From an uncultured Lachnospiraceae bacterium (GTDB taxonomy: Bacteria; Bacillota; Clostridia; Lachnospirales; Lachnospiraceae): a stretch of DNA of 64,000 nucleotides. The notes under the pieces were generated by a model. That model ran no database searches. It saw only the letters and a list, made by a program, of their open reading frames with translations, and was not told the origin of the DNA. How positions within the stretch are numbered: position 1 is the first letter of the stretch; every line of letters begins with the position of its first letter. A program made the translations under genes and the position numbers. Shown one piece after another: positions 1 to 64,000 of this stretch. The DNA lies in NCBI GenBank assembly GCA_900316395.1, contig ONCT01000001.1:30087-94086 (forward strand), read 5' to 3'.

Positions 1-268
1 ATTAATCGGACTTAAGGAAAGTGTTATCTTAGGTAAGCTTATCCCAGCCGGAACAGGTATGAAGAGATATAGCAACATCAAGATTAATACAACTTATGAT
101 AACGAGATGTCTCGTCAGATTGCGAAAGCAAGGGAAGAGGCAAGCAAGTTATTAGAGATGGAAGAAGATGTAGTAGAGGAGTCACCAGTTGAGGAAGCTC
201 CTACAGAAGAGAATTCTGTAAGTTCAGGATTTTCTAAACTGTTAGCTGACATTAATGATGGTGAGTAG
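1..268 (+). CDS. rpoC: DNA-directed RNA polymerase subunit beta' (C-terminal fragment, gene starts upstream of window)
   Basis: Frame 2 is open from the window edge. [20 protein letters not shown] matches the conserved beta' C-terminus, followed by an acidic tail and a stop at 266-268. Confidence 0.85.
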
Positions 269-342
269 TCAGAAAATATTTTGACGAATGTGAATATTTA
301 TAATATAATTATGTAAATTTTTTAATTAAGGGAGGTAGAGTT

Positions 343-735
343 ATGCCAATAGCAGCTTTAATAGTAGGAATTTGTTCGCTAGTAGCAGCAATAATAGGTG
401 GAGCACTTGGAGTGTCGAACATAATAGCAAGTGTGATATTACTTGTTGTTGCCATTGTAGGTGGTATTGTAGGTATTATCTTAAGTGCTATATCTATGAA
501 GAAGTTTCCTGAGAAGAAGGGAATGGGTGTAGGAGGACTTGTTACATCAATAATTGGTTTGATTTATGGTATAATCACTTTGGTTGCTTGTGTGGCTTGT
601 ATTGCACTTGGAACAGCAGCAATTAAGGAAGGCTATGATTCATTAACACCAGAAGAGAAACAGCAGATAGAGCAGGGCTTAAATCAGGCTGTTAATGAGA
701 TGAACAATTCAGCTAACGTAACGGAGGTACAATAA
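343..735 (+). CDS. small integral membrane protein, DUF4190-like
   Basis: 130 aa with several hydrophobic Gly/Ile/Val-rich TM segments. GGGAGG RBS upstream. Stop overlaps the next start (TAATG). Confidence 0.7.
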   Translation: MPIAALIVGICSLVAAIIGGALGVSNIIASVILLVVAIVGGIVGIILSAISMKKFPEKKGMGVGGLVTSIIGLIYGIITLVACVACIALGTAAIKEGYDSLTPEEKQQIEQGLNQAVNEMNNSANVTEVQ

Positions 736-1325
736 TGGCATATTATGATAATGACCAGAATGGTCAAAATGTGAATCCACAAGGACAGGCACCAGAGCCA
801 CAGGTACAGCCTCAGGCTCAGCATGCTCAGGCACAACAGGCACAGGCTCAGCCACAGACAGAGCAGATGCAAGGTCAGCAGGCGCAGGCACAGCCAGAGC
901 AGCCACAACAGGCTCAGCCACAGCCACAATATCAGCAACAGCAACAATATCAACAACAGCAATATCAACAGCAACAGTATCAACAACAGCCACAATATAA
1001 TAATCAGGGCTTTAATAATTATGTTGATATAGGACATAGTCCAGCACAGATTATGGTATTTGGTATTGTTTCACTTTGTGCATCAATTCTTGTTGGATGG
1101 ACAGTAGTATTTGGTATTTTAGCAATCGTATTCGGTGCATTAGCAATGAACTGGGCTAAGAAGTTCATGAATGCTAATCCAGGAGTTGATGATGGACAGG
1201 TTAAGGCTGGTAGAATTACTGGTATTATTGGTTTAATCTTCGGAATCATTGATGTTGTAGGCGGATTGATTGCCTGGCTTGCAATTGGATGTGCAGCTAT
1301 TTTTGCAACAGCTGGTGGTTATTAA
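735..1325 (+). CDS. membrane protein with Gln/Pro-rich low-complexity N-terminus and DUF4190-like C-terminal TM domain
   Basis: 196 aa. N-terminal QAQPQ and QQQYQQ repeats. C-terminal VFGIVSLCASIL...LAIVFGALAMNWAKKF TM hairpins resemble the preceding ORF. Followed by a terminator. Confidence 0.7.
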   Translation: MAYYDNDQNGQNVNPQGQAPEPQVQPQAQHAQAQQAQAQPQTEQMQGQQAQAQPEQPQQAQPQPQYQQQQQYQQQQYQQQQYQQQPQYNNQGFNNYVDIGHSPAQIMVFGIVSLCASILVGWTVVFGILAIVFGALAMNWAKKFMNANPGVDDGQVKAGRITGIIGLIFGIIDVVGGLIAWLAIGCAAIFATAGGY

Positions 1326-1350
1326 GATTGAATTAATTAGTTTAATGAAT

Positions 1351-1381
1351 ACCTCTGTCGATATTCGACAGAGGTTATTTA
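1351..1381 (+). terminator. intrinsic terminator after the DUF4190 gene pair
   Basis: ACCTCTGTCG-atatt-CGACAGAGGT followed by TATTTAT. Confidence 0.7.
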
Positions 1382-1412
1382 TGTGTTATGGTTAGTGTTA
1401 ATGAGGCAATAA

Positions 1413-2204
1413 ATGAGCACATATTTAGATTTCGGTTTATTTAGAATCCCCGCCTATGGAACCATGATTGCCACAGGAGGTATAATAGCCAATATAATTG
1501 TAGTATTATTAATACTATTTCGCGACAAGAAGGAGATATGGGATTTCGTTATACTAGAAGGCTATGGACTACTTGGAGGAATAGTAGGTTCCAAGCTGCT
1601 TTTTATTATAGTGAGTTTTAATGACATTCCATGGGACAGAATTGGTGAACCACAGGTGCTTATATCTCTTATTAGCGGAGGCTTTGTATTCTATGGTGGA
1701 GTAATCCTTGCGGTGATATTAGTATTTATTGCTGGCAAGGTACATAAGATAGATGCATGGGATTATATTAGTAATTACACATTTGCCATACCCTTAGCAC
1801 ATGCCTTCGGTCGAATAGGATGCTTCCTTGCAGGCTGTTGCTATGGTAAGCCATATCATGGACCATTTGCAGTTGTGTTTCCCGAGGACTCATTAATTGC
1901 ACCTGCGGGAATTGAGCTGTTTCCAGTCCAGATTGTAGAGAGCATTTGCTTGTTTGTAATTGCAATTGTTTTGTTCTTGCTATATTGGTTTAGAAAATGC
2001 GACTATACACTTCCGACATATTTCATTCTATATGGTATAGTAAGATTTATATTAGAGTTCTATAGGTATGATGAATATCGTGGTCGATTCCTATGGCTAT
2101 ATACTTCACAATGGATAAGTATTGTAATGGTTATTGCTGGAATTGTCTGGATTATCATCAGGGCTAATAAGAATAAGAAGAATAAAGTACAAGAAGGAAG
2201 TTAA
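1413..2204 (+). CDS. lgt: prolipoprotein diacylglyceryl transferase
   Basis: Polytopic membrane protein carrying the Lgt signature HAFGRIGCFLAGCCYGKP. Confidence 0.85.
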   Translation: MSTYLDFGLFRIPAYGTMIATGGIIANIIVVLLILFRDKKEIWDFVILEGYGLLGGIVGSKLLFIIVSFNDIPWDRIGEPQVLISLISGGFVFYGGVILAVILVFIAGKVHKIDAWDYISNYTFAIPLAHAFGRIGCFLAGCCYGKPYHGPFAVVFPEDSLIAPAGIELFPVQIVESICLFVIAIVLFLLYWFRKCDYTLPTYFILYGIVRFILEFYRYDEYRGRFLWLYTSQWISIVMVIAGIVWIIIRANKNKKNKVQEGS

Positions 2205-2205
2205 T

Positions 2206-2865
2206 TTGGTAAGTTACGAAGTACAGTATATAATATTTGCAATAATCGGATATTTATTAGGTTCAATACTTTTTGCCAAGATATGGGGATACGTCTTTAC
2301 TCATAAGGACATAACCAGAGACGCTAAGGACCATAATCCGGGAACCTTCAATGCCTTCGAAGTGGGAGGCTTCTGGTGTGGTGTTGTTACAGTAATCTGC
2401 GACCTGGCCAAAGGATTTACCCCTGTATTTTTATGCGGTCTATTTGTAGATTCAGTTGCGCATAATGAATACCTGATGGCACTAGTTATGTTGTCTCCGG
2501 TTATTGGGCATATACTGCCGATTTTCTATAAGTTCAGAGGTGGCAAAGGTATTGCAGCAACCTTTGGGTCTTTGCTTGGCTTAGTACCTGACTATAAGCC
2601 ACTTTTGCTATTAGCAATAGCATTTATTGTTTATTCATTGATTATTGTTATTAAGCCTGACTTCTACAAGACAATAGTAACATATGTTACGGTGGCAATT
2701 ATATGCCCCTTCTTAGATTACAGGCTGGCAGTTGTTATTGCCTATATAGCGGTAACTGTATTGGTGTGTCTGAGACTATTACTTAGCAAAGAAGACAGGG
2801 GAAGATTTTCTCTTTCACTTATTAAGTGGAAAATAATAGAAGAAAAAGGACGTAAAGAAGCATGA
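2206..2865 (+). CDS. PlsY-family glycerol-3-phosphate acyltransferase (divergent paralog)
   Basis: GYLLGSILFAKIWG, HNPGTFNAF (in place of GSGNxGATN) and FRGGKGIA match the PlsY layout. TTG start at 2206, 7 nt after GGAAG. The ORF-track start at 2134 overlaps lgt. Confidence 0.6.
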   Translation: MVSYEVQYIIFAIIGYLLGSILFAKIWGYVFTHKDITRDAKDHNPGTFNAFEVGGFWCGVVTVICDLAKGFTPVFLCGLFVDSVAHNEYLMALVMLSPVIGHILPIFYKFRGGKGIAATFGSLLGLVPDYKPLLLLAIAFIVYSLIIVIKPDFYKTIVTYVTVAIICPFLDYRLAVVIAYIAVTVLVCLRLLLSKEDRGRFSLSLIKWKIIEEKGRKEA

Positions 2866-4016
2866 GATATCTCGTTATGTCATGTAGCACAGGTGGTGGC
2901 CACAATTCCGCTGCCCATGCTGTAGAGGATGAGTTAATCAAGAGAGGTCATGAAGTAACATTTCTTGACCCATACAATTTAATTAATAATAAGGCGGCCG
3001 ACAAGGTGGGTGGAGCATATATTAAGCTGGTGCAGGTTGCACCTAAGGCTTTCGGCTCCTTATATTTCGCAGGGGAAATGGTAAGCAAGATTCCAATTAT
3101 GTCACCTGTATATTATGTCAATGGTGCAGTTGCATATCTTATGAAGAAATATTTACAGAAGAATGAATTCGATGGAATCGTAATGTCGCATCTGTATCCG
3201 GCAGAGATGATAACAATGCTGAAAAACCACAAGATTGAGTTGCCACCAACATTCTATATAGCAACAGATTATATTCCGATTCCATTTACAGCAGAGACAG
3301 ATATTGACTACTATTGTGTGCCAGGGGAAGATTGTATTGAAGACTTTACTTCCAGAGGAATGCCAAGAGAGAAGCTGATTCCATGTGGAATACCTGTTCA
3401 TGAGAGATTCTCTGGCAGAAGCAAGGGTGTTGACAGGGCAGTTTTAGAACAGCTGAACCTATCGTCTAACTTAAGACATATTCTTGTTGTAGGAGGAAGC
3501 GTGGGCGCAGGCTCCATTCCACAAGTGACATCTATACTATCCGGCTACATCAAGAGATTTAATAAGAAGGTTGATGAGGGAATCATTCATAGTCGTAAGC
3601 TTCATGGTATAGTCATCTGTGGTAATAATGATAAGATGTACAAGAAGCTTCATTCCAGATACAAAGAACATATTACTGTTCTTAAGAGAACAGATAATAT
3701 GTCGGATTATATGAAGAGCTGCGATATTGTAATTAGTAAGCCGGGAGGCTTATCCTCAACTGAGGCTGCAGTGGCAAGGGTGCCATTAATTCATATATCT
3801 CCGATACCAGGTTGTGAGACCTTCAATGTCAAGTATTTTGACGCCAGGGGAATGAGTGTATATGTCGAGAATGTTAGGAAAGATTTAGCTTCAGCAATAA
3901 CAGCATTGCTAAAACCTGAGAACAGAGCCAAGATGCTTGCAAGTCAGGAGATTTCCATAAATGAAAATGCAAGGGACGATTTGTGCGACTTTGTGGAGAA
4001 AATCACGAAAAAATAG
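2862..4016 (+). CDS. GT28 glycolipid synthase (MGDG synthase / UgtP-like diacylglycerol glycosyltransferase)
   Basis: N-terminal MSCSTGGGHNSAAHAV motif typical of MGDG-synthase/UgtP-type enzymes. C-terminal GT-B half (ISKPGGLSSTEA). Confidence 0.7.
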   Translation: MRYLVMSCSTGGGHNSAAHAVEDELIKRGHEVTFLDPYNLINNKAADKVGGAYIKLVQVAPKAFGSLYFAGEMVSKIPIMSPVYYVNGAVAYLMKKYLQKNEFDGIVMSHLYPAEMITMLKNHKIELPPTFYIATDYIPIPFTAETDIDYYCVPGEDCIEDFTSRGMPREKLIPCGIPVHERFSGRSKGVDRAVLEQLNLSSNLRHILVVGGSVGAGSIPQVTSILSGYIKRFNKKVDEGIIHSRKLHGIVICGNNDKMYKKLHSRYKEHITVLKRTDNMSDYMKSCDIVISKPGGLSSTEAAVARVPLIHISPIPGCETFNVKYFDARGMSVYVENVRKDLASAITALLKPENRAKMLASQEISINENARDDLCDFVEKITKK

Positions 4017-4047
4017 GGAATACCTTAAGAGGTATTCTCTTTTTTTG
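4016..4047 (+). terminator. intrinsic terminator after the GT28 gene
   Basis: GGGAATACC-ttaaga-GGTATTCTC stem followed by T7. Confidence 0.85.
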
Positions 4048-4174
4048 TGCAAATGTAATGAGTTGCAGGGGTTGAAAATGTGCAAATTCAACAACTCCGC
4101 GATTTCCATAAAACGCTTATAGACATTCGCATAATATATCCATATAATTTGAATTACGAAAAGAGGTGATGCTT

Positions 4175-4684
4175 ATGCAGGCATATACGGTAGCGGTAGT
4201 AATCCTAACTATTGCGGCTGCCTGTGATTTATTGACAAGGAAGATACCCAATTTATTAATAATAAGTGGATACATAATAGCATTCGCGACAATGATAATC
4301 CTCAATGGTTGGAGTGAAGCATATATCTACTTAATTCGCGCCTTATTAACGCCTTTGGCACTCTTTATATTCTATTTTCTTAAGGCGCTTGGAGCGGGAG
4401 ACATCAAGCTGTTTTCCGTAATATCTGTTTTTTGCCCCACACAGATTTTAATAAGATTTATAGTCTGTTCTTTTGTAATAGCAGCACTTACAGGAGTAGT
4501 TCGGTTGCTAGTTAACAGAGAACTAAGACGCAAGATGCATTCAGTTACAAGCCATGTTAAGAACTGCATTAGTACAGGTGTAATTACTCACTATGTTCCA
4601 GAAGGTGAGAGTAGCTATATATGCTTTTCTGTATGTATGCTAACGGGCTTTATCATAAGTATTGGAATGGAGGTGTTAATGTGA
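4175..4684 (+). CDS. A24-family prepilin peptidase (CpaA/TadV-like), copy 1
   Basis: Polytopic protein with an Asp in AAACDLLTRKIP and the second catalytic motif GAGDIKLF. First gene of the Tad locus. The start could be 4166, 4169 or 4175. Confidence 0.75.
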   Translation: MQAYTVAVVILTIAAACDLLTRKIPNLLIISGYIIAFATMIILNGWSEAYIYLIRALLTPLALFIFYFLKALGAGDIKLFSVISVFCPTQILIRFIVCSFVIAALTGVVRLLVNRELRRKMHSVTSHVKNCISTGVITHYVPEGESSYICFSVCMLTGFIISIGMEVLM

Positions 4685-5622
4685 AGATTGCTTTATGCGA
4701 TTTTGACGAGAAGTATGTAGACAGCCTTCTTACTTATCTATATGGAAAATGTTCTGGCAACAGCTTTGCTACCTATACAACAGTAGCAGATTTTGAAGAA
4801 AGTCTTAATAGCGCCAGATACGATTATTCAATTATAGGAGATAAGTTCTATGAAGAGCTAAGTAGTGTTGAAGGAAGTAGAGCTAACTTAGGAAAGCTGG
4901 TGATACTTACTTCTTCTATTGATAGTTTAAGTAATGAAGATGGGTGTTATGTATATAAATACGGGCCAATGGATGGACTTCATAAGATGATAAGTGGGAT
5001 TAGACAAAGCAGATCATCTGCCAAAAGCTTCGCTGTATACTCCCCGTCTCACCACGAGTTAACAGAGATGTATGGTCTGAGTATGAGTCAGATGTTATCA
5101 GAAGAGATGAAGGTTCTATTAATAGATACTATGCATCTTCCAATAATAAGAAGGCTGATTCGTGACGGACCAAGAGGAAGTATTGTTGATGTTATATATA
5201 AGCTGGAGAATAGCAAGTCGGAGGAGATTAAGGACTTGATAGATGAATATAAGGGAGTCGATATTCTTCCCTTTGCTCTGACTCCAACAGATGTTATTTC
5301 CATAAGTCGAAATCAATGGAAAATGTTAATAGAGTACATTGATTCTCTTGGCTACGATGCCTATGTATTTGTGCTAGATGATATTAATCAGGGCTTTAAG
5401 GAAATAATAGAATATGCAAGAAATTGTGTGCTGATTAATAAGCGTGGAGATTATTACAAGTTAGAGCAGGATGATATGAGAGATTATATTAAAACCTTAG
5501 GAGTTAAGACAACAAGTATTGAGCTACTAATGTCGGCAAACAATCTAAGCGAGGGCTGCTATCAGCTTGAAGAATTGCTTACAGGTAATCTTGGACGTTA
5601 TGTTCGAAGTCAGAATTATTAG
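4681..5622 (+). CDS. TadZ/CpaE-like pilus localisation protein with degenerate (P-loop-less) MinD/ParA fold
   Basis: GTG start at 4681 after GGAGG, overlapping the upstream stop (GTGA). Receiver-like N-terminus. FAVYSPSHHELTEMYG sits where CpaE has the KGGxGKT P-loop, followed by VLLIDT. Confidence 0.5.
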   Translation: MKIALCDFDEKYVDSLLTYLYGKCSGNSFATYTTVADFEESLNSARYDYSIIGDKFYEELSSVEGSRANLGKLVILTSSIDSLSNEDGCYVYKYGPMDGLHKMISGIRQSRSSAKSFAVYSPSHHELTEMYGLSMSQMLSEEMKVLLIDTMHLPIIRRLIRDGPRGSIVDVIYKLENSKSEEIKDLIDEYKGVDILPFALTPTDVISISRNQWKMLIEYIDSLGYDAYVFVLDDINQGFKEIIEYARNCVLINKRGDYYKLEQDDMRDYIKTLGVKTTSIELLMSANNLSEGCYQLEELLTGNLGRYVRSQNY

Positions 5623-5634
5623 AGGGCATATGCT

Positions 5635-6837
5635 ATGGATTACAATGATATTTTTCGAGGGATAGAGGCAAGACTGTTCGACAGCTTTGACATCAATACT
5701 GATATAGATGATGAAGGAATAATGGACAGAATCCAGGAGGAAATATGTATATTTGCCAAGGAGTATCCTATTGATGTTGATGAGAGGATGAGGCTTCAGA
5801 AGGAACTCTTCTACTCCCTAAGAAAGTATGATGTTCTTTCGAGATTATTAGAGGATGATGATATTACAGAGATAATGATTAATGGTTTTAATCACATATT
5901 TATAGAGAAGAGGGGCAAGGTGATTGAGACTAATGAGAGCTTCAGTTCCAAGGAAAAGCTGGATGATGTAATACAACAGATTGTTGGGGCAAACAATCAG
6001 ATTATTAACGAGACAACACCTATTGTTGATACAAGGTTAGAGGATGGGTCCCGTGTAAATATTGTATTACCGCCAATAGCTATTGACGGAAGTGTAATGT
6101 CAATCAGAAGATTCTCCAAGGAACCAATAACACTTAACAGACTAATAGAGCTTAATTCTATAAGTGAAGAGATTAAGGGATTTCTTGGGAGGTTAATCAG
6201 AGCAAGATATAATATCTTCATTTCTGGAGGAACAGGTTCAGGAAAGACAACCTTCCTAAATGCTCTTACAGAATATATACCAGAGGACGAGCGCGTAATA
6301 ACAATTGAGGATGCAGCAGAACTTCAAGTAATAGGAATTGACAATTTAGTCAGGCTAGAAGCAAGAAGAGAGAATATTGAAGGAGAGCTGGAAGTAACAA
6401 TAAGGGATCTTGTTCGTACATCACTTCGTATGAGACCTAACAGGATTATTGTTGGAGAATGTCGTGGGGCAGAAGCTATTGAAGTTCTTCAGGCATGTAA
6501 TACAGGACATGACGGCAGTCTAAGTACAGGGCATGCTAACTCTTCTAATGATATGATATCGCGATTAGAGACTATGGTTTTGCAGGGAATGGAGATTCCA
6601 GTTCTTGCTATTCGTAAGCAGATAGCGTCAGCGATTGACATATTTATTCATTTAGGAAGATTACCTAATGGAGAGCGTAAGCTCATAGAGATATCTGAGG
6701 TAATGGGAGTTGAAGGTGAAGATATTAAGCTTAACACATTATATGAATTTGATTATGAAACTAAGGGAAAGGAAAGTAAATGGGTAAGAAAGGCAGATTT
6801 GCAAAATACAGAGAAACTATTAAGGACCCAAGAGTAA
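5635..6837 (+). CDS. cpaF: CpaF/TadA-family type II/IV secretion ATPase
   Basis: Walker A ISGGTGSGKTTFLNAL, Asp box ITIEDAAEL, His box GHDGSLSTGHANS. Confidence 0.9.
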   Translation: MDYNDIFRGIEARLFDSFDINTDIDDEGIMDRIQEEICIFAKEYPIDVDERMRLQKELFYSLRKYDVLSRLLEDDDITEIMINGFNHIFIEKRGKVIETNESFSSKEKLDDVIQQIVGANNQIINETTPIVDTRLEDGSRVNIVLPPIAIDGSVMSIRRFSKEPITLNRLIELNSISEEIKGFLGRLIRARYNIFISGGTGSGKTTFLNALTEYIPEDERVITIEDAAELQVIGIDNLVRLEARRENIEGELEVTIRDLVRTSLRMRPNRIIVGECRGAEAIEVLQACNTGHDGSLSTGHANSSNDMISRLETMVLQGMEIPVLAIRKQIASAIDIFIHLGRLPNGERKLIEISEVMGVEGEDIKLNTLYEFDYETKGKESKWVRKADLQNTEKLLRTQE

Positions 6838-7526
6838 TAGTATCAGCCCTTGCGATAACAGTTTTAGTTGCATGGTTATTCTATAGGTCTGCTATTGCAT
6901 TAATACTATTTCCAATAATTCTCTTTGCTTGCCTGTATTATTTTCAGGATAGAAATAGCGAGAAGAGAAGAGAGAAGGTTCTTATTGAATTCAGAGAGAT
7001 GCTTAAGGTAATAGTAAGCGAATTAAGGAGTGGTCATTCTTTAGAAAATGCTGTAATGATTCTTGATAAAGAGATATCGCATTTATGTGGGGATAAGGCG
7101 ATTATTATACCGGGACTTAAGAACATGCAGCGTCAACTAAGACTTAAGAAACCAGTAGAACAGGCCATAAGTGATTTTGCATCATATTATCAATATGAGG
7201 AAATTGTTAATTTCGCTTACACCATAGGCTACGCCAAAAGGTTAGGTGGAAATTATATTAAGAACATTTCTGTTAGTGCTGAGAAGATAGAGCAACGATT
7301 AGAGGTTAAGCAGGATATTAAGACACAGCTTGCCGAGAAGCAGTTCGAGATGAAAATCATGGGAGTGATGCCTTTAGGAATTCTAATTTACATAGGACTT
7401 ACATCTTATGAATTCATAGAACCACTTTATCATAACCTAATGGGAGTTATTGTTATGAGTGTAAGCTTAGTTCTTTATGTAGCATGTCTTTATATTGCTA
7501 AGAGGATAGTAACCATTGAATATTAG
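6780..7526 (+). CDS. tadB: TadB-like pilus assembly inner-membrane protein (T2SSF domain)
   Basis: TM segment, then a T2SSF-like helical region (FREMLKVIVSELRSGHSLENAV), then C-terminal TMs. Sits immediately after cpaF. Confidence 0.7.
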   Translation: MGKKGRFAKYRETIKDPRVIVSALAITVLVAWLFYRSAIALILFPIILFACLYYFQDRNSEKRREKVLIEFREMLKVIVSELRSGHSLENAVMILDKEISHLCGDKAIIIPGLKNMQRQLRLKKPVEQAISDFASYYQYEEIVNFAYTIGYAKRLGGNYIKNISVSAEKIEQRLEVKQDIKTQLAEKQFEMKIMGVMPLGILIYIGLTSYEFIEPLYHNLMGVIVMSVSLVLYVACLYIAKRIVTIEY

Positions 7527-7540
7527 ATAGGAGATAAGAA

Positions 7541-8803
7541 TTGATTTGTGCATTAATACTTGTTGTAACAATTATATTGTCTAAGACGAAGAAAGTGGGG
7601 CCGCTTATTCCGCCTAAGGTACTTAGGATAGCAATTATTGTTGAGGTAATTGGGATAATCGCAACCTTAGGAGAATTCCTGACAAGTAAGGTATGGTTTG
7701 ACAATACTATTGAAAGACCTGCAGTGGGTGAAAGTGATACGCAGGAGGAATTAGAGTATAAGACTGATGATAAGAAGACAGACATTGTGCTAGATGTTCC
7801 TGCCATGCTTCATACCGCAGAAGAGAAAGAACAGTTAATAAGTAAGGCAAAGGAAGAGATAGATAGCTCCTTCATTGGTGATAATGAAGATTTAGACGAA
7901 ATCAACCAAAGCGTTGTCATGAAGGAAAGCTATGTGGATGGTCTTGTTAAGGCTGAATGGCAGTTAAGTGATTACAAGATAGTAGGAGCTGAAGGCGAGA
8001 TTAATTATGACAATGTAAGTAATGAAACAGTAATTGATGCTGATGTGACTCTTACTTGTGAAGATGTAAGTGATGTGTATTCTTTCTCATTTCGTGTAGT
8101 ACCACTAGATACCAATTCGAGTCTGGGAATAGATTACTATGTTCGTAAAGCAATCCATAGTTTGTTTCAAGATTCAGATGATATTGTAACCCTTCCTGAC
8201 AAGGTTGGTGATAGAGAAGTTACCTGGAGTAAGAAATATACATTTCTTGGAGCCAAGATAGGAATTCTTGGTGTCCTTGCAGCAGTTGCAATGGTTATTG
8301 GGCAGGCTAAGGAAGAGAAGAATAAGAAGGATAAATATCTTAAGAGTATGGTGCGGGATTATCCTAAGATTGTGGAAAGCTTGTCGTTATATGTTGGAGC
8401 AGGATTAAGCATTAAAAACGCAATGTATCGTATAAGTGAGGAATATATGATACGAAGAAGCAAGAAAAAAGAACCTGGCTTCGAAGGAGTTCTTAGAGTA
8501 TGCAGAGAGATTGAAGAAGGAAGAAGTGAGGTGAAGGCATTTGAGAATCTAGCAAGCTATTGTCCCACAAGAGAGTATAGAAGACTATCTAATCTACTAA
8601 CAAGTAGTATTAAGAAGGGCTCTAAGGGAATGCTTGAACAGTTAGAAAATGAAGAAGCTGAGGCCTTCGAGATGCAGAAGCAATATGTGAAGATTGCAGG
8701 AGAGGAAGCATCTACCAAGCTGTTGTTTCCAATGATAGGCCTTCTTGGAATTGTGTTAATAATTATTATTGCGCCATCAATATTCAATATGCAGGCTATG
8801 TAG
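7541..8803 (+). CDS. tadC: TadC-like pilus assembly membrane protein (T2SSF domain) with large N-terminal extracytoplasmic insert
   Basis: TTG start after GGAG. C-terminal T2SSF region DYPKIVESLSLYVGAGLSIKNAMYRI plus a terminal TM. An extra domain of about 200 aa precedes it. Confidence 0.65.
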   Translation: MICALILVVTIILSKTKKVGPLIPPKVLRIAIIVEVIGIIATLGEFLTSKVWFDNTIERPAVGESDTQEELEYKTDDKKTDIVLDVPAMLHTAEEKEQLISKAKEEIDSSFIGDNEDLDEINQSVVMKESYVDGLVKAEWQLSDYKIVGAEGEINYDNVSNETVIDADVTLTCEDVSDVYSFSFRVVPLDTNSSLGIDYYVRKAIHSLFQDSDDIVTLPDKVGDREVTWSKKYTFLGAKIGILGVLAAVAMVIGQAKEEKNKKDKYLKSMVRDYPKIVESLSLYVGAGLSIKNAMYRISEEYMIRRSKKKEPGFEGVLRVCREIEEGRSEVKAFENLASYCPTREYRRLSNLLTSSIKKGSKGMLEQLENEEAEAFEMQKQYVKIAGEEASTKLLFPMIGLLGIVLIIIIAPSIFNMQAM

Positions 8804-8856
8804 TTAATTGTAGAAGTAAACAAGAGTAGTAATGTTAGTGAAGAAGGAGGAGAGAT

Positions 8857-9045
8857 ATGAGTGTAGGAAAAAATATGTGGAATATGATTAAGAATTTTTT
8901 TAAAGAAGAAGATGGGATAGGAGTCGTGGAGATTATATTAATTATCGTTGTTTTGATTGGTCTTGTACTAATTTTCAAGAAACAATTAACAAGCATTGTT
9001 AACGATATTTTCTCGACCATTACAGACAAAGCAGGAAGTGTCTAA
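8857..9045 (+). CDS. flp: Flp-family type IVb prepilin
   Basis: 62 aa. Leader ...KEEDG followed by IGVVEIILIIVVLIGLVLIF, giving Gly at -1, Glu at +5 and a hydrophobic helix. Strong GGAGG RBS. Confidence 0.8.
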   Translation: MSVGKNMWNMIKNFFKEEDGIGVVEIILIIVVLIGLVLIFKKQLTSIVNDIFSTITDKAGSV

Positions 9046-10469
9046 TGAGATGTAGAGGCTCTATAACCTTATTTATGTGCATGACAATTATGATGATAAC
9101 TTCACTAGGATTTACCCTAATAGAGACAAGTAGATTCTATGGAGTGGATAGCAAGGCGGTGCTTGTTACATCAACCACAGCAGACAATACGTTTTCAGAG
9201 TATATAAGGCCGTTGTGGGAGCAGTATGGAATCCTTGGAATTGACAGAAGCCATGGAACAGGAGATGAGGGTGATGGATTCCTTCGGGATAGAATACTTG
9301 ATTTTGCCAACATGCAGACACAGGGAAATGTGGACTATCTGTCACTTAATCCTATTGATGTAAGTATCGATGATTATATGCTTCTAACAGATAGTGATGG
9401 TGCTCCATTTATTCACGAAGCTGCGATATGTTACAGGGATAATATAGGGAAGGAATTAACGTCTAAGGTAAACGATAACTCTCGCGAAGTAAGTAACTAT
9501 GAAAACCTTAATCCCATGAGTTTGCCTGCAAAGAATAGTTCGGATGAAGATAATAATCTTAATCTCACAGAGGAGCAGATAAGAAAAGGTTCTAGCATGG
9601 TTGAAGATGTTAATTCCTTCAAGAGTAGAGGTATTCTAGAACAGGTTATTCCAAGTGATAAGGAGGTGTCTGCAGAATCCTTTAATCTAAGTGAAAGTGT
9701 ATCTCATAGGAACTTGCACAAAGGTAATTCTAAGAATTCCACTAAGGCGTCTTCGCTAGATAAGATAGTGTTCTCTATGTATTTGAAGGACAGGCTTTCG
9801 CATTTTGGAAAGGACTTGGGACATGGAGGTCTTAAGTACGAACTAGAATATATTGTATCTGGAAATGATAACGATACTGATAACCTCAAGGGTGTTGTTG
9901 GAAGACTTCTAGCCCTAAGAGGAAGTGTGAATTATGTCGCGTTATATAGGGATGAAGCAAGGTGTAATCAAGCCTTGGCGCTGTCTGCAGCTTTGCTGGC
10001 ATGGACAGGTAACAAGGGAGCAATTGATGCAGGTAAATATGCAATTATGGCAGCATGGGCTTATATGGAAGGCGTATTAGATGTACGACTTTTACTAGAT
10101 GGTGGCAAGATATCAATGATTAAGTCACAGGAAGAATGGACAAGTGATTTGTTTAATATAGGAGCATGTATGAGTCCTGATTTTAAAGCCAGAAATTGCG
10201 AGACGGGAATGAGTTATGAGGATTATATTCTTGCATTCCTGGTATTAGAGTCTTCTCGTAATGAGAGCATGCGTTCCCTTGATGTAATAGAGAATTCTAT
10301 GAATTCCATACCATATTATGAGAATCTTAAGATGGATAATTTAATCTGCGATATGGATATTACTATAGAGTATGAAGCAGATCCAATGTTTTTTAGTCTT
10401 GTGACCTTAGATGTTCCATTTCTTGATTTTTATCAGTTTAAGAAAAAAGAGTATCGTTCATATTTATAA
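9045..10469 (+). CDS. Tad-locus membrane-anchored protein (TadE/TadG-like N-terminus, function unknown)
   Basis: 474 aa. N-terminal hydrophobic segment ITLFMCMTIMMITSLGFTLIETSRF resembles pseudopilin/TadE leaders. Start overlaps the flp stop. Confidence 0.45.
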   Translation: MRCRGSITLFMCMTIMMITSLGFTLIETSRFYGVDSKAVLVTSTTADNTFSEYIRPLWEQYGILGIDRSHGTGDEGDGFLRDRILDFANMQTQGNVDYLSLNPIDVSIDDYMLLTDSDGAPFIHEAAICYRDNIGKELTSKVNDNSREVSNYENLNPMSLPAKNSSDEDNNLNLTEEQIRKGSSMVEDVNSFKSRGILEQVIPSDKEVSAESFNLSESVSHRNLHKGNSKNSTKASSLDKIVFSMYLKDRLSHFGKDLGHGGLKYELEYIVSGNDNDTDNLKGVVGRLLALRGSVNYVALYRDEARCNQALALSAALLAWTGNKGAIDAGKYAIMAAWAYMEGVLDVRLLLDGGKISMIKSQEEWTSDLFNIGACMSPDFKARNCETGMSYEDYILAFLVLESSRNESMRSLDVIENSMNSIPYYENLKMDNLICDMDITIEYEADPMFFSLVTLDVPFLDFYQFKKKEYRSYL

Positions 10470-10494
10470 AATTTTAACGAAAGGAGGTTGTATA

Positions 10495-11355
10495 GTGGTG
10501 TCTCTTTCTATTTTAAAACCCGTTCAAAAGTTACGATTTAATCCAAAAATAAAATATAAGAGAATCTTGACATCTTCAGAAAAAAATTGTCTTAATCCAA
10601 AAGAGACACCACTATGCAACCTCCGGTTAAAAGCATCTTATACTGTTGAAGCTGCGTTTATTCTGCCAATAAGCTTGTTGATGGTTGTGTTCTTCTTGTA
10701 TTTTTTTCGTGTGCTCTATGTACAGTGGGGTGTAGATTATACCCTCAATAAGACAGCCAGACAACACGCAGCGTTAATTACAGATAATGGTGAAGAAAGC
10801 GGACTCGTAATCATAGGACAATGCAGGGCGTTAATTGTGTCTATGGATAGAGTTAATTCAGAGATAATAGGTGGCATATTAGGTTTAGATTTTTCTGAAT
10901 CAGAGTTTGATAAGAATTATGTTAATCTCGTGTGTAATTACAGACTTAAGAATCCTATTACACTATTTGGCAAGAAGACAATTAAGATGTCTAGTGTTGC
11001 GGTTAGCAGGAAATGGGTAGGATATGACCCATTAGAATCGAGTGATGCAGGAGAATATGTTTATGTAACGAAGTATGGACAGGCATATCATAGGAGTCTA
11101 AGCTGTCCATATCTAAAGCCATCAATTCATGCATTGAGTGCGAGTATGGTGGGAGATTCAAGGAACATTTCCGGTGGGAAATATAAGTCATGTCCATTGT
11201 GTAAGGGTAAGAAGAATTTAGGAACAGTATATATTACAGATTACGGAGATGTATATCATAGTAGTCTTAATTGTTCTGCTCTTAAGAGAAGTGTTAATCG
11301 AATCAAGCTAGAGGATGCAGGAGCATATCATGCATGTGGCAAATGTGGGAATTAG
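10495..11355 (+). CDS. TadE-like protein with C-terminal Cys/His-rich repeat domain
   Basis: GTG start after GGAGG. TadE-like KASYTVEAAFILPISLLMVVFF. The C-terminus carries YVYVTKYGQAYHRSLSCPYLK, VYITDYGDVYHSSLNCSALK and YHACGKCG motifs. Confidence 0.55.
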   Translation: MVSLSILKPVQKLRFNPKIKYKRILTSSEKNCLNPKETPLCNLRLKASYTVEAAFILPISLLMVVFFLYFFRVLYVQWGVDYTLNKTARQHAALITDNGEESGLVIIGQCRALIVSMDRVNSEIIGGILGLDFSESEFDKNYVNLVCNYRLKNPITLFGKKTIKMSSVAVSRKWVGYDPLESSDAGEYVYVTKYGQAYHRSLSCPYLKPSIHALSASMVGDSRNISGGKYKSCPLCKGKKNLGTVYITDYGDVYHSSLNCSALKRSVNRIKLEDAGAYHACGKCGN

Positions 11356-11387
11356 TTGAGTGAAATAATAGTTTATAAGGAGATGTT

Positions 11388-11816
11388 ATGGAAGCAGTAG
11401 GTTTGTTAGGTTTACTGGGTATATGTGGCTTTGAAGATTATAAGCTGAAGAGAATAAGGCTTGTTGTTGTTAATTGTTTTGCAATACTTGGAGTAGTATT
11501 CCATCTAATATATGGGCGAATTTCCTGGATAGACATGTTAGGTGGAGCGTCTGTAGGAGTAGTGCTTCTGGTAATAGGATATTTGACAAAAGAAAAGATA
11601 GGATATGGAGATGGAATATTATTTGTAGCAACAGGGATATATCTTGGGTTTTGGAATAATCTGATTCTCCTATGGCTTTCCACAAGTCTTGCTGGAATAT
11701 ATGGAATAGTTTTGATGCTTTTGAAGAAGAAAAAGAAGGATAGCGAGATACCGCTAGTTCCATTTGTGTTAGGGGTATATGTTGTAACTCTTATTTTCAA
11801 TGGAGGTGCGTTATGA
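11388..11816 (+). CDS. A24-family prepilin peptidase (short form), copy 2
   Basis: 142 aa polytopic protein. Asp in CGFEDYKLKRI and the second motif GYGDGILFVATG. Confidence 0.65.
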   Translation: MEAVGLLGLLGICGFEDYKLKRIRLVVVNCFAILGVVFHLIYGRISWIDMLGGASVGVVLLVIGYLTKEKIGYGDGILFVATGIYLGFWNNLILLWLSTSLAGIYGIVLMLLKKKKKDSEIPLVPFVLGVYVVTLIFNGGAL

Positions 11817-12088
11817 GTGATATAGACAGTAACAATTCTACAGAGCGTAGGTTGGAAGATACAGAAGATATGATGGGATGCTTCAAGGCAAGCCTTACTG
11901 TAGAGGCATCATTTATTATGGTGATTACCATGGGAGTTCTAGTGGCACTTTTTTTACTTATGTTTACGGCATATCACGAGAATGTAGATTTTATAACAAC
12001 TATGATGAGAGATTATAGCGTCGATAGCGTTAAGGAATTTAGAGAAATATGTGCTTTTAAGCAGTTTGAGTTAATGGGAGGCGAATAA
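11813..12088 (+). CDS. small TadE-like pseudopilin-type protein
   Basis: 91 aa. FKASLTVEASFIMVITMGVLVALFLLMF matches the TadE N-terminal motif. Translationally coupled on both sides. Confidence 0.55.
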   Translation: MSDIDSNNSTERRLEDTEDMMGCFKASLTVEASFIMVITMGVLVALFLLMFTAYHENVDFITTMMRDYSVDSVKEFREICAFKQFELMGGE

Positions 12089-13275
12089 TGGAATACAGGT
12101 TCAAGAGAGATTTGAAGAATAGCTTTATGATAGCCAAGGCAACCTTTGATGACATGGGCTATGAGAAGGATATCTTAATGTATAATGATATAGACATATT
12201 AGTACCCTTTCATACAGTGAGTATCAATAATGAGATGCAGGTATGGTACGACATAACAGGACTAGTGTCCTTGAAGGATTATCTGATGCAGCAGGGTATT
12301 ACGCTAGATTTAATTAGGAAGGTATTAGTTTATCTTAAGATAGCTATTGATGAGACCGAGAGATATCTTATTGACGTTAACCATCTTATTATAGATGCTA
12401 ATACAATTTATGTAGTGAAGAATAATTCTGAGTGGAAGCTAATGCTTATATACTATCCAGATAATGAAGACGGAAGTAGCCTTGATAAGTTAACGGAATT
12501 TCTTATGGAGAATGCTGATGACAAGCTTATGGATACATGTATTAGATTATATGACGAATCCCTTAACGGAGTTGGAATTGATGGACTAATAAGCATTATA
12601 GATGAAGATAGAGATTGCGAAGAGGTGGCTGTGTCAGTAGAGGAAGATGACGAAGAAGAGGAGGAGAGATTATTTGAGCCTGTTGATGACGGTGGAGATA
12701 TCTTCGAAGAAGAGGAGGAGCCTACTTTAATAGATAAGATAAAAGACATTATACTAAGCAGGATAAAAGGCGAAAACGACGACAGCAAGAGTCTGCTTGA
12801 ATTTAAGAAAAACGTGCCTAAGGTTGAGAGATTCAAAAAGTCGAAAAGAAATAAGAATAGAAGAAATGAATTATCAGAAGATTTCATATATGAACCTGAC
12901 CAACAGATATATGAACCGACAGTATTATTAACTTCTTTAGATGATAATGAAAATAATATGAGTAGCAGGCCCCGGAAAATGATAGTAGAGTTACAGTATA
13001 TGGGGGATAACAAGAAGGATAATATTAGAATTACTAAGGATGTGTTTCTGCTAGGTTCGTCTGAGGAAGGCAATGACGGTGTAATAGATTCTCCTGTTGT
13101 TAGTCGTTATCATGCCAGGATTAGAAGAGAAGGGCGGGGGATATATATTGAAGACTTGAATTCTACTAACGGAACATCTGTGAATGGAGAGTTGTTAGGA
13201 TATCAAGAGAAGGTGGAGATTAAATCAGGCGACGAGATAATGTTTGCTGATGAATGTTACAGGATAGTGTCTTAG
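12088..13275 (+). CDS. FHA-domain protein (Tad-locus associated)
   Basis: C-terminal FHA signature VVSRYHARIRREGRGIYIEDLNSTNGTSVNGELL. Acidic and then basic low-complexity linker. N-terminal domain is uncharacterised. Confidence 0.75.
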   Translation: MEYRFKRDLKNSFMIAKATFDDMGYEKDILMYNDIDILVPFHTVSINNEMQVWYDITGLVSLKDYLMQQGITLDLIRKVLVYLKIAIDETERYLIDVNHLIIDANTIYVVKNNSEWKLMLIYYPDNEDGSSLDKLTEFLMENADDKLMDTCIRLYDESLNGVGIDGLISIIDEDRDCEEVAVSVEEDDEEEEERLFEPVDDGGDIFEEEEEPTLIDKIKDIILSRIKGENDDSKSLLEFKKNVPKVERFKKSKRNKNRRNELSEDFIYEPDQQIYEPTVLLTSLDDNENNMSSRPRKMIVELQYMGDNKKDNIRITKDVFLLGSSEEGNDGVIDSPVVSRYHARIRREGRGIYIEDLNSTNGTSVNGELLGYQEKVEIKSGDEIMFADECYRIVS

Positions 13276-13307
13276 GGTGCTTTTAAGGCTTGAACATTTG
13301 GCGAGTA

Positions 13308-13356
13308 AATGATATAGTCATTAACGGATGGACGGTATCTATGATAGAACCGTACC
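13308..13356 (+). promoter_or_regulatory. two tandem hairpins in the pan operon leader (candidate pan-type RNA element)
   Basis: AAUGA-uauag-UCAUU (13308-13322), and GGACGGUAUCUA-uga-UAGAACCGUACC with unpaired A residues (13330-13356). They lie 50-100 nt upstream of the first pan gene. Confidence 0.3.
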
Positions 13357-13407
13357 GGAATATAGTCTTAATGAAACAACATCACTTCCGAATAAGGAGG
13401 CGATGAT

Positions 13408-14247
13408 ATGAGAATAGGATTTATCGGCGCAGGAAAGGTAGGATTCTCCCTGGGCAGATACCTTACAGAACATGAGTATACCGTAACAGGATACTACAGC
13501 AAAAGCCTGGCATCGGCTGAAGATGCCGCCCAATTTACCGAAACAAATAAATACGAAACAATGAAACAGCTTGTTGAAGTGAGTGATGTTTTGTTTCTTA
13601 CTGTACCAGACGGTGAGATACCTGTGGTATGGGAAAGACTTAAAGAGATTGATCTTAATAATAAAATAATCTGTCATACTAGTGGGGCTCTTGGCTCCGA
13701 AGTATTTTCTGGTATGGAGAACCAAAAAGTTTATGGTTTTTCAGTTCATCCTATCCTGGCGATTTCAGACAAATACGAATCATATAAGGATATACAGTCA
13801 GCTTTTTTTACAATTGAAGGAAGTAGCGAAAAAATCGATGAAGTAGCTGGTATTTTTCTTAAATGCAAAAACAGGGTGCAGATAATTGACTCTTCCCAGA
13901 AGATAAAATATCATGCGGCCTGTAGTATTGTGAGCAATTTCGCAGTTACTCTCGCAGATATGGCAGGAAGGATGCTGCTAGAATGTGGTTTTGAAGAGAA
14001 AACCATATTTGAGACCATGGGACCACTTATCCTTGGGAATGCTCATAACATTGTAGAAAAAGGAACGGTTGAAGCACTTACTGGACCTATTGAAAGAGGA
14101 GATATAGAAACCGTAGAAAAACATATGAGCGTACTTCGAGGAGATGAGCTTTCTCTTTATAAGGCATTAGCTAGAAGAACCCTTTGCCTTGCTAAGGAGA
14201 AGAATCCTAATAGAAACTACAACAGTATGATGGAGGTTTTAGAGTGA
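13408..14247 (+). CDS. Rossmann-fold NAD(P)-binding / DUF2520-type oxidoreductase (candidate ketopantoate reductase)
   Basis: [19 protein letters not shown] dinucleotide-binding motif. C-terminal helical domain. First gene of the pan operon, with its stop overlapping the panB start. Confidence 0.6.
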
Positions 14248-15083
14248 AAAGCACAATATTAACACTAAAAAAACAAAAAGAAGAAGGAAACAAAATAACC
14301 ATGCTTACGGCCTATGACTATTCGGTTGCAAAGCTTATAGATGCAGCAGGAATTGATATCATCCTTGTGGGAGATTCCCTTGGTATGGCCATGCTTGGAT
14401 ACGAAGATACTCTTCCGGTTACAATGGAGGATATGATACATCACACAGCGTGTGTAAGCAGGGGCGCCAAAGATGCTTTTGTAATTGCCGATATGCCATT
14501 TATGTCATATCAGACATCTGTATATGATGCAGTGTACAATGCAGGAAGACTTATCAAAGAAGGGCATGCCCAGGCAATAAAGCTTGAGGGTGGTGCAAGT
14601 GTCTGTGAGCAGATTAAAGCCATAACTAAGACGGGCATACCGGTGTGTGCCCATGTGGGAATGACACCTCAGTCTACCAATGCTTTTGGCGGGTTTAAGG
14701 TACAGGGCAAAGACATACAGAAGGCAAAGCAGATTGTGGAAGATGCTTTAAGCGTGCAGGAGGCTGGCGCTTTTATGGTTACGCTTGAATGTATCCCTGA
14801 AAAGCTTGCATCCTTCATTACAGAAATTCTTGATATACCAACCATAGGTATAGGAGCTGGTAACGGATGTGATGGACAGGTGCTTGTATACCAGGACATG
14901 TTGGGAATGTTTACGGATTTTAAGCCTAAGTTTGTAAAATATTTTGCCAATGTTGGAGATGCAATGACTAAGGCCTTCGAATCTTATAGAGACGAGGTAA
15001 AGTCTGGAGCATATCCAGCGAAAGAACATACTTTCAAGATAGATGATGAGATAATGGAAGATATATATAAGGAGTACAGATAG
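14244..15083 (+). CDS. panB: 3-methyl-2-oxobutanoate hydroxymethyltransferase
   Basis: [29 protein letters not shown] and the rest align with PanB. GTG start. Confidence 0.9.
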
Positions 15084-15935
15084 ATGAAAGTAACAGTTAC
15101 AAGAACGCCGGCAGAAGTAAAAGAGGTAATCAAGGACTGGAAAAAACAAGGATACAGCATAGGACTTGTCCCAACAATGGGATACCTTCATGAGGGCCAC
15201 GGCTCTTTGATAAAGAAGGCAGTTGAAGAAAATGACAAGGTTATGGTAAGTGTATTTGTAAACCCTATACAGTTTGGGCCTAATGAAGATCTTGAAACAT
15301 ATCCCCGTGATTTTGATGCAGATTTGAAAATGATAGAAAGCCTTGGGGCTGATATGGTATTTCATCCAGAACCTTCTGATATGTATGCATCAGATTTTTC
15401 CACAACCATAAGTGTAGCGGGAGTTTCTGAAAACCTGTGTGGTGCTAGAAGGCCGGGACATTTTAACGGTGTGTGCACTGTAGTTACGAAGCTTTTTAAT
15501 CTGTCAGAAGCTGACAGAGCGTATTTTGGTCAGAAAGATGCTCAGCAGCTTGCTGTTGTAAGAAGAATGGTAAGAGACTTGAATGCCAACATAGAAATTA
15601 TTGGATGTCCCATAATAAGAGAAGATGATGGATTGGCTAAAAGTTCAAGAAACACATATCTTAGTTCGGAAGAAAGAAAAGCGGCAACTGTGCTTAATAA
15701 GGCATTATGCGCTGGAAAGCAGATGGTCGAAGAGGGAGAAAAGAGTGCTTTGACTGTAAAATTAAGGATTGAAGATATAATTTCCAAAGAACCTCTTGCG
15801 AAAATTGACTATGTAGAAATAACGGACTGGAATTCTATTGAACCTGTTGATATAATAGATGGTAGTATTCTATGTGCTATAGCAGTTTATATAGGTAATA
15901 CAAGACTTATCGATAACTTTATATATGAGGTATAA
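15084..15935 (+). CDS. panC: pantoate--beta-alanine ligase
   Basis: [15 protein letters not shown] (HIGH-type motif) and overall PanC length. Confidence 0.9.
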
Positions 15936-15937
15936 GA

Positions 15938-16327
15938 ATGCAATTAACAATGTTAAAGGGCAAGATACACAGAGCTGTTGTAAAACAAGCTGATCTTGAT
16001 TATGTGGGTTCTATTACAGTAGATCCGTTGCTTCTTGAAGCGGCTGATATTCTCGAGTATGAGATGGTTCAGATTGTAGATGTGGAGAATGGCAACAGAT
16101 TTGAGACCTATACCATAGAGGGCGAAAGAGGTTCAGGACAGATTTGTCTTAACGGGGCAGCGGCTCGAATGGTTCGCGAAGGCGATCATATTATCATTAT
16201 GTGTTATTGCAAGATGGATAGAGAAGAAGCAGAATCGCATAAGCCACATGTGGTCTTTGTAGATTCTGACAACAATATAGTTTCTGTGGCCAGATATGAG
16301 AAGCACGGAGAAATAAAGAATTATTAG
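15938..16327 (+). CDS. panD: aspartate 1-decarboxylase
   Basis: [25 protein letters not shown] with the Gly-Ser self-processing site. Confidence 0.9.
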
Positions 16328-16335
16328 AGGACAGG

Positions 16336-17526
16336 ATGCTTAAGGGAAAGACAGTTATTCTAGGAGTAAGCGGTTCTATTGCCGCGTATAAAATTGCAAA
16401 TCTATCGTCAATGCTTGTAAAACAGCATGCCAATGTGCACGTGATAATGACGAAGAATGCAACTAATTTTATTAATCCTATTACATTTGAGACGCTTACA
16501 AATAATAAATGTATAGTAGATACATTTGACAGAAATTATGAGTTCAATGTAGAGCATGTATCACTTGCTTCTAAGGCGGATTGCATGATGATTGCGCCTG
16601 CTAGTGCAGATATTATTGCCAAGCTAAAGTGTGGTATTGCTGATGATATGCTCACAACAACGGCATTGGCAATGGAAGGCGCTATGCTTGTTGCCCCTGC
16701 CATGAATACACATATGTATGAGAAAAAGGTGACCCAGGATAATATAGCGGCACTTAAGGAATATGGATATGAGGTGATTGAGCCGGCAGAAGGACATTTG
16801 GCATGCGGTGATGTGGGCAAGGGTAAGATGCCGGAGCCTGAAGTTTTACTCGAATATATTTATAAGGCTATTCTAAGAGAGAAGGATATGGCAGGTAAGA
16901 AAGTACTTGTCACTGCAGGGCCTACCAGAGAGGCTTTTGATCCTGTAAGATTCATAAGCAACCATTCAACCGGTAAGATGGGATATGCTCTTGCAAGGGA
17001 AGCGGCAGCAAGAGGAGCTGAAGTCGTACTTATATCAGGACCTGTTAATATAGAGAGAATCCCATATGTACAGACTGTGGATATAATTAGTGCAAAGGAT
17101 ATGTATGAGGAATGCGTTAAATATTTCCCTGAAGCTGACATATTGATTAAAGCTGCAGCAGTTGCCGACTATAGACCTAAAGATATCTCAGGAGAGAAGA
17201 TTAAAAAATCGGAATCGAATTCAAGTGTTGAACTTGAAAGGACTGATGATATTATTGCTCACCTTGGTAAGACAAAGAAGGATAATCAGTTTATTTGCGG
17301 CTTTTCAATGGAAACCGAGAATATGATTGAGAATTCACGTACAAAGCTTAATAAAAAAAATATAGATATGATAGTTGCCAATAATCTTAAAACCAAGGGG
17401 GCTGGTTTTGGGACAGATACCAATGTAGTAACATTGATTACAAAGAGCAGTCAAAAGGAACTTGAAATCATGTCTAAAGCAGATGTTGCTCATGAGATTC
17501 TAAATGAGATAGTAAAAAACACATGA
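16336..17526 (+). CDS. coaBC: bifunctional phosphopantothenoylcysteine decarboxylase / phosphopantothenate--cysteine ligase
   Basis: N-terminal flavoprotein GVSGSIAAYK, C-terminal DFP domain, 396 aa. Confidence 0.9.
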   Translation: MLKGKTVILGVSGSIAAYKIANLSSMLVKQHANVHVIMTKNATNFINPITFETLTNNKCIVDTFDRNYEFNVEHVSLASKADCMMIAPASADIIAKLKCGIADDMLTTTALAMEGAMLVAPAMNTHMYEKKVTQDNIAALKEYGYEVIEPAEGHLACGDVGKGKMPEPEVLLEYIYKAILREKDMAGKKVLVTAGPTREAFDPVRFISNHSTGKMGYALAREAAARGAEVVLISGPVNIERIPYVQTVDIISAKDMYEECVKYFPEADILIKAAAVADYRPKDISGEKIKKSESNSSVELERTDDIIAHLGKTKKDNQFICGFSMETENMIENSRTKLNKKNIDMIVANNLKTKGAGFGTDTNVVTLITKSSQKELEIMSKADVAHEILNEIVKNT

Positions 17527-17536
17527 GGAGAAGGCT

Positions 17537-18535
17537 ATGAGAAAAAGAATTGTTGCATTAATAGTAATGTCCGTTCTTGTTATTTCATTACTCAGTGGAT
17601 GCGGTTATGGCAATATTAAGGATGGAGAATCTACGAATACTGTGTGTATAGGTGTTCAGCCATCAGCAGCTTTTATTCCTATGTTCATTGCCAGACATAC
17701 TGGTGAGTTAGAGAAGGCCCTTAAGGAGCAAGGGGTTAATGTAATATGGTTTGACTTCCAATCCGGCCCGCCTATGAATACATCTATTGCCAAAGCAGAG
17801 ACTGACCTTTGTGTATATGGCGATGTGCCAACTGTTTCATCCATAGAGCAGGGAAGTGTGCGTGAGGTTGTTGGAATTACAGCTCAAGCGGCAGATTCTT
17901 ATGCAATAGTGGTTCCTAAGTATTCAACCATTAATTCGCCACAGGATCTTAAGGGTAAGAAGGTTGCCACCGTACTTGGAAGTACTAGTCATAATATGCT
18001 AGATAAATATCTTGCAAGTGGAGGCATGACATTTGATGATATAGAGCTTGTAAGTGGAACAGTGTCTAGCATGCCAGATATGCTTAAAAGTGGGCAGGTA
18101 GATGCTATCTCCTTGTGGGAACCAGGAGTAACCAAGCTTACTGATTTAGGTGATTATAGAATTCTTGCACAGGGTTCAGATTGTGGACTGGCAGGAACCA
18201 ATACAATTGTTGGACGAGAATCATATTGTGAAGTCAACCCTAAGGTGGTTGAGACAATACTTAAGGAATATAAGAAGGCAGCAGATAATATCCCATATAC
18301 GTCTGATGATACATGGGGGTATGTAGCTGACTATCTTGGACTAGATGTAAGTCAGGTTAAGTCTATGTTACCGAAGTATAATTATAGTGTAGCTATTACA
18401 ACACAAGACATAGCATCTCTTAATGATACAATCAAATTCCTAGTTAAGATTGGCAAGCTGCCTAAGGAATACAATATATCAAAATACTGTAATTGCAAGT
18501 ACTATAATGGTGAATACCATAGGAGAAAGAATTAA
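17537..18535 (+). CDS. lipoprotein, NMT1/SsuA-type periplasmic-binding-protein fold (ABC substrate-binding-like)
   Basis: Lipobox LLSGCGYG. Sequence style of NitT/TauT/THI5-type binding proteins. No permease or ATPase gene adjacent. Confidence 0.6.
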   Translation: MRKRIVALIVMSVLVISLLSGCGYGNIKDGESTNTVCIGVQPSAAFIPMFIARHTGELEKALKEQGVNVIWFDFQSGPPMNTSIAKAETDLCVYGDVPTVSSIEQGSVREVVGITAQAADSYAIVVPKYSTINSPQDLKGKKVATVLGSTSHNMLDKYLASGGMTFDDIELVSGTVSSMPDMLKSGQVDAISLWEPGVTKLTDLGDYRILAQGSDCGLAGTNTIVGRESYCEVNPKVVETILKEYKKAADNIPYTSDDTWGYVADYLGLDVSQVKSMLPKYNYSVAITTQDIASLNDTIKFLVKIGKLPKEYNISKYCNCKYYNGEYHRRKN

Positions 18536-19530
18536 TGAGAATCAACATTTATTACGGTGGAAGAGGTAATCTTGATGACCCTACACTGTATGCACTTAAG
18601 AAAATAGAGAAGGTTTTGGCTGATGACTTCAAGGTTGAGGTTCATAGATATAACATATATGAACAGAAGAATCAGATATCAACCCTTCCACAAACTCTCA
18701 AGAATGTAGATGGAATCATTCTTGCAACCACTGTTGAGTGGTTAGGAATTGGTGGATATATGACACAGTTCCTAGATGCCTGCTGGCTTTATGGAGACAA
18801 GGAGAAGTTCGAGTCGATTTATATGCAGCCAGTAGTTATGTCTACCACATACGGAGAGAGAGAAGGAGTTCTTGAGCTTAAGAAGGCATGGGAGATTCTC
18901 GGAGGAATTCCTTGTGATGGACTATGCGGCTATGTGGAGGATATGAGTTCCTTTGAGAATAGTAGAGAGTATTCTCATATTATAGAGAAGATGACAGAGA
19001 ATATGTTCAGAACAATTTCTCATAAGATGAAGGGACTTCCAACAAGTAATCAGGCAGTATCAAGGACTGTTGCAAGACCACAACAGCTTAATCTTACTCC
19101 GGAAGAAGGAGAGCAATTATCAGAGTATGTATCTGATGATATCTTCGTTAAGCAGCAGAGAGAAGATGTTATGGAACTCGCTTCCATTTATTCTAAGCAG
19201 ATGGGCGACGAATTCTCTGATGAGGCAGACGAGTATGTTAATGATTTTGTCAACCATTTCCACCCACAGGGAGTAGATGTGAATTATTCTCTTATAATAG
19301 AAGGGCGAGAGAAGCCACTATTCATAGGAGTGCATGGAGATGTAATTGATTGTCACTTTGGCGAGGAGGAAGATATTAATTTTACTGGTAAGCTACCAGC
19401 AAGAGTACTTGACCAGATTGTTTCTGGACGCAAGACATTCCAAGGCGCATTCTCTCTAAGCCATATGACCGCAAGAGGCGAACTCAGTTCGCTATCTCTA
19501 CTAGATAAGTTATTTGTATTTGATGCATAG
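18535..19530 (+). CDS. flavodoxin-like fold protein with C-terminal SCP2-like domain
   Basis: N-terminus resembles NAD(P)H-dependent FMN reductases / flavodoxin-like proteins (VDGIILATTVEWLGIGGYM). The C-terminal 100 aa looks SCP2-like. Start overlaps the upstream stop. Confidence 0.45.
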   Translation: MRINIYYGGRGNLDDPTLYALKKIEKVLADDFKVEVHRYNIYEQKNQISTLPQTLKNVDGIILATTVEWLGIGGYMTQFLDACWLYGDKEKFESIYMQPVVMSTTYGEREGVLELKKAWEILGGIPCDGLCGYVEDMSSFENSREYSHIIEKMTENMFRTISHKMKGLPTSNQAVSRTVARPQQLNLTPEEGEQLSEYVSDDIFVKQQREDVMELASIYSKQMGDEFSDEADEYVNDFVNHFHPQGVDVNYSLIIEGREKPLFIGVHGDVIDCHFGEEEDINFTGKLPARVLDQIVSGRKTFQGAFSLSHMTARGELSSLSLLDKLFVFDA

Positions 19531-19555
19531 TTTGCAGGGTTCAGGAGGACAAGAC

Positions 19556-19963
19556 ATGAAGGACAATAATTGTATTTTTTGTAAGTTAGCTAATGGGGAC
19601 ATTCCAACTAATAGTATCTATGAGGACGTCGACTTCAAGGTCATTCTTGATGCCGCACCTGCAACCAAGGGACATGCTCTAATCATTCCTAAATCTCATT
19701 ATAAGGATATATATGAGATTGATGAAGAGCTTGCAGGCAAAGCTTTTAAGCTGGCTAAGAAGCTTACAATATCTATGACAGATAAGTTAGGATGTGAAGG
19801 CTTCAATATCCTACAGAACAATAAGGAAGTGGCTGGTCAGACAGTATTTCATTTCCACATGCATCTTATTCCAAGATATAAGGAAGGTAAGTCTATTCTT
19901 ACATGGGGGCACGAAGAGTTTACTCCTGAAGAGATGGAAGATATCTGCAAGTCTTTAAGCTAG
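19556..19963 (+). CDS. HIT-family nucleotide hydrolase/transferase
   Basis: Histidine triad HFHMHLIPR. CIFCKL zinc-binding N-terminus. ATG at 19556 after GGAGG. Confidence 0.85.
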   Translation: MKDNNCIFCKLANGDIPTNSIYEDVDFKVILDAAPATKGHALIIPKSHYKDIYEIDEELAGKAFKLAKKLTISMTDKLGCEGFNILQNNKEVAGQTVFHFHMHLIPRYKEGKSILTWGHEEFTPEEMEDICKSLS

Positions 19964-20034
19964 AGATGCGTAAGAATAGTTTTTTGATTGTGAATAATTA
20001 AGGTTAGAATAACGAAGAAGGAGTTAGCGGTAGT

Positions 20035-21096
20035 ATGAAGAAGATAGTCATGACAGGCGGAGGAACCGCAGGGCATGTAACACCTAATGTTGCCTTGTTC
20101 CCAAGACTTAGAGAAGAGGGATACGAGATTTCTTATATTGGTTCTTATAATGGAATAGAGAAGGATTTAATTAAGAAGCAGGGTGTAGAATACTTCGGCA
20201 TTTCTTCTGGCAAGTTAAGAAGATATTTTGATTTGAAGAATTTCTCAGATCCATTTAGAGTTATGAAGGGCTATGGCGAGGCTAAGAAGATTCTTAAGCA
20301 TGTTAAGCCTGATGTTGTATTTTCTAAAGGAGGATTTGTTACAGTTCCTGTTGTATTCGCGGCTAAGAAGCTGCATATTCCTGTAATAATACATGAGTCA
20401 GATATAACTCCAGGTCTTGCTAATAAGCTGGCAATTCCAAGAGCAACTTATGTGTGTCACAATTTCCCTGAGACTGCCGCACATCTTCCAGAAGGAAAGT
20501 CAAGGCTTACAGGATGCCCAATCAGACAAGAGCTATTTGAAGGCGATAAGAATAAGGGATTAGAGTTCTTAGGCTTTGGAAGTGACAAACCAGTCCTTAT
20601 GATTATCGGCGGTAGTACAGGGGCGCAGGCAGTTAACGAATGTGTTAGAGAGAATCTTGATGAGCTTCTCAAGACATTTAACATCGTTCACCTATGCGGC
20701 AAGGGCAAGGTTGACGAGTCATATAATAATGTAGAAGGATATAATCAGTATGAATATATATCTGATGAGTTAAATGATATATTTGCAGCAGCAGATATGG
20801 TTATATCCCGTGCTGGTGCAAATGCTATATGTGAGCTACTTGCACTTAAGAAGCCGCATCTTCTCATTCCATTAAGTGCTAACGCAAGTAGGGGAGACCA
20901 GATTCTTAACGCCAAGTCCTTCAAGAAGCAAGGATTTTCCGAGGTGTTAGAGGAAGAGGATATAACCTCTGAGACATTTATGAAGGCTGTTATGAAGGTA
21001 TATAACAATCGTGACGAGTACATAAGCAAGATGGCTGCTAGTAAGACAAGTAATCCTATTGAGACCATAATTAACCTGATTGAGGAGGTCTCATAG
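20035..21096 (+). CDS. murG: undecaprenyldiphospho-muramoylpentapeptide beta-N-acetylglucosaminyltransferase
   Basis: [16 protein letters not shown]-terminal G-loop, 353 aa GT28. Confidence 0.9.
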
Positions 21097-21116
21097 CAAT
21101 ATGTTGCGATTCTGTT

Positions 21117-21141
21117 AAGACCGCTTTGGCGGTCTTTTTGT
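21117..21141 (+). terminator. intrinsic terminator after murG
   Basis: AAGACCGC-tttg-GCGGTCTT followed by TTTGT. Confidence 0.85.
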
Positions 21142-21209
21142 ATATATTGAATAAAAAATCGAAAATAACGCATTAAAATTGTGAAAATAATGGAAAGTTT
21201 GCACAAAAG

Positions 21210-21238
21210 TTGACAATAATCCCCTTAGATGTTATGAT
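21210..21238 (+). promoter_or_regulatory. sigma-A-type promoter for the SleB-like hydrolase gene
   Basis: TTGACA, 17 nt spacer, TATGAT. Confidence 0.6.
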
Positions 21239-21320
21239 ACCAATCGTAACAAATCTGTAACAAATTAAAATATTCGCAACATTTTGTAATACATTTGGCG
21301 AATATGGGGGTAAAGAAAGA

Positions 21321-22301
21321 ATGAATCTTAACAAAAAGTTAACAAAGGAAAATAAAAATAGAATCCCAACTAAGAGACTTATACAGGCTGGAGCAGTAAC
21401 ATTAGCATTTACAGCAATGGTTGGAACAGCTGCTTTTAATAGCAGTGCTAACGATGACAACGCCTACAAAGGAACAACATCGGGCATTATCTCAAGTATG
21501 TATGTAGATGATAACGATCTTCTAGTTGGTAACAATAATGTAACAAGTGTAGGACTTGATTCAGAATCAGCTAAGTGGATTCTTAGTCTTATGGCTAATG
21601 TAGAGGATTTTGCCTATGTAAGAGTGGCACCTTCCGATGATGCTGAGATTGCGGGTAAGCTAAGAAGAGGCGACATGGCAAGAGTTGAGTCCCTTACTAA
21701 CGATGGTTGGTATCAGATTACATCTGGTAACCTGTCAGGATATATTAAGGCAGATGTAAGTCTTACAGGAACTGCTTGTAGAGATTTTGCTAATGCAGTT
21801 GGATATAACGGTGGTGTAGGAATTACTGTTGACGAAGAGAATGCACAGATAGCAGCATTCCAGGCAGCAGCAGAAGAAGCAGCAAGACAAGAGGCAGCTA
21901 AGGCTAAGGCAGCAGCTTCATCATCAAGCTCTGTAACATCTACTCAGAAGGAGAGCTACGGTGCATCTACTGATGAGGTAACACTTCTTGCAGCAATCGT
22001 TGAGAAGGAAGCAGGCGGAAGCGGATATCAGGGAATGCTTGCAGTTGCTTCAGTAGTAATGAACAGAGTTCGTTCATCTTCTTATCCTGATTCAATAGCA
22101 GGTGTTATTGATCAGAAGGGACAATTCACAGGCGGAATAGCAGGACTGTCTCGAATCATTTCAAGAGGACCAAGCTCGGCTGCAATAAGAGCCGCTGAGG
22201 CAGCCCTTGCTGGTGAAGATATTGTAGGTGGCATGGTAAGCTTTAGAAGTACATCTACTGGTCACTCAGGAACAGTTATCGGTGACAACGTATTCTTCTA
22301 A
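21321..22301 (+). CDS. secreted cell-wall hydrolase (SH3 domain + SleB-type Hydrolase_2 domain)
   Basis: Signal/TM segment. SH3-like YVRVAPSDDAEIAGKLRRGDMARV...GWYQI. Ala-rich linker. C-terminal LLAAIVEKEAGGSGYQGMLAVASVVMNRV. Confidence 0.8.
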   Translation: MNLNKKLTKENKNRIPTKRLIQAGAVTLAFTAMVGTAAFNSSANDDNAYKGTTSGIISSMYVDDNDLLVGNNNVTSVGLDSESAKWILSLMANVEDFAYVRVAPSDDAEIAGKLRRGDMARVESLTNDGWYQITSGNLSGYIKADVSLTGTACRDFANAVGYNGGVGITVDEENAQIAAFQAAAEEAARQEAAKAKAAASSSSSVTSTQKESYGASTDEVTLLAAIVEKEAGGSGYQGMLAVASVVMNRVRSSSYPDSIAGVIDQKGQFTGGIAGLSRIISRGPSSAAIRAAEAALAGEDIVGGMVSFRSTSTGHSGTVIGDNVFF

Positions 22302-22333
22302 AATGTTAAAAGTAACATAGATAGATTCTCAAG

Positions 22334-22362
22334 GCGATTACTTTAAGGTAGTCGCTTTTTTG
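22334..22362 (+). terminator. intrinsic terminator after the SleB-like hydrolase gene
   Basis: GCGATTAC-tttaag-GTAGTCGC followed by T6. Confidence 0.8.
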
Positions 22363-22501
22363 TATTTAATATAGTTGATTTTTTTGCATATACTTTATAC
22401 AAATATGGTAGAATATATGATGTAGTAATGTTCGCAAATGATAATATGGACTATTCAATTTACATTTTGATTATATAGATAATAATTAGGAGGAAATAAT
22501 A

Positions 22502-23494
22502 ATGAATCTTTCAGGAAGGAATTTTCTTAAGCTCATGGATTTTGAGCCTGATGAAATCAGGTATCTTATAGATGTGGCTGCGAAGTTGAAGGACGAGAAG
22601 AAGAAGGGCATACCTCACGATGACTGCCTAGCAGGCAAGAATATTGCGTTGATATTTGAAAAGACATCTACAAGGACAAGATGTTCATTCGAAGTAGCTG
22701 CCCATGACTTGGGAATGCATACCACATATCTTGACCCTGATAGTTCGCAGATTGGCAAGAAGGAATCTATGAGAGATACAGCAAGAGTTCTTGGCAGAAT
22801 GTTCGATGGAATCGAGTACAGAGGCTTCGAACAGGAGAGAGTAGAGGCACTTGCCAAGTATTCTGGTGTTGTTGTATGGAACGGATTAACTAACGAATTT
22901 CACCCAACACAGATGATAGCTGATATGCTTACCATCAAGGAGAAATTCGGACGCATTGAGGGCTTGAAATTTGTATATATGGGTGACGCAAGATTTAATA
23001 TGGGTAATTCCTTAATGGTAACATGTGCCAAGCTTGGAATGGATTTCGTTGCATGTACTAATAAGAAATATTTCCCAGAGGATAAGCTTGTTAAGTATTG
23101 TCAGGAAGAGGCTAAGAAGTCAGGTGCAAGCATTACACTTACAGAATCAGTTGAGGAAGGATGCAAGGATGCAGATATTATCTACACAGATGTGTGGGTT
23201 TCCATGGGAGAGCCAACTGAAGTCTGGAAGGAGAGACTTGATGATTTGATGCCTTATCAGGTTAATAACAAGGCTATGTCTTATGCTAAGGATAGCTGTA
23301 TATTTATGCACTGCCTTCCAGCGTATCATAATCTTGAGACACAGGTTGGAAGAGACGTTCATGAGAAGTTCGGCTACGACGAGTTAGAGGTTACAGAGGA
23401 AGTATTCGAAGGTCCACAGTCAGTTGTATTTGACGAGGCTGAGAACAGAATGCATTCAATTAAGGCAATAATGTATACAACACTTAAGGGTTAA
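22502..23494 (+). CDS. argF: ornithine carbamoyltransferase
   Basis: STRTRCSFEVA, HPTQMIAD, DVWVSMG and HCLPAYH motifs. Confidence 0.85.
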   Translation: MNLSGRNFLKLMDFEPDEIRYLIDVAAKLKDEKKKGIPHDDCLAGKNIALIFEKTSTRTRCSFEVAAHDLGMHTTYLDPDSSQIGKKESMRDTARVLGRMFDGIEYRGFEQERVEALAKYSGVVVWNGLTNEFHPTQMIADMLTIKEKFGRIEGLKFVYMGDARFNMGNSLMVTCAKLGMDFVACTNKKYFPEDKLVKYCQEEAKKSGASITLTESVEEGCKDADIIYTDVWVSMGEPTEVWKERLDDLMPYQVNNKAMSYAKDSCIFMHCLPAYHNLETQVGRDVHEKFGYDELEVTEEVFEGPQSVVFDEAENRMHSIKAIMYTTLKG

Positions 23495-23506
23495 GAATAG
23501 ATAATA

Positions 23507-24337
23507 ATGATTGATTACATATACAAAGAATACGATAGTGTAACATCAACGAATGATGTTGCGAAACAATTGATTAATGAGTATTGTCCAGAAGGAACAA
23601 TCATATACACCAGGGAGCAGACTGACGGCAGAGGCAGGCGTGGTCGTATGTGGCAGGACAAGAAGGGTGAGACACTTGCAACATCCTTAGTGTTATACCC
23701 TACCCTCCCACAGGAGTATATATCTTGTATAACTCTTGTTGCGGCTCTTAGCGTTCGCGCAGCAATTAAGAATTTCTCATCTCTTGAATGCAAGATTAAG
23801 TGGCCTAATGATGTGATTTGTTCTGACAAGAAGATATGTGGTATTCTTACTGAACGAATATTTGTTGAAGGCAAGAGTGCTGTCATTGTTGGAATTGGTG
23901 TCAATGTCAAGAATCAGGAATTCCCAGAGGAATTAGAAGACAAGGCCACATCTATATTCAACGAAGTTGCTGCTGAGAAGGAAGAGATGCGTCGCGTCCT
24001 AGGTGATGATAATGACGAGAATTACAACAGTGATGTGATTCGTAAGCTCATGGAAGAAGACAATAACGAGTTACTCTATCTTATATGGGACAGATTCAAC
24101 GAGTATTATGATATATTCATTAAGTCTGGTAATATGGCAGGATTAGTCGAGGAATATAACAAATGTCTTATTAACGTAGGCCGCGTTGTCAAAGCCACAG
24201 ACCCTATAGAAGAGATTAACGGCGTCGCCCTTGGCATTAATGAGATGGGAGAGCTTGTTATTTCAACAGGCCATGGCAAGAAGAATATATCGTCAGGGGA
24301 AGTTACAGTTCGTGGCTTATACAGCTATACCAAGTAG
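23507..24337 (+). CDS. birA: biotin--[acetyl-CoA-carboxylase] ligase (no N-terminal HTH)
   Basis: GRGRRGRMWQ biotin-binding loop. KWPNDV motif. Confidence 0.85.
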   Translation: MIDYIYKEYDSVTSTNDVAKQLINEYCPEGTIIYTREQTDGRGRRGRMWQDKKGETLATSLVLYPTLPQEYISCITLVAALSVRAAIKNFSSLECKIKWPNDVICSDKKICGILTERIFVEGKSAVIVGIGVNVKNQEFPEELEDKATSIFNEVAAEKEEMRRVLGDDNDENYNSDVIRKLMEEDNNELLYLIWDRFNEYYDIFIKSGNMAGLVEEYNKCLINVGRVVKATDPIEEINGVALGINEMGELVISTGHGKKNISSGEVTVRGLYSYTK

Positions 24338-24349
24338 AGGATATATATT

Positions 24350-24679
24350 ATGTATTACGATGAAGAGTTAGTATTGTGTGGTGCCAGTTCCTATAATAAG
24401 AAATATTATTTTAACGAGGACTTCAACCTTATTCCACAGAAGGTTAAGGATGAGCTCAAGATTATGTGTGTTCTATTTACGGAAGAAGTAGGTGGAACAA
24501 TTCAGCTTGTCTACGAAGAGGATGGCACATTAGAGATTGTGACAGACAAGGAAGAGGATGATATTCTCTATGATGAGATAGGAAGTGTGCTTAAGGTTAA
24601 GCAGCTTCAGAGGGAGAAGAGGGAATTGTTCGAATCCTTAGAGACATTTTACAAGGTTATGATTGACCCTCAGGAATAA
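24350..24679 (+). CDS. small acidic hypothetical protein
   Basis: 109 aa ORF with an RBS, lying between birA and coaX. No recognisable motif. Confidence 0.5.
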   Translation: MYYDEELVLCGASSYNKKYYFNEDFNLIPQKVKDELKIMCVLFTEEVGGTIQLVYEEDGTLEIVTDKEEDDILYDEIGSVLKVKQLQREKRELFESLETFYKVMIDPQE

Positions 24680-24747
24680 TTAAGAACAGTCAGGAATCAT
24701 AAAGAGTTTTTAGGAGTAATTATAAGATTACAGTTAGGAGATATTAG

Positions 24748-25530
24748 ATGTTACTATGTATCGATGTTGGAAATACTAATATTACACTTGGAGTATTCGA
24801 TAAAGAGAAGCTCCTAGGAACATTTCGTATGACAACTAAGATCGAAAGAACCAGTGATGAATATGGAATGACAATTAGGAAGATATTCGACTACAACGGA
24901 ATCGATTCAGACGGGATTCATCACACAATTATTGCATCAGTTGTTCCTAAGGTAATGTATTCTCTGACTAGCGGAATCATTAAGTATTTCAATAACAAGC
25001 CAATTATTATAGGTCCGGGGGTCAGGACGGGAATGAAGATAGTAGCACCATTTCCAGAACACATTGGTGCTGACAGAATTGTAGATGCTGTTGCGGCATA
25101 CGAGATGTATGGTAAGGGCAATCCTGTGCTAGTGGTAGATTACGGTACTGCCACCACATACGACCTTGTGGACAAGGAGGGATCCTATATAGCTGGGGTT
25201 ACGGCACCAGGAATCAGGCTTTCGGCAAGTGCATTGTGGCAAGGAGCAGCAAGACTTCCTGAGATTGAGATTAAGAAGCCTGACAGTATACTTCCTAATG
25301 AGACAGTGCCATCAATGCAGGCAGGTCTTGTGTTTGGGCAGATAGGACAGACAGAGTATATTGTTAAGAATATGATCAGGGAATCAGGCTACGAGAATGT
25401 CAAGGTAGTAGCAACAGGTGGCCTTGGCAAGATTATTTATCCTGAGACAGATATATTCGAAGTCTACGATCAGGAACTGACACTTCATGGAATGAGAATT
25501 ATATTCGAGAGACAGAAGAAGAGAAGATAA
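24748..25530 (+). CDS. coaX: type III pantothenate kinase
   Basis: LLCIDVGNTNITLGVF and DYGTATT motifs of the ASKHA-fold CoaX. Confidence 0.9.
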   Translation: MLLCIDVGNTNITLGVFDKEKLLGTFRMTTKIERTSDEYGMTIRKIFDYNGIDSDGIHHTIIASVVPKVMYSLTSGIIKYFNNKPIIIGPGVRTGMKIVAPFPEHIGADRIVDAVAAYEMYGKGNPVLVVDYGTATTYDLVDKEGSYIAGVTAPGIRLSASALWQGAARLPEIEIKKPDSILPNETVPSMQAGLVFGQIGQTEYIVKNMIRESGYENVKVVATGGLGKIIYPETDIFEVYDQELTLHGMRIIFERQKKRR

Positions 25531-25531
25531 T

Positions 25532-26548
25532 ATGGCAATAATTCATCCAATTGATATTGGAAATGTGCATTTGAAAAACAACATAATTCTAGCACCAATG
25601 GCAGGGGTAGGTGACCTGCCATTTCGTGTGTTGTGCTCTAGGATGGGAGTAGGTATGACCTGCACTGAGATGGTAAGTGCCAAGGCCATATTCTATAACA
25701 ACAAGAAGACCTATACTCTTATGGAAAGAGACAAGGAGGAGCCCATATTAGCTGTCCAATTATTCGGACACGAACCGGTATGTATTAGTGAGATGGCAGC
25801 CAGGCTTGAGGAGGAAGGAATATCCTACGATATACTTGATATTAATATGGGGTGTCCGGTGCCTAAGGTTGTCAACAACGAGGATGGGTCAGCACTAATG
25901 AAGAATCCACCTTTGGCAGGGCGAATAGTAGAAGAGACAGTTAAGGCTACAAATAGACCTGTAACTGCCAAGATAAGAATAGGCTTTGACTGTGACAACA
26001 TCAATGCTGTTGAGATGGCGCACGTATTAGAGGAGTCGGGCGCAAGTGCAATAACAGTTCATGGAAGAACCAGGTCCCAATATTATTCTGGCAAGGCTAA
26101 TTGGGACGTGATCGGTCAGGTTAAGTCCAAGGTTAGTATTCCTGTCATAGGCAATGGTGATATAACCTGCTATAGAGATGTTATTAAGATGCATGAGTTA
26201 ACAGGTGTTGATGGATTTATGGTGGGAAGAGCAGCCCAGGGTAATCCATGGATATTTAAGGGCATACTAGATGAGGCTAAGATGTACGATAATTCGGACA
26301 GCATTGACATGGACTTACTAGCGGCGGATGGCAATGACTACAAGCCTGAGTGGGATGACATTAAGGATATGATACTTACTCATGCTAAGATGCTTATTGA
26401 CTATAAGGGTGAGTATATTGGCATACGCGAGATGCGCAAGCACTCTGCCTGGTATATGAGCGGTATGTATAATGCAAGCACATTTCGCGGGAGGATTAAT
26501 GAGGTAGAGAGTATTGATGAACTAGAAGAGCTGCTTGATATGATATAG
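25532..26548 (+). CDS. dusB: tRNA-dihydrouridine synthase
   Basis: LAPMAGVGDLPFRVL, DINMGCP and HGRT motifs. Confidence 0.9.
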   Translation: MAIIHPIDIGNVHLKNNIILAPMAGVGDLPFRVLCSRMGVGMTCTEMVSAKAIFYNNKKTYTLMERDKEEPILAVQLFGHEPVCISEMAARLEEEGISYDILDINMGCPVPKVVNNEDGSALMKNPPLAGRIVEETVKATNRPVTAKIRIGFDCDNINAVEMAHVLEESGASAITVHGRTRSQYYSGKANWDVIGQVKSKVSIPVIGNGDITCYRDVIKMHELTGVDGFMVGRAAQGNPWIFKGILDEAKMYDNSDSIDMDLLAADGNDYKPEWDDIKDMILTHAKMLIDYKGEYIGIREMRKHSAWYMSGMYNASTFRGRINEVESIDELEELLDMI

Positions 26549-26637
26549 AATATACGAATTTCCTTGCAAAAACGTACATTTATTGCTATAATACATAAGT
26601 TGTAAAATCGATTAATAAAGAAAGGTCTGATGGTGAT

Positions 26638-27117
26638 ATGGAAGATAAGAAGATCTTAACTAAAGAAGGACTTAAAGAATTAGAAGATGAATTAGAATAC
26701 CTTAAGGTTGTAAAGCGTAAAGAGCTATCTGCAATCATTAAGGAAGCAAGAGAACAAGGTGACTTATCAGAGAACGCTGAGTACGATGCTGCCAGAGATG
26801 AGCAGGCCAAGGTTGAGGCAAGAATAGAGCAGATTCAGTTGCTGCTTAAGGACGTAGAAGTTCACTCAGATGAAGATGTTGATAGTGATAAAGTTAACAT
26901 TGGCTGTACAGTCAAGATTCGCGACATGGAATTCAAAGAGGATGCCACATACAAGATTGTGGGTTCAACAGAAGCGAATTCCCTTAAGAATAAGATTTCC
27001 AATGAGTCTCCAATCGGTAAGGCAATAATTGGTGCGAAGGTTGGTCAGACAGTTAAGGTTGAGACACCATCCGGAATACTTAAGTTCAAGGTGTTAGAGA
27101 TAGAGAAATCTAACTAG
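26638..27117 (+). CDS. greA: transcription elongation factor GreA
   Basis: LTKEGLKELEDELEYLK coiled-coil N-terminus, 159 aa. Confidence 0.9.
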   Translation: MEDKKILTKEGLKELEDELEYLKVVKRKELSAIIKEAREQGDLSENAEYDAARDEQAKVEARIEQIQLLLKDVEVHSDEDVDSDKVNIGCTVKIRDMEFKEDATYKIVGSTEANSLKNKISNESPIGKAIIGAKVGQTVKVETPSGILKFKVLEIEKSN

Positions 27118-27129
27118 ACTAGTAATGAT

Positions 27130-27160
27130 AAGCCAGGTGTTGAGTCATCTGGCTTTTTGT
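27130..27160 (+). terminator. intrinsic terminator after greA
   Basis: AAGCCAGGTG-ttgagt-CATCTGGCTT followed by TTTGT. Confidence 0.8.
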
Positions 27161-27184
27161 ATGTATTAAGAAAGAGAGTATTAA

Positions 27185-28813
27185 ATGGCTAAGAATAATC
27201 AGAAGGAACAAGTACAGGATATAGGACAGCTTCTTAAGGTTCGCCGCGAGAAGCTTGCTAATTTACAGGAAAGTGGCAATGACCCATTTGCCATAACAAG
27301 CTACGACCAGACTCATCATAGTGATGAAGTAAAGTCAATGTACGAAGAGTACGAGGCTGAGACATTGAAGGACTATGTGGAGCCTGAGCTTCCAGAAGAA
27401 CCAGAGGAAGGTGCAGATAATGAGGTTATCGCAGCCTACCGTAAGGCTAAAAAGGAAGCATACAATGGTAAGCGAGAGCTATTAGACGCCAACGCTCCTA
27501 AGGTTTCAATTGCAGGTCGTATGATGTTCAAGCGTGTAATGGGTAAGGCAAGCTTTGCCAATATTCGTGACCTTAAGGGTGACGTTCAGATATATGCTTC
27601 TAAGGATGCGTTAGGCGATGAGCTTTATGCGACATTTAAGAAATGTGACATCGGTGACATCTGGGGTGTCAAGGGATATGTATTTCGCACAATGACAGGT
27701 GAGATTAGTATCCATGCGGAAGAGATGGTGCTGCTTACTAAGTCACTTCAGATTCTTCCTGAGAAATTCCATGGACTGACTGATACAGACATGCGTTATC
27801 GTCAGAGATATGTTGACCTTATTATGAATCAGGAATCCCGCGACGTATTCGTTAAGCGTTCACAGATTCTTAAGGAGATTAGAAATTTCCTTGCAGGCCG
27901 CGACTTCATGGAGGTTGAGACACCAATGCTTGTTCACAATGCAGGTGGTGCAGCAGCAAGACCATTTGAGACACATTACAATTCTCTTGACGAAGATGTT
28001 AAGCTTCGTATATCTTTAGAGCTTTATCTTAAGAGATTAATTGTTGGTGGACTCGAGCGCGTATACGAGATTGGCAGAGTATTTAGAAATGAAGGTGTTG
28101 ACACTCGTCACAATCCTGAGTTTACTCTTATGGAATTGTATCAGGCATACACAGACTATGAAGGCATGATGGAGCTTACAGAGTCAATGTTTCGTTATCT
28201 TGCTGAAAATGTATGTGGCTCTGCTAAGATTACATATCAGGGAACAGAGATTGATTTAGGAAAGCCATTTGCAAGAATGACAATGACAGAGGCTGTTAAG
28301 AAATATAGTGGCGTTGATTTTGATGAGGTTGCATCAGACGAGGATGCCAAGGCTCTTGCAGATGAACGTGAGATTGAATACGAGGATTTCCATAAGAAGG
28401 GTGACATCCTTAATCTCTTCTTCGAAGAGTATGTTGAGGAGCACCTAATTCAGCCAACATTCATCATGGACCATCCACTTGAGATAAGTCCACTAACTAA
28501 GAAGAAGCCAGACGACCCTACCAAGGTAGAGCGATTCGAGCTATTCATCAACACATGGGAAATGTGTAACGCATACTCAGAGTTAAATGACCCAATCGAT
28601 CAAAGAGAGCGTTTCGCAATGCAGGATGCTAACGCAGAGGCAGGCGACGACGAAGCCGAGCATACGGACGAGGACTTCCTAAACGCGCTAGAAATCGGCA
28701 TGCCACCAACAGGTGGAATCGGCTACGGAATCGACAGACTTGTGATGCTGCTAACAGATTCAGCAGCGATAAGGGATGTGCTGCTCTTCCCGACACTTAA
28801 ATCTATTCAGTAA
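27185..28813 (+). CDS. lysS: lysine--tRNA ligase (class II) with an acidic N-terminal insertion
   Basis: [25 protein letters not shown] (motif 2) and [13 protein letters not shown] (motif 3). 542 aa. Confidence 0.9.
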
Positions 28814-28853
28814 GAAATGGCGTAGAATCAGCAGTTACAGTAAGTAAGGTCGA

Positions 28854-28875
28854 AATTTACGACCAATTTACGACC
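28854..28875 (+). repeat. perfect tandem duplication of an 11-mer (AATTTACGACC x2)
   Basis: Read directly: 28854-28864 and 28865-28875 are identical. They overlap a GGTCG/CGACC mini-hairpin. Confidence 0.9.
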
Positions 28876-28898
28876 AAATAAAGAGAACACGTTTATTT

Positions 28899-28935
28899 AT
28901 AGAATCCTTCAAGCAAGAAGGATTCTATTTTTTTG
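28899..28935 (+). terminator. intrinsic terminator downstream of lysS
   Basis: ATAGAATCCTTC-aagcaa-GAAGGATTCTAT (12 bp) followed by T7. Confidence 0.9.
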
Positions 28936-28966
28936 TATCACAGTAAAAAATAAACCACCTGAATCG

Positions 28967-29032
28967 TGATAGGATATTGACAAAAATCTATCATTGGAGT
29001 ATCATGATAGTAATATATAAAAAGTCTATCAT
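28967..29032 (+). promoter_or_regulatory. array of CTATCA/TGATAG half-sites overlapping the TA promoter (candidate antitoxin operators)
   Basis: TGATAG 28967-28972, CTATCAT 28988-28994, palindrome TATCATGATA 29000-29009, CTATCAT 29026-29032. Confidence 0.5.
28977..29005 (+). promoter_or_regulatory. sigma-A-type promoter of the toxin-antitoxin operon
   Basis: TTGACA, 17 nt spacer, TATCAT. Confidence 0.65.
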
Positions 29033-29049
29033 GAAAGGAGCATAATTAT

Positions 29050-29427
29050 TTGGATGTTACTAGAGATGAAGTAAGAGACTATTTAAGTGAAGTAAAAAAA
29101 TCTGTTAATGATGGACGTTATCAGATATCACCTAGAACAAAGAATCAAAGTTTATATATAGATTATGTTTTTTCAGAAAAACGATGTAAGGAAATTCTAC
29201 TGGATTTGGAGGTTGATGATTTTTCTGATGCAGTACAAAATGATCACCCAGAGCATCCAGAGGAGGTTCTTTATATATTTGGCAAGGAAGTATCGTTATT
29301 ACCAAAATACGGGGGTGACGAAGAAACAGTTGCATTGTATATCAAGTTTAATAAACTGACTAACCTATATGTAATTGTAATATCTTTCCACAAGCAGGAT
29401 TATCCGCTAACTTATAAGTTTAAGTAA
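29050..29427 (+). CDS. MqsR-like type II toxin (putative mRNA interferase)
   Basis: TTG start after GGAG. LSEVKKSVNDGRYQIS and ...ALYIKFNKLTNLYVIVISFHKQ parallel E. coli MqsR (LSQVKKLVNAGQVRTT ... VYLKITVIHDVLIVSFKEK, recalled from memory). Immediately upstream of an antitoxin-type gene. Confidence 0.5.
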   Translation: MDVTRDEVRDYLSEVKKSVNDGRYQISPRTKNQSLYIDYVFSEKRCKEILLDLEVDDFSDAVQNDHPEHPEEVLYIFGKEVSLLPKYGGDEETVALYIKFNKLTNLYVIVISFHKQDYPLTYKFK

Positions 29428-29477
29428 GAACAGAAAAATAAGGAAAATAGAATAAGGAAAAAACGGAGGGCAATGAC

Positions 29478-30482
29478 ATGGCAAAGGAGAGGACACAGTT
29501 TTGTATAGAATGCAGAAAAGAAACTGGATATAAGATCAGAAGAGAACAGTGTACACATTGCATTAAAGGACAGGAATATACCTTTAATGTATTAAAAGCT
29601 GTATGTGAAGAATGTGGTGAGGAAGTTAACTTACCAGGGTTAATGGATAGCAATGCTAAATTAATTGATGAACAGTACAGAAATATAGAAAATCTTGTAT
29701 CCGTTGAGGATATTTATACATTAATGGAGATTTATAACATAGGAAAAGCTCCGTTATCATTGGCATTAGGATTTGGTGAAATCACAATTACTAGATATCT
29801 TCAGGGACAGTATCCATCAGTTGAATACTCTAGGATTATTCGAAAGGCATTATCTGATGCTGATTTTATGATGGATTGTCTCGAGGAGAATAAAGCAAAA
29901 GTGGGAGATACTGCATTCAGAAAGTCATGGAGTGCAGCAATGAAATTGAAGGAACTTGTGGATTCTGTATCTGAGAAGATGCTTATTACAATTTCATATA
30001 TCTTTGAAAAGACAGGAGAAATAACTCCACTTGCTTTACAGAAGATTCTTTACTATATACAGGGGATTTTTATGGTTAATTATGACAGACCGCTATTCAG
30101 TGAGGAATGTAAGGCTTGGGTGCATGGTCCTGTGTATGAAGACGTGTACGATATGTTCAAAGGATTTAAGTATAATCCAATTGAAGACAAAAGATTTGTG
30201 ATTTTCAAAGATAGATTTCAGATGCTCACAGATGAGGAGAAGGAAGTAATAGATATGGTTCTTAACTCATTTGGAATGTATAGTGGTAAAACATTGGAAA
30301 GAATTACTCATAAAGAATCACCTTGGGCTGATGTTTATGATGGTGATAATGTTTGTGGATATACAAATGAACCTATTACAAAAGGGGCTATCAAAGAATA
30401 CTTTAAGTCGATATCGCAGGATTTTGATCTCAAATCTGAGGAGGGATTAAAGAAGTATATTCAGAGTCAATTAGCTTGTTAA
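29478..30482 (+). CDS. antitoxin-type protein: MqsA-like zinc ribbon + HTH fused to DUF4065 (Panacea/SocA) domain
   Basis: CIECRKE...CTHC...CEECG zinc ribbon. HTH IGKAPLSLALGFGEITITRYLQGQ. DUF4065-like LQKILYYIQGIFMVNYDRPLFSEECKAWVHGPVYEDVY. Confidence 0.65.
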   Translation: MAKERTQFCIECRKETGYKIRREQCTHCIKGQEYTFNVLKAVCEECGEEVNLPGLMDSNAKLIDEQYRNIENLVSVEDIYTLMEIYNIGKAPLSLALGFGEITITRYLQGQYPSVEYSRIIRKALSDADFMMDCLEENKAKVGDTAFRKSWSAAMKLKELVDSVSEKMLITISYIFEKTGEITPLALQKILYYIQGIFMVNYDRPLFSEECKAWVHGPVYEDVYDMFKGFKYNPIEDKRFVIFKDRFQMLTDEEKEVIDMVLNSFGMYSGKTLERITHKESPWADVYDGDNVCGYTNEPITKGAIKEYFKSISQDFDLKSEEGLKKYIQSQLAC

Positions 30483-30528
30483 AACAGAAGTGGTATCAAA
30501 ATGTACACATTTTGGAACGCTCAGATAA

Positions 30529-30560
30529 GGTTGACAGGAGGACGGGGATTTGCGTTCAAC
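30529..30560 (+). repeat. GTTGACA-palindrome family copy (degenerate 3' arm)
   Basis: GGTTGACAGGAGGACGGGGATTTGCGTTCAAC. Confidence 0.6.
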
Positions 30561-30620
30561 TTTATTTTGAAAGGTGATTTATACATGAAAAAAATGCGGA
30601 TATCCGCAAAAATATCGCGA

Positions 30621-30650
30621 GGTTGACAAGGACCCGGTCCTTTTGTCACA
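30621..30650 (+). repeat. GTTGACA-palindrome family copy (most complete hairpin form)
   Basis: GGTTGACAAGGACCCGGTCCTTTTGTCACA, with inner stem AAGGAC/GTCCTT. Confidence 0.75.
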
Positions 30651-30673
30651 ATTGAGTAGGGAGGGAATCGATC

Positions 30674-31180
30674 ATGAGCAAAATAGAATTAGTTCGTGGA
30701 AGCGTTGTGGAAATGGAAGTTGACGCCATAGTCAATGCCGCTAATAGTAGTTTGCTAGGAGGCGGCGGAGTAGATGGTGCAATTCACCGTGCTGCAGGAC
30801 CAAAGCTTTTAGAAGAGTGCAGAACATTAAATGGATGTGACACTGGTGATGCTAAGATTACGAAGGCATACAACATCAAGAACGCAAAGTACATAATACA
30901 TACAGTAGGTCCTGTCTATAGTGGTTCTAAAGAGGATGCCATTCTTCTAGCCTCATGCTACACGAAGAGCTTGGACTTGGCATTAGAGAATGGATGTAGC
31001 AGCATTGCATTTCCAGGAATATCAACAGGAGTGTACGGATATCCCATAGATGAGGCTGCCAAGGTCTCTTTAGATGCCATCAATAAATGGATAGACAATC
31101 ACCCAGCCGCTGATATAAATGTGTATTTATGTTGCTTTAGACATAGAGAAATGGCAGCATACGAAGATATACTGCGTTAA
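30674..31180 (+). CDS. macro-domain protein (O-acetyl-ADP-ribose deacetylase / ADP-ribose-binding, YmdB-like)
   Basis: [24 protein letters not shown] and [13 protein letters not shown] motifs. Confidence 0.85.
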
Positions 31181-31219
31181 TAACAACGCATTTAAAAAAC
31201 TAACGGGAGGCAACTCTTA

Positions 31220-32494
31220 ATGAAAAATTTGAAAAGATTAATTTCTTTGCTGCTTGTAGTAACATTTTGTATAACAGGAGTCTGTGGATGTGGCAATGCA
31301 AACAACCCGAATAACACGACACAAAGCATTGTAAAGAATAATCTTTCTAAAGACGGTTATAAACTAGAGCAGGTGGTAGTTCTTAGCCGTCACAACATTC
31401 GCTCACCCTTATCAGAGAAGGGCTCTGTATTAGATACTATGACGCCTCATAACTGGATTCCATGGTCCTCTAAAGCAAGCGAAATATCTCTTCGAGGAGG
31501 CATCTTAGAAACCGAGATGGGACAGTATTTTAGAAAATGGTTAGAGAAGGAAGGACTGTTCCCTGAGAACTATATGCCACGTGACGGGGAAGTTAGAATC
31601 TATGCCAATTCGAAGCAGCGCACAATTTCGACTGCCAATTATTTCAAGACAGGTCTTCTTCCTGTAAGTAATCAGCCAGTGGAGTATCATATGGAATTTG
31701 ATGCTATGGATCCTGTTTTTAATCCACGTCTTACCAATATTAATGATCAGTTTAAAGAAGAGGCTCTGCAGCAGATGACAGAGATTTATAATTCGCGTAT
31801 GGCAGAAATCTCAGACAATTATAAGCTTCTTGAAGAAGTTATTGATGTAGAAGAATCGGAGGATTATAAGTCTGGCAAATTCACAGAATTTAAACCAGGT
31901 GATGATACATTTTCACTAGAGGAAATGAACGAGCCGGCGTTGAAGGGCTCTCTAAAAACAGCATGTTCTTTAAGCGACGCATTAGTGCTCCAATATTACG
32001 AGGCTAATCCCCAGAACGTGGCTTTCGGCAAGCATCTAAGCATGAAGCAGTGGAAAGATATTGCCGAGATTAAGGATGCATATCAGGATGTATTATTTTC
32101 AGCACCTAAGATTGCAACTAATATAGCCAGCCCACTTCTTAAGGAGATTAAGGCTGAGCTTGATAACAATACTCGTAGCTTTTCTTTTCTATGTGGACAT
32201 GACTCTAATATATCAAGCGTGATGTCTGCCCTATCAATAGAGGATTATAATCTGCCAAATGCTATTGAGAAGACACCTATCGGATGTAAATTGGTATTTT
32301 GTAAGTGGGTAGATTCTTCTGGCAAAGAATACATTAGCGTTGATATGGTAAATCAGACCATTGATCAGCTTAAGGGGATGAATCTTCTTGACGAAAGTAA
32401 TCCGCCATGTATAGTGGAGCTTAAGTTTAATGGTCTTGAGCCTAATCCTAATGGTCTATACACACTTGAAGATGTAATGAAACGATTTAATTGA
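31220..32494 (+). CDS. histidine acid phosphatase family lipoprotein (Agp/AppA-like)
   Basis: Lipobox TGVCGCGN. RHNIRSP (RHGxRxP) catalytic motif. CGHDSN (HD motif). Confidence 0.8.
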   Translation: MKNLKRLISLLLVVTFCITGVCGCGNANNPNNTTQSIVKNNLSKDGYKLEQVVVLSRHNIRSPLSEKGSVLDTMTPHNWIPWSSKASEISLRGGILETEMGQYFRKWLEKEGLFPENYMPRDGEVRIYANSKQRTISTANYFKTGLLPVSNQPVEYHMEFDAMDPVFNPRLTNINDQFKEEALQQMTEIYNSRMAEISDNYKLLEEVIDVEESEDYKSGKFTEFKPGDDTFSLEEMNEPALKGSLKTACSLSDALVLQYYEANPQNVAFGKHLSMKQWKDIAEIKDAYQDVLFSAPKIATNIASPLLKEIKAELDNNTRSFSFLCGHDSNISSVMSALSIEDYNLPNAIEKTPIGCKLVFCKWVDSSGKEYISVDMVNQTIDQLKGMNLLDESNPPCIVELKFNGLEPNPNGLYTLEDVMKRFN

Positions 32495-32531
32495 CAGGTG
32501 CTCAGAAGATTTTAGGTGATAAAAAAAAGAT

Positions 32532-32559
32532 TTCAAAAAAATGTCGCATTTTGTATAAT
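32532..32559 (+). promoter_or_regulatory. possible promoter of the Nif11-leader peptide gene
   Basis: TTCAAA, 16 nt spacer, TATAAT. Confidence 0.4.
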
Positions 32560-32605
32560 TTATGTGTATATATAAGTGAAAAGAAAATTGGCAGGGGGAT
32601 TAGCA

Positions 32606-32633
32606 AAGTTGCAGTCCTTTTGTTGATAATATT
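32606..32633 (+). repeat. degenerate GTTGACA-palindrome family copy in the 5' UTR of the Nif11-leader peptide gene
   Basis: AAGTTGCAGTCCTTTTGTTGATAATATT. Compare GGTTGACAGGGGTCCTTTTGTCAAATATT (reverse complement of 43019-43047). Confidence 0.4.
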
Positions 32634-32654
32634 AATAAGAAGGGGGTAATTATT

Positions 32655-32951
32655 ATGAGAAATGATTTATTAAAGGGATTAACAGATGAGCAGATTAAGA
32701 AGGTAGAAGCTTGCAAGAGTCCAGACGAAATCTTAGCACTTGCTAAGGCAGAAGGTGTTGAACTTTCTGAAGAGCAACTAGAAGCAGTAAGTGGTGGTTG
32801 TGGAACAGATAAAAACAAAAATAAGATGCATTGCTACTGTTGTGGTTCCTACGATATGAAGTATTATGCCAGAGAAGGAGATAAGAAAGCATATTGGGAA
32901 TGCCAAAAGTGTGGAGCAGATTTCCCTATGTCAAACTCAATCGTAGATTAA
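32655..32951 (+). CDS. Nif11-like-leader peptide precursor (putative RiPP/bacteriocin precursor) with Cys-rich core
   Basis: Leader KSPDEILALAKAEGVELSEEQLEAVSGG ends in a double-Gly. The 50-aa core has 7 Cys, including CYCC and CQKC. Confidence 0.7.
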   Translation: MRNDLLKGLTDEQIKKVEACKSPDEILALAKAEGVELSEEQLEAVSGGCGTDKNKNKMHCYCCGSYDMKYYAREGDKKAYWECQKCGADFPMSNSIVD

Positions 32952-32960
32952 CAGGATAAA

Positions 32961-32998
32961 GAAAATCACCTGGATTTTGAAAGCCAGGTGATTTTTTT
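32961..32998. terminator. bidirectional intrinsic terminator between the convergent peptide and GGDEF genes
   Basis: AAAATCACCTGG-attttgaaag-CCAGGTGATTTT, with an A-run before and a T-run after. Confidence 0.85.
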
Positions 32999-33018
32999 GC
33001 GTTTAGAACTTACATGAT

Positions 33019-34389
33019 TTATGATTTTCCACCATAAAAGGCAATGCCATTTCTTCCGTTTTCCTTAACCCTATACAAAGCCTCATCAGCTTGCTTGAAT
33101 AGTTCATCTCTTGTGATTCCGTCATCACCAAAGGCTACACCAGCGCTGACTGAAACAGGGGGAATGTTTTCTTCTTCATTCCCCTTTAATAGGGTTTCAT
33201 TAATATTCTTTATTTTCTTACTAATGAGCTTAGAAAGTCTGCTATCAGCATTTACCATAATTACAGCCATTTCGTCGCCACCAATTCTACAGATATAATC
33301 CTGTGAACGGAAGCTTCCGAATACTGAATCCGATACTTTAATTAATACCTTATCTCCAATATCATGACCATATGTGTCATTTATATCCTTGAATTTGTCT
33401 AAGTCCACAAGTATAAGTGCAGCTGTATCCAAATCCAGATTCTCCATTAAGAACTCATAACCACGACGATTGTACAATCCTGTAAGCTTGTCATGTGTAG
33501 CCTGGTATGTGAGCTTCTCTTTTTTCTTTAGGTTAGTATGGTGCATAAGATTATATGTTTTTGCCAAGAATCTTATCTCGTAAGCACCCTTAACTGGAAT
33601 ATCCTCTTCGTCTCGAATCTTCTCTACACATTTCTGTAATGGAGAGATAACAAGTGTTGATGTTAGGAACACTATTAACAGCATTATTGCAATAAGAATA
33701 ACAGTAAGAATATGCTCTCCAGCCACTTGCTTTTTGAGCATCGCAGCCATATTAGCCTGTTCTGTTTCCATCTCAACTTCTAATTCTGTCAGACATGTCT
33801 GCATATGGTCTGAGATAATATCCTTCTTGTTCTGATAGTCTTTTCCAAAAACTACCTTCTCGGCTTCAACTTTTTTATCATCAGATGATAAATTCATAAT
33901 CCATGTAGGAAGCTCAACATTCTGTATCTCCTCAGGATAATCCGAGATATCATATCCATAAGCAGCAACAGCAATTCGTGCAGCATAATACTCATCATTC
34001 ATAAGAGCCATTGATTCCTTCATGGCTTCATTCAGATTAAAGAAAGCAACAGACTGACCACGATATGCCTCTAGCATGGCAAGGGCATTATCCCTTCTTT
34101 TTGTTTCCTTTGCTTCTTTAAAATAGTTGTCAAGATATGTTTTGTCTCCAGAAGTTACGAAGAATCTGATTTGCTCTGTCAGATAATCTGACGCCTGTTG
34201 CAATTCATAGGCACCTTTTCGTACACTGAAAATGCTCTGAGTAGTATTATGCGTCTCATCATATATCTCAGTTGTCTGATGCATGGCGATAGATAGAATT
34301 ATAGTAATGACAACCGCCATAGCAAGCATTATGTAATTTAGTGCTTTTAGGGAAACTCCTTGTCTTACAATATCCTTTATCTTCTTCAT
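33019..34389 (-). CDS. membrane sensor diguanylate cyclase (GGDEF domain, GGDEM variant)
   Basis: Two TM segments flank an extracytoplasmic domain. C-terminal GGDEF fold with an RSQD I-site 5 residues before GGDEM. Confidence 0.8.
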   Translation of the reverse strand: MKKIKDIVRQGVSLKALNYIMLAMAVVITIILSIAMHQTTEIYDETHNTTQSIFSVRKGAYELQQASDYLTEQIRFFVTSGDKTYLDNYFKEAKETKRRDNALAMLEAYRGQSVAFFNLNEAMKESMALMNDEYYAARIAVAAYGYDISDYPEEIQNVELPTWIMNLSSDDKKVEAEKVVFGKDYQNKKDIISDHMQTCLTELEVEMETEQANMAAMLKKQVAGEHILTVILIAIMLLIVFLTSTLVISPLQKCVEKIRDEEDIPVKGAYEIRFLAKTYNLMHHTNLKKKEKLTYQATHDKLTGLYNRRGYEFLMENLDLDTAALILVDLDKFKDINDTYGHDIGDKVLIKVSDSVFGSFRSQDYICRIGGDEMAVIMVNADSRLSKLISKKIKNINETLLKGNEEENIPPVSVSAGVAFGDDGITRDELFKQADEALYRVKENGRNGIAFYGGKS

Positions 34390-34486
34390 AGTGTCCTCGA
34401 AAATGAATTATTTGATATACAAGTTTTGGAAACTCGCATAGTCACAATCTCCATTTTACCACAAAAACGGAATTTTACCAAATATT

Positions 34487-34532
34487 CATCAAAAACAACT
34501 ATTCCAGACCATCAAAAACAACTATTCCAGAC
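34487..34532. repeat. perfect tandem duplication of a 23-mer (CATCAAAAACAACTATTCCAGAC x2)
   Basis: 34487-34509 equals 34510-34532. The second copy contains the stop and last codons of the DUF3021 gene. Confidence 0.9.
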
Positions 34533-34998
34533 CTTTTTCTTTGCGACTAGATATAACATCGTTGATTGTTTCAACATCGGATTTGTATGACATATAAATT
34601 ATTATCCAGACAATCACATACATTACAACTGATATTGCAAATGAGATAATAAGTGCTTTTACATTTGTAGGTGATATTATTCTTAAGAAAAATGTTGCAC
34701 TATAGAAGCAGAATAATATCAAAAGAAAATGAACCGTAGTTGCCTTAAGAATACTCCAGCTTTCTATCTCATATATGCAGGAGCTTGCAAATCCTACTGC
34801 TCCATACAGACCACATACCAGGGAATGAAGAATGAAGGCAAGTACGGGATTTCCAATGAATTCCGAAAAACCGGTTGTACACATATATAGTTTGCCGTCG
34901 CCCATTACAATTGACATTACAATAGGTGTTATAATAACGCCGACCATAAAACCTATTACGAAGCCAATTAAGGCTCTGTTAATCACTGTTCTTTTCAT
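34522..34998 (-). CDS. DUF3021-type membrane protein
   Basis: 158 aa, 4-5 TM. Classic partner gene downstream of a LytTR protein. Confidence 0.6.
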   Translation of the reverse strand: MKRTVINRALIGFVIGFMVGVIITPIVMSIVMGDGKLYMCTTGFSEFIGNPVLAFILHSLVCGLYGAVGFASSCIYEIESWSILKATTVHFLLILFCFYSATFFLRIISPTNVKALIISFAISVVMYVIVWIIIYMSYKSDVETINDVISSRKEKGLE

Positions 34999-35013
34999 TT
35001 ATGTTACCCTCCT

Positions 35014-35481
35014 TTAGTTATTCTTTATGAGAAGGTTTTTGATTTTTTTGACATAGTTGCGTGAAGCAAAAGAAGTGACACCATTGTCAAATTCGATGCC
35101 AATAGTTCCCACATGGTTGATGTCAAAGCACTTTACCTTGTTAATGTTGATTATTTCAGATTGCGATATTCTCATGAACCTGTCGGGATTAAGATTTTTC
35201 TCTGTGCCCGACAGAGTGTTCTTGATTCTGTATTCGCCCTCCTTAGTCTGTGCAGTAACAATATGTCCCTGGCTATATATCCTGATTATGTCTCTTTGGG
35301 CTAAGCGCATAGCCACATCCTCATTATATGCAACAATAGTAGGCGAAGTGCTCTTTGACACCTTTTCTATTGCGTCAATAATGCTTTCTACCTGTTCGTT
35401 TCTTCTTCTTGCTTTAATCGTAACTTCAGGCTCAATACATTTTATATCTAATACTAATTTGACATCGATATTGTTCTTCAT
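35014..35481 (-). CDS. LytTR-family DNA-binding protein (stand-alone)
   Basis: 155 aa. C-terminal FMRISQSEIININKV...IEFDNG pattern typical of the LytTR domain. Confidence 0.7.
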   Translation of the reverse strand: MKNNIDVKLVLDIKCIEPEVTIKARRRNEQVESIIDAIEKVSKSTSPTIVAYNEDVAMRLAQRDIIRIYSQGHIVTAQTKEGEYRIKNTLSGTEKNLNPDRFMRISQSEIININKVKCFDINHVGTIGIEFDNGVTSFASRNYVKKIKNLLIKNN

Positions 35482-35593
35482 TTCTAATCCCTTCAGCTGT
35501 TAAGACGTTACATTTATTATAAGAACATTATTAATTCGAGTAAATATTCTTTGCTTATTCGGTTGTTTTGAGAACTTATTTGGTAAAAAAGCC

Positions 35594-35622
35594 TTGACAA
35601 ATTTATAACATAGTTTTATACT
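35594..35622 (+). promoter_or_regulatory. sigma-A-type promoter of asnB
   Basis: TTGACA, 17 nt spacer, TATACT. Confidence 0.65.
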
Positions 35623-35632
35623 GTGCATTGTA

Positions 35633-35648
35633 AAGACAAAGGCGTCTT
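35633..35648 (+). promoter_or_regulatory. hexaloop hairpin (candidate ANTAR-bound antiterminator) in the asnB leader
   Basis: AAGAC-AAAGGC-GUCUU. The loop and 3' arm overlap the 5' arm of the terminator. Confidence 0.55.
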
Positions 35649-35680
35649 GAAGTTTAATACTTCAAGGCGCCATTTTTTTA
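35641..35680 (+). terminator. leader (attenuator) terminator upstream of asnB
   Basis: GGCGTCTTGAAG-tttaata-CTTCAAGGCGCC followed by A-T7, about 30 nt before the asnB start. Confidence 0.8.
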
Positions 35681-35709
35681 TATTTTTTTAGGAAAGGTGG
35701 TAAAAGGCA

Positions 35710-37359
35710 ATGTGTTCAATTATGGGATATTGTGGCACGAAGATGTCTTATGAAGACTTCAAGCGCTCATTATCTAAGACAAAAACCAGAGGACCTGACG
35801 TAAGCAGGATTATTAAGACTAACAGAGGATATCTTGGATTCAATAGATTATCCATCATGGGACTTAATAATAATGGAATGCAGCCTTTTGTATTTAAGGA
35901 TAGTTCCACACTAATCTATGATGTGACTTCAGATGCGCCTTGCTACGGAGAGCCAACTGATTATGACTATGCCCTTGTATGCAACGGTGAGATATATGGC
36001 TTTCGTGATTTGAAGGAGACATTAATTGGACAGGGTTATTCCTTCATAAGCGATTCGGATTGCGAAATCCTTCCTGCCATGTATAAGGAATGCGGAGTCG
36101 ATATGTTCAAGATGCTGGATGCAGAATTCGCCCTTGTCTTATATGACAATAAGACTGATTCATATATAGCAGCAAGAGACCCTATTGGAATTAGACCTTT
36201 GTATTATGGTGTTGACGAGGACGGAAGCTACATTTTCGCATCGGAGCCTAAGAACCTGGTAAATGTTGTTAAGAACATCAAACCATTTCCACCAGGTCAT
36301 TACTTTAAGGATGGAGAATTTGTATGCTACAGAGACTTATCAGAAGTTGAAGTATACAACAATGATAGTAAAGAAGTTATATTAGGTAACATACATGACC
36401 TGCTAATCGAAGGTGTAGATAAGCGACTTGATTCTGACTCACCAGTTGGGTTCCTTCTATCAGGAGGACTTGATTCTTCCCTTGTGTGTGGCATCGCTGC
36501 ACAGCTTATGCCAAGACCTCTTGAGACATGGGCAATAGGAATGGATATAGATGCTATTGATCTAAAATACGCAAGAGAGGTTGCAGACTTCATTGGCTCT
36601 AATCATCACGAGATAATCATTACGAAGAAGGATGTGCAGGATGCGCTAGAGCCTGTTATCGAAGCACTTGGTACTTATGACATAACAACTATTAGAGCAT
36701 CAATTGGAATGTATCTTCTGTGCAAGGCAATTCATGAGCAGTCAGATAACAAGGTTATCCTAACAGGTGAGATATCAGATGAAATCTTTGGATATAAATA
36801 CACCGACTTTGCTCCATCGCCAGAAGAATTCCAGAAGGAATCTCAGAAGCGTATACGAGAGATACATATGTATGACGTGCTGCGAGCAGACAGATGTATA
36901 AGTGTTAATTCACTTGAGGCCAGAGTTCCATTTGGTGACCATGATTTTGTGGAGTATTGCATGTCCATTAATCCGGACACCAAAATGAATCATTATGGCA
37001 AAGGTAAATACTTACTTAGAAAAGCATTCGAGAAGGACAAGATAATACCAGATGATATATTGTGGCGAGAGAAGGCAGCATTTTCAGATGCTGTAGGACA
37101 CTCACTTAAGGATGATTTGGTTGAACTTGCAGAAGCAACCTACTCTGATAAGGAGTACGAGGACAAGATTAAGAAATACAAGCATGCAACACCATTTACC
37201 AAGGAGTCGTTACTATATCGTGAGATATTCGAGAAGTATTATCCTGATGAGTCAGAGATGGTAATAGACTTCTGGATGCCTAACAAGAGCTGGGACGGCT
37301 GCAATGTAAATGACCCATCAGCCAGAGTTCTATCCAACTACGGCGCCAGCGGAGTTTGA
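35710..37359 (+). CDS. asnB: asparagine synthase (glutamine-hydrolysing)
   Basis: N-terminal MC... Ntn amidotransferase. PP-loop LLSGGLDSSLV. 549 aa. Confidence 0.9.
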   Translation: MCSIMGYCGTKMSYEDFKRSLSKTKTRGPDVSRIIKTNRGYLGFNRLSIMGLNNNGMQPFVFKDSSTLIYDVTSDAPCYGEPTDYDYALVCNGEIYGFRDLKETLIGQGYSFISDSDCEILPAMYKECGVDMFKMLDAEFALVLYDNKTDSYIAARDPIGIRPLYYGVDEDGSYIFASEPKNLVNVVKNIKPFPPGHYFKDGEFVCYRDLSEVEVYNNDSKEVILGNIHDLLIEGVDKRLDSDSPVGFLLSGGLDSSLVCGIAAQLMPRPLETWAIGMDIDAIDLKYAREVADFIGSNHHEIIITKKDVQDALEPVIEALGTYDITTIRASIGMYLLCKAIHEQSDNKVILTGEISDEIFGYKYTDFAPSPEEFQKESQKRIREIHMYDVLRADRCISVNSLEARVPFGDHDFVEYCMSINPDTKMNHYGKGKYLLRKAFEKDKIIPDDILWREKAAFSDAVGHSLKDDLVELAEATYSDKEYEDKIKKYKHATPFTKESLLYREIFEKYYPDESEMVIDFWMPNKSWDGCNVNDPSARVLSNYGASGV

Positions 37360-37383
37360 CACGGGGACGTACCTTTTGTCAAC
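37354..37383 (+). repeat. GTTGACA-palindrome family copy containing the asnB stop codon
   Basis: GTTTGACACGGGGACGTACCTTTTGTCAAC. TGA at 37357-37359. Confidence 0.75.
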
Positions 37384-37388
37384 TTTGT

Positions 37389-37409
37389 GTTGACAAAGTC
37401 TTTGTCAAC
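37389..37409 (+). repeat. GTTGACA-palindrome family, compact unit
   Basis: GTTGACAAAG-T-CTTTGTCAAC. Confidence 0.75.
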
Positions 37410-37414
37410 CATGT

Positions 37415-37423
37415 GTTGACAAC
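37415..37423 (+). repeat. GTTGACA-palindrome family, half unit
   Basis: GTTGACAAC. It can pair with the preceding TTGTCAAC. Confidence 0.5.
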
Positions 37424-37465
37424 CAAAAAAAGAAAAGAGAAAAGATTACTAAAAGGAGGCACATT

Positions 37466-39565
37466 ATGACACAGCAAAACATACCTGAAATGTACGGTTC
37501 ACTAGTATTTGATGACAAGGTAATGAGAGCACGACTCTCAGTAGATGAGTACAATTCATTAAGGAAGACAATAGACGAGAACGCCAAGCTTGACCCTAAG
37601 ATTGCAGATGCAGTTGCCAACGAAATGCGTGAGTGGGCAGTAGAAAAAGGTGCAACACATTTTACACATTGGTTCCAACCACTTACAGGAGTAACAGCTG
37701 AAAAGCACGACAGCTTCATCTCACCTTCTCCAGATGGTGGAGTAATAATGGAGTTCTCAGGCAAGGAGCTAATTAAGGGTGAGCCAGATGCATCATCATT
37801 TCCATCAGGAGGACTTAGAGCAACATTCGAAGCAAGAGGATATACAGCATGGGACCCAACATCTTATGCATTTATCAAGGATCACACACTATGTATCCCA
37901 ACAGCATTCTGCTCATACTCAGGAGATGCGCTAGATAAGAAGACACCACTTCTTCGTTCTATGCAGGCCCTTAACGTGCAGGCTAAGCGTATCCTTAAGC
38001 TGTTTGGCAAGGAAGTAAAATACGTAAGAACAAGCGTTGGTCCAGAGCAGGAATACTTCTTAGTTGACAAGGAAATGTTCGAGAAAAGACCTGACCTTGT
38101 ATATACAGGAAGAACACTGTTCGGCGCAATGCCACCTAAGGGTCAGGAGCTTGACGACCACTACTTCGGAGTTATTAAGCCAAGAGTAAGTGCATTTATG
38201 GAGGACTTAAATGACGAATTATGGAAGCTTGGTATCTTAGCCAAGACAGAGCATAATGAGGTTGCACCAGCACAGCACGAGATGGCGCCAATCTTCTCTA
38301 CAACTAATGTGGCTACTGATAACAACCAGCTTACAATGGAGATTATGCAGAAGGTAGCAAGGAAGCATGGAATGGTTTGCCTTCTCCATGAGAAACCTTT
38401 CAAGGGAGTTAACGGTTCTGGTAAGCACAACAACTGGTCCATGGCAACAGATACAGGAACCAACCTGTTATCCCCAGGGGATACACCATCAGAGAATGCC
38501 CAGTTTTTATTATTCCTATGTTCAGTTGTTCAGGCTGTTGATGATTATCAAGACCTGCTCAGACTATCTGTTGCAACAGCAGGAAACGACCATAGACTTG
38601 GAGCTAACGAGGCGCCACCTGCAATTATTTCAGTATTCTTAGGTGATGAGCTTAGCGCTATCCTAGATGCCATTAAGAACGACAAGCCATATCATGATAA
38701 GGAGAAGGAGGTAATGAAGCTCGGCGTTCATTCTCTTCCAAGATTCTCTAAGGATACAACGGACAGGAACAGAACTTCGCCATTTGCATTTACAGGTAAC
38801 AAGTTCGAATTTAGGTCTCTAGGTTCATCTAACAGTATTGCTTGCTGTAACATTATGTTAAATGCTGCTGTAGCCGAAAGTCTCAAGCAGTACGCTGACA
38901 GATTAGAGAAAGCCAAGAACTTCGAAGATGAGCTGCATGACTTAATCAAGGAAACAATCACAGCTCATGAGAGAATTCTATTCAACGGCAATGGCTACAC
39001 TGATGAGTGGGTTAAGGAAGCTACAGTGGTTAGGGGCTTATCTAACCTTAAGACTACTGCAGATGCAATGCCACATTTGTTAGATGAGAAGAACAAAGAG
39101 ATGCTAATGGCACACAAGGTGTTCAGCGAGTCAGAGCTTAATTCAAGATGTGAGATTATGCTAGAGAACTATTGTAAGACAATCAATATCGAAGGCCTGA
39201 CAATGGTTGACATGGTAAGGAAGAATTATCTTCCTGCAATTGAAGGATATGTATATTCATTAGCCAAGAGCATGTCGACAGTTAAGTCTGTTTCACCTAA
39301 TGTAAAATGTGCATATGAGCAAAAGACATTAGAGAGATTATCATATCTTGCAGACGAGATATTAGATAAGGTAGATGCTTTAGAGGCTGCCTTAGAAGAG
39401 TTGAAAGACTACGATAACATCATCAAGACTTCTGAGGCAATTAGAGATAATGTGCTTCCTAAGATGGAAAGCTTAAGAGATTCAGTAGACGAAGCAGAGA
39501 CACTATCTAGTGAGAAGTGTTGGCCATTCCCAAGTTATGGCAAGCTACTGTTTAGTGTATATTAA
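37466..39565 (+). CDS. glnN: glutamine synthetase type III
   Basis: 699 aa, GSIII length and layout (N-terminal MYGSLVFDD..., [25 protein letters not shown] motifs). Confidence 0.85.
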
Positions 39566-39577
39566 TAGTAAATACAG

Positions 39578-39647
39578 TCATCCCACAATGGCGTGGAATA
39601 GAAGTTGGTGTAATAGACTACTTGCCAGATGTGGGATGATTTTTTTA
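39578..39647 (+). terminator. long intrinsic terminator between glnN and amt-PII
   Basis: TCATCCCACA...TGTGGGATGA outer stem plus inner UGGC/GCCA and GUGG/CUAC pairs, followed by T7. Confidence 0.8.
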
Positions 39648-39676
39648 TGGGAAATGTAGTTGGTGTAAGGAGGAAA

Positions 39677-41443
39677 ATGAAAATGATAGACACAATTTAT
39701 GAATCACTACATGGAGAAGTATTTGGAGTATGGTTTTTAATTGGAGCGGCATTAGTGTTCTGGATGCAGGCAGGATTCGCCATGGTAGAAACAGGATTTT
39801 CCAGAGCAAAGAATGCAGGTAATATCCTTATGAAGAACCTGATGGATTTTTGTATCGGATGCGTTGTATTTATCCTTATAGGATTTGGATTGTTATTCGG
39901 TGAAGATCTTGTTGGATTGATTGGTAAGCCGGGATTTGATATATTCACAGACTATGCTAATTTTGACTGGTCTAACTTTATATTCAACCTTGTGTTCTGT
40001 GCAACCACTTCAACAATCGTATCAGGAGCTATGGCTGAGAGAACCAAGTTCTTAAGCTACTGTGTATATTCAGCAGTTATATCTGCATTAATCTATCCTA
40101 TAGAGGCCCATTGGATCTGGGGAGATGGATGGTTGTCACAGATGGGATTTCATGATTTTGCAGGCTCCTGCGCAATCCACATGGTAGGAGGAATTGCGGC
40201 TATCATAGGAGCGAAGATGGTAGGACCTCGTATCGGTAAGTTTGAGAAGGATAAGGACGGAAAGGTTACCAAGATAAATGCTATTCCAGGTCACAACATT
40301 GTAATCGGTGCCTTAGGAGTATTCATTCTATGGCTTGGATGGTATGGATTTAACGGTGCAGCATGTACATCAGTTGACCAGCTATCATCAGTATTTGTTA
40401 CAACAACAATTGCACCATCAGTTGCTACAGTAGTATGTCTTGCATATACATGGATTAAGTATGGTAAGCCTGATGTATCTATGTGTCTCAACGCTTCTCT
40501 TGCAGGTCTTGTTGCAGTAACAGCAGGCTGCGATGTAGTTGATGCTCTAGGCTCAATTATTATTGGAATTGTATCAGGATTTCTTGTATGCTTCGGCGTA
40601 TGGTTACTTGATTATAAATTACACATTGATGACCCTGTAGGTGCTGTTGCAGTACATATGTTAAATGGTATATGGGGAACAATTGCAGTGGGACTATTTG
40701 CCACAACCTCAGCTCCAGGCAACGACAGCATTGAAGGATTGTTCTACGGCGGAGGATTTACACAGCTTGGTTTACAATCACTTGGCGTTGTATCAGTCGC
40801 AGCATGGGTAACTATTACTATGATAATTGTGTTCTCGATTATCAAGGCAATATTTGGACTTCGAGTTACAGAAGAGGAAGAGATAGAAGGACTTGATTCA
40901 ATGGAGCATGGTCTTACATCTGCCTACGCAGGCTTCTCAATTGTGGACGTTACAGAGAATACTATGGTGGCAAATGAGAATACTAAGCTGGGCGTTACAG
41001 AATACGAACAAGCCAGCCCTGCTCAGATTAAGGCTGCTGTTCCAGTAGAGGATACAACTACGCATTTGGCAGGAACAAGTCTCGATACTGGCATTAATAA
41101 AGTTGTTATTATTACGAAGCTGTCTCGCTACGACAAGATGAAGAGAGCTCTTAACGAGTTAGGTGTATCAGGTATTACTGTTACACAGGTAACTGGCTGC
41201 GGTATCCAGAAAGGTGCCGGCCAGATGTATCGTGGAGTTGAGATGGACATGACATTACTTCCTAAGATTAAGCTGGAGGTAGTGGTAAGCGATATTCCAG
41301 TTCAAAGCGTTATTGAAGTTGCTAAGAAGACACTTTATACAGGCAAGATTGGTGATGGTAAAGTCTTCGTATATCCTGTTAGCAAGGTTGTCAAGATTCG
41401 TACAGGTGAAGAAGGTGCGTTGGCACTTCAGGACGTTGAATAA
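39677..41443 (+). CDS. amtB: ammonium transporter fused to a C-terminal PII (GlnK-like) domain
   Basis: Amt core (FAGSCAIHMVGG, GIWGTIAVGLF). About 60-aa linker. PII domain with T-loop GAGQMYRG and GDGKVFVYPV. ATG at 39677 after GGAGG. The ORF-track start at 39629 lies inside a terminator stem. Confidence 0.85.
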   Translation: MKMIDTIYESLHGEVFGVWFLIGAALVFWMQAGFAMVETGFSRAKNAGNILMKNLMDFCIGCVVFILIGFGLLFGEDLVGLIGKPGFDIFTDYANFDWSNFIFNLVFCATTSTIVSGAMAERTKFLSYCVYSAVISALIYPIEAHWIWGDGWLSQMGFHDFAGSCAIHMVGGIAAIIGAKMVGPRIGKFEKDKDGKVTKINAIPGHNIVIGALGVFILWLGWYGFNGAACTSVDQLSSVFVTTTIAPSVATVVCLAYTWIKYGKPDVSMCLNASLAGLVAVTAGCDVVDALGSIIIGIVSGFLVCFGVWLLDYKLHIDDPVGAVAVHMLNGIWGTIAVGLFATTSAPGNDSIEGLFYGGGFTQLGLQSLGVVSVAAWVTITMIIVFSIIKAIFGLRVTEEEEIEGLDSMEHGLTSAYAGFSIVDVTENTMVANENTKLGVTEYEQASPAQIKAAVPVEDTTTHLAGTSLDTGINKVVIITKLSRYDKMKRALNELGVSGITVTQVTGCGIQKGAGQMYRGVEMDMTLLPKIKLEVVVSDIPVQSVIEVAKKTLYTGKIGDGKVFVYPVSKVVKIRTGEEGALALQDVE

Positions 41444-41463
41444 TTATTGTATTCACAGCAATT

Positions 41464-41491
41464 GGCAAAGCTCTAACTTTAGGGCTTTGTC
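41464..41491 (+). terminator. hairpin after amt-PII (weak terminator or processing site)
   Basis: GGCAAAGCTCT-aactt-AGGGCTTTGTC, with only a poor U-tract (UAAUU). Confidence 0.35.
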
Positions 41492-41514
41492 TAATTGTGC
41501 TTAAGGAGGATTAT

Positions 41515-42903
41515 ATGACATCTGAGATTATAGAAGACAAGCTTCATGAAGAGTGTGGCGTCTTCGGAATCTATGAACAGGAAGGAATAGATGTAAATAA
41601 GGATATCTATTACGGGCTAATTGCCTTGCAGCATCGTGGCCAGGAATCGGCGGGGATATCAGTGTCCGATACTACTGGTCCTATGGGAAATGTTATTACC
41701 AAGAAGGGAATGGGACTTGTTAGCGAGGTCATTAACAAGGATGCTCTTAATACACTTAAGGGCAACATAGGTGTAGGACATGTTCGTTATTCAACCAGCG
41801 GTGGCAGCACTCCCGAGAACGCTCAGCCTATTGCTATGAATTACATCAAGGGAAGTCTCGCACTTGTTCACAATGGCAATATTGTAAATGCGTCTGAGCT
41901 TAAGGAAGAACAGATGTATAGAGGGCAGGCTCATTATACGACTTCAGATTCTGAGATACTTGCTTATGAAATTATTAGTGAGCGTGTGAAGGTAACAACA
42001 ATAGAAGAAGCAGTGAAGAATGCAGCTACCAGATTGAAGGGTGGATTCGCATGTGTTATTATGAGTCCTCGTAAGCTACTTGCCATAAGAGACCCGCTAG
42101 GAATCAAGCCATTAGTTCTTGGCAAAAGGGACAATGCATATATGTTCGCATCAGAAAGTGCAGCAATAACTGCTGTAGGGGGAGAACTTATTAGAGATGT
42201 TAAGCCAGGAGAAATAATAAGTGTAACCAAGGACGGAATTGTATCAGATGAATCCCTTTGTTCTAAGCCACATGCACACTGCATATTTGAATACATATAT
42301 TTTGCAAGAGATGATTCCATAATAGATGGAATTGAAGTAAGAGAGTCAAGAAGGAAAGCAGGCACAGCGCTAGCGAGACTTGACAAAGTGGATGCAGACA
42401 TTGTATGTGGCGTGCCAGATTCTGGTCTTGCTGCAGCAGAAGGCTATTCAGAGGAATCTAAGATACCTTTTGCAATAGCATTTTATAAGAATAGTTATAT
42501 TGGAAGAAGCTTCATTAAGCCTACGAAGGAAGAGCGTAACGCTGCTGTTCATATGAAGCTAACTGTTCTTAAGTCAGTAGTTGAAGGCAAGAGTATTGTT
42601 CTTATTGATGATTCAATTGTTCGTGGAACAACTATGAAGCAGATAATTGAAATGTTAAGAAATGCCGGCGCTAAAGAGGTACATGTAAGAATAAGCTCAC
42701 CTCCATTTCTATATCCCTGCTACTACGGGACAGATGTCCCATCTTCGGGACAGCTCATTGCATCAGAGCATTCAACAGAGGAGATAAGGCAGAGTATAGG
42801 AGCAGACTCACTGGCATATCTTAGGTTGGAAGATTTCCACATCATGGTAGGCAACCTATCATTATGCAGCGCATGCTTCAACAACAATTACCCAGTAGGT
42901 TGA
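41515..42903 (+). CDS. purF: amidophosphoribosyltransferase
   Basis: Propeptide then CGVFGI Ntn nucleophile. PRPP loop VLIDDSIVRGTT. C-terminal Cys cluster. ATG at 41515 after AAGGAGG. Confidence 0.85.
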   Translation: MTSEIIEDKLHEECGVFGIYEQEGIDVNKDIYYGLIALQHRGQESAGISVSDTTGPMGNVITKKGMGLVSEVINKDALNTLKGNIGVGHVRYSTSGGSTPENAQPIAMNYIKGSLALVHNGNIVNASELKEEQMYRGQAHYTTSDSEILAYEIISERVKVTTIEEAVKNAATRLKGGFACVIMSPRKLLAIRDPLGIKPLVLGKRDNAYMFASESAAITAVGGELIRDVKPGEIISVTKDGIVSDESLCSKPHAHCIFEYIYFARDDSIIDGIEVRESRRKAGTALARLDKVDADIVCGVPDSGLAAAEGYSEESKIPFAIAFYKNSYIGRSFIKPTKEERNAAVHMKLTVLKSVVEGKSIVLIDDSIVRGTTMKQIIEMLRNAGAKEVHVRISSPPFLYPCYYGTDVPSSGQLIASEHSTEEIRQSIGADSLAYLRLEDFHIMVGNLSLCSACFNNNYPVG

Positions 42904-42923
42904 CACGGGGACTTTTTGTCAAC
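42898..42923 (+). repeat. GTTGACA-palindrome family copy containing the purF stop codon
   Basis: GGTTGACACGGGGACTTTTTGTCAAC. TGA at 42901-42903. Confidence 0.8.
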
Positions 42924-42939
42924 AATTGAAACAAATAGA

Positions 42940-43008
42940 ACACCTAAGCACCAAATACCTGCACGCTCATAAAGAAAATCGCGTCGCAGGTTTTGGCTGC
43001 TTAGGTGT
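42940..43008 (-). repeat. conserved-loop hairpin, copy A (core on the minus strand)
   Basis: Minus strand reads ACACCTAAGCAGCCAAAACCTGC-[GACGCGATTTTCTTTATGAGCGT]-GCAGGTATTTGGTGCTTAGGTGT. Confidence 0.8.
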
Positions 43009-43021
43009 ATTCCAGTAAATA

Positions 43022-43046
43022 TTTGACAAAAGGACCCCTGTCAACC
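43022..43046 (-). repeat. GTTGACA-palindrome family copy, inverted relative to 42898-42923
   Basis: Reverse complement reads GGTTGACAGGGGTCCTTTTGTCAAA. Confidence 0.8.
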
Positions 43047-43072
43047 TAGGCATAGATATAAAGGAGAATAAT

Positions 43073-45643
43073 ATGGCAGCATTTGACAGAGTAAAAAGTG
43101 GCATAGATGATTTTGACAAGGCTATAGATAATATTAGATTAGGGGATAATGTGGTATGGCGTGTCAGCAAACTATCACAGTTTAAACTTTTTATGGAGCC
43201 CTATGTTAAGCAGGCCATAGAGGACAAGCGCAACATTATATATTTTCGATTCGCGTCCCACGAACCACTAGTAGAAGACTGTGAAGATATTAAGACAATC
43301 AATGTTCCCCTCACACATAGGTTTGAAGATTTTACAGTGGCTATCCATAATTATATAGAGAAGGAAGGTTACGATGCTTTTTACGTATTTGACTGTCTCT
43401 CTGAGTTGCAGACAGCCTGGGCTACTGATCTTATGATGGGTAACTTTTTTAGGGTGACCTGTCCTTTCTTATTTATACTAGATACAGTTGCATTCTTCCC
43501 GATAATAAGAGGAAAGCATTCTGTTAGCGCAATCAACAAAATCTTAGATACAACCCAGCTTTTCTTCGATGTATTTGAGGATAAGAATAACATTTATGTA
43601 AGACCTGAGAAGGTGTGGAACAGAGAATCTGACACAATGCTTTTGCCTCATATATATGAGCCAGAGTCGGGAAGCTTTCGCCCTATCTTAGACGGTGTTA
43701 AGTCCAGCAGATTTTATCAGACCTTAGGAAGAGAGAAGCAATCTTCAATGGAGCATTACTCTGATTCCTGGGACAGATTCTTCAACAAGGCCAGACTGAA
43801 GGAAGAAAGTGGAATTGATATTGAAGATGATTTATCGAAAATGTGTGACATCATGATGACAAGAGATGAAAAGATGCGCAGGATGGTGAAGCAGCATTTT
43901 ACAGCTGATGATTATTTCGATGTAAGAAATCACATGGTCGGAACAGGAATGATTGGTGGAAAAGCATGTGGTATGCTTCTTGCCCGGGCAATTATTCGTA
44001 ACAGGCAGGAGGATATTGATGAAGTATTAGAGCCCCATGATTCCTTCTATATTGGTTCAGATATGTATTATACATATATAGTTGACAATGGATTGTGGGA
44101 TACGCGAATCAAGCAACGAACTGACGAAGGATATTTTAAGGTAGCAGATGAGTTTTCTAATAAGCTTATGAACGGAATCTTCTCTCCTACTATGGAGGAA
44201 CAGTTTGTAAGGATCATAGAATATTATGGACAGGATCCTTATATTATTCGATCCAGCAGTATATTAGAAGATGGTTTCGGTAATGCCTTTGCTGGCAAAT
44301 ACGAATCAGTATTCTGTACCAATAGAGGGACACCTCAGGAGAAGCTTGAAGAGTTCGAGCATGCCATCAAGGTTGTATATGCAAGCTCTATGAGTCTCTC
44401 AGCCCTTGACTATAGAAAAAGAAGAGGGTTAGACAAAAGGGATGAGCAGATGGCACTTCTTGTGCAAAGAGTATCAGGTTCCCATTATGGCTCATATTAT
44501 ATGCCATGCGCAGCAGGTGTTGGATATTCCTACAGCCCATACAGAATAATGAAGGATTCTGACCCGAAGGCAGGAATGCTTCGACTTGTTATGGGACTAG
44601 GAACATCAGCAGTTGACAGAACAGAAGGCTCTTATCCTAGGATAGTTAATCTTGATATGCCTAAGAAGACCTCTTATTCTTCGTCGGCAGACAAGCATAA
44701 ATTCTCTCAGGGCAAGTCAGAGGTTATTGATATGAACGAGCGTTGCCTGAAGAAATTAACTCTTGAAGACATTGAATCGGATTTGCCAGATTATTTGAAG
44801 AGAATATTATTAGAGCATGACTATGATGCAGAACTGCGTCTTCGTGAGATTGGAAGAAATCGAGAGGTGGAGTTCATATCCTGTGCAGGCCTTGTAGACA
44901 ACGATAAGCTAATGGAACAGATGAAGAGGATGCTAAGATGTATATCTGATGAGTATGATTATCCTATCGATACAGAATTTACCATTAATATATCAGATAA
45001 TGAAGAATATTCTATTGACCTCTTACAATGCAGACCTTTACAGGTTCAGAAGGCTTCAAAAGGAAGTGCAATGCCTCAGGATGTGGATGAATCCAACATC
45101 TTCTTTGAGACTGTAGGCGCATCCATGGGAATGTCCAAGGTATCGAAGCTCGATATTATTGTGTTCGTGGACCCAGTGAATTATTATAATATGCCATACA
45201 AGGAGAAGGATTTTGTGGCCAAGCTTGTAGGTAAGATTAATTGGCATTATCGTGATACTGATAAGAATATGATGTTAATTGTTCCAGGTCGTGTGGGAAC
45301 CTCCTCCCCAGAATTAGGAGTGCCAACAACATTTGCAGATATAAGTGCATATAGCATTATATGCGAGGTTGAAGAATCCAAAGCAGGCTACAATCCAGAG
45401 CTTTCCTATGGAAGCCACATTTTCCAGGACTTGGTAGAAGCTAATATACTATATACGGCAATGTTCAATAATGATAAGACACTTCACTACAATCCTGACA
45501 AGCTTGCAGCATCACATGATATTATAGACCAGTTCGAAGCAAGGGAATCGCTGCGAGATATTGTCCATGTATATGATGTATCCTCAAGAGACTTTCGTAT
45601 CTATAACGACGTCCCTAACGAACATTTATTAATAACATGTTGA
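43073..45643 (+). CDS. PEP/pyruvate-binding (PPDK_N ATP-grasp) domain protein with degenerate KaiC/RecA-like N-terminal domain
   Basis: Central MIGGKACGMLLA...IIRSSSILEDGFGNAFAGKYES is typical of PPDK_N. The N-terminal 200 aa has the KaiC-like layout but VVWRVSKLSQ sits where the P-loop would be. Confidence 0.6.
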   Translation: MAAFDRVKSGIDDFDKAIDNIRLGDNVVWRVSKLSQFKLFMEPYVKQAIEDKRNIIYFRFASHEPLVEDCEDIKTINVPLTHRFEDFTVAIHNYIEKEGYDAFYVFDCLSELQTAWATDLMMGNFFRVTCPFLFILDTVAFFPIIRGKHSVSAINKILDTTQLFFDVFEDKNNIYVRPEKVWNRESDTMLLPHIYEPESGSFRPILDGVKSSRFYQTLGREKQSSMEHYSDSWDRFFNKARLKEESGIDIEDDLSKMCDIMMTRDEKMRRMVKQHFTADDYFDVRNHMVGTGMIGGKACGMLLARAIIRNRQEDIDEVLEPHDSFYIGSDMYYTYIVDNGLWDTRIKQRTDEGYFKVADEFSNKLMNGIFSPTMEEQFVRIIEYYGQDPYIIRSSSILEDGFGNAFAGKYESVFCTNRGTPQEKLEEFEHAIKVVYASSMSLSALDYRKRRGLDKRDEQMALLVQRVSGSHYGSYYMPCAAGVGYSYSPYRIMKDSDPKAGMLRLVMGLGTSAVDRTEGSYPRIVNLDMPKKTSYSSSADKHKFSQGKSEVIDMNERCLKKLTLEDIESDLPDYLKRILLEHDYDAELRLREIGRNREVEFISCAGLVDNDKLMEQMKRMLRCISDEYDYPIDTEFTINISDNEEYSIDLLQCRPLQVQKASKGSAMPQDVDESNIFFETVGASMGMSKVSKLDIIVFVDPVNYYNMPYKEKDFVAKLVGKINWHYRDTDKNMMLIVPGRVGTSSPELGVPTTFADISAYSIICEVEESKAGYNPELSYGSHIFQDLVEANILYTAMFNNDKTLHYNPDKLAASHDIIDQFEARESLRDIVHVYDVSSRDFRIYNDVPNEHLLITC

Positions 45644-45756
45644 GACCCTGAAAAAAGCTGTCATCTTTAATTCTTTTGCGCTTAAAATGGCATTATCTTT
45701 ACTTTTTGCGCACCGCATGATAAAATAAGTAAAGATTTATAGGAGGGTGACCTATT

Positions 45757-46677
45757 ATGATTTCGTATGAGGGACTTGAGAAGGCGCTGAAGGAAAAAGG
45801 AATTGGAAAGACAGAACTGTCTACAGAGTTAGGATTGTCCACACGAACAGTTGCCAAGATAGCAAAAGGAGAAAAACTGTCTAAGCGTAGTATACATAGA
45901 ATCGCTGAGTATCTTGGTGAATCAACAGATGTTATAATGAAGGAAATTTCCGATAACAGAATCCTACAAATACTTCGCGAAGAAAAGGATATGAAACTAT
46001 CTGGTGGTCTCTATCATGAACTTCAAGTCAGGATGACATACAATTCCAATCATATTGAGGGAAGTAGACTTTCAGAGGAGCAGACACGGTTGATATTTGA
46101 GACGAATACTCTTGATGTGGGTGATGGGATACAGGTGGATGATGTGTTAGAGACCGTACATCATTTCAGGGCGATTGATTATGTGATAGATGTTGCAGAA
46201 GATGAACTTACAGAGGACATTATCAAGTACTTTCATTATATATTGAAGCATGACACTAAGGACTCCACTCTCGAATGGTTTGCAGTCGGTGATTACAAGA
46301 AGAGAGCAAACGTTGTTGGTGGAAGGAAGACCACTAGCCCGTCAGAAGTTAGTAACCACATGAAGTCTTTGTTACACGAGTACAATTCCATGGAAAATGT
46401 TGATATAGAAGATATAATAGCATTTCATGCTGATTTCGAATATATTCATCCATTTCAGGATGGTAACGGAAGAGTAGGAAGGCTTATTGCACTTAAAGAA
46501 TGTCTTCATCATGACATAATACCGTTTATAATAGAGGATTCTAAAAAGAATTATTACTACAGAGGGCTTTCTGAATGGCGAAATGAAAAGGGCTATCTTA
46601 TAGACACATGTCTTGATGGGCAGGATACATTTGTAAAGATCCTTGATATGTTAGAGCTTGCAAGTGACTTTGCTTAA
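45757..46677 (+). CDS. HTH (XRE-like) + Fic domain protein (putative AMPylase), class II with SxxxEG inhibitory motif
   Basis: Fic motif HPFQDGNGRVGR. Upstream SNHIEG matches the (S/T)xxxE(G/N) alpha-inh. N-terminal ELSTELGLSTRTVAKIAKGE HTH. Confidence 0.85.
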   Translation: MISYEGLEKALKEKGIGKTELSTELGLSTRTVAKIAKGEKLSKRSIHRIAEYLGESTDVIMKEISDNRILQILREEKDMKLSGGLYHELQVRMTYNSNHIEGSRLSEEQTRLIFETNTLDVGDGIQVDDVLETVHHFRAIDYVIDVAEDELTEDIIKYFHYILKHDTKDSTLEWFAVGDYKKRANVVGGRKTTSPSEVSNHMKSLLHEYNSMENVDIEDIIAFHADFEYIHPFQDGNGRVGRLIALKECLHHDIIPFIIEDSKKNYYYRGLSEWRNEKGYLIDTCLDGQDTFVKILDMLELASDFA

Positions 46678-46689
46678 TGTACTAGACAA

Positions 46690-46757
46690 AGAAAATATGA
46701 GCTGACATGCGCCAAGCGATTTTCTCCATGAGCGTGCGTATGTCAGTCATATTTTCT
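46690..46757 (+). repeat. conserved-loop hairpin, copy B
   Basis: AGAAAATATGAGCTGACATGCGC-[CAAGCGATTTTCTCCATGAGCGT]-GCGTATGTCAGTCATATTTTCT, with one bulge and one G-U pair. Confidence 0.8.
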
Positions 46758-46775
46758 AAGAATAACACTAAACAC

Positions 46776-46804
46776 TTGACATATGCATAATATGGTAGTA
46801 GAAT
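46776..46804 (+). promoter_or_regulatory. sigma-A-type promoter of the gltB operon
   Basis: TTGACA, 17 nt spacer, TAGAAT. Confidence 0.65.
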
Positions 46805-46836
46805 AATAACGATTTTAAGAAGAAATAGTGATTTAT

Positions 46837-46852
46837 GAAGCAAAGGCGCTTC
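46837..46852 (+). promoter_or_regulatory. hexaloop hairpin (candidate ANTAR-bound antiterminator) in the gltB leader
   Basis: GAAGC-AAAGGC-GCUUC. Same loop as the asnB leader with fully compensated stem changes. It overlaps the terminator 5' arm. Confidence 0.55.
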
Positions 46853-46882
46853 GAGTTTACGCTCGAAGTGCCTATTTTTTTG
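46845..46882 (+). terminator. leader (attenuator) terminator upstream of gltB
   Basis: GGCGCTTCGAG-tttacg-CTCGAAGTGCC followed by TA-T7, about 25 nt before the gltB start. Confidence 0.8.
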
Positions 46883-46905
46883 CTTGTATTTAGGAGGAAA
46901 AAGCT

Positions 46906-49900
46906 ATGTCTAACGCATTTGAACAGATTACAGAAAACGGATTATATAGTCCTCAGTTTGAGCATGACAATTGTGGTATCGGTGCTGTTATTGATATAGA
47001 AGGTAGAGCCAGTCACAGTCTGGTTGCAGACGCCCTATCAATCGTCGAGAATCTCGAACACAGAGCAGGTAAGGATGCAGAGGGTAAAACCGGTGATGGT
47101 GTTGGTATTCTAACCCAGATTCCTCATAAATATTTTGTTAAGGTAATGAAGAAGCAGGGAGTAGAACTGGGTGGTCCAAGAGAATATGGTGTAGGAATGT
47201 TCTTCTTCCCACAGGATGACCTTGACATGAGACAGGCAAGTACAATGTTCGAGATTATTGTAAGAAAGGCAGGTCTCGAATTACTTGCATGGAGAAAGGT
47301 TGCATCTAAGCCAGGCGTATTAGGTTCTAAGGCTAAGGAGTGTATGCCTAATATCTATCAGGCATTTATTGCAAGACCAGATGGTGTTAAGTCGGACTTA
47401 GATTTCGATAGGAAGCTATATATCATAAGAAGAGAATTTGAACAAAGCTGTGATAATACATACGTGCCTTCCCTATCTTGTAGAACAATAGTATATAAGG
47501 GAATGTTTCTTGTAGGACAGCTTCGCACATTCTTTACAGACCTTCAGGATAAGGATTATGAATCAGCAATCGCAATGGTTCATTCAAGATTCTCAACTAA
47601 TACAATGCCAAGCTGGAATCGTGCGCATCCTAACAGGTTCATTGTTCATAATGGAGAGATTAACACAATTAAAGGCAACGCAGACAAGATGCTTGCAAGA
47701 GAAGAGACTATGTTTACAGACGCATTTGATTCAGAGGATATGACTAAGGTTCTTCCTGTAATATCACAGAGCGGCTCTGATTCTGCAATGCTTGATAACG
47801 TACTAGAATTTCTTGTTATGTCTGGAATGGACTTACCTCTAGCAATGACTATTATGCTTCCAGAACCATGGGCGCATAATGAGACATTAACTCAGGAAGA
47901 GAGAGATTTCTACCAATACTATGCAACTATGCTAGAGCCTTGGGATGGCCCTGCGTCAATCCTGTTTTCTGATGGTGATGTAATGGGTGCAATACTAGAT
48001 AGAAATGGTCTTCGCCCATCAAGATATTACATTATGGACGATGGCAGATTAATCCTGTCATCAGAGGTTGGTGTGCTTCCTCTTGATGAAAGCCACATTT
48101 TGAAGAAGGAGAGACTTCATCCAGGTAAAATCCTGTTAGTTGACACCAAGGAGAAGAAGATAATTCTAGATGATGAGCTTAAGGAGAGATATGCTCTTAA
48201 GAAGCCTTATGGTGAATGGCTTGATAGCAATTTGCTGCCACTTTCTGATATTAAGATTCCTAATAAGAAGGTTCCAAGTATCAAGGGAGATGACCTTAAG
48301 AAATTGCAGAAAGCATTCGGCTATACCTGGGAGAACTACAATGACGGAATCAAAGGAATGGCCCTTAATAATAATGAGACAATTGGCTCAATGGGTGTTG
48401 ATACGCCTATTGCTGCACTCTCAACTGAGTACCAGCAACTATTTTATTATTTCAAGCAGTTATTTGCACAGGTTACTAACCCACCAATTGATTCTCTTCG
48501 TGAAGAGATAGTAACATCAAGAACAGTTTACATTGGCAAAAACGGTAACCTCTTACAAGAGAAGGAAGATAACTGTCAGGTGGTTAAGATTGACAATCCA
48601 ATATTAGCCGACCTTGATTTACTTAAGATTGAGAATATGAACAAGGAAGGCTTCAAGGTTGCTAAGGTATCTACCCTATACTACAAGTCAACCCCAATTA
48701 AGCGTGTGCTTGACCATTTATTTGTTGAGGTGGATAAGGCATACAAAGAGGGAGCTAACATACTCATCCTATCAGATAGAGGAGTTGATGAGAACCATGT
48801 TGCACTTCCTTCACTTCTTGCTGTAGCAGCAGTACATAATCATCTGGTTCAGACTAAGAAATGTACAGCAATGTCTCTAATTCTTGAATCAGGAGAACCA
48901 TGTGAAGTACATCATTTTGCAACACTTCTTGGATACGGTGCAAGCGCAGTTAACCCATACCTTGCCCATGCAACAATTGAAGAATTAGTAGAAGATGACC
49001 TGTTAGATAAGGACTATTATGCAGCAGTTAAGGATTATGATAATGCAATTTTATTTGGAATAGTTAAGATTGCATCTAAAATGGGTATTTCCACAATTCA
49101 GTCATACCAGGGCAGCAAGATATTCGAGGCAATTGGAATATCATCTGAGGTTATTGACACATATTTCCCAGGTACAGTAAGTCGTATTGGTGGAATCACA
49201 TTAGAGGATATAGGTAAGGCAGTTGACAGACAGCATTCAAGAGCCTTCGACCCACTAGGTCTTCCAACCAACTTAGAGCTTACAGCCCTTGGTCGTCACA
49301 AGAGCAGAAGTCAGGGTGAGCATCACAGATATAACCCTAAGACAATTCATATGCTCCAATTGGCTACAAGAGAAGGAGACTATGAGAAGTTCAAGCAATA
49401 TACGGACATGGTCAACCAGGAAACTACAGGATATATAAGGAGTTTCCTAGACTTCACCTATCCAAAACAAGGTATTTCAATTGATGAAGTAGAAAGCGTT
49501 GATGAGATTGTTACAAGATTCAAGACAGGAGCCATGTCTTATGGCTCGATTTCGGAAGAAGCCCATCAGACTCTTGCCATAGCAATGAATCACTTGCATG
49601 GCAAGTCTAATAGTGGTGAAGGTGGGGAGAGCGATGAGCGTATGCTGTCTCGTGGCACTGATAATGACAGATGCTCTGCTATAAAACAGGTTGCCAGCGG
49701 TAGATTTGGAGTGACAAGTAGATACCTAACTAGTGCAAGAGAAATCCAAATCAAGATGGCACAAGGCGCAAAGCCAGGAGAAGGTGGCCACCTTCCTGGC
49801 AAAAAAGTATACCCATGGATTGCCAAGACGAGACATTCTACCCCAGGTGTAAGCTTAATCTCGCCACCACCTCATCATGATATTTATTCAATTGAGGATT

Positions 49901-51456
49901 TGGCACAATTAATCTATGACCTAAAATGTGCTAACAAGAACGCCCGCGTATCTGTCAAGCTTGTATCAGAATCAGGCGTAGGTACAGTTGCGGCAGGTGT
50001 TGCCAAGGCAGGAGCAGGAGTAATCCTAATTTCAGGATACGATGGTGGAACAGGTGCTGCACCACTTTCATCTATTCATAATGCAGGACTTCCTTGGGAG
50101 CTTGGACTGTCTGAGACACATCAAACCTTGATTGCCAATGGACTAAGGAACAAGGTTGTAATTGAGACTGACGGTAAGTTAATGAGTGGTAAGGATGTTG
50201 CCATCGCAGCAATACTTGGAGCAGAGGAATTCGGATTTGCCACAGCGCCGCTTATTACACTAGGTTGCGTAATGATGAGAGCCTGCCAGTCAGATACATG
50301 TCCTATGGGTGTTGCCACACAGAATCCTGAGCTAAGAAAGAGATTCAAGGGCAAGCCAGAATATGTTGAGAATTTCATGAGATTTATTGCTCAGCAGCTT
50401 CGTGAAATAATGGCTAAGCTGGGAGTAAAATCAATTGACGAGCTTGTTGGAAGAACTGATCTTCTTCGCGTTAAGGATGAGCTTGATACAACAGATGTGA
50501 AGCTTGATTTAACAAGAATTCTAATGAGAGATTTTGATAAGACACTTTCTCACAGTCCTAAGAATTTATATGATTTCGAGCTTGAGAAGACTAAGGACGA
50601 GAGTGTTCTTCTTGCATCCAAGGATATTAAGAAGGCAATTAAGGAGGGCAAGAAGGCTAAGGCTAGTGTAGAGCTTAAGAGTGTTGACAGAACATTTGGT
50701 ACACTTCTTGGAGCCGAGATTACAAGGAATAACCTTGATGGTTTAAGTGAGGATACAATCACAATTGATTGTACTGGCGCAGGTGGCCAGAGCTTTGGCG
50801 CATTTATTCCTAAGGGACTCACCCTTAATCTTGTTGGAGACAGCAACGATTACTTTGGCAAGGGCCTATCAGGCGGTAAGCTGATTGTTAAGGCGCCTAA
50901 GGAAGCGAAATACAATCCACATGAGAATATCATTATTGGAAATGTTGCATTGTACGGAGCCACAAGTGGTAAAGCCTTCATAGCTGGTATGGCAGGTGAG
51001 AGATTCTGCATTCGTAATTCAGGTGCAACAGCCTGTGTCGAAGGCGTGGGCGAGCACGGATGCGAGTATATGACAGGAGGAGTGGCCGTTATACTTGGCC
51101 CAACAGGCAAGAACTTTGCAGCAGGAATGTCAGGTGGTGTGGCCTATGTTCTTGATGAGAATAACAAGCTATACAAGAACCTGAATAAGCAGCTTGTCTC
51201 TATGGAAAATGTTGATTCCAAAGTAGATAAGGAGGAACTTAAGGCAATCATCAGTGAACATGTTAAGTTAACAGGTTCTAAGAAGGGTCAGGAAGTGCTA
51301 GATGACTTTGACAATGAGGTTAAGCATTTCAAGAAGATTATACCAACTGATTATAAGATTATTATGAAGGAAATCGCACATCAGAAGGAACAGGGAGCTG
51401 ATGATGACACAGCGAAGATTGAAGCGTTCAAAGTAGTTGTAGGAGGTGAGAAGTAA
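46906..51456 (+). CDS. gltB: glutamate synthase large subunit
   Basis: 1516 aa. N-terminal HDNCGIGAV Ntn amidotransferase. FMN and GXGXG domains. Confidence 0.95.
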   Translation: MSNAFEQITENGLYSPQFEHDNCGIGAVIDIEGRASHSLVADALSIVENLEHRAGKDAEGKTGDGVGILTQIPHKYFVKVMKKQGVELGGPREYGVGMFFFPQDDLDMRQASTMFEIIVRKAGLELLAWRKVASKPGVLGSKAKECMPNIYQAFIARPDGVKSDLDFDRKLYIIRREFEQSCDNTYVPSLSCRTIVYKGMFLVGQLRTFFTDLQDKDYESAIAMVHSRFSTNTMPSWNRAHPNRFIVHNGEINTIKGNADKMLAREETMFTDAFDSEDMTKVLPVISQSGSDSAMLDNVLEFLVMSGMDLPLAMTIMLPEPWAHNETLTQEERDFYQYYATMLEPWDGPASILFSDGDVMGAILDRNGLRPSRYYIMDDGRLILSSEVGVLPLDESHILKKERLHPGKILLVDTKEKKIILDDELKERYALKKPYGEWLDSNLLPLSDIKIPNKKVPSIKGDDLKKLQKAFGYTWENYNDGIKGMALNNNETIGSMGVDTPIAALSTEYQQLFYYFKQLFAQVTNPPIDSLREEIVTSRTVYIGKNGNLLQEKEDNCQVVKIDNPILADLDLLKIENMNKEGFKVAKVSTLYYKSTPIKRVLDHLFVEVDKAYKEGANILILSDRGVDENHVALPSLLAVAAVHNHLVQTKKCTAMSLILESGEPCEVHHFATLLGYGASAVNPYLAHATIEELVEDDLLDKDYYAAVKDYDNAILFGIVKIASKMGISTIQSYQGSKIFEAIGISSEVIDTYFPGTVSRIGGITLEDIGKAVDRQHSRAFDPLGLPTNLELTALGRHKSRSQGEHHRYNPKTIHMLQLATREGDYEKFKQYTDMVNQETTGYIRSFLDFTYPKQGISIDEVESVDEIVTRFKTGAMSYGSISEEAHQTLAIAMNHLHGKSNSGEGGESDERMLSRGTDNDRCSAIKQVASGRFGVTSRYLTSAREIQIKMAQGAKPGEGGHLPGKKVYPWIAKTRHSTPGVSLISPPPHHDIYSIEDLAQLIYDLKCANKNARVSVKLVSESGVGTVAAGVAKAGAGVILISGYDGGTGAAPLSSIHNAGLPWELGLSETHQTLIANGLRNKVVIETDGKLMSGKDVAIAAILGAEEFGFATAPLITLGCVMMRACQSDTCPMGVATQNPELRKRFKGKPEYVENFMRFIAQQLREIMAKLGVKSIDELVGRTDLLRVKDELDTTDVKLDLTRILMRDFDKTLSHSPKNLYDFELEKTKDESVLLASKDIKKAIKEGKKAKASVELKSVDRTFGTLLGAEITRNNLDGLSEDTITIDCTGAGGQSFGAFIPKGLTLNLVGDSNDYFGKGLSGGKLIVKAPKEAKYNPHENIIIGNVALYGATSGKAFIAGMAGERFCIRNSGATACVEGVGEHGCEYMTGGVAVILGPTGKNFAAGMSGGVAYVLDENNKLYKNLNKQLVSMENVDSKVDKEELKAIISEHVKLTGSKKGQEVLDDFDNEVKHFKKIIPTDYKIIMKEIAHQKEQGADDDTAKIEAFKVVVGGEK

Positions 51457-52940
51457 TGGGTAAGACAACGGGATTCTTAGAGTATGACAGACTTGAGGGA
51501 CCAGTAAGAACTGAAGAAGACAGAATTAAGGATTTCAAGGAATTCCATGAAGCATTACCTCTTACCAAGCAGCAGGAACAGGCTGCAAGATGTATGAACT
51601 GCGGAATACCATTTTGTCAGGCGGGAGCATTGATATCAGGAATGGTATCGGGCTGTCCACTTAACAACCTTGTTCCAGAGGTAAATGACCTTGTATATAG
51701 AGGAAGAATGGAAGAAGCCTATAAGAGATTATCTGTAACGCACAGCTTTCCGGAATTCACAAGCAGAGTGTGTCCTGCATTATGCGAAGCCGCATGTACC
51801 TGTGGCTATCAGGATGGAAGTGTATCAACTAAGGAGAATGAGAAAGCAGTTATCGAATATGCTTATGCTAATAACCTTGTTGAAGAGATACATCCTAAGA
51901 CACGAACAGGTAAGAAGGTTGCTGTAATTGGAAGTGGACCTTCTGGTCTTGCAACAGCGCAGCTTCTTAACAGACGTGGCCATGAGGTTACGGTGTACGA
52001 AAGAAGGGATAGAGTTGGCGGACTTCTTCGTTATGGCATTCCTAATATGAAGTTAGACAAGTCTCTAATTGACAGGCGAGTTAAGCTAATGGAAGATGCA
52101 GGTGTTACCTTCAAAGTAAATGTTGATGTGGGCAAGGACATTACTGCGTCAGAACTGAAGAAGGAATACGATAGCATTGTACTTGCATGTGGTGCATCTA
52201 ATCCAAGAGATATTAAGGCCCCTGGTCGTGAGGCCAAGGGAATAAGATTCGCCGTTGATTTCCTAACAGAAGTTACCAAGACTTTGCTTGATAGCAATTT
52301 CGAGAAAGTTCCAACTAATCTTGCCAAGGACAAGGATGTAATAATTATCGGTGGCGGAGATACTGGAAATGACTGTTGTGGAACCTGTATCAGACTGGGA
52401 GCAAAAAGTGTTACACAGCTTGAGATGATGCCTAAGCCATCAGAAGAAAGACTGCCATCAAATCCATGGCCAGAATGGCCTAGAATTCTCAAGGTAGATT
52501 ACGGTCAGGAAGAGTCCATATACAAGTTCGGACACGATCCAAGAATCTATCAGACGACTGTTAAGGAATTCATTAAGGATAAGAAGGGTAACCTTAAGGA
52601 AGTAGTATTAGTTAAACTAGAATCTAAGAAGGATGAGAAGACGGGACGATTCATGATGGTTCCAATCGAAGGAACAGAAGAAACAGTTCCATGTCAGCTT
52701 GTCCTAATTGCAGCAGGCTTCTTAGGAAGTGAGAAGTATGTCACCGACGACTTCAAGGTTGAACTTGACGGCAGAACCAATGTTAAGACAGAAGGCGACA
52801 AGCATTCCTCATCCCAGCCTAACATCTACGCTGCAGGCGATGTCCGTAGTGGCCAGTCATTAGTAGTTCGAGCCATAGCCGACGGCCGCAAAGCCGCCAG
52901 AGAAGTCGACTTGGCACTCATGGGCTACACCAACTTGTAA
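51456..52940 (+). CDS. gltD: glutamate synthase small subunit (NADPH)
   Basis: Cys clusters CMNCGIPFC and CPALCEAAC. VAVIGSGPSGLATA dinucleotide motif. Start overlaps the gltB stop. Confidence 0.9.
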   Translation: MGKTTGFLEYDRLEGPVRTEEDRIKDFKEFHEALPLTKQQEQAARCMNCGIPFCQAGALISGMVSGCPLNNLVPEVNDLVYRGRMEEAYKRLSVTHSFPEFTSRVCPALCEAACTCGYQDGSVSTKENEKAVIEYAYANNLVEEIHPKTRTGKKVAVIGSGPSGLATAQLLNRRGHEVTVYERRDRVGGLLRYGIPNMKLDKSLIDRRVKLMEDAGVTFKVNVDVGKDITASELKKEYDSIVLACGASNPRDIKAPGREAKGIRFAVDFLTEVTKTLLDSNFEKVPTNLAKDKDVIIIGGGDTGNDCCGTCIRLGAKSVTQLEMMPKPSEERLPSNPWPEWPRILKVDYGQEESIYKFGHDPRIYQTTVKEFIKDKKGNLKEVVLVKLESKKDEKTGRFMMVPIEGTEETVPCQLVLIAAGFLGSEKYVTDDFKVELDGRTNVKTEGDKHSSSQPNIYAAGDVRSGQSLVVRAIADGRKAAREVDLALMGYTNL

Positions 52941-52965
52941 TACACTAAATAATAAGGAGTAAATC

Positions 52966-55794
<2,829 letters not shown>

Positions 55795-55795
<1 letters not shown>

Positions 55796-56871
55796 TGATA
55801 GCTAATAGGAAATTAATATTAGAAGATGGTTCGTGCTATGAAGGCATAGGATTTGGAAGTAATGATGAGAAAGTATTAGAGATTGTATTCAATACATCAA
55901 TGGCAGGATATCAGGAAATATTATCAGACCCGTCCTATACAGATCAGGCAATTGTAATGTCATATCCTTTAATTGGTAATTATGGTATAGCAGAAGAGGA
56001 TTTCGAGAGTAAAATGATTGGTGCAAGTGCACTAATTGTAAGAGACATTAATGATAATCCTTCTAACTTTCGCTCCACTAAGTCAGTTCCAGAGTTACTA
56101 GAAGAAGCAGGCGTGCCGGGTATATACGGAGTTGACACGAGACAACTAGTAAGAAGTATTAGAGACCATGGTTCCAGAAGATGCATAATAACAGATGCTA
56201 GTACTTCTAGCGAATTAGGGGTGTCCCGAATTAAGGACACCCCAATAAGTCATGATGCAGTAAGAAGAGTTAGCTGTAAGAAGAAATATTATTCCCGCAC
56301 ATCTAATCCTAGATACAATGTGGTTGCAATTGACTGTGGCATGAAGACTAACATTGTAAGAATGCTTAATGATAATAGATGCAATGTAACAGTTGTGCCA
56401 TACAATACAACTAGCGATGAGATACTTGCCCTTCATCCTGATGGATTGTTTATATCTAATGGACCAGGAGATCCAACTGATGTTCCAGAAGTAATTGATA
56501 CACTAAGAGGTCTTCATGGCAGGGTTCCAATGTTTGGAATATGTCTTGGCCACCAGCTTATTGCGCTGTCTTACGGAGCTAAGACATATAAGCTTAAGTT
56601 CGGACATAGAGGCGGCAACCATCCAGTTCGCGACGTAAGAACAGGCAAGATTGAGATTACCAGTCAGAATCACAGCTACGCAGTTGACGCAGATTCTATT
56701 CCACAAGATGAACTTAAGATATCTCATATCAATCTATTAGATAATACTGTTGAAGGGTTGTATAGCAATAAGAATAAGGTCTTCTCAGTTCAGTATCATC
56801 CAGAAAGCGCACCGGGTCCATGTGACAGCATGTACCTATTCAATAGATTTACTGAGCTAATGAAGAATTAA
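55795..56871 (+). CDS. carA: carbamoyl-phosphate synthase small (glutaminase) subunit
   Basis: 358 aa. GICLGHQL catalytic Cys. YHPES motif. Confidence 0.95.
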
Positions 56872-56874
56872 TAG

Positions 56875-56931
56875 TATGAGATAATATCTGCCAAGCGATT
56901 TTCTTCATGAGCGTGCAGATATTATCTCATA
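56875..56931 (+). repeat. conserved-loop hairpin, copy C
   Basis: Perfect 17-bp stem TATGAGATAATATCTGC / GCAGATATTATCTCATA around CAAGCGATTTTCTTCATGAGCGT. Confidence 0.85.
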
Positions 56932-56952
56932 GGATAACAGTACATTATAGCC

Positions 56953-57017
56953 AGGTTAAGATATAATACCTACTAAGCGATTTTCTGTATGAGCGCGTAG
57001 GTATTATATCTTAACCT
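56953..57017 (+). repeat. conserved-loop hairpin, copy D
   Basis: Perfect 21-bp stem AGGTTAAGATATAATACCTAC / GTAGGTATTATATCTTAACCT around TAAGCGATTTTCTGTATGAGCGC. Confidence 0.85.
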
Positions 57018-57045
57018 TACAAGATACTACATCAGGAGATTAATT

Positions 57046-60000
57046 ATGCCTAAGAGAAAAGATATTAAGAAAGTATTAGTTATAGGCTCAGGTCCTATTG
57101 TAATAGGTCAGGCGGCAGAGTTTGACTACGCAGGCACCCAGGCCTGCCTTGCCCTCAAGGAGGAGGGCTACGAGGTTGTTCTTGCCAACTCCAATCCTGC
57201 AACAATAATGACTGACAATTCTATTGCTGACAAGGTGTATATGGAGCCCCTTACACTAGAATATATGGCAAGGATATGCAGGTACGAACGACCTGATGCT
57301 CTGCTACCTGGAATTGGAGGCCAGACAGGTCTTAATCTGTCCCTTCAATTACACGACAAGGGCGTCTTAGACGAATGCGAGATTGAACTTTTAGGAACTG
57401 ATGCCTCTAGCATAAGACGTGCAGAGGACAGGGAAGAGTTCAAGGAATTATGCGAAATGTTAGGAGAACCAGTAGTTCCATCTATGATTGCCAACACCCT
57501 AGAAGAGGGACTTAAGGCAGCAGAGGATATCGGCTATCCCGTAATTCTACGACCAGCATTTACACTTGGTGGAACAGGCGGAGGCTTTGCCAATGACGAA
57601 GAAGAGATGACAAGGATGATGAAGAATGCATTATCCCTATCGCCAGTACATCAGGTGCTAGTTGAAAAGTCTATCAAGGGCTACAAGGAGATTGAATATG
57701 AAGTAATTCGAGATGCTGCTGATACAGCAATTACTGTATGTAATATGGAGAATCTCGACCCGGTAGGAATTCATACAGGTGATTCAATTGTAGTTGCACC
57801 AAGTCAGACCTTAACTAATAAGGAATACCAGATGTTAAGAAGCAGTGCTCTTTCCATCATAAGAGCACTAGAGATTAAAGGCGGTTGTAATGTTCAGTTT
57901 GCCCTTGATCCAGAATCCTTTGACTACTATGTTATTGAAGTTAATCCCAGGGTGTCCCGCTCCTCTGCATTAGCATCTAAGGCAAGTGGATATCCGATAG
58001 CCAGGGTGTCAGCCAAGATTGCTGTTGGAATGAATTTAGATGAGATAGAGCTTGCCAACACACCAGCATGCTTCGAGCCAACACTTGATTATGTAATAAC
58101 CAAGATGCCACGTTTTCCATTTGACAAATTCACATTGGCATCTAATGTCTTGTCAACACAGATGAAGGCTACTGGTGAAACCATGAGTGTTGGAAGGACA
58201 ATGGAAGAAAGTCTTCTTAAAGCAATCAGGTCTCTAGAGGATGGGAAGAATCATATCCATCTTGAGAAATTCGATGTGGCAAGTCTGTCTAAGTCTAATA
58301 ACAAGAAGGAAGCAATAGATAAGCTCCTTGATTATATAGAGGAAGGAACAGATGACAGGTTATATGCAATATCTGAGCTGCTGTGGCTTGGAGTTGACCC
58401 GCAGATTATCTATACGAGAACGAAGATTGATATGTTCTTCTTAGATAAGATTAAGAGAATCGTTGACTTTGAAGTAAAGCTAGAAGAGCATGGTAAGGGT
58501 GATGCTAGTCTTGACAAGTCGCTATTATATGATGCTAAGCGAATGGGATTTTCTGATTCATATATTGCCGAATTAGTCGGATGTGAGGAGGATGATATAT
58601 GGCAGCTTCGCAAGAAATATAACATTTACCCTGTATACAAAATGATAGACACATGTGCCAGTGAATTCGAAAGCTATGTACCATACTTCTATTCAACATA
58701 CGAAGATGAGAACGAATCCATTGTGTCTAATAATAGGAAGATTATCGTCCTGGGTTCTGGCCCGATTAGAATCGGTCAGGGTGTGGAATTCGATTATTCC
58801 ACAGTCCATGCAGTTAAGACCATTCACGAAATGGGATATGAGGCCATTGTAATTAACAACAATCCAGAGACTGTTTCTACAGATTATACTACAGCGGACA
58901 AGCTGTATTTTGAGCCTTTGACCATAGAAGATATTATGAATATAATTGACCTAGAGAAGCCAGAGGGAGTTATTGTATCCTTAGGTGGACAGACGGCAGT
59001 TAACCTTGCTGATGCCTTAGAGAAACGCAAGGTCAACATAATAGGAACTGACACCAAGGCCATATTTACAGCAGAGGATAGAGATGCCTTCGAGAACATA
59101 ATTAAGGAGCTTAAGATTCCTCAGCCACAGGGTGTAGCCGTAACTAATATTGAAGACGGAATTAAGGCAGCAGCAGACATAGGCTATCCTGTGCTTGTTC
59201 GTCCATCCTTTGTTCTTGGTGGTCGCGCCATGGAGATTGTTGCCAATGAGAAGATGCTAAGTCATTATCTTAAGAATGCCGTTGAGGTTGACAAGGACAA
59301 GCCGGTTCTTGTTGACAAATACATTGTGGGAAGGGAAGTTGAGGTTGACGCTGTATGCGATGGCAAGGACGTATTTCTTCCAGGAATTATGGAGCTTGTT
59401 GAGCGTACAGGTGTACACTCCGGAGATAGTATGAGCGTATATCCTCCATTTTCCATTTCCGAAAATGTTAAGAATACAATCTGGGAATACACCAAGAAGC
59501 TGGGAGTTGGAATTGGCATTGTGGGATTATTCAACATCCAGTTTATCGTAGATAGTGATGACAATGTATTCATTATAGAAGTTAATCCAAGGGCATCAAG
59601 AAGTGTGCCATTCCTATCTAAATCTACAGGGGTATCCCTGGTTGATATTGCAACGCGCGTTATGCTAGGAGAGAGTCTTGCAAGTCAGGGTTACGCTAAT
59701 AAGCTTCTACCAGAGAAGGATTTCTGGTATGTTAAGGCACCAGCATTTTCATTTGCCAAGTTAAATGGAATGGATGCCTATCTGTCACCAGAGATGAAGT
59801 CAACAGGTGAAGCAATAGGCTATGACAAGAGTCTGAAGCGAGCATTATACAAGGCCCTTCAGGCATCAGGTACTAAGATGAAGGAATACGGAACAGTAAT
59901 TGTTACATTAGCTGACGAAGACAAAGAGGAAGCGCTTCCACTAATTAAGCGATTCTACGACCTTGGCTTCAACATTGAAGCTACAATTGGTACAGGAACC

Positions 60001-60264
60001 TTCCTTAAGGAGCATGGAGTAAGGACTAGAATTCGCGGCAAGATTAGCGAAGGCAGCAATGAGATTCTTGAAACAATTAAAGCGGGCTACGTTAGTTACA
60101 TAATCAACACAAGAGCCATACTGTCGGGAATTCATTATAATGATGGCGTTGAGATACGACATTGTGCTATTATGAATGGTGTGACAATGTTCACATCACT
60201 TGATACTGTAAGAATACTACTTGATGTACTAGAGGAAATCTCCCCTAGAATCAGCGTGATATAG
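57046..60264 (+). CDS. carB: carbamoyl-phosphate synthase large subunit
   Basis: 1072 aa, duplicated ATP-grasp modules (VLVIGSGPIVIGQAAEFDY / IIVLGSGPIRIGQGVEFDY). Confidence 0.95.
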   Translation: MPKRKDIKKVLVIGSGPIVIGQAAEFDYAGTQACLALKEEGYEVVLANSNPATIMTDNSIADKVYMEPLTLEYMARICRYERPDALLPGIGGQTGLNLSLQLHDKGVLDECEIELLGTDASSIRRAEDREEFKELCEMLGEPVVPSMIANTLEEGLKAAEDIGYPVILRPAFTLGGTGGGFANDEEEMTRMMKNALSLSPVHQVLVEKSIKGYKEIEYEVIRDAADTAITVCNMENLDPVGIHTGDSIVVAPSQTLTNKEYQMLRSSALSIIRALEIKGGCNVQFALDPESFDYYVIEVNPRVSRSSALASKASGYPIARVSAKIAVGMNLDEIELANTPACFEPTLDYVITKMPRFPFDKFTLASNVLSTQMKATGETMSVGRTMEESLLKAIRSLEDGKNHIHLEKFDVASLSKSNNKKEAIDKLLDYIEEGTDDRLYAISELLWLGVDPQIIYTRTKIDMFFLDKIKRIVDFEVKLEEHGKGDASLDKSLLYDAKRMGFSDSYIAELVGCEEDDIWQLRKKYNIYPVYKMIDTCASEFESYVPYFYSTYEDENESIVSNNRKIIVLGSGPIRIGQGVEFDYSTVHAVKTIHEMGYEAIVINNNPETVSTDYTTADKLYFEPLTIEDIMNIIDLEKPEGVIVSLGGQTAVNLADALEKRKVNIIGTDTKAIFTAEDRDAFENIIKELKIPQPQGVAVTNIEDGIKAAADIGYPVLVRPSFVLGGRAMEIVANEKMLSHYLKNAVEVDKDKPVLVDKYIVGREVEVDAVCDGKDVFLPGIMELVERTGVHSGDSMSVYPPFSISENVKNTIWEYTKKLGVGIGIVGLFNIQFIVDSDDNVFIIEVNPRASRSVPFLSKSTGVSLVDIATRVMLGESLASQGYANKLLPEKDFWYVKAPAFSFAKLNGMDAYLSPEMKSTGEAIGYDKSLKRALYKALQASGTKMKEYGTVIVTLADEDKEEALPLIKRFYDLGFNIEATIGTGTFLKEHGVRTRIRGKISEGSNEILETIKAGYVSYIINTRAILSGIHYNDGVEIRHCAIMNGVTMFTSLDTVRILLDVLEEISPRISVI

Positions 60265-60299
60265 GGGCTTAATCAGATAGATAAGATGAGGAGGCATAT

Positions 60300-61475
60300 A
60301 TGCAATATACTTATGAAGATGTAATTAGTTATATAGAAGAAGAGGATGTTAAGTTCGTGCGACTGGCATTTCGTGATGCATTCGGTGTGCAGAAGAATAT
60401 GTCCATTCTTTCAACGGAGATTGGTAAGGCATTTGAGGAAGGAATACCTGTAAGTGCAAGAGTAATTGCTGGCTTTAAGGACTGTCCTTATGCACTGTTA
60501 TATCTTAAGCCTGACCCTGATACTATGGCGATTCTTCCATGGAGACCAGACAGTGGCAGGGTGCTTCGTATGTATTGTGATATGTATACTCCAGATGGTA
60601 AGATTTACATTTCCGATACAAGAGCAATTCTTATGGATGCTGTAAATGAGGCTGAGAAGCAGGGCATTGAATTTCGATTCGGCAATGAGATGGAGTTCTA
60701 TCTCTTCAAGAAGGATGAGGATGGTAATCCTACGAAGGAGCCTTACGACAATGCAGGCTATATGGACATCGCTCCTTTGGACAAATGTGAAAATGTGCGT
60801 CGCGAGATTTCACTTACCATAGAGAGAATGGGGCTTAAGCCTGAGAGGTCACATCATGAGAGAGGACCAGGACAGAATGAGATTGACTTCCATTATGCTA
60901 AGGCACTTAAGGCCGCTGACCAGATGACAACCTTCAAGATGGTTGTTAGCACATTGGCTGATAGATATGGACTGGTGTCCGATTTTTCACCCATGCCTCT
61001 AAAGGATAATCCAGGCAACGGCTATCATATTAATATATATGCTGTTGATAGGGACGGTAACGATGTTGTAAGATATGTTGCCGCTGGTATTATTGACAAG
61101 ATTAGAGAGATTACAATATTCCTTAATCCGTCAGAAGAATCATTTTCAAGACTGGGTAATAACACTGCTCCAGACAAGGTTAACTGGTCTAGTGAAGGAG
61201 ATGCAGAGCTAATATATATTGAGACATATAATGGAAGAACAAGAGTTGAGCTTAGGTCGCCTGATGCGTCAAGTAATCCTTATCTTGTGTATGCTCTGTT
61301 AATAAGGGCAGGGCTGCTTGGTATTAATAATAAGCTGAGTCTTCCAGAAGAGAAATCAGAATCAGCGCTTAATCTACCAAGCTCAATTAAGGAAGCAAGC
61401 AAGCTTGCAATTGAGAGTGATTTTGTAAAAGATATTGTTCCTAAGGGAGTAATAGAGGAGTACACGTTGACATAA
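60300..61475 (+). CDS. glnA: glutamine synthetase family protein, short (391 aa) type I-like form
   Basis: Beta-grasp N-terminus VKFVRLAFRDAFG. Catalytic-domain motifs FGNEMEFYLF and HHERGPGQNEIDF. Confidence 0.8.
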   Translation: MQYTYEDVISYIEEEDVKFVRLAFRDAFGVQKNMSILSTEIGKAFEEGIPVSARVIAGFKDCPYALLYLKPDPDTMAILPWRPDSGRVLRMYCDMYTPDGKIYISDTRAILMDAVNEAEKQGIEFRFGNEMEFYLFKKDEDGNPTKEPYDNAGYMDIAPLDKCENVRREISLTIERMGLKPERSHHERGPGQNEIDFHYAKALKAADQMTTFKMVVSTLADRYGLVSDFSPMPLKDNPGNGYHINIYAVDRDGNDVVRYVAAGIIDKIREITIFLNPSEESFSRLGNNTAPDKVNWSSEGDAELIYIETYNGRTRVELRSPDASSNPYLVYALLIRAGLLGINNKLSLPEEKSESALNLPSSIKEASKLAIESDFVKDIVPKGVIEEYTLT

Positions 61476-61488
61476 AAGGAGGAGCGAT

Positions 61489-62061
61489 ATGCATAGACAA
61501 TCAGATATACGCTACTCCATTCTGATAGTGTCTTCCTCTGAGAGATTTGTACATTTGGTTAAGAAGTCTTTAGATGGCTTTATCACTATTGATGTAAGAA
61601 AGAGTGGGTCCCTTGCAAGGCGAAGTCTTGTTGAGAGAGATTACGATATAATTGTAATTAACGCGCCTCTTCCTGATGAGTCAGGAATTGAATTAGTAAG
61701 AGATGCATCAGACAGAAGTCGTGCTCTTATATTATTTGTTACACCAGTAGAGCTATATGATGACGTTCTTGAAAATGTTACAGATAGAGGCGTCCTTGCA
61801 ATAACCAGTGAAATGGTTGAGAACAGACTTGATAAGGCCATTCGATACCTTACTGCGCTGCAAGGGCGAATACATCGTTTAGAGCAGAAGACTCTTACAC
61901 TTGAGGAGAAGATGACAGAGATTCGACTTGTCAACAAAGCCAAAGCCATACTTATTAATAAGAAGGGCTTAAGTGAAGCTGAGGCGCACAAAGCCATTGG
62001 CAAGCTGGCTATGGACAATGGAGTATCAAGAGGAGAAATCGCCAAGCGAATAATAGGTTGA
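61489..62061 (+). CDS. ANTAR-domain RNA-binding antiterminator with pseudo-receiver domain (NitR/AmiR-like)
   Basis: C-terminal ANTAR IRLVNKAKAILINKKGLSEAEAHKAIGKLAMDNGVSRGEIAKRII. The receiver-like N-terminus has IVINAPLPDESG, i.e. Asn where the phospho-acceptor Asp is expected. Confidence 0.85.
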   Translation: MHRQSDIRYSILIVSSSERFVHLVKKSLDGFITIDVRKSGSLARRSLVERDYDIIVINAPLPDESGIELVRDASDRSRALILFVTPVELYDDVLENVTDRGVLAITSEMVENRLDKAIRYLTALQGRIHRLEQKTLTLEEKMTEIRLVNKAKAILINKKGLSEAEAHKAIGKLAMDNGVSRGEIAKRIIG

Positions 62062-62079
62062 CAAACTTGTTTTGTAAAC
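62056..62079 (+). repeat. GTTGACA-palindrome family copy (degenerate) containing the ANTAR gene stop codon
   Basis: GGTTGACAAACTTGTTTTGTAAAC. TGA at 62059-62061. Confidence 0.6.
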
Positions 62080-62084
62080 AATTA

Positions 62085-62116
62085 AGGGGCTGACAAAGCT
62101 GTCAACCCCTCTTTTA
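62085..62116. terminator. bidirectional terminator between the ANTAR gene and the convergent surface-protein gene
   Basis: AGGGGCTGACA-aagc-TGTCAACCCCT followed by CTTTT. The stem again contains TGACA/TGTCAAC. Confidence 0.8.
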
Positions 62117-62118
62117 GT

Positions 62119-64000
62119 CTATTGATACCAGCAGATTCCTTCATCCTGCCAACCGATGCTTGTTAAGTAAGAATACTCTGATAAGCTATTGGTATAGTGA
62201 TGAGTGTTATTAGTTGCGTAAGGATTGAAGAGTCTGTAAACTGGATTCTCGCCACTTGACTTAGCATAGAAGCATATGCCTTCATCCTGCCAGCCAATAG
62301 TTGCTAGGTAATTATGCTCAAATATGTTGTTTGTGTAGTGATGGTCTCCGGAGTAAGGGTTGTACAGACGATATACAGCATTTGTCGAGTTGCTATTATT
62401 ATCGCCGTAGAAAGCAATTCCTTCGTAAGTCCAACCAGTTGCTTGAAGTATTTCCTTTTCAAATTCATTAATTGTATATAAGTGGTCACCACTGATAGAA
62501 TTGTAGAGTCTATATACAGGTGTGGAAGTTTCAACGCCTTCATTCTGATTATCATTTTCGTTATTGCCAGACTCACCACTAGGTGTACCTTCGTTACCAG
62601 AAGGAACGAATCCAGAGCCGGAACCATTAGTTGTAGCAGTTGCTACTGCAGTACCATTAACACTAAGTGTATATGTACTTCCTGATGTAAGAAGTGGACT
62701 TGCGAATATTACGCTGTTAGCACTCTTCTTAACTGTGGTTGTATATATAGTATTGCCTGATGCGTCTAAGATTGAAACGCTATCCCCTGCGTTAAGTGAT
62801 ACAGAGCCTTGCTGGTTCATACCGCCACTCATATTACTCGGCATACCACTTGGCATTCCGCCACTCATATCAGAAGGCATTCCGCCGTTCATTCCACCAG
62901 GTCTACCGCTAGGACGACCGCTTGTATTTCCTGACATATCTCCAGGCATACCACCGTTCATTCCGCTAGGCATACCACTTGGCATACCATCGTTCATTCC
63001 ACCAGGCATTCCGCTGTTCATTCCACCAGCCATTCCGCCAGTACCGAAGAATACATAATTACCACTAGTAAATCCTTGCTGCATTCCTCCCATACCGATT
63101 CCAATTATAGTTCCACCATTAACTGTTATAGATGAATTCTCACCCCAGTCAATTGGATTATTATCGTTTTGTGTTGATGATGATATATCTGTCACACCAC
63201 CAGATACAAGTATTGTTCCATTAGAGTCGATACCATCACCACCGGCATTAACATACCATGTTCCACCGTATATATTAAGTGCGTAAGAGTAATCTGTAAG
63301 ATCAGAGTTGGCTGCGTTGATTCCATCATCAGATGATGTAATATAACCAGTACCACCGTATAGATTAACAGTTGCGCCCTCTAATCCTTCTGTAGAATTC
63401 GTCACATTAATTGTTGCACCAGCAGTACTTCCACTTTGGCCAATGTTAAGAATGTAATCTGACTTGATTCCATCATCGGCAGCGCTTACATTAATATTTC
63501 CACCAATGATATTAAGTCCAGCAACACCATCTGCTCCGTCGCCAGATATACCATCGTTAGAAGCAGTTACATTAAGTGTGAAGCTGTCAGTTGCAGAGGC
63601 GCCAATATTAATTGTAGCATTATCGCCACCCTTGATGCCGTTCTTACATACACCATTAATATTAAGTGTACCGGTACCTGTTATAGTAAGGTCACCATCA
63701 TCCTTAAGCTTTAGCGCTGCTCCATCGAATGCGTCAGCAACTTCTTCATCTGTTGACTCCTCGTCGGCAGGGTCCTCATTATCTGTTAAGGTGTTAGTTC
63801 CATTTATAACGATTGTTGTATCTGTATTTTGCTTATTGATACAAATTGGAGCGCCAGTGCTACTAGCTAGTGTTAAGTCCTGTAGAATAAGAGTTACTCC
63901 TGTTGTTCCTTTCTTAACAGTAACTGAACCATCAGAACAATTACCTGTTATGATATAGACACCAGATTCCTTGATTGTAAGGTCATTACCCTCTATCTTA
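62119..64000 (-). CDS. large secreted/surface protein, partial (N-terminus beyond window): beta-helix carbohydrate-binding-type repeats, Gly/Met/Pro/Ser linker, three C-terminal YRLYNP...GW..EG repeats
   Basis: I read the minus frame and it is open from 62119 to the window end, with no in-frame stop. Repeats DDGINA/GDGIDSNG are beta-helix-like. The C-terminus carries 3x VYRL(Y/F)NPxxGDHxYT...GWxxEGIxF. Confidence 0.7.
   Translation of the reverse strand, partial: KIEGNDLTIKESGVYIITGNCSDGSVTVKKGTTGVTLILQDLTLASSTGAPICINKQNTDTTIVINGTNTLTDNEDPADEESTDEEVADAFDGAALKLKDDGDLTITGTGTLNINGVCKNGIKGGDNATINIGASATDSFTLNVTASNDGISGDGADGVAGLNIIGGNINVSAADDGIKSDYILNIGQSGSTAGATINVTNSTEGLEGATVNLYGGTGYITSSDDGINAANSDLTDYSYALNIYGGTWYVNAGGDGIDSNGTILVSGGVTDISSSTQNDNNPIDWGENSSITVNGGTIIGIGMGGMQQGFTSGNYVFFGTGGMAGGMNSGMPGGMNDGMPSGMPSGMNGGMPGDMSGNTSGRPSGRPGGMNGGMPSDMSGGMPSGMPSNMSGGMNQQGSVSLNAGDSVSILDASGNTIYTTTVKKSANSVIFASPLLTSGSTYTLSVNGTAVATATTNGSGSGFVPSGNEGTPSGESGNNENDNQNEGVETSTPVYRLYNSISGDHLYTINEFEKEILQATGWTYEGIAFYGDNNSNSTNAVYRLYNPYSGDHHYTNNIFEHNYLATIGWQDEGICFYAKSSGENPVYRLFNPYATNNTHHYTNSLSEYSYLTSIGWQDEGICWYQ

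Follow-up and report, generated by a model that had tools for sequence, protein, structure and literature searches.

Between purF and PPDK_N of an uncultured Lachnospiraceae bacterium lies a 149-bp non-coding block that is probably mobile DNA, built of two nested palindromes, and that reached this junction after the split from the sister species RUG145. We studied it within the window, the whole 64-kb stretch of DNA analysed here. Its outer layer is of the known TIRYT/TIRtron kind, and the hairpin inside it, of which only the loop is conserved, belongs to a family that is apparently new.

Architecture and insertion of the composite

The block forms one long, imperfect palindrome: two copies of P, itself a ~29-nt palindrome, stand in inverted orientation around a hairpin with a 23-bp stem, copy D (Table 1). 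The 166-nt region has a folding energy of -74 kcal/mol, against -34 +/- 4 in shuffled sequences (z = -11). The left P carries GGTTGACACGGGGACTTTTTGTCAAC (42898-42923), and its inverted relative lies at 43022-43046. The loop of copy D contains, on the minus strand, a core that matches AMGCGATTTTCTNNATGAGCG with one mismatch (ACGCG for AAGCG). Four matches to this core are found in the window, compared with 0.01 expected by chance; the other three are exact and on the plus strand (46714, 56893 and 56975), and copy D alone is antisense to the genes. An unfiltered covariance search of the whole window recovered these four copies only, at 63-75 bits, with everything else at 19 bits or less. An earlier, sequence-only reading had described the P pair, the hairpin with its 23-bp stem and the antisense core in its loop, had called copy D the only antisense copy and had seen in the block a link between the window's two repeat families; our searches bear out all of this, with each element at the position it had given.

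Table 1. Features of the composite and of the two repeat families in the window; bits are scores of covariance models R1 (inner hairpin) and R2 (P).
Feature	Position	Strand	Evidence and remarks
Entire composite, predicted insertion	42898..43046	.	Perfect 8-bp terminal inverted repeat GGTTGACA / TGTCAACC; outer arms 42896-42916 and 43028-43048, 21 nt, 86% complementary
Left P, predicted TIRYT-type terminal repeat	42896..42924	+	R2 32.4 bits, E = 2e-6
purF stop codon TGA, from the predicted inserted P	42901..42903	+	ORF end; translation with and without the element
A/T-rich spacer, 16 nt, left P to inner hairpin	42924..42939	.	50% identical to L048 composite
Inner hairpin, copy D of loop-conserved family	42940..43008	-	R1 75.1 bits, minus strand; arms 42940-42962 and 42986-43008, 23 nt each, 87% complementary, 23 nt between; loop 42963-42985, core 42964-42984
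A/T-rich spacer, 13 nt, inner hairpin to right P	43009..43021	.	Sequence, comparison with L048
Right P	43021..43048	-	R2 31.5 bits
Hairpin unit A, 21-nt leader and hairpin	46669..46756	+	R1 62.9 bits; arms about 46690-46712 and 46738-46760, core 46714-46734
Tandem hairpin units B and C	56869..57040	+	R1 74.2 and 73.9 bits; B arms 56875-56891 / 56915-56931; C arms 56953-56973 / 56997-57017
P copy	30619..30651	+	R2 35.3 bits; 24 nt upstream of macro-domain gene
Degenerate P	about 30528-30560		Sequence
Weak P match	32584-32628		R2 model
P copy	37352..37384	+	R2 39.3 bits; its TTGACA gives asnB stop TGA
P-related palindromes	37386-37425		Upstream of glnA-III

The closest genome, RUG145 (L056), has a gltD product 97% identical in amino acids and DNA 79-89% identical to that of the window. 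It keeps the gene order, and none of the four hairpins is present there, nor is either P copy of the composite; its purF-PPDK_N gap is 9 nt. Excision of exactly 42898-43046 gives a purF end of ...YPV-TAG, where RUG145 has ...YPI-TAG, and the excised junction reads GTA/TAG with zero duplicated bases. Because RUG145 is collinear and free of the hairpins, and because exact excision restores the purF end, sequence comparison identifies the block as an insertion, recently arrived mobile DNA, with RUG145, 11-21% diverged, as the sole outgroup for the window sites. This is the DNA-level or mobile origin, one of the two options that the sequence-only reading had put forward. Of the two signs that it had proposed to look for downstream of purF, precise presence/absence was found in RUG145, and a target-site duplication was not seen.

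The composite would have entered directly 5' of the old purF stop codon, with the new TGA supplied by the element and the product lengthened by one residue (...YPVG*). A 4-nt direct repeat, TAGG, is present at both junctions and may be a target duplication; taken as one, it implies an ancestral fusion of purF and PPDK_N, and a duplication of TA or TAGG was rejected on reading frame. The P pair at purF offers a clean natural case of insertion without target duplication in which the end of a housekeeping gene has been rewritten. Excising 46669-46756 and 56869-57040 likewise yields RUG145-like gene ends. The insertion point of unit A falls between the last codon of the HTH-Fic gene and its stop codon, and units B and C occupy the carA-carB junction, which among relatives is mostly a spacer of about 7-16 nt; here the block provides carA with its stop codon and carB with its ribosome-binding site. 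The palindromes split tight junctions, purF/PPDK_N and carA/carB, and give them new stop codons and ribosome-binding sites. The sequences 5' of the insertion points differ (CCAGTA, AGTGAC, GAAGAAT, AAGCGA and AGGGCT), none being fixed, which rules out a fixed tetra- or pentanucleotide target of the IS200/IS605 type.

Downstream of the right P, the PPDK_N start codon follows after 27 nt. Since we detected no terminator-like site within 42700-43200 and no convincing promoter inside the composite, purF and PPDK_N are probably still co-transcribed, with a very stable hairpin between the two cistrons that could, by analogy with REP elements, serve as an RNase III site or a 3' stabiliser. An intrinsic terminator was excluded on the same search and on loop size: such terminators have a G+C-rich stem with a loop of 3-8 nt and a T run behind it, and the loops here measure 14-23 nt.

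Another genome (L048) carries, at an unrelated locus, a second composite whose parts are ordered and oriented alike. Between the two, the hairpins are 96-100% identical, the terminal repeats 60-69% and the spacers 50-62%. With the hairpin nearly identical and the termini and spacers divergent, these are two nested elements and not one conserved unit, and the hairpin subfamily of copy D also occurs without P (in L031, L038, L198 and L249). The composite is probably a nest of non-autonomous mobile palindromes; the P pair and the hairpin may have arrived in a single event, or the P pair may have come first and the hairpin later. As for further copies, which the sequence-only reading had suggested seeking, only this one other composite was found, its termini being too divergent for a near-identical full-length unit. 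In strain L230 the composite is 100% identical to the window's 149 bp. Copy D also breaks metagenome assemblies, two contigs terminating within the hairpin.

The outer palindrome and Y1 transposase genes

P is an imperfect palindrome of ~29 nt with the consensus GGTTGACA-GGGGACGGTCC-TTTTGTCAAC, and model R2 places five to six copies in the window. P is widespread: more than 120 loci were found in Bacillota and Actinomycetota, and the closing stem covaries among them (variants GAAC/GTTC, GGAG/CTCC and CGTG/CACG). Inverted '+-' pairs 30-120 nt apart are recurrent (n=23), perfect abutting doublets and arrays were also seen, and some pairs surround unrelated sequences (L048 89-224 and L068 10021-10157). 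In four contigs (L271, L331, L272 and L273), P flanks genes for Y1_Tnp proteins (PF01797; E = 1e-11 to 2e-15), the one in L271 belonging to Pseudobutyrivibrio sp. UBA3626 and lying at 3949-4707, and it adjoins the gene ends in 20 of 80 relatives of the Y1 gene, lying ~110 nt or less upstream (+) and/or ~60 nt downstream (-). The P-flanked proteins are 252-263 aa long, with the Y1 domain at residues about 14-124 and a conserved C-terminus, R(Q/K)I(A/E)(R/E)L(T/L)G(I/V)NRGVV, that is HTH-like to the eye, with zero Pfam HTH matches.

The TIRYT class corresponds to TnpA-Y1 subclass 2.1, which has a C-terminal HTH (Quentin et al., 2018; PMC6006769), and we provisionally assigned the P-linked Y1 genes to subclass 2.1 by the class description given there. 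Given that P flanks these genes in inverted orientation and that the gene architecture appears to match the class, P is, judged from its sequence context, the REP-like terminal repeat of IS200-like Y1 HUH transposases of the TIRYT/TIRtron type. The accessible text of Di Nocera et al. (2013; PMC3733652) gives GGGGWSAS as the motif shared by TIRYT repeats and places the GTAG- and CGTC-tagged REP families in phyla other than Bacillota and Actinomycetota. The P consensus motif, GGGGACGG, and the window copies, GGGGACTT and GGGGTCCT, agree with GGGGWSAS at 6-7 of 8 positions. Like TIRtrons, P has a GGGG-led motif, flanks Y1_Tnp genes inversely and, at sites remote from the gene, is found singly, in inverted dimers and in clusters. 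It departs from them in reading GGGGACGG or GGGGTCCT where the motif in that accessible text is GGGGWSAS, in that the window's P pair holds another element at its centre, and in that the cognate gene is absent within the 64-kb window. With these loci, the range of the TIRYT/TIRtron repeats, which have been little studied, comes to include Bacillota and Actinomycetota of gut and rumen.

By analogy with IS200/IS605 and RAYT biochemistry, a P pair would presumably fold as single-stranded DNA and be mobilised in trans, leaving no duplication of the target. The 64-kb window holds zero genes for a Y1 or any other transposase. Around the hairpin copies, no transposase was found within 4 kb, an all-against-all ORF comparison revealed no recurrent protein family and a phmmer search with the Y1 proteins returned no relatives. 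As neither the window nor the surroundings of the hairpins contain a transposase, mobilisation of both layers in this genome is what we infer.

A hairpin family with a conserved loop

The inner family consists of 65-75-nt hairpins with a 17-26-bp stem and a conserved apical loop of 21-25 nt, which has the consensus YAAGCGATTTTCTNNATGAGCGYR. A genome scan with the exact core returned 55 loci, nine of them stemless chance hits, and the family comprises 54 copies, all stemmed, in six rumen Lachnospiraceae genomes (32, 14, 3, 3, 1 and 1). Loops are 96% identical between copies, a value partly imposed by the exact-pattern scan. The arms are only 33-39% identical, yet paired in every copy: 24 of the 26 modelled base pairs have changes on both sides, and compensatory cells number 367, compared with 132 +/- 10 in shuffles. 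Stem mismatches, 17 G.T vs 12 A.C, stand among 1320 Watson-Crick pairs. All copies are intergenic (100%), 30 being sense and 19 antisense to the flanking genes, which are functionally unrelated (queA, thrS, flgK, trpD/A, argB/D, glycosyltransferases). Hairpins are inserted in or beside other hairpins, namely their own loop, terminator stems and P pairs, so that some units are nested within the loops of others; for nesting in locus-specific outer palindromes, 13 of 71 fell below the 5th percentile of permuted flanks (p = 0.001).

Close relatives differ in their hairpins. L247 and L042 form a clean empty/filled pair with a 107-nt insert and a duplication of at most 1 nt, and L023 and L246 differ in the copy number of a tandem hairpin. 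At the Fic-gltB site of unit A, strain L230 shares the flanks and the loop, and its arms differ, so a simple copy-and-paste process is insufficient. In five further pairs of strains or species, the orthologous hairpins have kept their arms or show single compensated changes, which rules out general hypermutation of the stem. Local flanking sequence as the source of the stems found no support at three window sites, and second-site matches of the arms were absent from the about 3 Mb of DNA compared. A phage origin, or stems of a spacer- or guide-like nature, was likewise rejected, the core pattern occurring in viral contigs at chance level only; exact matches of three arms in viral contigs were none, and a metagenome core scan gave mostly chance hits among the matches listed.

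Presence/absence in close relatives, the lack of duplication, the tandem arrays and the hairpin-associated insertion together suggest that the inner family behaves as a structure-specified mobile element, its stem apparently free to vary in sequence under obligatory Watson-Crick pairing and its loop conserved. The putative enzyme would be a single-strand nuclease recognising hairpins and loops, most likely of the HUH type. More tentatively, these hairpins could represent a new class of structure-specified mobile DNA in which only the apical loop is constrained in sequence and the stem is a free 'cassette', a possibility to which we give the lesser weight. In such a class a putative single-strand nuclease or recombinase would presumably recognise or cleave the loop, the targets of homing would be hairpin tips (the elements' own loops, terminators and TIRYT repeat pairs) and positions just 5' of stop codons, and arms could be exchanged at a fixed locus, compare the two strains at the Fic-gltB site. 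The family inverts the usual rule for bacterial palindromic repeats, its loop being conserved and its stem free, which implies that a folded single strand is recognised by its tip. Its empty/filled site pairs and nested copies make the insertion mechanism directly testable. Rfam 15 gave zero matches in the window at gathering thresholds, and in E-value mode, for which P-rich loci were searched as well, only chance-level matches of hairpin or miRNA type; neither sequence nor keyword searches of the literature found a published description of a loop-conserved family of this kind, which apparently is undescribed.

Alternative readings and known systems

All four hairpins of the window stand within one 14-kb nitrogen cluster (purF, gltBD, pyrG, carAB and glnA), three of them sense to the genes, and their structure is very stable with strong covariation. 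They might accordingly be a cis-regulatory RNA of a nitrogen-assimilation operon, in which an RNA-binding protein at the loop would control processing, stability or translational coupling of glutamine-using enzymes, hairpins also standing before gltB and between carA and carB; the block is probably transcribed, terminator and promoter being absent. We regard this as unlikely, because RUG145 keeps the cluster without any copy, the neighbour genes in other genomes are unrelated and thus outline no regulon, and both orientations occur (30:19) with a weak bias. Moreover, G-U pairs are avoided equally on both strands, unlike in selected RNA helices, nesting in each other's loops would ruin the supposed protein site, and Rfam matches are zero. 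The sequence-only reading had offered an independent minus-strand RNA as another option. A small RNA of this sort, whose loop pairs with or competes against the plus-strand copies, would account for the antisense core of copy D, which complements the loops of units A, B and C, and a minus-strand promoter-like match, a weak one, does lie at 43095-43068 (9/12). Such weak matches occur at chance level, however (4 vs 1.1 +/- 1.0 expected), no terminator follows this one, copies of the ACGCG type elsewhere are also mostly antisense and have no conserved promoter, and the mismatch types show no strand preference. With neither strand-specific wobble nor a convincing promoter, the minus-strand RNA can be set aside as very improbable.

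For the outer layer, P copies might be operators of a DNA-binding regulator that flank control regions and permit looping, the composite then being a regulatory cassette. P is indeed an imperfect palindrome with TTGACA/TGTCAA half-sites, and it closely precedes ribosome-binding sites or stands at the ends of genes (window 30619, 37352 and 43021; L048 193; L068 10125). Two distant genomes, with proteins of just 48% identity, have kept a P-promoter-P arrangement in the same place before a RiPP-precursor gene, and there P resembles a functional site that was retained more than it does a recent insertion. As a general account we nevertheless doubt it: conservation is equal in the half-sites and in the centre of P, GGGGACGGTCC-TTTT, and the closing stem covaries, which is the pattern of a hairpin; P is spread over many phyla in abutting inverted doublets and arrays; it flanks Y1 transposase genes in the REPtron/TIRtron manner; and the P copies at purF-PPDK_N are missing in the sister species. 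Less probable still than the operators is a single classical MITE whose terminal inverted repeats are recognised by the DDE transposase that moves it. The MITE likeness noted in the sequence-only reading holds for the terminal inverted repeats, the small size and the lack of coding capacity, and precise presence/absence and the second composite copy would suit it too. It fails for target-site duplication, which the reading-frame-consistent model lacks, and for DDE-type ends, since the terminal repeats belong to Y1 HUH transposase genes; these genes, flanked by P in other genomes, are the cognate transposase family that the reading had proposed to search for. Besides, the termini and spacers of the composites diverge strongly and the inner hairpin hardly, P pairs also surround unrelated sequences, and the hairpin subfamily also occurs free of P.

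Nested mobile palindromes, our preferred reading, share features with several known systems. MITEs of Gram-positive bacteria, such as RUP of Streptococcus pneumoniae, duplicate their target (TA for RUP) and take their ends from a DDE insertion sequence. The composite resembles them in its size range of about 100-150 bp, its terminal inverted repeats, its intergenic position at gene ends and its capacity to fold as RNA, but it shows no duplication and has the ends of a Y1 system. REPs and REPINs are, on the accepted model, mobilised in trans by a HUH Y1 enzyme present in single copy. Both layers of the composite resemble them in being short, non-coding, extragenic palindromes, found for the most part after genes, that build inverted doublets and larger hairpins and vary between close relatives. 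Unlike REPs and REPINs, P and the inner hairpin carry no GTAG or CGTC tag, and no RAYT lies beside the inner hairpins; whereas REPs have a conserved stem and a loop of 2-5 nt, the inner family has a conserved loop and a variable stem. Integron attC sites and the single-strand origins ssoA likewise act as hairpins of single-stranded DNA that are recognised through their structure, with largely free stems and with short motifs and unpaired bases fixed. The inner family differs from attC in having neither an integron or cassette context nor R'/R'' core sites, and from both in that its chromosomal copies run to dozens, lie between housekeeping genes and point either way. The loop motif CS-6 of ssoA, TAGCGT/A, bears a faint likeness to TAAGCGA in the loop of the inner hairpin.

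Insertion of the composite beside purF

The 149-bp composite at the junction of purF and the gene for a PPDK_N protein consists of two inverted copies of a ~29-nt imperfect palindrome, here called P, around an inner hairpin (hairpin D). Inverted terminal repeats around a hairpin with 23-nt arms, as described in the sequence-only reading, were confirmed. The 23-nt loop between the arms has, with one mismatch, the core AMGCGATTTTCTNNATGAGCG in its minus strand, antisense, as that reading held, to exact plus-strand copies at 46714, 56893 and 56975; four matches in the window compare with 0.01 expected by chance. The composite region has a folding energy of -74 kcal/mol (shuffles, -34 +/- 4), and a hairpin covariance model run unfiltered over the entire window returned four copies only (63-75 bits), all remaining scores being <=19 bits. 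Two independent Logan assemblies of one strain (L260 and L261) have contigs starting at window position 42979, exactly in the hairpin D loop, where the palindrome stopped the assemblers.

Coordinates of P and of the parts of the composite in the window
Feature	Position	Strand	Remarks
P copy	30619-30651		covariance model
P copy, weak match	32584-32628		covariance model
P copy	37352-37384		covariance model; contributes the asnB stop codon (TGA)
P copy	42896-42924		covariance model
Left terminal sequence	42898-42923		25-26 nt; inverted copy of the right one
Hairpin D arms	42940-42962, 42986-43008		23 nt each; 87% complementary
P copy	43021-43048	minus	covariance model
Right terminal sequence	43022-43046		25-26 nt; inverted copy of the left one

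The closest genome within the species collection, that of the sister species RUG145, served as a single outgroup, 11-21% diverged; it is collinear with the window from purF to glnA (DNA 79-89% identical, gltD protein 97%) and lacks the core even when three mismatches are allowed. Its purF and PPDK_N genes lie 9 nt apart without the composite, compared with 169 nt in the window. Removal of exactly 42898-43046 yields ...TAC CCA GTA|TAG, and the purF product then ends in ...YPV*, in register with ...YPI* of RUG145. The composite was therefore inserted, with exact boundaries, immediately 5' of the former purF stop codon, and the target-site duplication looked for at this exact deletion was not found; the present stop, TGA at 42901-42903, is supplied by the composite. 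Other hairpins of the window behave similarly: without hairpin A (46669-46756) the Fic product ends in ...SD* followed by TAAGAATAA (RUG145, ...HD* followed by TAAGGATAA), and without hairpins B and C (56869-57040) a RUG145-like 2-nt carA-carB junction results, this spacer being mostly ~7-16 nt in relatives. An identical composite is present in L230, a second strain of the window's species (identity ~97% across purF-PPDK_N, 95% across the gltB flank).

The outer repeat and the origin of the composite

A pattern scan for P returned at least 120 loci in many Bacillota and Actinomycetota, the matches listed including Lachnospiraceae, Oscillospiraceae, Syntrophomonadaceae, Gelria and Sarcina among the former and Olsenella and Propionibacteriaceae among the latter. 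The centre, ACA-N-GGGGACGGTCC-TTTTGT, is invariant, the closing stem covaries (GAAC/GTTC, GTTG/CAAC, GGAG/CTCC, CGTG/CACG), and inverted pairs at 30-120 nt spacing, perfect doublets included, are common. A cognate transposase family, which the sequence-only reading proposed to look for, was encountered in four other genomes, where P flanks a 250-265-aa Y1_Tnp (IS200-like) gene. P model matches lie beside 20 of 80 relatives of this gene, 45-110 nt upstream (plus) and/or 0-60 nt downstream (minus). Di Nocera et al. (PMC3733652) report the same arrangement for TIRtron/TIRYT, a class that probably corresponds to TnpA-Y1 subclass 2.1 (Quentin et al., PMC6006769). P is a separate, widespread element linked to Y1 transposase genes, and the outer part of the composite belongs to the known TIRYT-type repeats. 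By analogy with IS200/IS605 and RAYTs, a Y1 enzyme might move P in trans in single-stranded form. Of the MITE-like element proposed earlier, the mobile character stood and the classical MITE gave way to a TIRYT-type repeat pair with a nested loop-conserved hairpin.

The search for further composites retrieved the same architecture, P(+)-spacer-hairpin-spacer-P(-), at an unrelated locus of Sheep_2_mag_58 (L048), in the same orientation relative to genes. The two inner hairpins are 96-100% identical, the P copies 60-69% and the spacers 50-62%. Unrelated DNA is likewise bracketed by P pairs (L048 89-224, L068 10021-10157), and the same hairpin subfamily also occurs without P (L031, L038, L198, L249). 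The composite is best read as a P doublet with a hairpin unit at its apex, in agreement with the nesting of the inner family in palindromes. The P pair and hairpin may have reached the window's lineage together, or the P ends may have moved in the manner of a REPIN, with the hairpin added in a second step. By analogy with REPs, the composite may act on mRNA as an RNase III site or 3' stabiliser.

In the stretch 37352-37425, the P copy at the asnB stop is followed by two short P-related palindromes, TTGTCAAC-N5-GTTGACAA, just upstream of glnA-III, which could alternatively be an operator.

The inner hairpin family

Scanning 185,579 species genomes for the exact core turned up 55 loci; nine (Variovorax, Eikenella and others) lacked stems and were chance matches. 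Each of the other 54 core copies has a stem, and their hosts are six uncultured rumen Lachnospiraceae (32, 14, 3, 3, 1 and 1 copies per genome). Loops are 96% identical, a conservation partly imposed by the exact-pattern scan, and arms 33-39%; relaxed searches over 0.44 Mb raised the number by just 15, half of these having 1-2 mismatches. Both sides have changed in 24 of 26 modelled base pairs, with 367 compensatory cells observed against 132 +/- 10 after shuffling. Stem mismatches comprise 17 G.T, 12 A.C and ~24 others among 1320 Watson-Crick pairs; between co-directional genes, 30 hairpins are sense and 19 antisense. The two strands are equally capable of pairing, a sign of DNA rather than a single RNA strand. 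The mobile, DNA-level origin, one of those put forward by the sequence-only reading, is supported by the empty RUG145 site and the restored purF end. All copies are intergenic, beside genes with no functional relation to one another. Rfam holds no matching family and literature searches found no description of a loop-conserved hairpin family; this more interesting part of the composite is apparently undescribed among bacterial palindromic repeats. A variant loop subfamily (L001 1002, L013 6686, L023 5938, L040 5542) has AGCC...GGC for AAGC...GCG, compensated, and closes with CCGACA/GTCGGG.

The family behaves as mobile DNA. At L042 a unit of 107 nt (a hairpin with 19 nt on either side) separates a terminator stem from its T tract and is missing from L247 (90-94% identical), without any duplication above 1 nt at the site; L023 carries a tandem pair at a site with a single copy in L246. 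In Red_deer_1_mag_187 whole units lie within the apical loops of others, up to three levels deep, splitting the host loop after ...AAGCGA, and in L044 and L007 a G+C-rich terminator stem is tipped by a unit. Unit flanks pair mutually above permuted flanks (13 of 71 under the 5th percentile, p = 0.001). One genome carries identical arms at two separate loci (L031-594 and L047), hence arms are copied together with the loop. In other strain pairs the arms of orthologous hairpins are retained or differ by single compensated changes; the hairpin A site (window 46689-46760, L230 ~800-900) is the exception, with identical flanks, the same loop and 23-nt arms that differ at ~11 of 26 positions each, every difference being compensated, the 5' arm having a bulged G in both strains. 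Neither a recurrent protein family nor a Y1 gene was found near inner hairpins; they could be moved by a hairpin-tip-recognising enzyme similar to that proposed for P.

The 'Russian-doll' arrays of Red_deer_1_mag_187 lie at L001 2760-3080, L010 2720-3060 and L034 5380-5560, and some also hold an inserted small G+C hairpin, GCACACCCCATTCGGGGTGCGC.

Genes around the composite

A nitrogen-assimilation cluster, all of it plus-strand, occupies 35.7 to 61.5 kb (in order asnB, glnA-III, amtB-glnK, purF, PPDK_N protein, HTH-Fic protein, gltB, gltD, aminotransferase, pyrG, carA, carB, glnA-I), followed by an ANTAR protein gene (61489-62061). No promoter-like or terminator-like site was found within the composite, and therefore purF and the PPDK_N gene are probably co-transcribed across it. 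A near-consensus gltB promoter (TTGACA-17-TAGAAT, 46776-46880 region) precedes a leader that contains a strong terminator hairpin (46844-46873) and T run; together with the ANTAR protein, this resembles control of glutamate synthase by NitR-type antitermination.

The HTH-Fic gene (45640-46658), present in RUG145, is absent from L230, where the PPDK_N gene joins the Fic 3' end directly (...ATAACGTG|CAAGTGAC), so this is a strain-level deletion. An otherwise 99.9%-identical assembly (L258) lacks ~40 nt of pyrG (window 54346-54384) and has this gene split, with products of 56 aa and 451 aa; a strain variant or an assembly error would account for this. P copies lie between a SocA/Panacea antitoxin-domain gene (29478-30482) and a macro-domain gene (30674-31180); the two genes may form a toxin-antitoxin or defence pair. 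A gene for a small Cys-rich peptide at 32480-32951 and at L048 1-580 encodes a Nif11-like leader (...LEAVSGG), as might be expected of a RiPP precursor; both genes are preceded by P-like elements and a conserved promoter-like stretch, the proximal P having opposite orientations in the two.

Follow-up and report, generated by a model that had tools for sequence, protein, structure and literature searches.

Two groups of nitrogen-assimilation genes in the window, by which we mean the whole 64-kb stretch of rumen Lachnospiraceae DNA that was analyzed (64,000 nucleotides), are each preceded by a leader in which a predicted σA promoter is followed by a short hairpin with a six-base loop and by an intrinsic terminator that overlaps the hairpin (Table 1). 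One leader precedes asnB and the other precedes gltB, the first gene of a presumed 15-kb unit that ends with a divergent glutamine synthetase (GS)-like gene and a gene for an ANTAR protein. The gene order of the gltB unit is repeated in loci from other genomes (L002–L012 and L029). Within this stretch, the gap between carA and carB measures 175 nt and contains repeat elements.

Table 1. Predicted leader elements and associated genes in the window
Feature	Position	Strand	Description
Predicted σA promoter, asnB leader	35594..35622	+	TTGACA, 17 nt, TATACT; 10 nt 5′ of the hairpin
Putative hexaloop antiterminator hairpin, asnB–glnN leader	35633..35648	+	AAGAC-AAAGGC-GUCUU; second-best match of models R1 and R2
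Intrinsic terminator, asnB leader	35641..35679	+	Stem 35641–35671, U-run 35673–35679; −22.7 kcal/mol
Genes 3′ of the asnB leader	35710..41443	+	asnB, glnN (GS type III), amt–PII fusion
Tentative third site, glnN–amt spacer	39577..39646	+	Hairpin in the 5′ arm of a long terminator-like hairpin
Predicted σA promoter, gltB leader	46776..46804	+	TTGACA, 17 nt, TAGAAT; 11/12 against the consensus
Putative hexaloop antiterminator hairpin, gltB leader (P2-equivalent)	46837..46852	+	GAAGC-AAAGGC-GCUUC; best match of models R1 and R2
Intrinsic terminator, gltB leader	46844..46881	+	13-bp stem 46844–46873, loop UUUA, U-run 46875–46881
Genes 3′ of the gltB leader	46906..60264	+	gltB, gltD, aminotransferase, pyrG, carA, carB; GS-like and ANTAR genes next
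Divergent GS-like gene, candidate signal sensor	60300..61475	+	391 aa; Pfam Gln-synt_C/N; directly 5′ of the ANTAR gene
Presumed trans-acting factor gene	61489..62061	+	190 aa; pseudo-receiver and ANTAR domain (NitR/AmiR type); last gene of the gltB unit

Read directly from the sequence, the gltB hairpin consists of GAAGC (46837–46841), the loop AAAGGC (46842–46847, with A at position 1 and G at position 4), and GCTTC (46848–46852), and it can be extended by an optional sixth pair, U·G, at 46836/46853. Its predicted folding energy is −4.9 kcal/mol, or −6.4 kcal/mol with the extra pair included. The asnB hairpin is built in the same way from AAGAC (35633–35637), AAAGGC (35638–35643), and GTCTT (35644–35648), with a predicted energy of −3.2 kcal/mol. 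Stem pairs 1, 3, and 4 of the five differ between the two hairpins and all three differences are compensatory, while the closing C–G pair and the loop are the same. In both leaders a GC-rich stem-loop is followed directly 3′ by a U-run, as in an intrinsic terminator: each has a 13-bp stem with seven GC pairs and then seven T residues, and the gltB terminator has a predicted energy of −21.5 kcal/mol. The stems of the two terminators are unlike in sequence and both fold strongly (z = −4.6 for the gltB leader and −6.4 for the asnB leader, relative to shuffles). The terminator 5′ arm begins within the hairpin loop in both cases (A/GGC) and absorbs all of the hairpin's 3′ side; for gltB, the loop bases that the arm includes are GGC. 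The sequence-only reading had described a shared hairpin/terminator module in which pairs are exchanged at three of five stem positions with complementarity kept throughout, the AAAGGC loop and the overlap with the terminator 5′ arm (GGCG...) being unchanged between the leaders, and this description proved accurate throughout.

The overlap makes the two structures mutually exclusive. Specifically, fold computations for both leaders indicate that when the small hairpin is held closed, no terminator can form beside the U-run. Assembled metatranscriptome contigs run across both terminators into gltB and asnB, and none extends upstream beyond the predicted promoters. At the gltB leader, assembled rumen contigs begin at 46829 and 46831 and none covers 46668–46801; at the asnB leader the RNA contig begins at 35641, with none further upstream. 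These contigs, which are few, of low depth, assembled, unstranded, and possibly accompanied by DNA, and which give no 5′ or 3′ ends, are weakly consistent with transcript starts near the hairpins and with read-through in vivo.

On its own, the heptamer AAAGGCG shows no enrichment in the window (5 occurrences against 3.65 expected), so that any test of the element must include structure. A covariance model of 22 positions, R2, was therefore built from instances in other genomes only, and the window was searched with it without filters. The top two matches in the 64 kb are the two leaders, at 23.4 and 22.7 bits (E of about 0.002–0.003), and the next-best match in the window scores 15.8 bits. Model R1, which includes the window sequences, ranks the two leaders identically. 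The signal is that of a hairpin in the context of a terminator, not of sequence alone. Rfam 15 returned no matches anywhere in the window at gathering thresholds, and at permissive E-values the region 46700–46920 gave only sub-threshold chance matches, such as ctRNA_pGA1 at 25.7 of 45 bits. A generic scan for an ANNGNN hexaloop followed by a terminator was too noisy, with 107 matches against 44–68 in shuffled sequences; it was useful only in combination with promoter and gene context and was replaced by sequence-only selections.

A third site, in the glnN–amt spacer, was also considered. Here the hairpin CCAC-AAUGGC-GUGG (39583–39596) lies inside a long hairpin (39577–39639) that is followed by UUUUUUU (39640–39646), and the whole folds with a predicted energy of −27.3 kcal/mol and z = −4.0. 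Its loop likewise carries A1 and G4, and the same loop, AAUGGC, is present in a bona fide gltB leader (L035). The covariance-model score of 11.5–11.9 bits, with E of about 2, is at noise level. Moreover, the site is absent from the glnN–amt spacer of L023, the only comparable spacer, and likewise from the glnN–asnB spacers of L016, L018, and L020. Because it is not conserved in these spacers, its role as an internal antiterminator site is kept as tentative.

Homologs of the window's ANTAR protein were used to retrieve all of the 29 genome loci that we compared, which span rumen and gut Lachnospiraceae, Oscillospiraceae, Ruminococcus, Sedimentibacter, and unclassified Clostridia and include a sheep-rumen Lachnospiraceae metagenome-assembled genome that is 99% identical (L001). 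The module, consisting of a stem, an A-A-R-G-R-Y hexaloop, the complementary stem, and an overlapping terminator, was found in 17 of the 29. Scanning metagenomes with the GltB N terminus gave a second and independent set, in which the gltB leaders of L030 (the same species), L031, L032, L033, L035, L036, and L076 carry the module; R1 finds new instances among these metagenome leaders that are absent from its building set. Several human-gut contigs have a variant with a 3-bp stem, CGC-AAAGGA-GCG. Most of the 80 metagenomic gltB relatives have no module directly upstream; in many of these, other genes precede gltB in the operon, and others, such as the human-gut group L075–L090, appear to be regulated differently.

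In all, about 30 further instances were identified in genomes and metagenomes, upstream of glnN, amt, glt, asnB, gdhA, and purA operons, and the genes downstream are nitrogen-assimilation genes throughout. The glnN (GS type III) operons that bear the module contain glnN alone or together with asnB or amt. The module is also found upstream of amt–glnB, upstream of split glutamate synthase operons whose last genes are the GS-like and ANTAR genes, upstream of gdhA in L002, and upstream of purA in L013, where the GS-like and ANTAR genes come after purA. When co-location was counted on the ANTAR-anchored loci (the metagenome gltB leaders being loci of 3 kb), the module lies within 10 kb of the GS-like/ANTAR pair in 17 of the 17 module-bearing loci (among L002–L028), with L022 having the ANTAR gene alone. 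At least 10 different stems occur, including GAAGC, AAGAC, AGGUC, GAUGAGC, GAAC, CGGC, CAGC, AUAGC, UUAGAC, and AGGC. In contrast to the stems, A1, A2, and G4 of the loop and the closing C–G pair are invariant in sets of 16 and 17 distinct instances, the loop variants being AAAGGU, AAAGAU, AAGGAU, AACGGC, AAUGGC, and AAAGGA.

Covariation was examined with attention to ASCERTAINMENT. Across 16 distinct hairpins, 92.5% of the cells are paired, with double changes at four of the five pairs, the fifth being the invariant C–G. None of 500 shuffles reaches the observed covariation score, a significance that is inflated by the shared ancestry of the instance sets, and sliding the 3′ partner out of register lowers pairing to 29–45%. 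As these 16 hairpins came from a search that required a stem, the test was repeated with selection on sequence only. Among 77 distinct CAAAGGYG octamers in all of the sequence collected, 24 have at least three further pairs where 4.1 would be expected, and a T-run follows 22 of these 24 paired sites vs. 7 of the remaining 53. Similarly, when 202 terminators were chosen because their 5′ arm starts in an ANNGNN hexamer, 22 proved to be flanked by a stem of 4 bp or more, against about 4 expected, and those that start in AAAGGY have one in 12 of 12 cases. AAAGGC also pairs with GCCUUU at the 3′ end of the terminator in many instances, and conservation of the AAAGG loop could partly serve the terminator itself. 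The sequence-only reading had staked its proposal on finding further instances in related genomes and on covariation holding up as more sequences were aligned; both were borne out, and a covariance-model search of relatives, of the kind that it suggested, added instances in metagenome gltB leaders.

ANTAR proteins, among them AmiR, NasR, and EutV, are RNA-binding antiterminators. The product of the last gene of the gltB unit has an ANTAR domain (Pfam, 4.9e-14) and a receiver domain that scores below the Pfam cut-off. In this protein SS stands in place of the acidic pair DD of receiver domains, and Asn occupies the phospho-acceptor position. The N-terminal DD is replaced by SS, SA, or GS in 29 of 29 homologs, and the acceptor position, aligned to D65 of Rv1626, is N in 23 of them, D in 4, S in 1, and R in 1. 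Judged by these residues, the receiver-like domain is a predicted pseudo-receiver without the acidic phosphorylation pocket. The RNA-contact residues R142, K147, K149, and E160 of EutV are conserved in the window protein, and Y164 is replaced by His, as in AmiR; in the EutV–RNA structure from which these contacts are taken, Y164 stacks on loop G4 (PMC8934654).

The gene directly upstream encodes a GS-like protein that scores 252 bits against the 429-bit cut-off of NCBIfam GlnA and aligns well with solved GS structures. It adjoins the ANTAR gene upstream in 27 of the 28 loci that have an upstream flank. Since this GS-like gene is shortened and divergent, the catalytic GS is probably GlnN, and the constant adjacency of the two genes makes the GS-like protein the likely sensor.

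Collectively, these observations lead us to interpret the leader element as an ANTAR-dependent transcription attenuator of the NitR/AmiR type for nitrogen assimilation, a reading to which we assign a probability of roughly 0.78. The mutually exclusive folds and their energies, the covariation, the A1/G4 conservation, the promoter position, the gene contexts, and the co-location with the GS-like/ANTAR pair are observed or computed. From them we infer that the ANTAR protein is the binder of the hairpin, and likewise the direction of the nitrogen signal; the module would then control two entry points, asnB–glnN and the stretch from gltB to the ANTAR gene. The shared riboregulatory element of the sequence-only reading is thus upheld, and it is refined to a probable one-hairpin RNA target of the ANTAR protein, which that reading had named only as a gene.

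ANTAR targets have been described as two short hairpins, P1 and P2, with hexanucleotide loops carrying A1 and G4, of which P2 overlaps the terminator (Ramesh et al. 2012, PMC3369931), and for EutV both hairpins are required for antitermination in vivo and in vitro (PMC3369931, PMC8934654). An improbable alternative, albeit the likeliest of the rivals, is that the module is a canonical dual-hairpin target whose P1 was overlooked, either because it lies upstream in a longer transcript or because it is too degenerate to be recognized, as it could be at 46812–46826 of the gltB leader. The gltB leader is an outlier, its hairpin being separated from the −10 box by 31 nt, and at 46812–46826 it has an AU-only palindrome, AUUUU-AAGAA-GAAAU, as far from the promoter as the first hairpin is in L031. 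However, this palindrome has a predicted stability of 0.0 kcal/mol, and its loop, which is without G4, does not follow the A1/G4 rule. In almost every instance, a near-perfect TTGACA-17-TAnnnT promoter (10–12 of 12 positions) ends 5–16 nt before the stem, so that the hairpin begins at about +1 to +10 of the predicted transcript; a hairpin so near the predicted 5′ end leaves no room for a P1 and a linker. The divergent glnN/glt arrangements (L016, L018, L020, L023, and L027) likewise argue against a longer transcript, for there no more than about 160 nt separates the two opposed hairpins, and both promoters fall within that interval.

A search of the 55 nt upstream for an ANNGNN hexaloop closed by at least 3 bp found a hairpin in 3 of 28 instances, leaving 25 without one; with a background of 15% in random windows, this is no more than chance would give. 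In L033 the hairpin belongs to a complete module that comes first in a tandem pair, in L016 it is chance-like, and in L031 it has the appearance of a genuine P1. L031, a 79%-identical relative, carries ATGTC-AAAGGG-GACAT, a 31-nt linker, and then GAGGC-AAAGGC-GTCTC with its terminator, and the length of that linker is beyond the range tolerated by EutV (PMC3369931, PMC8934654). Two complete modules stand in tandem in L032, L033, and L024. On balance, these data tip us modestly toward the view that a single hairpin may truly suffice for antitermination. We hold with similarly slight preference that ANTAR regulons spanning the clade (Lachnospiraceae, Oscillospiraceae, Ruminococcus, and Sedimentibacter) combine a single 5′-terminal hexaloop antiterminator with a GS-like sensor.

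It is less probable still that the hairpin is bound by something other than the ANTAR protein, such as the GS-like protein, PII, another RNA-binding protein, or a small RNA, with the ANTAR gene being incidental. The co-location is admittedly with the GS-like/ANTAR pair as a whole, within which the partners are not separable, but the loop follows the A1/G4 rule that is specific to ANTAR targets, the overlap with the terminator is that of P2, the ANTAR RNA-contact residues are kept, and L022 has an ANTAR gene and a module with no adjoining GS-like gene. Very unlikely, and the weakest of the alternatives, is the absence of any ANTAR switch, with the leaders being ordinary or leaky terminators, 5′ stabilizing stem-loops, or complementarity that results from A-tract/GC-clamp design, or else riboswitches or leader-peptide attenuators: the frequent pairing of AAAGGC with GCCUUU at the terminator base and the AUG with which the gltB hairpin begins (46836–38) are in its favor, but the sequence 5′ of the terminator covaries with the terminator 5′ arm through at least 10 stems, which a plain terminator does not need, a terminator set behind a consensus promoter and ahead of genes essential for assimilation points to read-through that is conditional, none of the Rfam families, glutamine riboswitches included, comes to or near threshold, and a hairpin of 16 nt is too small for a ligand pocket. 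Leader-peptide attenuation in particular was rejected, since the AUG at 46836 has no Shine–Dalgarno sequence and is missing from the asnB leader and from most other instances.

If the ANTAR-dependent attenuator is as we propose, the leaders would be transcribed from a strong constitutive σA promoter, and by default the nascent RNA would fold into the stable terminator, such that transcription would stop before gltB or asnB. When nitrogen is limiting, the ANTAR protein would bind the A1/G4 loop near the 5′ end of the transcript and keep the weak 5-bp hairpin closed. GGC and the 3′ side of the stem, from which the base of the terminator 5′ arm is made, would be locked up in the closed hairpin; the terminator would thereby be blocked and RNA polymerase would read through. 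With its gene in last place in the gltB unit, the regulator would itself become more abundant upon read-through, giving positive feedback. The divergent GS-like protein, in turn, may hold or release the regulator according to nitrogen status.

The genes pyrG and carAB, which lie within the gltB unit, consume glutamine. The element defines, by sequence alone, a likely nitrogen regulon of abundant rumen and gut Clostridia that takes in gltBD, glnN, amt–glnB, asnB, gdhA, and pyrG–carAB, and it points to a divergent GS paralog as the sensor. With a 16-nt hairpin, a 30-nt terminator, and a 190-aa protein, it is also a natural compact test case for ANTAR function. In addition, C-AAAGGC-G with a flanking stem and a terminator is easily scanned for, and such scans could improve operon and regulon annotation in metagenome-assembled genomes. 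If a single hairpin does suffice, the successive binding model, in which the protein passes from P1 to P2, would need revision for this ANTAR subfamily, and the P1 "recruitment" hairpin, held to be essential from work on EutV, NasR, and AmiR, would be dispensable. It would also follow that the main nitrogen-assimilation regulon of gut and rumen Clostridia has systematically escaped searches for dual hairpins.

Earlier surveys bear on this point. Dual-hairpin ANTAR targets are concentrated upstream of nitrogen-metabolism genes (PMC3369931). The 2012 covariance search found dual-hairpin matches by GS/ANTAR genes in other Firmicutes (Alkaliphilus, Carboxydothermus, and Caldicellulosiruptor), and none at the nitrogen genes of Butyrivibrio, Roseburia, and Eubacterium eligens, the three Lachnospiraceae genomes in its Table S2 (PMC3369931); the lack of a dual-hairpin match in those Lachnospiraceae is what would be expected if the lineage uses the one-hairpin form. 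More recently, a single hexaloop was recognized as the minimal ANTAR binding unit, in which G4 is flipped onto an aromatic residue (Walshe et al. 2022, PMC8934654). In the crystal structure the ANTAR dimer contacts a single hexaloop, and the authors predicted that single-hexaloop sites may exist and called for searches for them (PMC8934654). They expected such sites where no polymerase races to a terminator and argued that such a race makes two hairpins necessary (PMC8934654), whereas the single hexaloops described here are coupled directly to terminators. A 2025 review gives ANTAR targets as dual-hairpin only.

The closest relatives of the module are the dual-hexaloop ANTAR targets of EutV, NasR, and AmiR, with which it shares a stem of at least 3 bp, a six-base loop with A1 and G4, overlap with the terminator 5′ arm, an ANTAR protein encoded in or near the regulated operon, and a nitrogen regulon. 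It differs from them in having the P2-equivalent only, near the predicted 5′ end, and in a more constrained loop, which is mostly C-AAAGGC-G. A further parallel is NitR of Clostridium saccharobutylicum, an ANTAR protein encoded beside glnA that, in the account given by a citing paper, is reported to antiterminate GS/GOGAT genes under nitrogen limitation (PMC6316151). The NitR–glnA pair of C. saccharobutylicum and Clostridium acetobutylicum goes back to Stutz et al. 2007, as cited in PMC6316151 and PMC4676874, and as far as those citing papers describe it, the arrangement resembles the one reported here in that the ANTAR gene is directly downstream of a GS gene (27 of 28 loci in our set). The GS-like gene of the present loci is, in contrast, a shortened divergent paralog. 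The NitR literature may contain an earlier description of a similar hairpin in Clostridium.

With AmiC–AmiR and NasS–NasT, the system shares a receiver domain without a phosphorylation pocket, a His at the G4-stacking position as in AmiR, and an adjacent partner gene, which suggests control by protein–protein sequestration. The partner here, however, is a homolog of glutamine synthetase rather than a sensor with a periplasmic-binding-protein fold, and the proposed sensing through the GS-like/ANTAR pair would be reminiscent of the control of TnrA by feedback-inhibited GS. Thus, the element belongs functionally with the ANTAR antiterminator targets, yet it has one hairpin where their defining arrangement has P1 and P2, and a one-hairpin antiterminator is a departure from the only ANTAR cases that have been studied mechanistically.

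Contigs assembled from bovine rumen metatranscriptomes (runs X1, X6 and X10) match the leaders of gltB (46829-47084) and asnB (35641-35898) of this species at 95-100% identity and span both leader terminators, so the organism and both operons appear to be expressed in vivo. The architecture of the hairpin-terminator module carried by such leaders varies among the loci. In the metagenome locus L031 (1078-1145), one terminator is preceded by two hexaloop hairpins, 31 nt apart; two full hairpin-plus-terminator modules stand in tandem in the metagenome loci L032 (828-1110) and L033 (1055-1170) and the genome locus L024 (8035-8290, minus strand). Seven human-gut contigs (L041, L052, L056, L058, L071, L092 and L102) carry a variant with a 3-bp stem, CGC-AAAGGA-GCG, which sits inside the 5' arm of the terminator.

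The shortened, divergent GS-like gene of the gltB unit is directly followed by the pseudo-receiver ANTAR gene (61489-62061), and this pairing, seen in the window and across L002-L029, holds in 27 of 28 loci. Such constant adjacency suggests that the GS-like protein is a GS-derived nitrogen sensor, the partner of the ANTAR antiterminator. In the asnB unit, a single ORF of 604 aa (39629-41443) fuses an ammonium transporter to a P-II (GlnB/GlnK) domain; the fusion also occurs in L024, and the two are separate genes in the genome loci L026 and L028.

Features between and within the two nitrogen units of the window
Feature	Position	Remark
purF-like amidotransferase gene	41497-42903	precedes HTH-Fic gene
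Intergenic hairpin, copy	42935-43015	minus strand
PPDK_N-domain protein gene	43073-45643	precedes HTH-Fic gene
HTH + Fic domain protein gene	45757-46677	between asnB and gltB units
Intergenic hairpin, copy	46690-46756	just upstream of gltB promoter
Intergenic hairpin, copies	56872-56934 and 56950-57016	both between carA and carB
GS-like gene	60300-61475	391 aa; 252 bits vs 429-bit GlnA cut-off

A distinct intergenic hairpin occurs in four copies that share a conserved loop of ~23 nt with the core AAGCGATTTTCTnnATGAGCG, for which 0 copies are expected by chance. The flanking stems of 17-20 bp differ wholly in sequence from copy to copy, yet complementarity is kept, with fold energies between -26 and -31 kcal/mol and z-scores between -5 and -8. 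Among 109 loci searched, the core was present only in L030, a metagenome locus of the same species, and the element had no match in Rfam. It may be a REP/MITE-like repeat or a protein-binding RNA or DNA hairpin.

The asnB-glnN spacer (37374-37424) holds two tandem palindromes, TTGTCAAC-N5-GTTGACAA (TGTCA-N9-TGACA), that lack a U-run. TnrA/GlnR sites have a 17-bp consensus, with which the spacing of these palindromes disagrees. The palindromes may act as the operator of some DNA-binding regulator, or they may be an internal promoter region; TTGACA occurs in each.
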